The notes below the pieces were generated by a model. It saw only the letters and a list, made by a program, of their open reading frames with translations, made no database searches and was not told the DNA's origin. Both the position numbers and the translations under genes were made by a program. Shown here in pieces: positions 1-30,284 of a stretch of DNA of 30,284 bases. Source of the stretch: an uncultured Gammaproteobacteria bacterium (GTDB lineage Bacteria; Patescibacteriota; Microgenomatia; Levybacterales; UBA12049); assembly GCA_964366705.1 (NCBI GenBank), contig CAYIUZ010000001.1, positions 1 to 30,284 on the forward strand, given 5' to 3'. The stretch's first letter is position 1, and each line of letters begins with the position of its first letter.

Positions 1-1
1 T

Positions 2-2659
2 TATTGGACGATGAAAGGCTATCGTGTCCGCCGTGTTTGGGGCTGGGATGGACACGGGCTCCCAGTAGAGAATAAAGTTGAAAACACGCTTGAAATAAAA
101 AGAAAAAAAGATATAGAAGACATAGTTGGAGTTAAGAAATTTATAGATGAATGTAAAAAATATGTAGAACAAATTTCAGGAGAATGGGAATGGTATGTTC
201 TGCATATCGGACGATGGGTTGATTTTAAAAATGCGTATAAAACATGGGACACGCCGTACATGGAATCCGTCATGTGGGTATTTAAGCAAATGTATGTGAG
301 AGGGCATATCTACAAAGGAATTAAGGTTACGCTTTTTTGTCCACATTGTTCAACTCCTATTTCAAACTTTGAAGTTGCAATGGATGCAGATAATTATAAA
401 GACACAAAAGATCAGGGAACCACTTATAAATATGAGTTAAAAGCTGAAACCGGAACGTTTGTTTTAGCATGGTCTACAACTCCTTGGAATAAAATTGTCA
501 CCTCAGCACTAGCGGTAAACCCAAAACTTAAATATGTAAAAGTTCTTCAAAACGAAGAAAATTATATTCTTGCAAAAACAACAATTAAAACTTTAGGAAA
601 ACAAAACACTTATAAGATTGTCGATGAGTTTGATGGTAGTGAATTGGTTGGTAAAAAATTTATTCCTCATTATGGTTTCTATGAAATAAAAGAGGGTGAA
701 AAAGCTTTCGAAATAATCGGTGGAGAATTTGTAACTGCAGAAGAAGGAACTGGAGTTGTAACAATTGCGCCGTACGGAGAAGAAGATTTGAAGGCGATGA
801 ATGAGAATAAAATTCACATTGAAATTCATCTGGACGAAGAAGGAAATGTGAAAGAAAATGTTCCAAAGTTTTCGGGTATGTATTATTTAAAAGCAAATAA
901 AGCAGTTAATGAAGATCTCGCGTCACGCGGGCTGATTTACAAAGACGAAGAAATTACTCATTCAGTTCCTCTTTGCTGGAGGTGCCACACGCGCCTTTAT
1001 TATGCGCCGATTGATGCCTGGTATGTAAATGTTCAAAACATTAAGGCAGAGCTTATAAAAACAAACGAAGAAATTAATTGGTTTCCGAAGCATTTTAAAC
1101 ACGGAAGATTTTTAAAGAGTCTTGAAAATGCACCTGATTGGAATATTTCAAGGAATAGATATTGGGGTAGTCCAGTTCCTGTTTGGGAATGCGAATGTGG
1201 AGAGCGTTTTGTTCCAGGATCAATTAAAGAACTGGAAGAAAGAAGTTCTCAAAAAGTTACAAATTTACATAAGCCAGATATTGACGAAATTGAAATTGAT
1301 TGTAAAAAATGCGAGAAAAAAGTTAAAAGAGTCCCTGAAGTTTTAGACAGCTGGATTGAGGCAGGAAGTGCCTCTTTTGCAGAACGTCACTACCCATTTG
1401 AAAATGATCAAAAGTTAGAAGAGTTTTTCCCACCAGATTTTATCGCAGAATATACAGGGCAAATTAGAGCATGGTTTTATGTTTTGCATGTAATTGGAGG
1501 CGCACTTTATAAATCCAAAGCATTTAAAAATGTAGCAGTTGAAGGTGTAATACTTGGAACAGACGGAAGAAAAATGAGTAAGAATCTTGGAAACTATCCA
1601 GACCCCAAGGAGTTACTTAATAAATATGGAGGAGACGCGCTAAGATTTTATTTGATGTCCTCGCCAATTATGAATGGAGAAGACATAATTATTTCTGAAG
1701 ACCAATACCGCCAGCAGGTAAAAGGTTTGCTTCTTATTTTATGGAATACTTATAATTTTTTTGTGAGCTATGCAAATGTAGACGGATGGACGAAGGATAA
1801 TTTAAATGAAAACTCAGAAGATGTATTAGATAAATGGGTAATTACTCTTCTTAACAAGCTTACAGAAGATGTTACAAAAGATCTCGATAAATATGACACT
1901 GTTTCGGCAATTTCTGAAATTGGAAAATTTATTGATGAATTCTCAACGTGGTATGTAAGAAGAAGTAGAGATAGGGTCGGACCCTCAGCAACAGATGAAT
2001 CAGACAGAAATGCATTTTATTCAACTTGTTTTGAAGTATTGACTACTCTTTGTAAATTAATCGCTCCAATCGCGCCTTTCATGGTAGAGGAGATGTATAA
2101 AAATCTCACAGGAGAGGAGTCAGTCCATCTTTCAGTTTGGCCAGAAGAAAAAAACTATGATTCAAGATTAATAAATGACATGGACATTGTCAGGCGAATC
2201 GTTGAACTAATTCATGCAATTAGAAAAGATAAAGGAATCAAGGTAAGACAGCCGCTTAGCAGAATTGGATTTTTTGGCGAACCCTTAGAGGAGAAGGAAA
2301 ACTTAAAGTTATACGAAAAAATTATATTGGCAGAATTAAACATTAAAAGTATTGATTACATGAACTATTCAGATATGCCAAAAGGAGAAGGAATAGTTGA
2401 TGTAACGGACAATGAAAATTACAAAAAAAGAATGAGTTTATTTTTAGATATTAATATTACGGAAGATCTTAAAGCCGAGGGAGATGCTAGGGATATTGTT
2501 AGGAAAATTCAGGCGGAAAGAAAAGTCATGGGAACATCTTTGGATGAAAAAGTTAATGTTTCTCTGGAAGTATGGCCAAGCGAATTTGAAGACGAGATTA
2601 AAAGAAAAGCGTTAATAAATAATTTGACAAAGGGCGAATTTAAAGTTACAAAGGTGTAA
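2..2659 (+). CDS. ileS: Isoleucine--tRNA ligase, type 2 (IleRS2); 5' end lies outside the window
   Basis: Frame is open from base 2 (YWTMKGY...), so the track's ATG at 11 is internal. Motifs: GWDGHGLPVE, WSTTPW, DWNISRNRYWG, KMSKN (KMSKS-type), STWYVRRSRDR. C-terminus EGDARDIVRKIQAERK has no Zn finger, as in type 2. The HIGH motif is upstream of the window. Confidence 0.97.
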   Translation, partial: YWTMKGYRVRRVWGWDGHGLPVENKVENTLEIKRKKDIEDIVGVKKFIDECKKYVEQISGEWEWYVLHIGRWVDFKNAYKTWDTPYMESVMWVFKQMYVRGHIYKGIKVTLFCPHCSTPISNFEVAMDADNYKDTKDQGTTYKYELKAETGTFVLAWSTTPWNKIVTSALAVNPKLKYVKVLQNEENYILAKTTIKTLGKQNTYKIVDEFDGSELVGKKFIPHYGFYEIKEGEKAFEIIGGEFVTAEEGTGVVTIAPYGEEDLKAMNENKIHIEIHLDEEGNVKENVPKFSGMYYLKANKAVNEDLASRGLIYKDEEITHSVPLCWRCHTRLYYAPIDAWYVNVQNIKAELIKTNEEINWFPKHFKHGRFLKSLENAPDWNISRNRYWGSPVPVWECECGERFVPGSIKELEERSSQKVTNLHKPDIDEIEIDCKKCEKKVKRVPEVLDSWIEAGSASFAERHYPFENDQKLEEFFPPDFIAEYTGQIRAWFYVLHVIGGALYKSKAFKNVAVEGVILGTDGRKMSKNLGNYPDPKELLNKYGGDALRFYLMSSPIMNGEDIIISEDQYRQQVKGLLLILWNTYNFFVSYANVDGWTKDNLNENSEDVLDKWVITLLNKLTEDVTKDLDKYDTVSAISEIGKFIDEFSTWYVRRSRDRVGPSATDESDRNAFYSTCFEVLTTLCKLIAPIAPFMVEEMYKNLTGEESVHLSVWPEEKNYDSRLINDMDIVRRIVELIHAIRKDKGIKVRQPLSRIGFFGEPLEEKENLKLYEKIILAELNIKSIDYMNYSDMPKGEGIVDVTDNENYKKRMSLFLDINITEDLKAEGDARDIVRKIQAERKVMGTSLDEKVNVSLEVWPSEFEDEIKRKALINNLTKGEFKVTKV

Positions 2660-3738
2660 TGAAGTTTTTCGCGCTTTTCTCAATTGACTGGCTTCTCATG
2701 ATTGCGGTCGGAGTTTTACTCACTTTTAGTCTTGTCTCGCTTTACTCCATAGACTTTGCAATTTTTAAAAGCCAGCTTATTTTCAGCATTTTATCACTAG
2801 CCGTATTTTTTGTTTTTTCTCAGTTAAATCCTTCGATTTTTAAAAATTATACAATTCCGATTTACGTAGGCTCCTTAATTCTTCTAATTGCAGTTTTATT
2901 TTTAGGAGTTGAAAGTAGGGGGAGTGTCAGATGGTTTACTATTTTTGGAGTTGGAATTCAATTCTCGGAACTTTTAAAACCATTTCTAGCAATTTCAATC
3001 GCATCGCATTTATCAAGTTTAAAATCTTATTCGTTTAAATCTTTTCTTATTTCTCTTGTCTTTATGTTCCCAATTGCGCTTCTAATTTTTCTTCAGCCGG
3101 ATTTAGGAAATGCATTAATTTATGTATTTGTAGTCATGGGACTTTTACTTGTTTACGGATATCCATTCAAATGGTTTTTTGCGGGATTCTTAATGTGGCT
3201 TGCGAGTATTCCGTTTCTTTGGGTGCTTTTACACGAATATCAAAGACAAAGAGTTCTTACTTTTTTAAATCCCTCCCGTGATCCCCTAGGTGCTTCATAC
3301 AATGCGATTCAAGCTGTAATTGCAGTTGGATCCGGTATGTTAATTGGACGCGGTCTTGGACAGGGGACACAGGCGGAGCTACGGTTTCTTCCAGAACGTC
3401 ATACTGATTTTATTTTCGCAACAATTTCTGAAGAACTTGGTTTTGTGGGGTCTTTGATAATAATTCTTGCGTTTTCATTCATCTTTTTCAGACTTTACTT
3501 GATCATAAAGAATGCTGATGATAAATTTTCCAAGATGTTCTCGATTACTGCATTTTTTATAATATTTGTTCATTTCTTTGTAAATGTAGGAATGAACATA
3601 GGAATTGTGCCTATTGTGGGAGTCACTTTACCATTTGTATCATATGGCGGAAGCTCGCTTTTATCCAATTTTATTCTATTAGGGCTATTGTTTGCCCTTA
3701 ATAAAGGAAAAAGGCGAGAAGTATTGGAAATACGTTAG
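2659..3738 (+). CDS. rodA: SEDS family peptidoglycan glycosyltransferase, rod shape-determining protein RodA
   Basis: Multi-TM protein with RGSVRW, IQFSE, LQPDLG, FLPERHTDFIF, LPFVSYGGSSLL. TAATG overlap with the ileS stop. FtsW is not formally excluded. Confidence 0.88.
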   Translation: MKFFALFSIDWLLMIAVGVLLTFSLVSLYSIDFAIFKSQLIFSILSLAVFFVFSQLNPSIFKNYTIPIYVGSLILLIAVLFLGVESRGSVRWFTIFGVGIQFSELLKPFLAISIASHLSSLKSYSFKSFLISLVFMFPIALLIFLQPDLGNALIYVFVVMGLLLVYGYPFKWFFAGFLMWLASIPFLWVLLHEYQRQRVLTFLNPSRDPLGASYNAIQAVIAVGSGMLIGRGLGQGTQAELRFLPERHTDFIFATISEELGFVGSLIIILAFSFIFFRLYLIIKNADDKFSKMFSITAFFIIFVHFFVNVGMNIGIVPIVGVTLPFVSYGGSSLLSNFILLGLLFALNKGKRREVLEIR

Positions 3739-3752
3739 TTTTTTGGTATAAT
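3724..3752 (+). promoter_or_regulatory. Sigma70 promoter for rplU
   Basis: TTGGAA (3724-3729), 17-bp spacer, TATAAT (3747-3752) preceded by TGn (extended -10). Confidence 0.75.
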
Positions 3753-3755
3753 TTA

Positions 3756-3797
3756 CCCGCCTGCAATTGCCTTCGGCAAAAGCCGATGGCGGGCAGG
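3756..3797 (+). other. GC-rich structured element in the rplU 5' leader
   Basis: 28 of 42 nt are G/C. CCCGCC/GGCGGG enclose the hairpin TCGGC-AAAA-GCCGA. Alternative pairings are CCTGC/GCAGG and TTGCC-TTC-GGCAA. Confidence 0.55.
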
Positions 3798-3806
3798 AAG
3801 CTATAT

Positions 3807-4187
3807 ATGCAATACGCAGTGATTAAATCTGGAGGAAAACAATATAAAGTTTCAGCAGGAGACACTTTAACGGTTGATAAAATCGATCTAAATGGTAAAA
3901 AAAATTATACTTTTGAAGAGGTTTTACTAGTCGTAAATGAAGGTAAAGTAACCCTGGGAAAACCAAGCATAAAAGGAGCAGTCGTGACAGCAGCCTTAGT
4001 AGATCAGGTTAAAGGAGATAAAATAAGAATCGCCAAATTTAAGGCCAAATCTAGATATAGAAAAGTTATGGGCTTTAGGCCACAGCATACAATTCTTAAG
4101 ATTGAAAAAATTGAAGTAGGTAATACAAAAATTACTGAAAAAGTCGAGAAGGCAACTAAAACTGCACCAACTGAACCAAAAAAGTAG
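3807..4187 (+). CDS. rplU: 50S ribosomal protein L21 with a short Lys/Thr-rich C-terminal tail
   Basis: MQYAVIKSGGKQYKV...KFKAKSRYRKVMGFRPQHT. Start placed at ATG 3807, the family N-terminus. The track's ATG 3786 lies inside the leader hairpin. Confidence 0.96.
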   Translation: MQYAVIKSGGKQYKVSAGDTLTVDKIDLNGKKNYTFEEVLLVVNEGKVTLGKPSIKGAVVTAALVDQVKGDKIRIAKFKAKSRYRKVMGFRPQHTILKIEKIEVGNTKITEKVEKATKTAPTEPKK

Positions 4188-4202
4188 AGAAAGATCTACT
4201 TT
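4181..4202 (+). terminator. Possible weak terminator hairpin over the rplU stop
   Basis: AAAGTAGA-GAAAGA-TCTACTTT: 8-bp AT-rich stem with no clear U-tract. Confidence 0.3.
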
Positions 4203-4208
4203 GACTTA

Positions 4209-4237
4209 TTGACCTTTGTGAAAATTAAAGCTAAAAT
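4209..4237 (+). promoter_or_regulatory. Sigma70 promoter for rpmA-parB
   Basis: TTGACC (4209-4214), 17-bp spacer, TAAAAT (4232-4237). Confidence 0.7.
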
Positions 4238-4268
4238 TTTATAAGTTTTCACAAGACTATAAACCTAT

Positions 4269-4313
4269 ATGGCCCATTCGGCATTAGCTCAGGGTCATAG
4301 TGAATGGAAATGA
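4269..4313 (+). CDS. Putative 14-aa upstream ORF (MAHSALAQGHSEWK) in the rpmA leader
   Basis: ATG GCC CAT TCG GCA TTA GCT CAG GGT CAT AGT GAA TGG AAA TGA, ending 4 nt before the rpmA ATG. No evidence of translation. Confidence 0.3.
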   Translation: MAHSALAQGHSEWK

Positions 4314-4317
4314 ATCT

Positions 4318-4572
4318 ATGGCACATACAAAAGCACAAGGATCGGTAAAAGGAAATAGAGACTCGAAATCAAAGCGCTTAGGCGTTAAGCTTTATGCCGG
4401 ACAGAATGCAACACCAGGTAATATCTTAATAAGACAGCGAGGATCAAAAGTGTATCCTGGTACTGGAGTTCAAATGGGAAAAGACTACACTCTTTTTTCA
4501 GTTGCTAACGGAACAGTAGAGTTCATAACAAAAAGAGGAAAAAAGTTAGTTCAAGTAATAGTGCCGAAATAA
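4318..4572 (+). CDS. rpmA: 50S ribosomal protein L27
   Basis: MAHTKAQGSVKGNRDSKSKRLGVK...GNILIRQRGSKVYPGTGVQMGKDYTLFS. Start at ATG 4318 rather than the track's GTG 4300. Confidence 0.97.
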   Translation: MAHTKAQGSVKGNRDSKSKRLGVKLYAGQNATPGNILIRQRGSKVYPGTGVQMGKDYTLFSVANGTVEFITKRGKKLVQVIVPK

Positions 4573-5391
4573 ATGGATAATCAGCAGGAAGCAGTAATAA
4601 CAGAACTCGAAGTAGGAATGCTTCAGAGCAATCCTCTACAGCCTAGAGGTATAATATCCCCCGATTCTCTCACGGAGCTTGCAGATTCAATTAGAGAACA
4701 AGGAATCCTAGAGCCAATAGTTGTCGCAAGTACACCAGCTGGATATCAAATTATTGCAGGAGAAAGAAGATGGAGAGCTTCTAAGTTAATAGGCCTTGAA
4801 AAAGTGCCAGTTGTTATTAAGAAGACATCCCCGCAGCAGATGTTAGAAATGGCAATCGTTGAAAACGTTCAAAGAGAAGATCTTAACCCAATTGAAAGAG
4901 CTCAAGCTTATAAAAGACTTATTGATGAATTCGGGCTAGGAACAAATGAGGTTGCTAGGAAAGTTGGTAAAAGTGCCCCGACTGTTTCAAATACAATTAG
5001 ACTTCTTTCCCTCCCAGATGCTATTAAGGACGCGCTTGTCGCAGGTGTGATCACAGAGGGACACGTTAGGCCTCTTATTTCAGTAGGAGACAGCAAGATG
5101 ATGCTTGAACTATTCAAGAAGATACTTAAAGACAATAGTACTGTTAGGCAGACCGAGGATATGGCTCGTCAAGTTAAGGGAGAGGTTGAGCAAAGAGCTC
5201 CTAAGAAAACTGATAAGCTTTGGGTACCTGAGCTAGATGAAATGGCGAAAAATATTAAAGAGAAAAGATCGCTTGATAAGGTTTCAATTTTCCAATCCCG
5301 TTCAAAAGCTAGAGTTGTAATTGAAATTGGTGGAGATGTAGAAATAACTGGTCCAAAAGTTCAGGAAATAGTATCTCTCTTGACCGCTTAA
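4573..5391 (+). CDS. parB: ParB/Spo0J family CTPase DNA-binding protein (no adjacent parA)
   Basis: NPLQPR, GILEPIVV, IAGERRWRA (GxxRxxA), ENVQREDLNPIE, HTH NEVARKVGKSAPTVSNTIRLL. Abuts the rpmA stop (TAAATG). Confidence 0.9.
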   Translation: MDNQQEAVITELEVGMLQSNPLQPRGIISPDSLTELADSIREQGILEPIVVASTPAGYQIIAGERRWRASKLIGLEKVPVVIKKTSPQQMLEMAIVENVQREDLNPIERAQAYKRLIDEFGLGTNEVARKVGKSAPTVSNTIRLLSLPDAIKDALVAGVITEGHVRPLISVGDSKMMLELFKKILKDNSTVRQTEDMARQVKGEVEQRAPKKTDKLWVPELDEMAKNIKEKRSLDKVSIFQSRSKARVVIEIGGDVEITGPKVQEIVSLLTA

Positions 5392-5427
5392 AAAAAGTCA
5401 GACTTTTTAAAGGAAGTCTGACTTCCT
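5392..5427. repeat. Two adjacent 17-bp odd-centred palindromes sharing the core AAGTCWGACTT
   Basis: AAAAAGTC-A-GACTTTTT (5392-5408) and AGGAAGTC-T-GACTTCCT (5411-5427). The two cores are also reverse complements of each other. They sit between the convergent parB and lepB stops. Confidence 0.85.
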
Positions 5428-5983
5428 AAAAAGGATTTTTTATAAATCCTGCATCGCTTGCTGGCCAATAAATAAATTTAGAAATTCCAATTATATTTTT
5501 TTTAGGAACAAGCCCCCATTCCCTGGAATCAGAGCTGTAAGATCTATTATCTCCTAATACAAAAAAGTATTCCTCGGGAACCACTATGCTTTGACCTTCT
5601 TTAAGAAATGATCCGCCATAAGTTTTTACTGATGAATCCAAATATTTACTTTCATCAAGCTGTTTATCATTTAAATATACTTTTCCTTCAAGAATCGATA
5701 TTTTGTCTCCTTTAATTCCTATAACTCTTTTTATAAAATCTTTTTCTGGTTCATTTGGCGCTTTGAATACCACGACATCTCCAAGTTTCGGGTCACCAAT
5801 TTTAAGACTTATGATGTTTGTTATTAGATATTGATGATTATGAAGATTTGGGTACATAGACTCACCATTAACTTCAAAAGGCCGAAAGAGAAACATATAT
5901 ACAACTACAAATGCTGCTGCTGCGAGGATAAGGGTTTGGAGTATGTCTAAAAGAAAAAAATAGGCCTTTCGAAGGGCTTCCAT
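5426..5983 (-). CDS. lepB: Signal peptidase I
   Basis: One N-terminal TM, catalytic Ser (NGESMYP), Lys (FIKRVIG) and GDNRSYSSDSR. Start placed at ATG 5983 (MEALRK); 6001 is the alternative. Confidence 0.95.
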   Translation of the reverse strand: MEALRKAYFFLLDILQTLILAAAAFVVVYMFLFRPFEVNGESMYPNLHNHQYLITNIISLKIGDPKLGDVVVFKAPNEPEKDFIKRVIGIKGDKISILEGKVYLNDKQLDESKYLDSSVKTYGGSFLKEGQSIVVPEEYFFVLGDNRSYSSDSREWGLVPKKNIIGISKFIYWPASDAGFIKNPF

Positions 5984-5991
5984 ATCAACTA

Positions 5992-6020
5992 ATTCTCCCA
6001 TTCTAGCCTTGCTTTGTCAA
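5992..6020 (-). promoter_or_regulatory. Possible sigma70 promoter for lepB
   Basis: Minus strand TTGACA (6020-6015), 17-bp spacer, GAGAAT (5997-5992). The -10 is weak. It ends 8 nt before ATG 5983. Confidence 0.4.
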
Positions 6021-6037
6021 ATAGAAAAAGGTATTCT
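6009..6037 (+). promoter_or_regulatory. Sigma70 promoter for tRNA-Val, overlapping the divergent lepB promoter
   Basis: TTGCTT (6009-6014), 17-bp spacer, TATTCT (6032-6037), 10 nt upstream of the tRNA. Confidence 0.6.
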
Positions 6038-6047
6038 AGGGGTAATT

Positions 6048-6121
6048 GGATTTGTAGCTCAGATGGTTAGAGCGGTCGCATCACACGCGACAGGCCGGAG
6101 GTTCGAATCCTCTCAAATCCA
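6048..6121 (+). tRNA. tRNA-Val(CAC); CCA not encoded
   Basis: Full cloverleaf: acceptor GGATTTG/CAAATCC, D stem GCTC/GAGC, anticodon stem GTCGC/GCGAC with loop ATCACAC (CAC at 6082-6084), T loop TTCGAAT, discriminator A6121 followed by CAA. Confidence 0.95.
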
Positions 6122-6126
6122 CAACT

Positions 6127-7509
6127 ATGCCTCGATTATTTAAAAAATTTCAATTTAATAAAAATAAAAACTGGATCATTTTTTATTTAGCTTTATTATT
6201 TGTTCTTGTTTCGGTTTTTCTTCTTGAGTTTAGAATCGTGGGTCAGTCTGTGTACGGAGACGCAAGGTACTACATGGCGTTTACAAGATCAATTTATTTC
6301 TCCCAGATTTTAGATATTAGTGACGAAATGGCACACGTTTGGAGCCCGGAAAGCAATAATCTCCCGGCAAGTTTTACTCCAGTTCCTGATCTTCAAAAAA
6401 TAGCTAAAGTCATAACTCATAATTTTTCTCTGGGAATATCAATCATATGGATTCCAATTTATTTTATCGCTGACGTTTTAGTAATTATTTTTTCAAAGTT
6501 AGACCCCAATATTATTAGAAATGGTTACAGTGATATTTATCAGATAGTTTTAGGAATTGGAAATATTTTTTTTGTAGTAAGCGGACTTTTTTTACTTTCA
6601 AAAATTCTTTTGAAATTTTTTTCAAAAGAAATTACTTCGCTTTCTATTATGTTAATTTTATTTTCTACTAACCTTTTTTATTACAGTGCAATTGACGTAG
6701 TTAATACGCATCCATTTTCTTTTTTTGGGACCTCATTATTGATCTATCTGTATTTTAAATATAAAGAAAATAAGAGGTTTAAAATAATATTTACCCAAGG
6801 AGTAATTTTAGGATTAATGACAGCAAATAGAATGCAAGACGGAATTCTAATTTTAATTCCTATTTTAACAATTCTATCGGGAATAAAATTTAAAAAAATA
6901 AAAAAAGAAAAAGAAATTATAAAGATTTTAATACTGGGTTTAGGCGGAATAATAGGATACTTGCCTCAATTAATTTTATTATTTTTAGGGCAAAATCGTA
7001 TATTATTGATTCCTCATCTTGCAAAAGCAGAATCTGATTTCATGCCATTTAGACACGTTTTAGATATTCTATTTAACCAAAAGCTCGGAATATTTTTCTA
7101 CATGCCAATTTTATTTGCATCAGTTTTTGGCCTATTTCTTTTTAGAAAAAATAATAAGACGCTGGGAACAGTTTTTATACTTATTTTCATGTTAGTTTTC
7201 ATTTTAATTTCTAGTTACGATGGGTGGAATGTTGCAGGTTATACTGCCAGATACTTTATAAGTGTTTTCCCAATTTTAATTTTTGGAATTGCTGAAGTTG
7301 TAAATAGAATTAAAAAAAGATATTCAAATTTATTCTTGTATTCACTAATTGCAATCTTTATTCTTCATCAAGAACTGAGCATTTTATCGTTTAAATTATT
7401 TTTGCAGGATTCTACTTTTGTAGGATCTGAACTATCAAGTTCTGGACAATTAAAAATTCAAATTTTAGAAATTATTTCTAAATACTTACAGTTTTTGTTA
7501 TTATGGTAA
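6127..7509 (+). CDS. Polytopic membrane protein, probable GT-C fold glycosyltransferase
   Basis: About 11-12 hydrophobic segments, with an acidic motif (YGDARYY) in the loop after TM1 as in GT-C enzymes. Confidence 0.6.
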   Translation: MPRLFKKFQFNKNKNWIIFYLALLFVLVSVFLLEFRIVGQSVYGDARYYMAFTRSIYFSQILDISDEMAHVWSPESNNLPASFTPVPDLQKIAKVITHNFSLGISIIWIPIYFIADVLVIIFSKLDPNIIRNGYSDIYQIVLGIGNIFFVVSGLFLLSKILLKFFSKEITSLSIMLILFSTNLFYYSAIDVVNTHPFSFFGTSLLIYLYFKYKENKRFKIIFTQGVILGLMTANRMQDGILILIPILTILSGIKFKKIKKEKEIIKILILGLGGIIGYLPQLILLFLGQNRILLIPHLAKAESDFMPFRHVLDILFNQKLGIFFYMPILFASVFGLFLFRKNNKTLGTVFILIFMLVFILISSYDGWNVAGYTARYFISVFPILIFGIAEVVNRIKKRYSNLFLYSLIAIFILHQELSILSFKLFLQDSTFVGSELSSSGQLKIQILEIISKYLQFLLLW

Positions 7510-7512
7510 AAT
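7504..7512 (+). promoter_or_regulatory. Extended -10 promoter
   Basis: TGGTAAAAT, 9 nt before ATG 7522. No convincing -35. Confidence 0.45.
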
Positions 7513-7521
7513 TACTCTCAA

Positions 7522-8352
7522 ATGAAAAAAGTCGATGTTTCCATAATTTTCGTATATTATAATTCCCCATCCGAAATCTTAGATGTCGTAAATTCAATAA
7601 AAAAAGCTATCAAGAAATTTTCTTATGAAATTATTATCGTAGACAATGGATCAACTAAAAAACTTCCTGAAGAAATATTTAATATTGAAAAAATAATATA
7701 TATAAAAAATAAGAATGTTGGTTATGGAATGGGGTTAAATAAAGGTGCTGAAAAAGCATGCGGAAAATATCTTTTACTAACAAATCCGGATTTAATATTT
7801 GAAAAAAACTCAATTGAAATTTTACTCGCGAGGATGGAGAGCGATAATTCAATTGGTATAATTGGACCCGCATTTCTTGATGAGAAAAAAAGAATTAGAA
7901 AAGTAGGTAACAGTATGCCCGCAGTACCAGACGTTATTTTTGCTCTGTCTTCATTAAATAAATTATTTCCCGGAAATTTATTTTCAAAAAAATATTTCTT
8001 GAGTAGTTTTGATAGAAGAACGGAAAAAGAGATCCCGGTTTTGTGTGGTGCTTGTATGATTGTAAGAAGTGAAATATTTAAAAAAATAAAAGGTTTTGAT
8101 AAGAGATTTTTTATGTATTTTGAAGAAGCAGATATTTGTTACAGAATAAGTAAATTAGGACTAAAAATTGTATATTACCCGCTATCCCGCGTAACTCATT
8201 TTGTTGGAAGAAGTTCTCAGGATCTTAAATGGATAACAAATACATATGAAAAAAGCAGACTGGAATTTCTTAGGAAATATTATGGTTTTGTTATTGGTAC
8301 ATTAACTGAGGGAATTATAAGAGCGATAAACCTGCCCGCAAGATTTATATGA
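7522..8352 (+). CDS. GT2 glycosyltransferase, WbbL/rhamnosyltransferase-like
   Basis: IIIVDNGS, NVGYGMGLN, LLLTNPD, GACMIVR, FDKRFFMYFEEADIC. Confidence 0.85.
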   Translation: MKKVDVSIIFVYYNSPSEILDVVNSIKKAIKKFSYEIIIVDNGSTKKLPEEIFNIEKIIYIKNKNVGYGMGLNKGAEKACGKYLLLTNPDLIFEKNSIEILLARMESDNSIGIIGPAFLDEKKRIRKVGNSMPAVPDVIFALSSLNKLFPGNLFSKKYFLSSFDRRTEKEIPVLCGACMIVRSEIFKKIKGFDKRFFMYFEEADICYRISKLGLKIVYYPLSRVTHFVGRSSQDLKWITNTYEKSRLEFLRKYYGFVIGTLTEGIIRAINLPARFI

Positions 8353-9353
8353 AGATTGTGTTTTTAACAAGAAGATTTTGGCCTGATAAAGGTGGGGTAG
8401 AGAAGCATGTGTATGAGATCTCTAAGATTCTAATTAAAAAAGGACATAAAGTTACCATTGTCACTGAGTCCGAGCATGAATCGGTAGAGTATGAGGGTAT
8501 TAGCATAAAAAGAATAACAGATCTTCCTGAAGGCAAAAAAAGAAAATTTTATATTTGGTCCTGGATGATGAGAAACAGAGAGTTATTTAAAAATGCAGAT
8601 GTAGTTCATGCACACGATGTGTATTATCAGTATTTTCCGCTTAAACTTCTATTTTTGAGTAAAAAAAGTTTTATCACATTTCATGGATACGAAACGTACC
8701 CAATCTCAAAAAAAGCAGTTTTAATTAGAAAAATATCTGAAAAATTATCCGATGGAAATATGATAGTTGGGAATTTTATGGAAAAGTGGTATAGGACAAA
8801 ACCTAACTTTACTATTTATGGTGGTGTAAGAATTCCCAAGAAGGTATCCGGTCCTAGGAATTTAAACTCTGCAGTATTTATAGGAAGATTAGATGAGCAT
8901 ACAGGTATACTTGATTATGCTAAAGCAGTCCAAGAAATTCAAAAAATCAAGCCAAAGTTTGAATTTAAAATTTTAGGAGAAGGTCCATATATTAATAAAT
9001 TAGAAAAGTTTAAACCGATAGGATTTAAGAATGAACCCATGGAGTACTTAATTAAATATAATTTTGCATTTGTGAGCCGCTACCTTTCGATTCTAGAAGC
9101 ATTTGCCAGTAAAAGGCTGGTATTTGCTTTATATGACAATCCAGTTAAGAAAGATTATCTAGAGATGACGCCATTTATTAAATTTATAATAACTTCAGAT
9201 TCTCCGAATAAATTAGCTAGAAAAGTTGTGTATTTCCAGAACAACCCAAATCAAGCCAATAAGTTTATAGATAATGCTTATAAATGGGTAAAAGATCAGA
9301 CTTGGGAAAATGTCACAGATACATACTTAAAGCTCTGGAGAAAAAGAAATTAA
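8349..9353 (+). CDS. GT4 (GT-B) glycosyltransferase
   Basis: FWPDKGGVEKHV, VVHAHD, TFHG, FIGRL, LSILEAFAS. ATGA overlap with the preceding gene. Confidence 0.85.
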   Translation: MKIVFLTRRFWPDKGGVEKHVYEISKILIKKGHKVTIVTESEHESVEYEGISIKRITDLPEGKKRKFYIWSWMMRNRELFKNADVVHAHDVYYQYFPLKLLFLSKKSFITFHGYETYPISKKAVLIRKISEKLSDGNMIVGNFMEKWYRTKPNFTIYGGVRIPKKVSGPRNLNSAVFIGRLDEHTGILDYAKAVQEIQKIKPKFEFKILGEGPYINKLEKFKPIGFKNEPMEYLIKYNFAFVSRYLSILEAFASKRLVFALYDNPVKKDYLEMTPFIKFIITSDSPNKLARKVVYFQNNPNQANKFIDNAYKWVKDQTWENVTDTYLKLWRKRN

Positions 9354-10778
9354 TTATTTTTTCTTTGCCACAATCACAACGTAGGTAAACAAATCCCTGG
9401 GCCCGAAATTAAATTTTTCTAATTCAAATCCTGATTTTAAAAATAGGTCTTTAATCTGCTTTCTGGATTTAACTTTTGTAATTTCCTCTGGATGAAGTCT
9501 AATTTTTTTACCAAGAATATTATTTAGAATAAAATGCATGGAATTTAGAAAAAGAACACTTATTCCGAATGAAGGGGGCCAGAAAAGAACAATTTTTCCA
9601 TTTTTTTTAAGAATTCTTTTAAATTCCTTTAGAATATTTAATATTTCTTTTTCAGTAAAGTGCTCCATGACACCTAAATTATAAATCCCGTCAAAGCTTT
9701 CTTTTTTAGTAGGAATTTTAAAGATACTTCCATGAATTATTTCGCAGTTTTCTCCATATTGACGTTTATATAAATTAAGTGCACCAGTAGATATATCAAG
9801 CGCTGTTATTTTTATATATTTGATAATATCTGCATCCACTTGTCCTCCGCCGGAGCCCGCATGTAAAACATTCGCATTCTTCTTAAAATTTACTCTAATA
9901 TGGCGGTTTAAATTTTTCTTAATAATATATTTTCTGTAGAAGATAGCTATTGTGTCATAGAGAATTTTTCTATTTTTCTTATCAAATTTCCAATATTCAT
10001 CCCATTCTTCTTCTACATTTGTTTTATTTTTGCTTGGAGACAGAGCTTGAGGTGTGTAAATAAATAAATCTTTATATGTATTAAATAAATAAAATGTTTT
10101 AAGTAATAAAATTAGACTTGTATAGATATCCTTAAAAGTCATTTTTGAGCTCCCATATGTCCGTGCAGGGAGCTCAATAGAGACTTCTTTAATTTTAAAT
10201 TTATTAACATGAAGAATGAACATGCTTTCAAAGAAAAAAGAATAACTGTTAGATTCGACTTTTAAAAATATATCTTTAGGAATTTTTTCAAGATCATAAA
10301 GTCTAAATGCACTCGTAGCATCATAAGGCATTTTAAGAAGATTTGTTGTTGAAAAATGAGCCATTAATGTTAAAAATTTTCTGATTATATTCCACTCTGA
10401 AAGACTACCTTTTGAAATATATCGTGAGCCTACTATTACATTTCCTGTTCTCTCCTTTTCTAAAAATTTCTTAATGTCTTCAGGTTTATGCGTAAAATCG
10501 CAGTCCATTGTAATTAGTTTTTTATATTTTTTTAAATAAGCAAAATTTATCGCCTCTTGATGTGCACTTCCGATTCCTAATTTTCTTTTCCTTGAAATTA
10601 AAAAAACAGATTTATCTTTTTTTTGTATTTCCTTGATGATTTTTGAAGTTCCATCCTTAGAATTGTCATCAACGAACAAAATATCAGAATTTAATTTTGT
10701 CGATTTAATTCTCTTGTAAATTTGTTTAACGTTATCAGATTCGTTATATGTTGGGATTGCGATGAGAATTTTTTTCAT
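9354..10778 (-). CDS. Fusion: DPM1-like polyprenol-phosphate glycosyltransferase (GT2) + class I SAM methyltransferase
   Basis: N-terminal half: IPTYNE, VDDNSKDGT, MDCDFTHKP, GSRY, DATSAFR. C-terminal half: VLHAGSGGG, ALDIS, GSIFKIP, FDGIYNLGVMEHF. Confidence 0.85.
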   Translation of the reverse strand: MKKILIAIPTYNESDNVKQIYKRIKSTKLNSDILFVDDNSKDGTSKIIKEIQKKDKSVFLISRKRKLGIGSAHQEAINFAYLKKYKKLITMDCDFTHKPEDIKKFLEKERTGNVIVGSRYISKGSLSEWNIIRKFLTLMAHFSTTNLLKMPYDATSAFRLYDLEKIPKDIFLKVESNSYSFFFESMFILHVNKFKIKEVSIELPARTYGSSKMTFKDIYTSLILLLKTFYLFNTYKDLFIYTPQALSPSKNKTNVEEEWDEYWKFDKKNRKILYDTIAIFYRKYIIKKNLNRHIRVNFKKNANVLHAGSGGGQVDADIIKYIKITALDISTGALNLYKRQYGENCEIIHGSIFKIPTKKESFDGIYNLGVMEHFTEKEILNILKEFKRILKKNGKIVLFWPPSFGISVLFLNSMHFILNNILGKKIRLHPEEITKVKSRKQIKDLFLKSGFELEKFNFGPRDLFTYVVIVAKKK

Positions 10779-10848
10779 TAATAACCGAGGCAGTTTGGTT
10801 GATTTTATCAGATGTTAGTTTAGATATCTAATACTTTTAATATTAAAA

Positions 10849-12594
10849 TCACGATCTTAAATACTTTGGTTTAATTGTTAAAACTATTATAATTAAAACC
10901 GTTGCTAAAAAAGTAAGAATGCTTATTGTTTTATAGATTTTGAAAATTCGCAAGTCATCAAAATTAAACTCAACCTTTTGAAGTCCAATTGGGATTTTTG
11001 CATTTATCACCCCAGTCTCATCAGGATAAATTGAAATATTTTTGTTATTACTTTCTAATGACCATCCCGGAAAATATAATGTATTTTCTCTGATACGAAG
11101 CGGATTATTTGCGTTGATTAAATAGGTGTGCTTAGTAGTTGTTCTTTTAATCTCTTTTATTTCTCCTTCTCCATTTATTATTTCAAGATGCGATTTGGGG
11201 GGATTAATAAACCATGGTGATTTTGGATTAATCCATTTTGAATTTGCATAAAAATGTCTTTCGCCTTGAGCAGTGCTGTAAGGAATATTTTGTCTAAGAG
11301 TCTCATCGTTAAATTCTGAAATTACTTTTCTATTTCCCCAATTTAAAAAGGTTAAGGATATTGTCATAAAAATTAAAATATAAATTAATTTTTTATTTTT
11401 TTTATTTAATAATGCTATGCACCCTGCAATAATGGAAATTGAAAGTGTTGTTAAAATTAAAAGTCTATGTGGTCCCGCAGCATTTATATAAGGAAACAGC
11501 TCCCAAATACTGATAGAAGCTCTATTAACCATAAAAATAGTTATAGCTATAATAAAGATCCAGAAATATATTTTAGATCGATGTTGTTTTATGATTTTCC
11601 CTCGTAATATAAGATATGTAATAAATGCTAAGACAAATAACTGAGCATATCCTAAAAGATTAGAGATTTCACCAAAGCTACCTTGGTATAAGAGTCCCAT
11701 TCGCCATGGTGAGTAAAGCAGATCTTTTATAGTGGGGTAGTATAGATTCCTAATGTCAGTTGGAAACTGACTAGTATAAAGACTATTTGAGTATACTAAA
11801 ACAGCTCCCCATTGATAGATAGAAATCAGCGATGCAGTTATAATTAAAATAAAAGAATATACGCTTGATTTGAAAATGTTTTTTAAACTAAAAAGCATAT
11901 AAAAATAGACAACTGGTATTAGTACCATTGCTATAAACATGTGTCCGATTGCAGTTAACCCAAGAAATAATCCTGCCAGTAATAGATAGGATATTTTTTT
12001 ACTAGATTGAAATTTTTCAATAAATGCGAAAATTAAGGGAATAGTCGTAAATACAAATATTTCACCAATTGTGTTTTTGAAATGAACTGAAATTAGATGA
12101 TAGGGTGCGAATAAATAAAAAATTGACGAAGTAAATGCTGCAAGATCGTTTTTGAACAATGTCTTACCTAAATAATACATCGAAATTCCCGATGATATAA
12201 AGCAAAAGGCAAAAAAAAGTTTCATACTAGAAACAAATGTGAAGCCTAGAAAATGAAAGAAGCTAATTAGATAATAAGGAAGTGTGTAGTTAAAACTAAA
12301 AAGAGGATAGCCATAGTTTGCGTTCAGATCTCCTGCCCATGAAGGCATAAGATTGCCTTCAGATAAAGATTTGTAGAATTCCATGCTCCTGTAGATGTGT
12401 ATGCTAAAATCGCCACTTTCATAGACACCAGGCCTTAGGAGGCTTATCAGGGGAAGAAGTGAAATTAGGATTAATAATGTAAAAAGGGAAATTTCTTTTT
12501 TGGGGTAAAAATATTTGTTAATTAGTAAAAATGAAAGCAAAAGTATGCTTCCTAAGATACTAAAAATGACGGTTCTGTATGGATCTGAAAACAT
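10849..12594 (-). CDS. Membrane protein of the 'PTPS-related'/YfhO-like GT-C group
   Basis: GDFSIHIYRS, PSWAGDLNANYGYPLFSFNY, FYLFAPYH, many TMs and C-terminal LYFPGW. Start placed at ATG 12594 because the track's ATG 12606 lies inside a TATAAT box. Confidence 0.7.
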   Translation of the reverse strand: MFSDPYRTVIFSILGSILLLSFLLINKYFYPKKEISLFTLLILISLLPLISLLRPGVYESGDFSIHIYRSMEFYKSLSEGNLMPSWAGDLNANYGYPLFSFNYTLPYYLISFFHFLGFTFVSSMKLFFAFCFISSGISMYYLGKTLFKNDLAAFTSSIFYLFAPYHLISVHFKNTIGEIFVFTTIPLIFAFIEKFQSSKKISYLLLAGLFLGLTAIGHMFIAMVLIPVVYFYMLFSLKNIFKSSVYSFILIITASLISIYQWGAVLVYSNSLYTSQFPTDIRNLYYPTIKDLLYSPWRMGLLYQGSFGEISNLLGYAQLFVLAFITYLILRGKIIKQHRSKIYFWIFIIAITIFMVNRASISIWELFPYINAAGPHRLLILTTLSISIIAGCIALLNKKNKKLIYILIFMTISLTFLNWGNRKVISEFNDETLRQNIPYSTAQGERHFYANSKWINPKSPWFINPPKSHLEIINGEGEIKEIKRTTTKHTYLINANNPLRIRENTLYFPGWSLESNNKNISIYPDETGVINAKIPIGLQKVEFNFDDLRIFKIYKTISILTFLATVLIIIVLTIKPKYLRS

Positions 12595-12604
12595 TGCTGC
12601 CCAC

Positions 12605-12610
12605 ATTATA
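12605..12610 (-). promoter_or_regulatory. -10 box
   Basis: Minus-strand TATAAT, 10 nt before ATG 12594. No good -35. Confidence 0.35.
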
Positions 12611-12620
12611 CGAGAAAAAG

Positions 12621-13853
12621 TTAAATTACTTCCAGTTTTGGAAGTGGGAAGATAAAATGCCCGCCATTTTTTAAATATTTATTTTCTCTTTTTAGAAATT
12701 CATTTTTAAAAAACCATGGGAGAACTAGCATGTAATCAGGCCGGTCAATTCTTGCTTGCTCCTCGGATATTATAGGAATTCCCACTGATGCAATAATTTT
12801 TCCGTGTTTTTCTGTGTTTCTTTCCACGGCAAATTTTATGTGATTGTTATTAAGTTCATAAAACTGAAGTAAAGTATTTCCTCTTGTTGATGCTCCATAA
12901 AGATAAATTAATTTATTGTCGTTTAACAATTTTTCAATTAAATTAGATAATTCTTTCTTATTTTTGTCAATTCTTTTTGCAAAATCTTTATAAATCTTTT
13001 TATTGTTAAGTTTTAATTTTTTTTCCATTGACTGCATTTTTAAAACATTTTTAGAAATTTTTCTTGTGCCTTTCTTGGCTATATAGGTTTTAAAACTTCC
13101 ACCGTTTAAATCCCGCATTTCTACATCGAAAACTTCCAAGTTGTGTTTTTTTAAAAGATTAGTTAAAGAAAGAAGTGAATAATATTCAAGATGTTCATGA
13201 ACTATATTGTCAAACGCGTTTTGTTTAAGCATTCCAACCAGATAGTTCTGTTGGATAATAAAAATTCCATCATCATTCATGATTTTTTTTACATCGTTTA
13301 CGAATTTATTTGGTTTTTCCATATCATAAAAACAAGAAATCGCAGTTACGATGTCCGCTTTTTTATTTTTTATTTTCTTTGAATAATTTTCATATGTAAA
13401 AAAATTGTTAACTACCTCATTAGCATTTTTCTGGCTTTCTTTTGCAAACTTTTTAATTGGCTCAACAGCAATTCTGTGTACTTTTTTTGGATAAAAGCTT
13501 AAAAGTGTTCCGTCATTTGCACCAATATCTACGACTCTTATCTCACTTGTTTTTTTATTAATTTTCTTCAAAGCTTCTTGTGTGATTTCTTTAAGTTCAT
13601 CTCTCATTGTTTGATTAATTCCTGATTTATATCCATACCTTTCAGTGTAAAGTGCATTCTTCGGAGTGGTGTGTTTTAGCTGAAGCAAGAAACATTTTCT
13701 ACATAGAACTAGAGTTAAGGGAAATGATTTTGGTTTTATACCTTTTTGTAAAAAATCTGAAAGATAAAGATTCCCAAGTGAAATTATTTCTTCAAGATTT
13801 CTTGAATCACATGATCTGCATTTTTTAATCGAAATTGAAGTGTTTTTTTGCAT
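12621..13853 (-). CDS. NDP-hexose C-methyltransferase (TcaB9/TylC3-like family)
   Basis: Zn-binding CRSC...CRKC, VDIGANDG, IVHEHLEYYS, NGGSF, YGASTRG, VLPWFF. Start at ATG 13853. Confidence 0.88.
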   Translation of the reverse strand: MQKNTSISIKKCRSCDSRNLEEIISLGNLYLSDFLQKGIKPKSFPLTLVLCRKCFLLQLKHTTPKNALYTERYGYKSGINQTMRDELKEITQEALKKINKKTSEIRVVDIGANDGTLLSFYPKKVHRIAVEPIKKFAKESQKNANEVVNNFFTYENYSKKIKNKKADIVTAISCFYDMEKPNKFVNDVKKIMNDDGIFIIQQNYLVGMLKQNAFDNIVHEHLEYYSLLSLTNLLKKHNLEVFDVEMRDLNGGSFKTYIAKKGTRKISKNVLKMQSMEKKLKLNNKKIYKDFAKRIDKNKKELSNLIEKLLNDNKLIYLYGASTRGNTLLQFYELNNNHIKFAVERNTEKHGKIIASVGIPIISEEQARIDRPDYMLVLPWFFKNEFLKRENKYLKNGGHFIFPLPKLEVI

Positions 13854-13859
13854 GCAGTT

Positions 13860-13888
13860 ATAATATACAAACATAAAATAAATGACAA
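13860..13888 (-). promoter_or_regulatory. Sigma70 promoter, leaderless geometry
   Basis: TTGTCA (13888-13883), 17-bp spacer, TATTAT (13865-13860). The ATG begins 7 nt after the -10. Confidence 0.65.
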
Positions 13889-13923
13889 GATTGAAAACAC
13901 AGCATAAACGAAATTTTAATCAA

Positions 13924-13952
13924 TTGTAGAATTAGAGATCCTTATATATAAT
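13924..13952 (+). promoter_or_regulatory. Sigma70 promoter
   Basis: TTGTAG (13924-13929), 17-bp spacer, TATAAT (13947-13952), 10 nt before ATG 13963. Confidence 0.65.
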
Positions 13953-13962
13953 GCTTTGGATA

Positions 13963-15033
13963 ATGGACAAATCAATTGAGAGAATAATTAAAAATAAAAC
14001 AATTTTAATCACGGGTGGAACTGGGTCATTTGGAAATAGTGTTGTAGAAAAACTCCTGAAATTAAACGTAAAAAAAATAATAATTTTTAGTAGAGACGAA
14101 AAGAAACAGTTTGACATGAGAAATAAATTCGATAGTGAAAAACTAAAATTTATTATTGGAGATGTTAGAGATAGAGAAACTATAGACTCAGCTATAAAAG
14201 GTGTAGATTTTATTTTTCATGCTGCTGCATTAAAACAGGTTCCAACTTGTGAATTTTTTCCAATGGAGGCCGTAAAAACTAATATAAATGGCACACATAA
14301 TTTAATTACAGCAGCGATTAAAAATAACGTTAAAAGAGTTGTAGTCTTGAGTACAGATAAAGCAGTTTATCCGATAAATGCAATCGGAATTTCAAAAGCG
14401 ATGATGGAAAAAATTATGATTGCAGAATCAAAAAACTTGATTGATCCTAAATCAAAAACAATTTTATGTGGAGTTAGATATGGAAATGTTTTATACACGA
14501 GAGGTTCAGTTTTGCCTTATTTTGTTTCTCTTATCAATCAGAACAAAAAAATTTCTGTAACAGATTATCAGATGACAAGATTTCTCCTTCCGCTTCCAGA
14601 CGCCGTTTCGCTGGTTTTATACGCATTAATTAATGGAGAGCAAGGATATATGTATGTTAAAAAATCTCCTGCATGTAAATTAAGAACTTTAGCAGATGCA
14701 CTGTGTCAAATATTTGAATATAAGAAAGGTATATTTGAAACAGGTATTAGAGCAGGTGAAAAGATGCACGAAACCTTGGTAACTCGTGAAGAATTAATTA
14801 GAGCAAAAGAATTAAAAGATTATTATAAAATTCCACCTGAAAGCCAAGGGTTGGATTACAACAAATATCTCTACAGGGGAAAAGCAGTAGACGTTGAGAA
14901 GATGCAGTCGTATACTTCAAAAAATACAACTATTTTAGATGTTGATCAGGTAGCGAAGATGTTATTAAAAATTCCTGAAATCAGAGAAGAGCTATCTTTA
15001 GTTAAGCAAAAGCAGACTTTAAAACATACTTAA
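13963..15033 (+). CDS. fnlA: UDP-GlcNAc 4,6-dehydratase/5-epimerase, FnlA/CapE/WbjB family
   Basis: TGGTGSFG, FSRDEKKQ, HAAALKQVPTCEFFPMEAVKTN, STDKAVYPINAIGISKAMMEK, RYGNV, IRAGEKMHETL. Confidence 0.88.
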   Translation: MDKSIERIIKNKTILITGGTGSFGNSVVEKLLKLNVKKIIIFSRDEKKQFDMRNKFDSEKLKFIIGDVRDRETIDSAIKGVDFIFHAAALKQVPTCEFFPMEAVKTNINGTHNLITAAIKNNVKRVVVLSTDKAVYPINAIGISKAMMEKIMIAESKNLIDPKSKTILCGVRYGNVLYTRGSVLPYFVSLINQNKKISVTDYQMTRFLLPLPDAVSLVLYALINGEQGYMYVKKSPACKLRTLADALCQIFEYKKGIFETGIRAGEKMHETLVTREELIRAKELKDYYKIPPESQGLDYNKYLYRGKAVDVEKMQSYTSKNTTILDVDQVAKMLLKIPEIREELSLVKQKQTLKHT

Positions 15034-15733
15034 AATAATCATAGAAGATTTTAGGTGTATATTTGAAATGAGATTTAGAGTTTTTCCTTACGTGAATTGT
15101 ATTGGGGATTTCTGAAAATTTAGCTTTTTTCTTTTTTAAATAATATAACTCCTCAAGGATTATTGAAAAATTTTTTTCTTTGAATTCGATATTTTCTAAA
15201 AGTTTTAATCGAACCATTTTAAATCCATTTGTACAGTCTTTTATTTCAATATTAAACAATTTAGAGGCTAAAAAATTACCAGCGATAGATATTATCTGTC
15301 TAAAATAGGGAACATTCTCTACTCCACCGCCTTTTATGTAGCGGGATGCTTTCACGCAGTCAACATTTGGTCGCATTGCTTCTATGAATTCATGGATGTG
15401 GATTGGTGGGTTTGTGAGATCTGAATCCATCGTAAGGTAAAATTCAAAGTATCTTTTTATCGCTTCTTTTATACCCGTTTGAAGTGCGCCCCCAAATCCT
15501 AAATTTTTTTCGTGTGTAAGAACAACTAACTCCTTTTTATATTTTCTGGATTTTATTTTTAAAATATTCGATGTTTTATCCCGACTCCCATCGTCAACAA
15601 CGATTAGAAGAACCTCGTTTTTTATTTTTTTTATTTCCTTAATTACTTCTTCAATGCATTTGGAAGCAACTTTTTCCTCATTTAGCATGGGGATTATTAT
15701 TGCTAATGAATTTTTTTTATACTTTAATGCCAT
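15002..15733 (-). CDS. DPM1-like polyprenol-phosphate glycosyltransferase (GT2)
   Basis: IIIPMLNE, VDDGSRDKT, NLGFGGAL, MDSDL, ASRY, DCTNGFK. Confidence 0.85.
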   Translation of the reverse strand: MALKYKKNSLAIIIPMLNEEKVASKCIEEVIKEIKKIKNEVLLIVVDDGSRDKTSNILKIKSRKYKKELVVLTHEKNLGFGGALQTGIKEAIKRYFEFYLTMDSDLTNPPIHIHEFIEAMRPNVDCVKASRYIKGGGVENVPYFRQIISIAGNFLASKLFNIEIKDCTNGFKMVRLKLLENIEFKEKNFSIILEELYYLKKKKAKFSEIPNTIHVRKNSKSHFKYTPKIFYDYFKYVLKSAFA

Positions 15734-16910
15734 CTTCTATGAAAGACCTTTCAATTGGCAGGTGATTGTTTTTTGGGAGGTGTCCTCGAATATTATCATT
15801 TCTAAGTCTTTGAATAATATCCTTGGCGATTCTTATTGACGCTTTTCCGTCTCCTAAATTGTGTTTCCAGGGGCTTTTGCTGATCATCTCGAGTTTTTTA
15901 TAGATAATTTTAGGAAGATACTTATTCGGTTCATCAGGATCAAATTTTACACTTGCTTTTACATCATAAACCTGTGGTCGTTCTGTGGATTTTCGCATAT
16001 TTATACAAGGAATTCCTAGGACGCATGCTTCTTCGTTTAGCGTTCCTGAATCTGTTAAAACACCTTTTGAATGGGTTAAGAGAATGAGAATTTCACTGTA
16101 GCCGACTGGATCTGTGATTATTAGATTTTTAGGAAGTTTTATTTTCTTTTCTTTGATAATTTTCTGAGTTCTATAACTTGCTACAAAATAGACATCATAT
16201 GGCGCATAAGAAACCAAATTAAGTATTGAATTAAACGATTTTTCAATTTGTACGTTTTCTCTTCTGTGACAGGTCATTAAAAGGTATTCTCTGTCTTTTA
16301 TTCCACGATTATTAAAGAATTTAGTAGTAGCCATTTTTTCAAGTTTTTCTTTTTGATTAAAATAAAATTCGTTAAGAATATCAACGATTGGATTTTTTGT
16401 AACAACAATGTTTTTAGGATTTAACCCCTCTGCGATTCCTCTTTTCTTGTATTCCTCCTCGTATGTGTAAATGACATCTGATAAATGATCAGCGAGTGTT
16501 CTATATTTTTCTTCGGGCATTCTCCAGTCGTATGAATGCCAGCAGCCCTCTATATGGATTATTGGGATGTTAAGCTGCATGGCCGCAATTACGCCGGCTG
16601 TTGTATTTGTATCTCCCAGGAATATTACAGCGTCAGGTTTCATTTTTTCCAAAACCGGGTAAAGTTCGGAAATTAATTTTGAAACTATCTCGGCGTCTGT
16701 TTCGCCTCTTGCATCAAGCTCTACATCTGCCTTAGGCACATTAAACTCTTCAAAAAAAATCCCTTTTAGATTATGTGAATAGTTTTGGCCAGACCAAATT
16801 AATTTAACATCTATATCCTTAGCTTTTCTTAACTCTCGCATGATTAAAACCGCTCTTATTAAGTCAGGTCTAATTCCTAAAACAAATGCAATTTTTTTCT
16901 TTTTAACCAT
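15717..16910 (-). CDS. Non-hydrolysing UDP-HexNAc 2-epimerase, FnlC/CapG/QnlB-like
   Basis: GIRPDLIR (Arg where WecB has Lys, as in CapG/WbjD), WSGQNY, LGDTNT, HIEG, RMPEE, CHRREN, TDSGTLNEEA, STERP. Confidence 0.85.
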   Translation of the reverse strand: MVKKKKIAFVLGIRPDLIRAVLIMRELRKAKDIDVKLIWSGQNYSHNLKGIFFEEFNVPKADVELDARGETDAEIVSKLISELYPVLEKMKPDAVIFLGDTNTTAGVIAAMQLNIPIIHIEGCWHSYDWRMPEEKYRTLADHLSDVIYTYEEEYKKRGIAEGLNPKNIVVTKNPIVDILNEFYFNQKEKLEKMATTKFFNNRGIKDREYLLMTCHRRENVQIEKSFNSILNLVSYAPYDVYFVASYRTQKIIKEKKIKLPKNLIITDPVGYSEILILLTHSKGVLTDSGTLNEEACVLGIPCINMRKSTERPQVYDVKASVKFDPDEPNKYLPKIIYKKLEMISKSPWKHNLGDGKASIRIAKDIIQRLRNDNIRGHLPKNNHLPIERSFIEDGIKV

Positions 16911-17750
16911 TTAATTTAAAATTTTATCAAGTTCTTCCTGTAGATTTCTTCCGAATTTATTTAACTCACTTTTAGAAATAATACAACTCGATAAGTATCT
17001 TGTAATTATAACTGAGGAGTTAGTTTTATTTACGCGAATTTTTAATTTGCTAGTTTTAACAATTTCCCTAATCAGATCAAATTTGTTAATCGGTCCGAGT
17101 GGAGCAAAATGTATGATTTTTGATTTTTTCATTTTTAAAGATTCTTGATCATAAATTAGTGATTCGATAAATTTTGCAAATTGGAGCGTAGTGCACCCTG
17201 ACCAGATTTGATTATCAAATCCATCTATTTCATTTTTGCTATTTAATACAAATTCGATTAATCCCTTTTTTTTCTGGGGACTTACCCCGATGAGAGAAGT
17301 TCTGATCACAACAGAATTCCCTTCCAAAGATTCTCCTAGGAGTTTTGTGATCCCATAAGTGTCGCTGGGAGAGGGGATTTTTAGTTCATCTACCTTGCCT
17401 GAGGTTTTAGAAAAAACTCCATCTGTTGAAATATGTATTAATTTAAAATTGTATGTTTTTGATAATCTAGAAAGTTTAACGGGGAACTGTGAATTAATTT
17501 TAATTGCTTCTGATTTATTTTTTTCATCTACGGAATTTAGACCAATACAATTTATTACATAGTCAACGTTTTTAATTTTTTTTATGATTTCCTTAAAATC
17601 TTTAGATAAATTATCCACTGAAAGCGCAAGTTCTTTGCTCTCTCTTAGGGTACCCAGGATGTTTGTATGATTTTCTTTTAGGTATTTATAGACCTCGTGG
17701 CCTGTCATTCCATTAATTCCTAAAATAAGTACTATTGGGTCTTTCATCAA
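16911..17750 (-). CDS. RmlD-like NDP-4-keto-6-deoxysugar reductase (QnlA/WbvR-like)
   Basis: GINGMTG, VINCIG, IHISTDGVF, YGITK (YxxxK), IRTSLIG, WSGCTTLQFAK. No cupin domain. Confidence 0.8.
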   Translation of the reverse strand: MMKDPIVLILGINGMTGHEVYKYLKENHTNILGTLRESKELALSVDNLSKDFKEIIKKIKNVDYVINCIGLNSVDEKNKSEAIKINSQFPVKLSRLSKTYNFKLIHISTDGVFSKTSGKVDELKIPSPSDTYGITKLLGESLEGNSVVIRTSLIGVSPQKKKGLIEFVLNSKNEIDGFDNQIWSGCTTLQFAKFIESLIYDQESLKMKKSKIIHFAPLGPINKFDLIREIVKTSKLKIRVNKTNSSVIITRYLSSCIISKSELNKFGRNLQEELDKILN

Positions 17751-18997
17751 ATAATTCTTGGATTTGGCAGGGGAATTATAAATTTTCCTCCTGATTTTAG
17801 ATATTCTTTATTTTTATTTACTATCTCATTAGCAAATGACCAAGCAAATAGAATAACGTAATCAGGGCCTTTATCTGAACGAAGAATTTCTGAAGAAATT
17901 ATTTCTTGGTGAGTTCCTGGTAGATAATTTCCAATTTTTGCTGGTGCATCATCAATTACGAATTTCATTTTTTTAACATTAAGCTTGCAATAATTTGCCA
18001 TTATCGTACCTCTTCCTGATGCACCATAACCCATAACTGTTTTTTTATTTTTTTTGAGAATATCTATCATTTTTTGTAAATCATCCCTAGTTTTCTTAAT
18101 AGAGTTATTGAATACATGATATGTTTTTAGCTTATCTATTTTTTGTTCTTTTTCAAGTTTGATTAACTTTAATAGTCTTGGTGTTTGATTAACGTTCATA
18201 TTTTTAGTGGTGTAAACTTGAATAGATCCACCGTGAATTGGGATTTTTTTAGCATCATATATTTTTAGTCCAAATTTAGTTAAAAAATTATTTAAAGATA
18301 GTAAGGAGTAGTAGTATTCATGTTCGTGATAAATCATATCGTACTGAAGTTTATTAATTAGATCAGGAAGATAATGTACTTCAAAGATTAGTCTGCCGTC
18401 ATCTTTTAAAAGCTTGGTAATTCCCTTGAGCACTGTATGCATGTTTCTAATGTGAGCTAATGTATTTGAACTAAATATTAAATCAGCTTGACCATGTTTT
18501 TGAATAATTTTTTCTGCAACTTTTTCAGAAAAAAATTCGTTTAAGGTTGGAATCTTGTTCTCGTTGGCTTTTTTGGAAACATTTACTGATGGATCAACCC
18601 CAAGTATACTCGCACCTTTTTTTTCAATTGCCTTAAGAAAACTTCCATCATTGCTTCCAATTTCAACAACAAAACTTTTCTTTGGGAGAAATTTGGAAAA
18701 TTCCCTTGCATTTGAGTTAAAATGATTAACCAAGGTTTTTATAGAAGATGAGAAATAAAAATAATTCCTGAATAAGACTTTCGGATTGATCGAATAAGTG
18801 TTTTGGACCAAGGAGCATTTTATGCAAAACCTGAGCTCTAAGGGATATTTTTTTTCTCTGTCAAAATCTTTTATATTTTTTATAAAACCACCTGCGAGGG
18901 GAGTCTTCCCAAGATCTATTACTTTTTCAGTTTTCTTCGACCCGCAAAACCTGCAATTTTTATATACTTTGTATTCGTATTTTTTAATTACACTCAT
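17747..18997 (-). CDS. Second NDP-hexose C-methyltransferase (TcaB9/TylC3-like family)
   Basis: CRFC...CIKC, VEIGSNDG, NTLAHI, MIYHEHEYYYS, IHGGSI, YGASGRG, LFAWSF. Confidence 0.9.
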   Translation of the reverse strand: MSVIKKYEYKVYKNCRFCGSKKTEKVIDLGKTPLAGGFIKNIKDFDREKKYPLELRFCIKCSLVQNTYSINPKVLFRNYFYFSSSIKTLVNHFNSNAREFSKFLPKKSFVVEIGSNDGSFLKAIEKKGASILGVDPSVNVSKKANENKIPTLNEFFSEKVAEKIIQKHGQADLIFSSNTLAHIRNMHTVLKGITKLLKDDGRLIFEVHYLPDLINKLQYDMIYHEHEYYYSLLSLNNFLTKFGLKIYDAKKIPIHGGSIQVYTTKNMNVNQTPRLLKLIKLEKEQKIDKLKTYHVFNNSIKKTRDDLQKMIDILKKNKKTVMGYGASGRGTIMANYCKLNVKKMKFVIDDAPAKIGNYLPGTHQEIISSEILRSDKGPDYVILFAWSFANEIVNKNKEYLKSGGKFIIPLPNPRII

Positions 18998-19671
18998 CTT
19001 TTACGAGCGATACAGACCTGTGATATTCCGTAATCAATTGTTTCAAGTTTTTCGATCTCAAAATATTTACTTAGGATAATCGCAAGTGTTCTTGAGTTAA
19101 ATTTACTAGGGTGCACGTCGTCTTTATACGGCTTACATGCTCCTCCAAAAAAACGGTTGTAAGTATTTTCAATTAAAAAAACCAATTTACTGTCATAATT
19201 CGGAGTAGTTAATATAAAAAGTCCATTCTTTTTTAAAATTCTATTTACTTCTTCTACGGCAACTTCAGGTGTAATAAAGTGTTCAATTACTTCTCTCATA
19301 ACAACACAATCGAATACGTTCTCTCTAATATCCAGTTTGTACAAATTTCCTACTGAGTAATTTTGACCAGGGTATAGGATTTTACATGCAGCGATAGAAT
19401 CAGGTTCACCATCGATGCCTGAGATTTTATATTTTTTCCTAAGCTTAGTGTTGGTCCATGCGCTTAGTCCGCAACCTGCGTCAAGTATTTTTGAACCACT
19501 TTTTAACTTAGATACCGAGCTTCTAACAAAACTGTCTAGATGATTATGATGCTGTCCTAATATAGAATACTTATTCTTCATTGCCTTTCGTTGTTTTTCT
19601 AAATGATTAAGATAGTATTCGACTTGATCAGAATATCTTTTTGGAGTTGTATTTTTATGATTATTTTTCAT
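18994..19671 (-). CDS. Class I SAM-dependent methyltransferase
   Basis: ILDAGCG, GIDGE, FDCVVMREVIEHF, GLFILTTPN. Confidence 0.85.
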   Translation of the reverse strand: MKNNHKNTTPKRYSDQVEYYLNHLEKQRKAMKNKYSILGQHHNHLDSFVRSSVSKLKSGSKILDAGCGLSAWTNTKLRKKYKISGIDGEPDSIAACKILYPGQNYSVGNLYKLDIRENVFDCVVMREVIEHFITPEVAVEEVNRILKKNGLFILTTPNYDSKLVFLIENTYNRFFGGACKPYKDDVHPSKFNSRTLAIILSKYFEIEKLETIDYGISQVCIARKR

Positions 19672-19698
19672 CGTGTTATATAATTAGGAATAGTTTGG

Positions 19699-19727
19699 AG
19701 TATATTATCTGAAATATTGGAAGTCAA
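19699..19727 (-). promoter_or_regulatory. Sigma70 promoter for the 19671-15002 operon
   Basis: TTGACT (19727-19722), 17-bp spacer, TATACT (19704-19699). Confidence 0.65.
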
Positions 19728-19984
19728 TGAACGATTTAAAACCCGTAAAGATTCTTGTTAGATATCTGTTCTTTTATTTTATATTTACAATTTTACTTTT
19801 AGGGACTTTTAGGAATCTAAGAAAACTTTTTTCTCCACCAGAAATAGGAAATGAAAAAATTATTGGTTATACGCATTACTACGGATATCCTTTTTATTTT
19901 GATAATATTTTCTTTTTTCTTTTATTTATACCTATATTAATAATCATTTCAGTTAAATTAATTAGAAAAGTTAAAAATAAATGA
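19727..19984 (+). CDS. Small two-TM hypothetical protein (85 aa)
   Basis: Two hydrophobic segments flank IIGYTHYYGYPFYFD. ATGA-coupled to the next gene. Confidence 0.7.
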   Translation: MNDLKPVKILVRYLFFYFIFTILLLGTFRNLRKLFSPPEIGNEKIIGYTHYYGYPFYFDNIFFFLLFIPILIIISVKLIRKVKNK

Positions 19985-21942
19985 ATAAATTTAAACATCC
20001 AATATTTATTTTATTTTTATCCTCATTTATATTTATCCCAATTTTTTTTCATGTCTGTCGTGATTTACTCGCTCTTTCTTTTGACTATCAAGAATTTATT
20101 ACATGGGATTATTTATCGAGCATTAAGAGTATTCCTTACAGGGATTTCTATTATCCGTATGGTTTAATTGACTATCTTAAAGATCACTATATTGTTTTTT
20201 TTGTTCTAAGCCTATTTATAATTCCACTTGTATTGACAATCATATTTACATTTTTCAAGAAGCTCTGGATAAAAACCACATATTCTTATTTATTCTTTTT
20301 TTCATTTTTAATTTTTGTAATTTCAAGCGTAGATCTAAATTTTTTTCAAAGATACGGAATAATGTTAAGTGCAACCCTACTACTAGCAATGAATTTTCTT
20401 CAAAGCGGATTTAAAAATAAATTCTCTTTTATTTTTGGTATTTTATCCGGTTTAATATTTTCATTAATTTATGATCAAGGGATGTACTTGATCTTGTTAT
20501 TTTTCGTTTCAGTTTTAGTTTTTTCTTTAACTGAAGTAAATAAAAAAATAAATTACAAAACATATTTATATTTAGTTTCAAGACAAATAGCCGCATTTTT
20601 AATTGGATTATTTTTAGTGGTTATTCCGTTTGGGATAATGTTAAACCATTTTGGAATGTTAAGTGGATTTATTTCGAACATAACTACCATAAATGATATT
20701 GCAAGATATGCAAAAGCACCATTTTTTAATAGTTTTATGTCCATTGAAAATTTATACATAACAGTATCGATATTTTTATCAACTATATATTTAGTTTACA
20801 AATTATTTTACTTGAGAAATACTAAAGGATTGGTCTTTAGATCAATATTTATAGCTTGGTTTTCTATTTTAATTTTGGAACAAAAGAATATTTTAAGATC
20901 AATTGATTCTCAATTAGTTTTTTTCTCATTTTTTATTTTTCTCCTGCTTTTCTACGAAGTATTTAGTTATTTTAAAAAACAAAAGCTGCAGTTTAAAAAT
21001 TATGGGATTTTATTTTTAACATTTATTCTAATTTCCATAAGTTTTTTTAAGATTGATGTAGATCAACTAACCCAGGTTTATTCAGTGAACTTATCTGGTT
21101 TAGGGAAAAATATTGGGGAGTGCAGTGAGAGTAACAAATCAAATCTTATGGTTAAAAATCCGCAATACAATGAAGTTAAAAATAAACTAGAGTCATACCC
21201 AGATTTTAACGGCAGGGTATATTCATTTCCGGGTGATCCATTTTTTTATGTAGTTCTTAACCAGAGGCCTCCATATTATTCTGCTATATATCAGGCATCT
21301 CCTTTATATGCTCAAAATAAAATTATCGATTTCTTAAAAAATGAAAATATAAAATATGTAATTTACAATACTTCTAGCTTAAGTCTTCAGGACACAGTTC
21401 CTAATTATGTCAGAGTTGCTACTCTTCACAATTACATAATAAATAATTATATTCCTAAAGAAAGTGTAGGAAATTTCTTAATTCTTGAAAAAAAAGAAGG
21501 AGATTTTTTTACTAATAACGATGCTAGTTCTTTACGCGAGCATTTTCTTAATATTGATCTTGAAAATATACCTAAGTCAGAAGGGATTTACAGAGAAGAT
21601 TATTTTGCACAAAGTGATGAAAATATTGCATTTAATTCATTTGAGGAAGCAAATAAATACTTAGGACAAAATAGTATAAATTCAAAAAATAAAATCTTGT
21701 TTATTAAATTTAAAAACTCAGTTGAAGAAATAAAAATTGAATTGTCAATTGAGACTCGTAACGGATTTAAAACAAAAATATTATATAAGGGGTGTAGTCC
21801 CAAATATTATTGTGTGATTAATTTATCAAATGTTCCTCTTTTTTATAAGAATAGAGTAATTAGTGAAATCTTAATTAGTGATCCCAAAAACATAAAGGAA
21901 ATTAATATCGCAACCTATAATTCAAATTCTTATTTTTGGTAA
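19981..21942 (+). CDS. Large polytopic membrane protein, probable GT-C glycosyltransferase with a C-terminal extracytoplasmic domain
   Basis: About 12 TMs, DYQEF and PYRDFYYPYG in the first loop, soluble C-terminal ~280 aa. Confidence 0.6.
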   Translation: MNKFKHPIFILFLSSFIFIPIFFHVCRDLLALSFDYQEFITWDYLSSIKSIPYRDFYYPYGLIDYLKDHYIVFFVLSLFIIPLVLTIIFTFFKKLWIKTTYSYLFFFSFLIFVISSVDLNFFQRYGIMLSATLLLAMNFLQSGFKNKFSFIFGILSGLIFSLIYDQGMYLILLFFVSVLVFSLTEVNKKINYKTYLYLVSRQIAAFLIGLFLVVIPFGIMLNHFGMLSGFISNITTINDIARYAKAPFFNSFMSIENLYITVSIFLSTIYLVYKLFYLRNTKGLVFRSIFIAWFSILILEQKNILRSIDSQLVFFSFFIFLLLFYEVFSYFKKQKLQFKNYGILFLTFILISISFFKIDVDQLTQVYSVNLSGLGKNIGECSESNKSNLMVKNPQYNEVKNKLESYPDFNGRVYSFPGDPFFYVVLNQRPPYYSAIYQASPLYAQNKIIDFLKNENIKYVIYNTSSLSLQDTVPNYVRVATLHNYIINNYIPKESVGNFLILEKKEGDFFTNNDASSLREHFLNIDLENIPKSEGIYREDYFAQSDENIAFNSFEEANKYLGQNSINSKNKILFIKFKNSVEEIKIELSIETRNGFKTKILYKGCSPKYYCVINLSNVPLFYKNRVISEILISDPKNIKEINIATYNSNSYFW

Positions 21943-21950
21943 ATAAGTTA

Positions 21951-21979
21951 TTGTATCTTTAAAATTTGATATCTATAAT
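21951..21979 (+). promoter_or_regulatory. Sigma70 promoter, leaderless geometry
   Basis: TTGTAT (21951-21956), 17-bp spacer, TATAAT (21974-21979), 7 nt before ATG 21987. Confidence 0.65.
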
Positions 21980-21986
21980 ACGTGAA

Positions 21987-23132
21987 ATGTACGTAGTAGA
22001 TGTTAAAAGAACCCCGGTAGGTAAATTTTTGGGATCTCTCTCGAATTTAACAGCTCCAGAGCTAACAAAGCCATTATTTTCTTATTTCATAGATAAATAT
22101 CCATTTTTACATAAAGAGACAGATGAGGTTATCATGGGTCACGTTCTTTCGGCTGGAGAGGGGATGAATCCTGCAAGGCAGGCCTCCGTCGGGGGAGGAA
22201 TAAGCGTAAGCGTTCCATCTTATGGAATTAGTCATGTTTGTGCTTCTGGAATGAATGCAGTTATTCAGGCAAGTCGCGGTATTAGAGCGGGAGATGTTGA
22301 TCTCGTTTTGGCTGGAGGTATGGAAAATATGTCTAAAGCCCCTTTTCTTCTAGAGAACGTGCGTAAAGGATTTCGCTATGGAGAACGCGCTTTAATCGAT
22401 TCACTCCAGCATGACGGACTCTGCTGTGGTCTTCGAAATGAAATTATGGGAGTTGTGGCTGAATATATGACAAAAAAATATAATATAAGTAGAAAAAAAC
22501 AAGACGAATTTTCGCTTAACAGTCACAGGAAAGCGATCAAGGCTCAGAAGAATAAAGTTTTCTCAACGGAAATAATTAAAACTCTGGAAATTAGTTCAGA
22601 TGAAGGACCAAGAAGTGATACGACGTTACAAAAATTGTCTTCTCTTAAACCAGCATTTAAGAATGATGGTTCTGTAACAGTTGGAAATTCCAGTACGATT
22701 AACGATGGGGCGGCTCTTTCTCTTTTAGCTTCTGAAAACGCATTAAAAAAATATGGATTAAAGCCAATTGCGCGAGTTGTTGATTATAGCTTTGTTGGTC
22801 TTGATCCAAAGGACATGGGCATGGGTCCAAAATATGCCATTGAAAAACTTTTGAAAAAAAATTCACTAAGTCTTAAAGACATAGATTTATTCGAGATTAA
22901 TGAAGCGTTTGCAGTTCAGGTGCTATCGGTAGTTAGTTCGCTTAAAATTGATGAAACAAAACTAAATATTTATGGAGGTGCAATATCCATTGGTCATCCG
23001 TTAGGGATGAGTGGAGTCAGGATAATCGGTACTCTTATTAATGGACTTAAGAGAACAAATGGAGAATTGGGGATTGCAAGTCTATGTGTAGGAGGAGGAC
23101 AGGGTGGCGCAGTATTAATTGAAAATATATGA
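21987..23132 (+). CDS. Acetyl-CoA C-acetyltransferase (thiolase II, PhaA-like)
   Basis: KRTPVG, catalytic Cys (HVCASG), AGGMENMS, INDGAA, EINEAF, His (GHPLG) and second Cys (SLCVGGGQG) are all intact. Start at ATG 21987; TTG 21966 is the alternative. Confidence 0.93.
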   Translation: MYVVDVKRTPVGKFLGSLSNLTAPELTKPLFSYFIDKYPFLHKETDEVIMGHVLSAGEGMNPARQASVGGGISVSVPSYGISHVCASGMNAVIQASRGIRAGDVDLVLAGGMENMSKAPFLLENVRKGFRYGERALIDSLQHDGLCCGLRNEIMGVVAEYMTKKYNISRKKQDEFSLNSHRKAIKAQKNKVFSTEIIKTLEISSDEGPRSDTTLQKLSSLKPAFKNDGSVTVGNSSTINDGAALSLLASENALKKYGLKPIARVVDYSFVGLDPKDMGMGPKYAIEKLLKKNSLSLKDIDLFEINEAFAVQVLSVVSSLKIDETKLNIYGGAISIGHPLGMSGVRIIGTLINGLKRTNGELGIASLCVGGGQGGAVLIENI

Positions 23133-23857
23133 AACAAATAGCTTTTATTACGGGATCAAGTAGGGGAATAGGAAGATCAATTGCACTTCGCCTTGCAAAA
23201 GAAGGATTTGGGGTAGTTTTACACGGGTTAAGTTTGAGCCATGAGCTAATAGCTACCGAAAAAGAACTAAAAAAACTCAAGGCTCATGTCTTAACCATTT
23301 GCTTTGATGTTTCTAATCTTGCGGAAGTGGATTCTTCGTGTCAGAAAATTTTAGATAAAGTTAAAAAAATTGATGTACTTGTGAATAACTCTGGAATTTC
23401 AAGAGATAAGACTCTTATGAAGATGAGCAATGAAGATTGGGATATTGTTCTTAAAACTAATTTATATGGACCGTTTTATTTGACAAAAGCCCTGCTTCCA
23501 GGAATGAAAAAGCAAGGTTACGGGCGAATCATAAATATCTCCTCAGCTGCTGTGAGGGGAGCATTTGGCAAAGCAAATTATTCAGCTTCAAAAGCAGGAT
23601 TAATAGGAATGACAAAATCAGTGGCTTTAGAAGTGGCAAAAGATAAAATTACAGTAAGTGCAATTTGTCCGGGTTTTATAGATGCAGGTATGAGTTCTTT
23701 AATTCCGGAAAAATATCAAAAACAAATTCTTTCAAATGTAGCTATGGGTAGGCCAGGTGCATCCGAAGAGGTGGCTAGTTTGGTTGCATATTTAGCAAGC
23801 AAAGAAAGTTCATATATAACAGGCGCTGTAATAGATATTGACGGGGGCTGGTTATAG
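23129..23857 (+). CDS. Acetoacetyl-CoA reductase / 3-oxoacyl reductase (PhaB/FabG-like SDR)
   Basis: TGSSRGIG, NNSGISRD, WDIVLKTNL, GRIINISS, NYSASKAG (YxxxK), CPGFI. ATGA-coupled to the thiolase. Confidence 0.85.
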   Translation: MKQIAFITGSSRGIGRSIALRLAKEGFGVVLHGLSLSHELIATEKELKKLKAHVLTICFDVSNLAEVDSSCQKILDKVKKIDVLVNNSGISRDKTLMKMSNEDWDIVLKTNLYGPFYLTKALLPGMKKQGYGRIINISSAAVRGAFGKANYSASKAGLIGMTKSVALEVAKDKITVSAICPGFIDAGMSSLIPEKYQKQILSNVAMGRPGASEEVASLVAYLASKESSYITGAVIDIDGGWL

Positions 23858-24748
23858 TCTAAGCTTAATGGAATTAATGGTCTCCCGAGATGTTTTTAAG
23901 GGTCCTCCGTTTGCTAAAACTAAGGTATTCAATGTTTCCTCTAGGAAGCTTATTCTTTTTTCGAATTTAATACGTAGCGGGATAACTGGATGATTTTTAT
24001 CTGGAGTTTCTAAATTTACGAAATCAATCGCATGAAATAAATAAAGAGCATGCTTGGGTTTCGTATTAAAATATTTAATTATTAAATTGCGATATCTTTT
24101 GCCGAAAAAATAAGCAAAAGTTGTATGTATTGGAAGTCTTAAGACCGGAAGTGTTGAAATAGGCAGTTCGAGCAGGCCTTTCTTGTTGTGGGGGGATCTT
24201 AGAGCATAGGGATTTCTGCTGCTTATTAAATAATTCATTCGGCCAAAAGTTTTGTGACGATTTTCCCCACCCCGTATATAGGCATATAGTTTCATTAAAA
24301 GTTCTGAAAATCCCGGCAATACACTTGAATCATATTTGTAGTTAAGTTTCTGCAAAATACTTACTATTTCAGGATCTTGATAATATCCGGGTCCTCTAAA
24401 GCCAATCGGCTCCACTTTACAAACTTTAGCAATGATCTCATGGGCTTTTACGATCTGAGCTTGTTTTTCTTTGAAAGACATTTTGCCAAATAAGACTGGA
24501 TGACTCCAGGAGTGATTTGCTATTTCATGACCTTCGCTTACTGCTTTTTTGCAAAATTTTCTGCATTTTGGAAGCAAAAGATCTTGCCCAATTATCATAA
24601 AAGTCGCTTTTGAATTAGATTTTTTAAGTAACTTAAGGAGAATTGGTAGGCTATGGGTGTATATAAATTCAGGATCCTTTAAGATTTTTACACCAAATTC
24701 TTTTTCATAAATCCACAAATTATCAACGTCTACGTGAAGAAAGATCAT
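23852..24748 (-). CDS. Polysaccharide deacetylase, CE4/NodB-like
   Basis: HVDVD, ATFMIIG, HEIANHSWSH, GFRGPGY, YDSS, LYLFH. Confidence 0.85.
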   Translation of the reverse strand: MIFLHVDVDNLWIYEKEFGVKILKDPEFIYTHSLPILLKLLKKSNSKATFMIIGQDLLLPKCRKFCKKAVSEGHEIANHSWSHPVLFGKMSFKEKQAQIVKAHEIIAKVCKVEPIGFRGPGYYQDPEIVSILQKLNYKYDSSVLPGFSELLMKLYAYIRGGENRHKTFGRMNYLISSRNPYALRSPHNKKGLLELPISTLPVLRLPIHTTFAYFFGKRYRNLIIKYFNTKPKHALYLFHAIDFVNLETPDKNHPVIPLRIKFEKRISFLEETLNTLVLANGGPLKTSRETINSIKLRL

Positions 24749-25443
24749 AAATCCGGAACGTTTACTTTTTCTCTTTTACCGATAATTCTAGGAGGCAGAC
24801 CTGCCACGATGTCATATGGCGCTATTTTCTTTTTAACTACGGTATTTGCACCTACCACTGCCCCCTCGCTTATGTATGCGCCTGGAAGAAGTATGCTTCC
24901 AGTTCCTACGCAGCTATCTTTTTCTATGACTATTTTTTCAGAATAATATGCTTTATATTTTTCAGGAATCATAGGGCCGCTCATGCGTTTTCCGCCAAAA
25001 GGCCTTTCACTGTTTGAATATATTTTTGAACTCGCGCCAATTCCCACGTAGTCTTCAACAATGATTGGCTCTCTTGCAGCTAAAATTGCATAAGGAGCAA
25101 TATGGACTCGTTTCCCTATTTTTATTTCGCCCAAGGTTCCCTCTAACTTTACTCCAGTATCGATCCATGTATACTCGTCAATTGAAATGTTTTTTGTGCC
25201 GTTAATAAATACTCCTACATCAATTAATACATTTTTTCCTAATTTCTTTAGCATCACTTTATAGTAGTAGTAGCGAATCTTAAATCCAAAACCTCCTGGA
25301 ATATATCGAATTAACATTTCAAAGATTGCTAGGAAAGATTTTAGAATTAGGACGATGTATGAAGTTAAAGGTATTTTTTCGCCATTTATAAATTTAGCGA
25401 ATGCATCATATTCGAGCTGATAAGTAAGTTTATTTTTCGGCAT
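24745..25443 (-). CDS. Left-handed beta-helix (hexapeptide repeat) acyltransferase
   Basis: LGKNVLID, IKIGKRVHI, DYVGIGASS, VGTGSILLPG, GAVVGANTVV, VAGLPPR. Start placed at ATG 25443 (MPKNK), which overlaps the upstream stop; the track's 25536 start would overlap it by more than 100 nt. Confidence 0.82.
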   Translation of the reverse strand: MPKNKLTYQLEYDAFAKFINGEKIPLTSYIVLILKSFLAIFEMLIRYIPGGFGFKIRYYYYKVMLKKLGKNVLIDVGVFINGTKNISIDEYTWIDTGVKLEGTLGEIKIGKRVHIAPYAILAAREPIIVEDYVGIGASSKIYSNSERPFGGKRMSGPMIPEKYKAYYSEKIVIEKDSCVGTGSILLPGAYISEGAVVGANTVVKKKIAPYDIVAGLPPRIIGKREKVNVPDL

Positions 25444-26398
25444 ATACATAAGTCCATTCGGCAGTAAAAAATTTAGAATTTGCATATTTATTTTCTTTTT
25501 GGAGTTTTTTAAACAATTTTTTAGCTGCAGTTTCAATTATTTTGCTTCTGTCCTTTTCTTCCTGTTCTGAGGGATCTATTCCTCCAATTTCCGGTAAGAT
25601 TCCAGCCTGTAAGCGCTTGACGTTTAGAAAGTTCAGCCAATCGATGTAGCTCACTTTTATCGGTTTATGAGTGACTTTTATGTTCTTAAAACCAGCTAGT
25701 TTTAAAGAATTTAGATAATATTCAATTGGTCTCGGATCAGGGAATACCAGCTTTCGTTGTGGATACTGTTCTTTAATTCTTTTGCCTAAATTATTTTTAT
25801 ATTTTTTAAATTTATCATCAGTTTTAATTAATTCTAGTCCTAGATCATGAATTTGATTTATGGAATCATCGATTTTTAAGGCTCCGCCATTTGCTTTATT
25901 TGTAATGTTTCCACTTTGAAATACTAATGTTCCTGAGTTTTTCATTGAATCATAAAACCCTTTGAACGTCTCAGGAATGTTTGGGATAAGGTGAACTGTA
26001 TTTGCGCAAATTATGTGATTTACTGAATTTTCTCCGATAAGCTCGTTTAAAAACAAATATTTATTATTGACTTTATCAAGAATGTAAAACTCAACTTTTT
26101 TGTTTGAGTTAAGCAGCATATGTGCATGACCCAGCCAGGAGGAAGAGTTGTCTATTAGTAATAGTTTTGATAATTCTATTTTTTTTAATAAATATATGGC
26201 GGATGATCCTGTTCCTGCGCCATAATCAACCACAATATCGTTTTTTTTGATTTTGTTTTTTATTATCTTTATAAGCATAGAGATGTTATTTTTATGCCAG
26301 GAAGTGCTAGCAACTGCATTGTGGTATGCTGTAGCGCCTTTGGAGACTGGTCTATCTGGTGTCCATGGATTCGATATTAAGATTTTATTTTTTTTCAT
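25430..26398 (-). CDS. Class I SAM-dependent methyltransferase
   Basis: VVDYGAGTGSS, LIDNS, ICANTVHLI, GTLVFQSG. Start at ATG 26398; 26407 lies in the -10 box. Confidence 0.8.
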   Translation of the reverse strand: MKKNKILISNPWTPDRPVSKGATAYHNAVASTSWHKNNISMLIKIIKNKIKKNDIVVDYGAGTGSSAIYLLKKIELSKLLLIDNSSSWLGHAHMLLNSNKKVEFYILDKVNNKYLFLNELIGENSVNHIICANTVHLIPNIPETFKGFYDSMKNSGTLVFQSGNITNKANGGALKIDDSINQIHDLGLELIKTDDKFKKYKNNLGKRIKEQYPQRKLVFPDPRPIEYYLNSLKLAGFKNIKVTHKPIKVSYIDWLNFLNVKRLQAGILPEIGGIDPSEQEEKDRSKIIETAAKKLFKKLQKENKYANSKFFTAEWTYVYAEK

Positions 26399-26405
26399 TT
26401 CTAGC

Positions 26406-26434
26406 ATTGTAACAAACTAATCTACAAATTATAA
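26406..26434 (-). promoter_or_regulatory. Extended -10 promoter, leaderless geometry
   Basis: Minus strand TTATAA, 17-bp spacer ending in TGT, then TACAAT (26411-26406), 7 nt before ATG 26398. Confidence 0.55.
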
Positions 26435-26435
26435 T
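26407..26435 (+). promoter_or_regulatory. Sigma70 promoter fully overlapping the divergent promoter
   Basis: TTGTAA (26407-26412), 17-bp spacer, TATAAT (26430-26435). Confidence 0.6.
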
Positions 26436-26451
26436 ATCGTTTTAGAAGTAT

Positions 26452-27348
26452 ATGAGCAGTAAAAATAAAAAGTTTCTGTTGGTTACTGTTATAACCCCCA
26501 CTTATAACAGGGGGGATTTTTTACGAGAGACAATACTTAGTGTTTTAACTCAAGATTATCCAAATATTGAATATATAGTTTTGGATGGAAATTCAGCAGA
26601 TAGCACTAAGGAAGTGGTCAACGAATTTAAAGGAAAACTAATATTTGATGTTCATAAAAATAAGGGAGAGCAATACGCCGTAAATAAGGGTTTTAAGATG
26701 GCAAAAGGGGAGATAGTTGGAGTTGTAAATTCTGACGACCCATTGCTCCCGGGTGCGATTAAAGAAATTGTAAGTGTAATGTCTAAGAACCCACATTTAA
26801 TTGGAGCATATCCGGACTGGATTAAGATTGATAGAGGAAGTAAAGAGATCGAGAAAGTTTTCGCGCCTGACTATGATTTCACATATATGATAAAAATGCA
26901 CAAGATGATTCCAGGGCCGGGAACTTTTTTTCGAAAAAATGTTATAAAAAAACTTAAGAGAGATGAGAGATTTAAGTACGTGGGGGACTATGATTTTATA
27001 TTAAGAGCTGGACTTATAGGAGATTTTATTAGAATACCAAAATTCTTAGCAGCATTTAGGATTCATCCCGGAGCAGCAACTTTAAAAAATAAAGGCTTGG
27101 ATATGGCAATGGGGCATATACGGGTAATAAATAAAATATTCGCTTCTCCAGATCTCCCCAAAGGAGTTAAAGGGGTTAGGAGCCAAGCTTACCAAAAGGC
27201 CTGTGAGGCAGCTAGGATATGCAGGGGTGATAATTTAATCACTAAAGTTATTATTTCAATTTTAAGTCTTTATTATTCTCCGAGTAATTACATAGAGCTG
27301 CTTACCAAGTACAGAATAAAAAAAATTAAACACTTTCTTAGTAGTTAA
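26452..27348 (+). CDS. GT2 glycosyltransferase (WcaE/WfgS-like)
   Basis: VITPTYN, SVLTQDYPNIEYIVLDGNSADST, AVNKGF, VNSDD, DYDFILR. Confidence 0.88.
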   Translation: MSSKNKKFLLVTVITPTYNRGDFLRETILSVLTQDYPNIEYIVLDGNSADSTKEVVNEFKGKLIFDVHKNKGEQYAVNKGFKMAKGEIVGVVNSDDPLLPGAIKEIVSVMSKNPHLIGAYPDWIKIDRGSKEIEKVFAPDYDFTYMIKMHKMIPGPGTFFRKNVIKKLKRDERFKYVGDYDFILRAGLIGDFIRIPKFLAAFRIHPGAATLKNKGLDMAMGHIRVINKIFASPDLPKGVKGVRSQAYQKACEAARICRGDNLITKVIISILSLYYSPSNYIELLTKYRIKKIKHFLSS

Positions 27349-27362
27349 ATCTTCTGGCGTTG

Positions 27363-27391
27363 TTAACACTAAATTCATATGTTAATATAAT
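27363..27391 (+). promoter_or_regulatory. Sigma70 promoter
   Basis: TTAACA (27363-27368), 17-bp spacer, TATAAT (27386-27391). Confidence 0.55.
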
Positions 27392-27409
27392 TCACATCTT
27401 AGAAAGCAA

Positions 27410-28375
27410 ATGAAAAAACAAGAAAAGGTTTTAGTTACTGGGGCAGGCGGTTTCATAGGTCATCATTTGGCAAGATTTCTTAAAAAGAAAGGATATTTTG
27501 TAAGAGGGGTAGATATTGTATATCCAGAATTTTCCGACCTCTCAGACTTTAATGATTTTAGGATTCTTGATCTTCGGGATTTCAGAAATGCAATTGAGGC
27601 AACTGAGGGAATATCCAAGGTATACGCCCTCGCAGCCCAAAATGGGAGCATAGAATTCACTTTAACCAATAAAGCGGATTTGCTTCGTGATAATGCTCTT
27701 ATTAATCTTAATACAGCGGAAGCATCGATTCGATCTGGGGTAAAAAGATTATTATTTTCCTCTTCTGCGTGCGTTTATCCAGAGAATAGACAAACAGAAG
27801 TTGACTCAGCTCCCTTAAGAGAGAGCGATGTATATCCCGCAAATCCTGACAGTGAATATGGATGGGAGAAGTTGTTTGCTGAGAGGATGTATAAATCTTA
27901 CGAGGCAGATCATGGACTTGAAGTAAGAATTGCTCGATTTTTTAATATATATGGCCCTGAATGTTTAATTGACACACTTAGATCAAAAGCTCCCATGGCG
28001 TTAACTCGTAAAGTTATTGAAGCAGGACCTGGAGGAACCGTAAAAATCTGGGGAGATGGTAAGCAGGTTAGATCATTCTGTTATATAGACGACTGCGTAG
28101 AGGCTATTTACAAGCTCATGAATTCGAATATAAAGGACCCGGTGAACATTGGCACATCTGACCACGTTAGTATAAATGAGTTAGTAGATATCATATGTAA
28201 AATCGAAGGAATAAATGTTAAAAAAGTTCATCAGTTAAATAAGATTCAAGGTGTCAGGGGTAGACTATGCGACTATTCCAAGGCCCAAAAAGAGCTTAAG
28301 TGGAAAGCTAAGGTAACACCTCTTCATGGAATGACTGTTATTAATAAATTTGTACATAAAGAGCTTGGGAAATAA
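27410..28375 (+). CDS. GDP-mannose 3,5-epimerase-like extended SDR
   Basis: TGAGGFIG, SSACVYP (GME catalytic Cys), YGWEK (YxxxK), RFFNIYGP, SKAP (GME catalytic Lys), WGDGKQVRSFCYIDD. Confidence 0.8.
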   Translation: MKKQEKVLVTGAGGFIGHHLARFLKKKGYFVRGVDIVYPEFSDLSDFNDFRILDLRDFRNAIEATEGISKVYALAAQNGSIEFTLTNKADLLRDNALINLNTAEASIRSGVKRLLFSSSACVYPENRQTEVDSAPLRESDVYPANPDSEYGWEKLFAERMYKSYEADHGLEVRIARFFNIYGPECLIDTLRSKAPMALTRKVIEAGPGGTVKIWGDGKQVRSFCYIDDCVEAIYKLMNSNIKDPVNIGTSDHVSINELVDIICKIEGINVKKVHQLNKIQGVRGRLCDYSKAQKELKWKAKVTPLHGMTVINKFVHKELGK

Positions 28376-28405
28376 ACCTGTCCTCCGTATCTTATCGAAT
28401 GAATC

Positions 28406-30284
28406 ATGAAAACTACCCTAATTACTACGGTTCTAAACGAAGAAAAAAATATTGATAAGTTTTTTAAGTCACTGTTTCTGCAGACAATTTATCCGGATGA
28501 AGTTGTGATTGTTGATGGCGGAAGTAAGGATAAAACAGTTGAGAAAATCCAGAGTGTAATTAAAAAAAATCATAAAAAAATAGAAATAAAATTGCTTAAA
28601 AAAACAGGTAATAGATCAGTAGGCCGGAATTTTGCTATTAAAAATTCTTCAAATGAAATAATTCTTGCAACAGATTTTGGTTGCAGTCTTGATAAAAATT
28701 GGGTTAAGAATATTTCTGCACCATTTGAAGACTTGAAAGTTGACGTTGTCTCCGGATTTTATAAACCAGTTACAGGAAATATATTTAAAAAATGTTTGTC
28801 CGCATACACATGTGTAATGCCTGACAAAATAAATGAAAATGAATTCTTACCTTCTTCACGCTCAATAGCTTTTAGAAAAAAAATATGGGGGAAAAATAAA
28901 TATCCCGAGTGGCTTGATACTTGTGAGGATCTGGTATTTGCTAAAAATTTAAGAGAAAAAGGTGCAAGATTTAAGTTTGTTAAGAGTGCTGTTGTAAATT
29001 GGGAGCAGAAAAACAATCTCAGGGAAGCTTTTTTTCAATTTCTAAGTTATGCAAAAGGAGATGGGAGAGCGTTTTTCATAAGACCTCAAGTTCCTTTAAT
29101 TTATTTAAGATATTTCTTAGGTTTATATTTTCTTTTTCTCTGTATTCTTGAAAGATCTTGGCAATTATTGATCATCTTCCCTATTTTAATTTGCTTATAT
29201 TTTTTGTGGGCAATAAAAAAGAATTATAAATATGTAAATAATAAAAAAGCATTTTTAATTCTTCCTCAGCTTCAAATAACTTCTGATATCGCTGTTTTGA
29301 TTGGGACTACATATGGAATGGTTAGGAGAATAAGCCTTGAGAAAATTATCAATATCTTTAAAGATAATAAATTCTTAATTTTTATATTAGCTATCTATGT
29401 TTTTCTGTTGTTTTTAACGCTTGATTATGGAATTCCGAATAAATTCCATCCGTTTCCTTATCACATGGATGAGTGGCACCAACTGCAAGCAGTTAGATCT
29501 ACATTCGCATATGGAACACCAAATGTAGAGGGGTCTGCAAATGGTACTATGCTTCATTTTATTTTATCCGGTTTTTACCTAATCCCTTTTACTCTGTTAG
29601 GAATAATTAATCCCTTTGAGTTAAGAATTGATGATCTTATTGCAAGACAAAATATTTTTATTTTGTTAAGACTTAATACGATTATTTGGGGAATTTTATC
29701 AATAATTTTAGTTTATAAAATAGCAGATTTGTTAAAAATTCCAAAGCGATTAGCTGTAACACTTTTTACTTTTAATCCACTCTGGCTAATGTTAAGCGGG
29801 TACTTTAAATATGATGTTGCGTTAATGTTTTTTATACTTTTATCTTTATTATTTCTATATAGGTTTTCTAAAAACCCAACGGGTATTAACTTTGTGATAG
29901 CAGGAGTTCCAATCGGAATGGCTCTTTCAGTAAAGATTAGTGTTTTATCTTTAATCCCAATTTATCTTCTCTCATATTTAATGTTTCATAAAGAAAAAAT
30001 TAAAAACATAAAGCATTTAATATTTGGATTTTTTGTCATTTTATTTACTGCAATTATATTTGGATTTCCAGATACTTTATTTGGGACAGGGAATATTTAT
30101 AAGTATCTTTATGAAAATTTAGTTATATTTCCAAGCGCTACAGAGAATATTAGAGAGGGAAGTAATCTACTTCTTTATGTTTTTATAAAGCATTATTCAA
30201 TAATTTTTGGTCCTGGAGTTTTATTTCTTTTTTTCGTGTCTTTATTTTTATTGATCTATTCAAGCTTTAAGTCTGGAATAGAAA
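28406..30284 (+). CDS. Fusion: GT2 glycosyltransferase + GT-C (ArnT/PMT-like) membrane domain; 3' end outside the window
   Basis: Missing from the ORF track. Hand translation from ATG 28406 is open to the window end (626 codons): MKTTLITTVLNEE, IVDGGSKDKT, GRNFAI, ATDFG, CEDLVF, then TMs, PYHMDEWHQ (29465-29476 = MDEW), YFKYD, SVK and more TMs. Confidence 0.85.
   Translation, partial: MKTTLITTVLNEEKNIDKFFKSLFLQTIYPDEVVIVDGGSKDKTVEKIQSVIKKNHKKIEIKLLKKTGNRSVGRNFAIKNSSNEIILATDFGCSLDKNWVKNISAPFEDLKVDVVSGFYKPVTGNIFKKCLSAYTCVMPDKINENEFLPSSRSIAFRKKIWGKNKYPEWLDTCEDLVFAKNLREKGARFKFVKSAVVNWEQKNNLREAFFQFLSYAKGDGRAFFIRPQVPLIYLRYFLGLYFLFLCILERSWQLLIIFPILICLYFLWAIKKNYKYVNNKKAFLILPQLQITSDIAVLIGTTYGMVRRISLEKIINIFKDNKFLIFILAIYVFLLFLTLDYGIPNKFHPFPYHMDEWHQLQAVRSTFAYGTPNVEGSANGTMLHFILSGFYLIPFTLLGIINPFELRIDDLIARQNIFILLRLNTIIWGILSIILVYKIADLLKIPKRLAVTLFTFNPLWLMLSGYFKYDVALMFFILLSLLFLYRFSKNPTGINFVIAGVPIGMALSVKISVLSLIPIYLLSYLMFHKEKIKNIKHLIFGFFVILFTAIIFGFPDTLFGTGNIYKYLYENLVIFPSATENIREGSNLLLYVFIKHYSIIFGPGVLFLFFVSLFLLIYSSFKSGIE

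What the first reader, a model, noticed from the sequence alone, without database searches (positions are those of the whole stretch)
21987..26398. Candidate new system: a PhaA/PhaB-like 3-hydroxybutyryl-CoA supply facing a deacetylase + acyltransferase operon inside a glycan locus
Seen: an intact thiolase and a coupled PhaB/FabG-like reductase sit in the middle of a glycosylation locus. They converge (6-nt overlap at 23852-23857) on methyltransferase > LbetaH acyltransferase > CE4 deacetylase. No PhaC, ACP, FabB/F or HMG-CoA synthase is in the window. Established: thiolase + acetoacetyl-CoA reductase make 3-hydroxybutyryl-CoA; 3-hydroxybutyryl amides occur on amino sugars of bacterial polysaccharides; CPR bacteria generally lack fatty-acid synthesis. 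Inference: the module strips N-acetyl from a surface or NDP-linked amino sugar (CE4), re-acylates it with 3-hydroxybutyrate (LbetaH) and may methylate it. That would be PHA precursor chemistry repurposed for glycan editing.
Basis: partly seen in the sequence, partly recalled or inferred. Interest (0 to 1): 0.8.

Follow-up and report, generated by a model that had tools for sequence, protein, structure and literature searches.

The report
Hydroxybutyryl swap module for surface sugar
A tiny-genome (CPR) bacterium keeps, inside its surface-sugar gene region, a conserved five-gene block that most likely makes 3-hydroxybutyryl-CoA and uses it to replace the acetyl group on an amino sugar; this matters because these cells lack the usual metabolism that would use such enzymes.

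Summary
An intact type II thiolase (21987-23132) is start/stop-coupled to a FabG-like reductase (23129-23857). The pair converges, with a 6-nt overlap, on a methyltransferase > LbH acyltransferase > CE4 deacetylase operon.

- The five-gene block recurs in relatives, in a Microgenomates genome and in metagenome contigs, although its flanks are rearranged.
- Among 61 related genomes, orthologs of the thiolase and of the LbH occur in exactly the same four.
- The nearest solved relative of the LbH is AntD, an amino-sugar N-acyltransferase that was crystallised with 3-hydroxybutyryl-CoA.
- LbH-CE4 is an invariant pair across loci of 37-69% GC. Next to it sit different 3-hydroxybutyryl-CoA-forming sets: thiolase+SDR, thiolase+Hbd, or an acyl-CoA synthetase-like gene+Hbd.
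- PhaC, ACP, KAS and crotonase were not found. The mevalonate operon has its own archaeal-type thiolase.

Best explanation (confidence about 0.6): N-acetyl is exchanged for N-3-hydroxybutanoyl on a 6-deoxy-L-hexosamine, possibly while it is lipid-linked.

Untested: N- versus O-acylation, the acceptor sugar, and the methyltransferase target. By sequence the SDR is closer to FabG than to PhaB.

The scan's earlier AI notes record the same block in another genome and analogous cassettes elsewhere. I found no paper describing it. I class it as a new variant of a known kind.

The parts
21987..23132 (+). Type II (biosynthetic) thiolase, 381 aa. Predicted reaction: 2 acetyl-CoA -> acetoacetyl-CoA.
   Evidence: TIGR01930 scores 444.5 bits against a cut-off of 240.55. 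The best PDB matches are acetyl-CoA acetyltransferases at E 1e-98. The VCASG, NEAF, GHPLG and CVGGG catalytic motifs are all present. It belongs to a distinct clade of about 43 metagenome proteins of 55% identity or more.
23129..23857 (+). FabG-like classical SDR, 242 aa, start-coupled to the thiolase by an ATGA overlap. Predicted NADPH-dependent acetoacetyl-CoA reductase that gives 3-hydroxybutyryl-CoA.
   Evidence: adh_short_C2 scores 202 bits. TIGR01830 (FabG) scores 272.6 against a cut-off of 297.75, and TIGR01829 (PhaB) scores 241.9 against 302.1. The top PDB match is a (3R)-hydroxyacyl-CoA dehydrogenase at 9e-62. The TGSSRGIG and YSASK motifs are present. No ACP was found in four genomes.
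23852..24748 (-). Cytoplasmic CE4 (NodB-fold) deacetylase, 298 aa. Predicted to remove the N-acetyl group of an amino sugar.
   Evidence: PF01522 scores 63 bits. There is no signal peptide; the protein begins at the catalytic HVDVD motif. D7, D9, H74, H79, H83, R118, P120, Y122, H239 and D242 are invariant in 8 orthologs of 34-61% identity. It lies immediately downstream of the LbH in all 12 loci in which I saw the LbH.
24745..25536 (-). AntD-like left-handed beta-helix acyltransferase. The true start is probably Met at about 25446, giving about 233 aa. Predicted to transfer 3-hydroxybutanoyl from CoA to the freed amine.
   Evidence: The best solved relative is B. cereus AntD (3vbi to 3vbp) at E 1.7e-17 over residues 93-257; the next hits are at about 1e-9. 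The identity of these entries as AntD is confirmed. The GPMIPE.YK loop is invariant. Some homologs carry JGI's AntD functional name.
25430..26407 (-). Class I SAM methyltransferase, 325 aa, first gene of the minus-strand operon. Target unknown: it could be a sugar O-methyl, an N-methyl, or the acyl hydroxyl.
   Evidence: Only generic Methyltransf_12/31/25 hits. No informative PDB or Atlas relative. It is syntenic with LbH-CE4 in G006, G021, L046 and L054.
19981..21942 (+). 653-aa polytopic membrane protein, GT-C-like, directly upstream of the thiolase on the same strand. It is a candidate transferase for the modified sugar. The 85-aa membrane protein at 19727-19984 precedes it.
   Evidence: No Pfam hit. 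The Atlas structural match gives TM 0.58-0.69 to PMT_2 clusters. Homologs lie next to the block in G021, G049, L046, L047 and L054.
13951..17750 (.). Probable supply of the acceptor sugar: FnlA-like UDP-GlcNAc 4,6-dehydratase/5-epimerase (13951-15033, +), small GT2 of the polyprenyl-phosphate sugar synthase type (15002-15733, -), non-hydrolysing 2-epimerase (15717-16910, -), and RmlD-like 4-reductase (16911-17750, -).
   Evidence: FnlA TIGR04130 scores 423 bits, below its cut-off; wecB TIGR00236 scores 214.4 against 210.15; the GT2's best hits are PgfS, PpgS and ArnC, all below cut-off. The same genes flank LbH-CE4 in G021, G049, L048, L052 and the P0160 contig.

Best explanation
The five genes form one functional module that exchanges the N-acyl group of a surface-glycan amino sugar.

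Proposed steps:
1. The thiolase condenses two acetyl-CoA to acetoacetyl-CoA.
2. The coupled FabG-like reductase reduces it, probably with NADPH and probably to the (R)-isomer, giving 3-hydroxybutyryl-CoA.
3. The cytoplasmic CE4 enzyme removes the N-acetyl group from a 2-acetamido-2,6-dideoxy-L-hexose made by the neighbouring FnlA-like, RmlD-like and 2-epimerase genes.
4. The AntD-like LbH acyltransferase, translationally coupled to CE4, puts 3-hydroxybutanoyl on the freed amine.
5. The methyltransferase adds a methyl group at an unknown position.

The sugar may be edited while it is carried on polyprenyl phosphate: loaded by the small GT2, then transferred outside the membrane by the GT-C-like 653-aa protein or a PMT_2 protein.

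Shown: gene identities, intact catalytic motifs, conserved linkage, genome-level co-occurrence, and no other detected consumer of these metabolites.
Inferred: every substrate, the order of steps, N- rather than O-acylation, and the stereochemistry.
For: (a) Conserved block.
- THL-SDR facing CE4-LbH-MT is kept in G006 and G021 while the tm85/653-aa genes moved to the other side.
- It is also kept in Microgenomates RBG_16_45_19 and in metagenome contigs.

(b) Phyletic profile.
- LbH orthologs (E 1e-100 or better) and thiolase orthologs occur in the same 4 of 61 relatives.
- Neither ortholog appears in 400 other genomes of the phylum; the only thiolase hit there is a 41%-identical one in G107.
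- In G049 the thiolase sits on another contig, yet an SDR copy still faces CE4-LbH.

(c) Different enzymes beside the same pair.
- LbH-CE4 is preceded by thiolase + Hbd (3HCDH family) in L049.
- It is preceded by an acetyl/acetoacetyl-CoA-synthetase-like gene + Hbd in L052.
- A clade member of the thiolase is coupled to FdtA, a NeuD/PglB-type N-acyltransferase and DegT in L053.

(d) Acyltransferase kinship.
- The closest solved relative of the LbH is AntD, which N-acylates dTDP-4-amino-4,6-dideoxyglucose with a 3-hydroxyacyl-CoA and was crystallised with 3-hydroxybutyryl-CoA.

(e) Pairing logic.
- CE4 follows the LbH in 12 of 12 loci. A deacetylase fused in this way to an acetyl-adding enzyme would be futile.
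- The CE4 catalytic residues are invariant, and there is no signal peptide.

(f) No other detected use.
- PhaC, ACP, KAS, crotonase and Hbd were not found.
- Mevalonate entry has its own archaeal thiolase. PMC6107057 reports that CPR use the archaeal AACT in place of thiolase II.

(g) Precedent.
- N-(3-hydroxybutanoyl) amino sugars, including GlcN(R3Hb), are known in O-antigens (PMC4869667, PMC3726653).
Against: - The LbH scores about as well against the WbbJ/WcaF O-acetyltransferase models (55 bits) as against AntD. Sequence alone therefore cannot separate N-acyl from O-acetyl transfer.
- The SDR is FabG-like: it reaches neither the PhaB nor the FabG equivalog cut-off, and its nearest plasmid homologs are annotated FabG.
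- G049 carries a thiolase-SDR pair in a non-glycan neighbourhood.
- Two LbH-CE4 loci (L048, L050) show no supply genes within 7 kb.
- DegT aminotransferases exist elsewhere in the genome, so CE4 need not be the only source of an amine.
- The genome is 75% complete, so absences are provisional.
- Many block-bearing contigs come from related CPR lineages and are not independent.
Confidence: 0.6

Rival explanations
1. The LbH is an ordinary O-acetyltransferase of the WbbJ/WcaF/maltose-acetyltransferase kind, and CE4 simply leaves a free amine, as with GalN on mycobacterial arabinogalactan. The 3-hydroxybutyryl-CoA is either attached as an O-ester by another enzyme or is unrelated to these two genes.
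For: - The best NCBIfam hits of the LbH are O-acetyltransferases: WbbJ at 6e-15, then WcaF and Vat.
- Foldseek lists maltose and galactoside O-acetyltransferases beside AntD.
- A thiolase-clade member lies near a membrane Acyl_transf_3 O-acyltransferase with no LbH in view.
- PMC5748678 (rhizobial exopolysaccharide review) came up in my 3-hydroxybutanoyl search, but I did not read it. That rhizobial EPS carries O-linked 3-hydroxybutanoyl groups rests on my own recollection.
Against: - The strict LbH-CE4 coupling (12 of 12 loci, usually a 4-nt overlap) argues for successive action on one substrate.
- AntD is the clearly best solved relative, at 1.7e-17 against about 1e-9 for the next.
- Supply genes of three different kinds sit directly beside LbH-CE4.
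Confidence: 0.17
2. The pair makes a different short acyl donor for the same acyltransferase. Candidates are acetoacetyl, a longer iteratively built 3,5-dihydroxyhexanoyl, or a methylated derivative such as 3-methoxybutanoyl made with the methyltransferase.
For: - A 3,5-dihydroxyhexanoyl N-acyl group is reported on the Vibrio cholerae O100 O-antigen (abstract of PMC12024518, listed).
- G049 has two SDR copies.
- A methyltransferase is co-operonic with the LbH, and another often precedes the thiolase.
- AntD's natural donor is the branched 3-hydroxy-3-methylbutyryl-CoA (PMC8141488).
Against: - One thiolase plus one ketoreductase gives 3-hydroxybutyryl-CoA as the simplest product.
- The alternative supply sets (thiolase+Hbd, synthetase-like+Hbd) point to the same C4 hydroxyacyl-CoA.
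Confidence: 0.12
3. The thiolase and SDR serve central metabolism and lie in the glycan locus only by shared descent or co-transfer. Possible roles are extra acetoacetyl-CoA for mevalonate or isoprenoid carrier lipid, a redox sink releasing 3-hydroxybutyrate, or oligo/poly-hydroxybutyrate.
For: - G049 keeps a thiolase-SDR pair between cytochrome b5-like, DUF2975, DNA methylase and MazG genes, not in a glycan locus.
- The genome has a mevalonate pathway that consumes acetoacetyl-CoA.
- The block region has a higher GC (0.36-0.385) than its flanks (0.24-0.30), which is compatible with transfer as a unit.
Against: - The mevalonate operon carries its own archaeal thiolase and DUF35.
- PhaC, crotonase and Hbd were not found.
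- The thiolase was found in only 3 of 60 relatives, and the only hit in 400 phylum genomes was a 41%-identical one in G107. That is not the pattern of a central function.
- All four additional thiolase-clade contexts I examined are glycan loci.
- The genome-level profile matches that of the LbH exactly.
Confidence: 0.08

Closest known systems
Anthrose pathway of Bacillus anthracis/cereus: antABCD, with AntD the LbH N-acyltransferase and AntA supplying the hydroxyacyl-CoA
   Same: - An in-locus enzyme makes a short 3-hydroxyacyl-CoA.
- An AntD-type LbH puts it on an amino sugar of a surface glycan, and the final sugar is also methylated.
- AntD is the nearest solved relative of the window's LbH (E 1.7e-17, about 33% identity over 165 residues).
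   Different: - In anthrose the amine comes from an aminotransferase at C4 of a dTDP sugar. Here no aminotransferase is in the locus and a CE4 deacetylase is fused in series.
- The donor supply there is an enoyl-CoA hydratase (my recollection of the literature). Here it is thiolase + ketoreductase.
- The window's LbH has a conserved three-helix N-terminal extension of about 65 aa that AntD lacks.
LpxC/LpxD steps of lipid A synthesis
   Same: The logic is the same: de-N-acetylate a UDP-linked amino sugar, then N-acylate it with an (R)-3-hydroxyacyl group using an LbH acyltransferase.
   Different: - LpxC is a different fold from CE4.
- LpxD uses long-chain acyl-ACP; no ACP was found here.
- The LbH matches the LpxD model only weakly, at 24 bits.
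- The product here would be a glycan decoration, not a membrane anchor.
Nod factor tailoring: NodB (CE4), NodA, NodS methyltransferase, NodL (LbH), NodC (GT2)
   Same: A cytoplasmic CE4 deacetylase frees an amine that is then re-acylated and methylated. The enzyme classes CE4, LbH, SAM methyltransferase and GT2 co-occur.
   Different: - There is no NodA homolog.
- The NodB model scores only 35.7 bits against a cut-off of 240.
- The methyltransferase shows no specific NodS similarity.
- The acceptor is a 6-deoxy-hexosamine pathway product, not chito-oligosaccharide.
PhaA/PhaB of polyhydroxybutyrate synthesis
   Same: A thiolase and an NADPH ketoreductase are arranged as a coupled pair that converts acetyl-CoA to 3-hydroxybutyryl-CoA.
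   Different: - No PhaC was found in four genomes.
- The thiolase scores 337 against the PhaA cut-off of 740, and the SDR scores 241.9 against the PhaB cut-off of 302.1.
- The nearest SDR homologs are FabG-like.
FdhC/QdhC 3-hydroxybutanoyltransferases of O-antigen clusters (E. coli O103, Acinetobacter, Hafnia)
   Same: The predicted product class is the same: an N-(3-hydroxybutanoyl) amino sugar in a surface polysaccharide (PMC4869667, PMC3726653).
   Different: - The cited papers identify those genes only as 3-hydroxybutanoyltransferases acting on aminotransferase-derived 3-amino sugars. That they are GNAT-fold is my recollection, not something I checked.
- No thiolase is mentioned in either paper (term count 0).
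- Here the transferase is an LbH, the amine comes from a deacetylase, and the donor pathway is encoded in cis.
Arn (ArnC/ArnD/ArnT) and mycobacterial PpgS/Rv3779 lipid-linked monosaccharide routes
   Same: - A small GT2 loads a modified amino sugar on polyprenyl phosphate.
- The N-acyl group is removed on the carrier: ArnD is a CE4 enzyme, and the mycobacterial deacetylase is still unidentified (PMC9671496).
- A GT-C enzyme transfers the sugar outside the membrane.
- The window has the GT2 type, the CE4 and several GT-C proteins.
   Different: - All similarities to ArnC, ArnD and PpgS are far below cut-off.
- Those systems stop at the free amine and do not re-acylate.
- Editing on the lipid carrier is my inference only.

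Membership tests
Type II biosynthetic thiolase (acetyl-CoA C-acetyltransferase, TIGR01930) | Thiolase_N and Thiolase_C domains, with a family score above the curated cut-off | tested here: met
   PF00108 scores 253 bits and PF02803 scores 164 bits. TIGR01930 scores 444.5 against a cut-off of 240.55.
Type II biosynthetic thiolase (acetyl-CoA C-acetyltransferase, TIGR01930) | Catalytic Cys (acyl-enzyme), Asn-Glu-Ala-Phe, His and second Cys motifs | tested here: met
   VCASG, INEAFA, GHPLGMSG and LCVGGGQG are read directly in the translation.
PhaA equivalog (NF042967) | Score above the equivalog cut-off | tested here: not met
   337.2 bits against a cut-off of 740.
PhaB acetoacetyl-CoA reductase (TIGR01829) | Score above the curated cut-off | tested here: not met
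   241.9 bits against a cut-off of 302.1. It is outscored by FabG TIGR01830, which at 272.6 is also below its cut-off of 297.75.
FabG 3-oxoacyl-ACP reductase | Sequence membership | tested here: inconclusive
   It passes only the subfamily model PRK12826.1-2 (236.1 against 222) and fails the equivalogs. The nearest plasmid homologs are annotated FabG at 37-45% identity. I did not build a formal PhaB/FabG tree.
FabG 3-oxoacyl-ACP reductase | An acyl carrier protein and condensing enzymes in the same genome | tested here: not met
   PP-binding was not found in G000, G006, G021 or G049. Ketoacyl-synt_C was not found in G000. The genomes are 75-97% complete.
PHA synthesis system (PhaCAB) | A PHA synthase | tested here: not met
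   PF07167 was not found in four genomes, and TIGR01836 was not found in G000.
AntD-type LbH sugar N-acyltransferase | Hexapeptide beta-helix with the AntD-like loop insertion, and AntD as the closest characterised relative | tested here: met
   AntD entries 3vbi to 3vbp match at E 1.7e-17 over residues 93-257. The GP(M/T)IP..YK loop is aligned and is invariant in 52 homologs.
AntD-type LbH sugar N-acyltransferase | Use of a 3-hydroxyacyl-CoA donor and an amine acceptor | not testable with these tools
   Only context bears on this: the coupled CE4 and the neighbouring 3-hydroxybutyryl-CoA-forming genes. The AF2 model was too poor for pocket analysis (pLDDT 69; Foldseek TM 0.35 or lower).
AntD-type LbH sugar N-acyltransferase | Companion 4-aminotransferase and dTDP-glucose pathway, as in the anthrose operon | tested here: not met
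   No DegT or RmlA/B gene lies in the window. DegT genes occur only on other contigs.
CE4 (NodB-homology) de-N-acetylase | Polysacc_deac_1 domain with the Asp/His-His metal site and catalytic Asp/His | tested here: met
   PF01522 scores 63 bits against a cut-off of 23.1. D7, D9, H74, H79, H83, R118, P120, Y122, H239 and D242 are invariant across 8 orthologs.
ArnD / NodB / PgdA equivalogs | Score above the equivalog cut-off | tested here: not met
   ArnD scores 19.9 against 382, NodB 35.7 against 240, and PgdA 45-46 against 400-800.
Polyprenyl-phosphate-linked (Arn/PpgS-like) three-component glycosylation | A polyprenyl-P sugar synthase GT2, a flippase and a GT-C transferase in the locus | tested here: inconclusive
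   - The GT2's best hits are PgfS, PpgS and ArnC, all below cut-off.
- PMT_2 proteins are present, and the 653-aa protein is GT-C-like by Atlas structure.
- No flippase was identified in the window. An EamA pair sits beside LbH-CE4 only in L051.

The most novel reading that the evidence does not exclude
LbH-CE4 is the core of a widespread, undescribed N-acyl editing pathway. It would work on a polyprenyl-phosphate-linked 6-deoxy-hexosamine: load by a small GT2, deacetylate, re-acylate with 3-hydroxybutanoyl, methylate, flip, and transfer by a GT-C enzyme. In metabolically minimal CPR bacteria the cassette has captured a private thiolase/ketoreductase supply line, because these cells have no other source of hydroxyacyl-CoA. 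Type II thiolase would then exist in CPR solely for glycan decoration.
Probability: 0.3. Interest if true: 0.75.

Novelty: new variant of a known kind. Interest (0 to 1): 0.6.

Why it matters
CPR/Patescibacteria have very small genomes and generally no fatty-acid or storage-polymer metabolism. Here two classic central-metabolism enzymes appear to be retained only to decorate a cell-surface sugar. That implies the decoration is under strong selection, plausibly for attachment to hosts or for evading phages.

Three further points:
- It gives a concrete, testable function to the otherwise puzzling type II thiolases seen sporadically in these lineages.
- It defines a conserved deacetylase-acyltransferase pair, found from 37% to 69% GC genomes, that current annotation labels only as 'acetyltransferase' and 'polysaccharide deacetylase'.
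- It suggests a candidate type for the still-unidentified deacetylases of lipid-linked amino-sugar routes, such as mycobacterial GalN.

Tried and rejected
- AF2 model of the LbH from a 52-sequence alignment. It was poor (pLDDT 69, pTM 0.54), and Foldseek gave TM 0.35 or lower with high rmsd. I used it only for the PDB titles, not for pocket analysis.
- The search for related loci in genome contigs with the LbH. It returned only six distant Firmicutes/Cloacimonas relatives. One of them (L024, Lachnospiraceae) has an LbH coupled to a FabG-like SDR in a nonulosonic-acid cluster. I treat this as weak support, because SDRs of that kind occur in such clusters for other reasons.
- Methyltransferase function. 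The PDB and Atlas searches were uninformative.
- AntD paper. I could not retrieve it, so I could not map its pocket residues. AntD D94 aligns with the conserved Glu of the NSE motif, and S84 with a Gly, but I draw no conclusion from that.
- PhaB-versus-FabG tree. HMM scores and BLAST neighbours stand in for it.
- Idea that the thiolase belongs to the operon of the 653-aa protein alone. Rejected, because in G021 that gene lies on the other side of the block.
- Literature searches. None found a paper describing a thiolase in a glycan cluster or this cassette.

Full report
**What is there**

The window is the whole of contig C1 of an 869-kb, 155-contig genome estimated at 75% complete. That size and its best protein matches point to a Patescibacteria/CPR bacterium. 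From about 6.1 kb to its end the window is a glycan locus. It holds:
- an FnlA-like UDP-GlcNAc 4,6-dehydratase/5-epimerase, an RmlD-like reductase and a non-hydrolysing 2-epimerase, which is the gene set for a 2-acetamido-2,6-dideoxy-L-hexose;
- two NDP-sugar C-methyltransferases;
- several GT2 and GT4 transferases;
- three PMT_2-type GT-C proteins.

Inside this locus the five genes of the finding are as described:
- The thiolase (likely ATG at 21987) has both thiolase domains and all catalytic motifs, and passes TIGR01930.
- The thiolase stop overlaps the start of a 242-aa classical SDR as ATGA.
- The SDR stop overlaps by 6 nt the stop of a convergent CE4 gene.
- CE4 is the last gene of a minus-strand operon: methyltransferase > hexapeptide acyltransferase > CE4, with short overlaps.

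One correction: the two units converge, so they are not one operon.

**Is the thiolase-SDR pair needed elsewhere?**

In the window's genome I found no PhaC (class I/II N-domain or class III), no PP-binding/ACP, no ketoacyl synthase C-domain and no crotonase. I also found no Hbd-type dehydrogenase, AMP-forming synthetase-like or carboxyltransferase homolog when I searched with proteins from related loci. PhaC_N and ACP were also not found in three block-bearing relatives that are 85-97% complete.

A mevalonate entry operon does exist on contig C43. It reads HMG-CoA reductase, HMG-CoA synthase, an archaeal-type thiolase (Thiolase_C_1) and a DUF35 OB-fold protein, so it is self-contained. This matches the published statement that in CPR thiolase II is replaced by the archaeal acetoacetyl-CoA thiolase for mevalonate synthesis (PMC6107057). 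The window's type II thiolase is therefore an extra enzyme with no other visible use. All absences are provisional because the genomes are incomplete.

**Conservation and co-occurrence**

Among 60 relatives, thiolase orthologs occur only in three:
- G006, same genus, 83-91% identity;
- G021, another genus, 66%;
- G049, another family, 59%.

A 400-genome sample of the phylum gave only one 41% hit. LbH orthologs (E 1e-100 or better) occur in exactly the same four genomes, counting the window's own. The other relatives hold only weak paralogs at E 9e-24 or weaker, and the same 400-genome phylum sample holds none.

Synteny by genome:
- G021: FnlA, GT2, 2-epimerase, RmlD, C-methyltransferase | thiolase, SDR facing CE4, LbH, MT | 85-aa and 653-aa membrane proteins. 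The five-gene block is intact while the membrane-protein genes have moved to the other side.
- G006: the same block, split across two contig ends.
- G049: the thiolase-SDR pair sits among unrelated genes on contig C8. On contig C3 a second SDR copy (57% identity) still converges on CE4-LbH beside the same sugar genes.

The genes therefore co-vary at genome level even when unlinked, and the SDR is the one most tightly tied to CE4-LbH.

**Wider distribution**

The LbH has at least 244 metagenomic homologs, the best 120 at 55% identity or more. The thiolase belongs to a sharply bounded clade of about 43 proteins, mostly 381 aa and 55% identical or more. Below that, identity drops to 50% or less against ordinary Firmicutes thiolases.

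Contexts reached from the LbH:

| Locus | LbH identity | Arrangement |
|---|---|---|
| L046 (Microgenomates RBG_16_45_19) | 63% | MT-LbH-CE4 facing SDR-thiolase-MT-662 aa |
| L047 | 61% | LbH-CE4 facing SDR-thiolase-MT-660 aa |
| L049 | 60% | thiolase + Hbd (3HCDH) + carboxyltransferase, GT2, LbH-CE4 |
| L052 | 66% | C-methyltransferase, RmlD, 2-epimerase, acetyl/acetoacetyl-CoA-synthetase-like, Hbd, LbH, CE4, all co-directional |
| L051 | 55% | EamA pair, LbH, CE4, and an SDR 2.3 kb away |
| L048, L050 | 58%, 59% | LbH-CE4 with GT2 and sugar genes, no supply genes in view |

Contexts reached from the thiolase clade:
- Two more full blocks.
- L053: the thiolase is start-coupled to FdtA, a methyltransferase, a NeuD/PglB/VioB-family N-acetyltransferase and a DegT aminotransferase, which is the classic 3-amino-sugar N-acylation layout.
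- One glycan locus with DegT and a membrane Acyl_transf_3 but no LbH in view.

The loci span 33-69% GC, so LbH-CE4 is not confined to CPR.

Two patterns stand out:
1. CE4 immediately follows the LbH in all 12 loci in which I saw the LbH.
2. Enzymes that form 3-hydroxybutyryl-CoA recur beside the pair in three different versions: thiolase + FabG-like SDR, thiolase + Hbd, and synthetase-like + Hbd.

Recruiting non-homologous enzymes for the same step is the strongest argument that the common metabolite, 3-hydroxybutyryl-CoA, is what the pair needs. The loci without supply genes have 47% and 62% GC; I take them to come from larger genomes that could draw on housekeeping acyl-CoA metabolism. I did not test that.

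**The enzymes**

- LbH. Its best solved relative by far is AntD of Bacillus cereus (E 1.7e-17 over residues 93-257; next hits about 1e-9). Entries 3vbi to 3vbp are AntD (PMC6031040; PDB titles). AntD N-acylates dTDP-4-amino-4,6-dideoxyglucose in anthrose synthesis with 3-hydroxy-3-methylbutyryl-CoA (PMC8141488). Entry 3vbj is its complex with 3-hydroxybutyryl-CoA. The loop that interrupts the beta-helix (GPMIPE.YK) is aligned with AntD's and is invariant in 52 homologs. The family also has a conserved N-terminal extension of about 65 aa, three predicted helices, that AntD lacks.
- LbH, caution. NCBIfam's best hits are O-acetyltransferases of the WbbJ/WcaF type at similar scores. Sequence alone does not prove N-acyl transfer.
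- CE4. It has no signal peptide, starts at the catalytic HVDVD motif, and keeps D7, D9, H74, H79, H83, R118, P120, Y122, H239 and D242 invariant across orthologs of 34-61% identity. It is a cytoplasmic, probably active metallo-deacetylase. It reaches no equivalog cut-off for NodB, PgdA or ArnD.
- SDR. It has the NADP-type TGSSRGIG motif and the catalytic Ser/Tyr-x3-Lys. It scores higher as FabG (272.6) than as PhaB (241.9), passes neither cut-off, and has FabG-annotated nearest plasmid homologs. Its top PDB match is a (3R)-hydroxyacyl-CoA dehydrogenase. With no ACP detected, a CoA-linked substrate from the coupled thiolase is the simplest reading.
- Methyltransferase. It gave no informative relatives.

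**Mechanism proposed**

1. Thiolase and SDR make 3-hydroxybutyryl-CoA.
2. CE4 removes the N-acetyl group of the 6-deoxy-L-HexNAc made next door.
3. The LbH installs 3-hydroxybutanoyl on the freed amine.
4. The methyltransferase adds a methyl group somewhere.

A deacetylase locked to an acetyl-adding enzyme would be futile, which favours a non-acetyl donor. The steps may occur on a polyprenyl-phosphate carrier, for three reasons:
- The small GT2 that travels with LbH-CE4 (40-42% identity in L048, L050, L052) is most similar to PgfS, PpgS and ArnC, although below cut-off.
- The 653-aa protein that travels with the block is GT-C-like by predicted structure.
- Known parallels exist: ArnC/ArnD/ArnT, and the mycobacterial GalN route, whose deacetylase is still unidentified (PMC9671496).

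The lipid-carrier part is inference only.

**Comparison with what is known, and novelty**

N-(3-hydroxybutanoyl) amino sugars and their FdhC/QdhC transferases are known (PMC4869667, PMC3726653). So are AntD, the LpxC/LpxD and NodB/NodA logic of N-acyl exchange, and PhaA/PhaB chemistry. I could not find any description of the combination seen here in the searchable literature. That combination is a CE4 deacetylase in series with an AntD-like LbH, fed by a private thiolase/ketoreductase, in organisms that otherwise lack acyl-CoA metabolism. I class it as a new variant of a known kind.

Earlier AI notes of this scan record the same block in another genome (e1-2066783, e1-2066780) and analogous supply-plus-acyltransferase cassettes in other lineages. 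They agree with this reading but are not independent evidence.

**Limits**

- All chemistry is inferred.
- The genomes are incomplete.
- The AF2 model of the LbH was too poor for pocket analysis.
- No formal PhaB/FabG tree was built.

Noticed in passing
G000 contig C43 (locus L005) 32-3804, minus strand: A self-contained archaeal-type mevalonate entry operon: HMG-CoA reductase, HMG-CoA synthase, archaeal-type thiolase (Thiolase_C_1) and a DUF35 OB-fold protein. An IS200-like transposase gene lies nearby at 5357-6028.
   Followed up: partly
window 19981-21942 (+), with 19727-19984: A 653-aa polytopic membrane protein has no Pfam hit but a GT-C-like predicted fold (TM 0.58-0.69 to PMT_2 clusters). 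With a small 85-aa membrane protein, it travels with the five-gene block in several genomes, on either side of it.
   Followed up: partly
L053 7001-13927: A member of the same thiolase clade (55% identity) is start-coupled to FdtA, a methyltransferase, a NeuD/PglB/VioB-type N-acetyltransferase, two unknown proteins, a GT2 and a DegT aminotransferase. This is a second, different amino-sugar N-acylation operon that has recruited this thiolase, without an obvious reductase.
   Followed up: partly
L052 4153-8580 and L049 2354-8634: LbH-CE4 is preceded by an acetyl/acetoacetyl-CoA-synthetase-like gene + Hbd in L052, and by thiolase + Hbd + carboxyltransferase in L049. These are alternative, non-homologous ways to supply a hydroxyacyl-CoA. 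L049 has 69% GC, so the pair is not restricted to CPR.
   Followed up: partly
window 22001-25000 versus 19001-22000: GC content is 0.36-0.385 across the thiolase, SDR and CE4 genes but 0.24-0.29 in the genes just upstream. This fits either strong amino-acid constraint or acquisition of the block by transfer.
   Followed up: no
window 24745-25536 and 25430-26407: The longest LbH frame (TTG at 25536) overlaps the methyltransferase by 107 nt. Orthologs align only from about residue 22-39, so the real start is probably the Met near 25446 or 25440. The family has a conserved helical N-terminal extension of about 65 aa, of unknown role, that AntD lacks.
   Followed up: partly
L024 (Lachnospiraceae MAG) 6036-7330: A shorter AntD-like LbH (191 aa) is start-coupled to a FabG-like SDR inside a nonulosonic-acid (PseB/DegT/NeuB/CMP-transferase) cluster. 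This may be another hydroxyacyl decoration, but the SDR's role there is ambiguous.
   Followed up: no
window 28406-30283 and 9354-10778: Two fusions are present: GT2 fused to a PMT_2-type GT-C region (it runs off the contig end), and GT2 fused to a class I methyltransferase. Both are conserved in G006 or G049 fragments.
   Followed up: no
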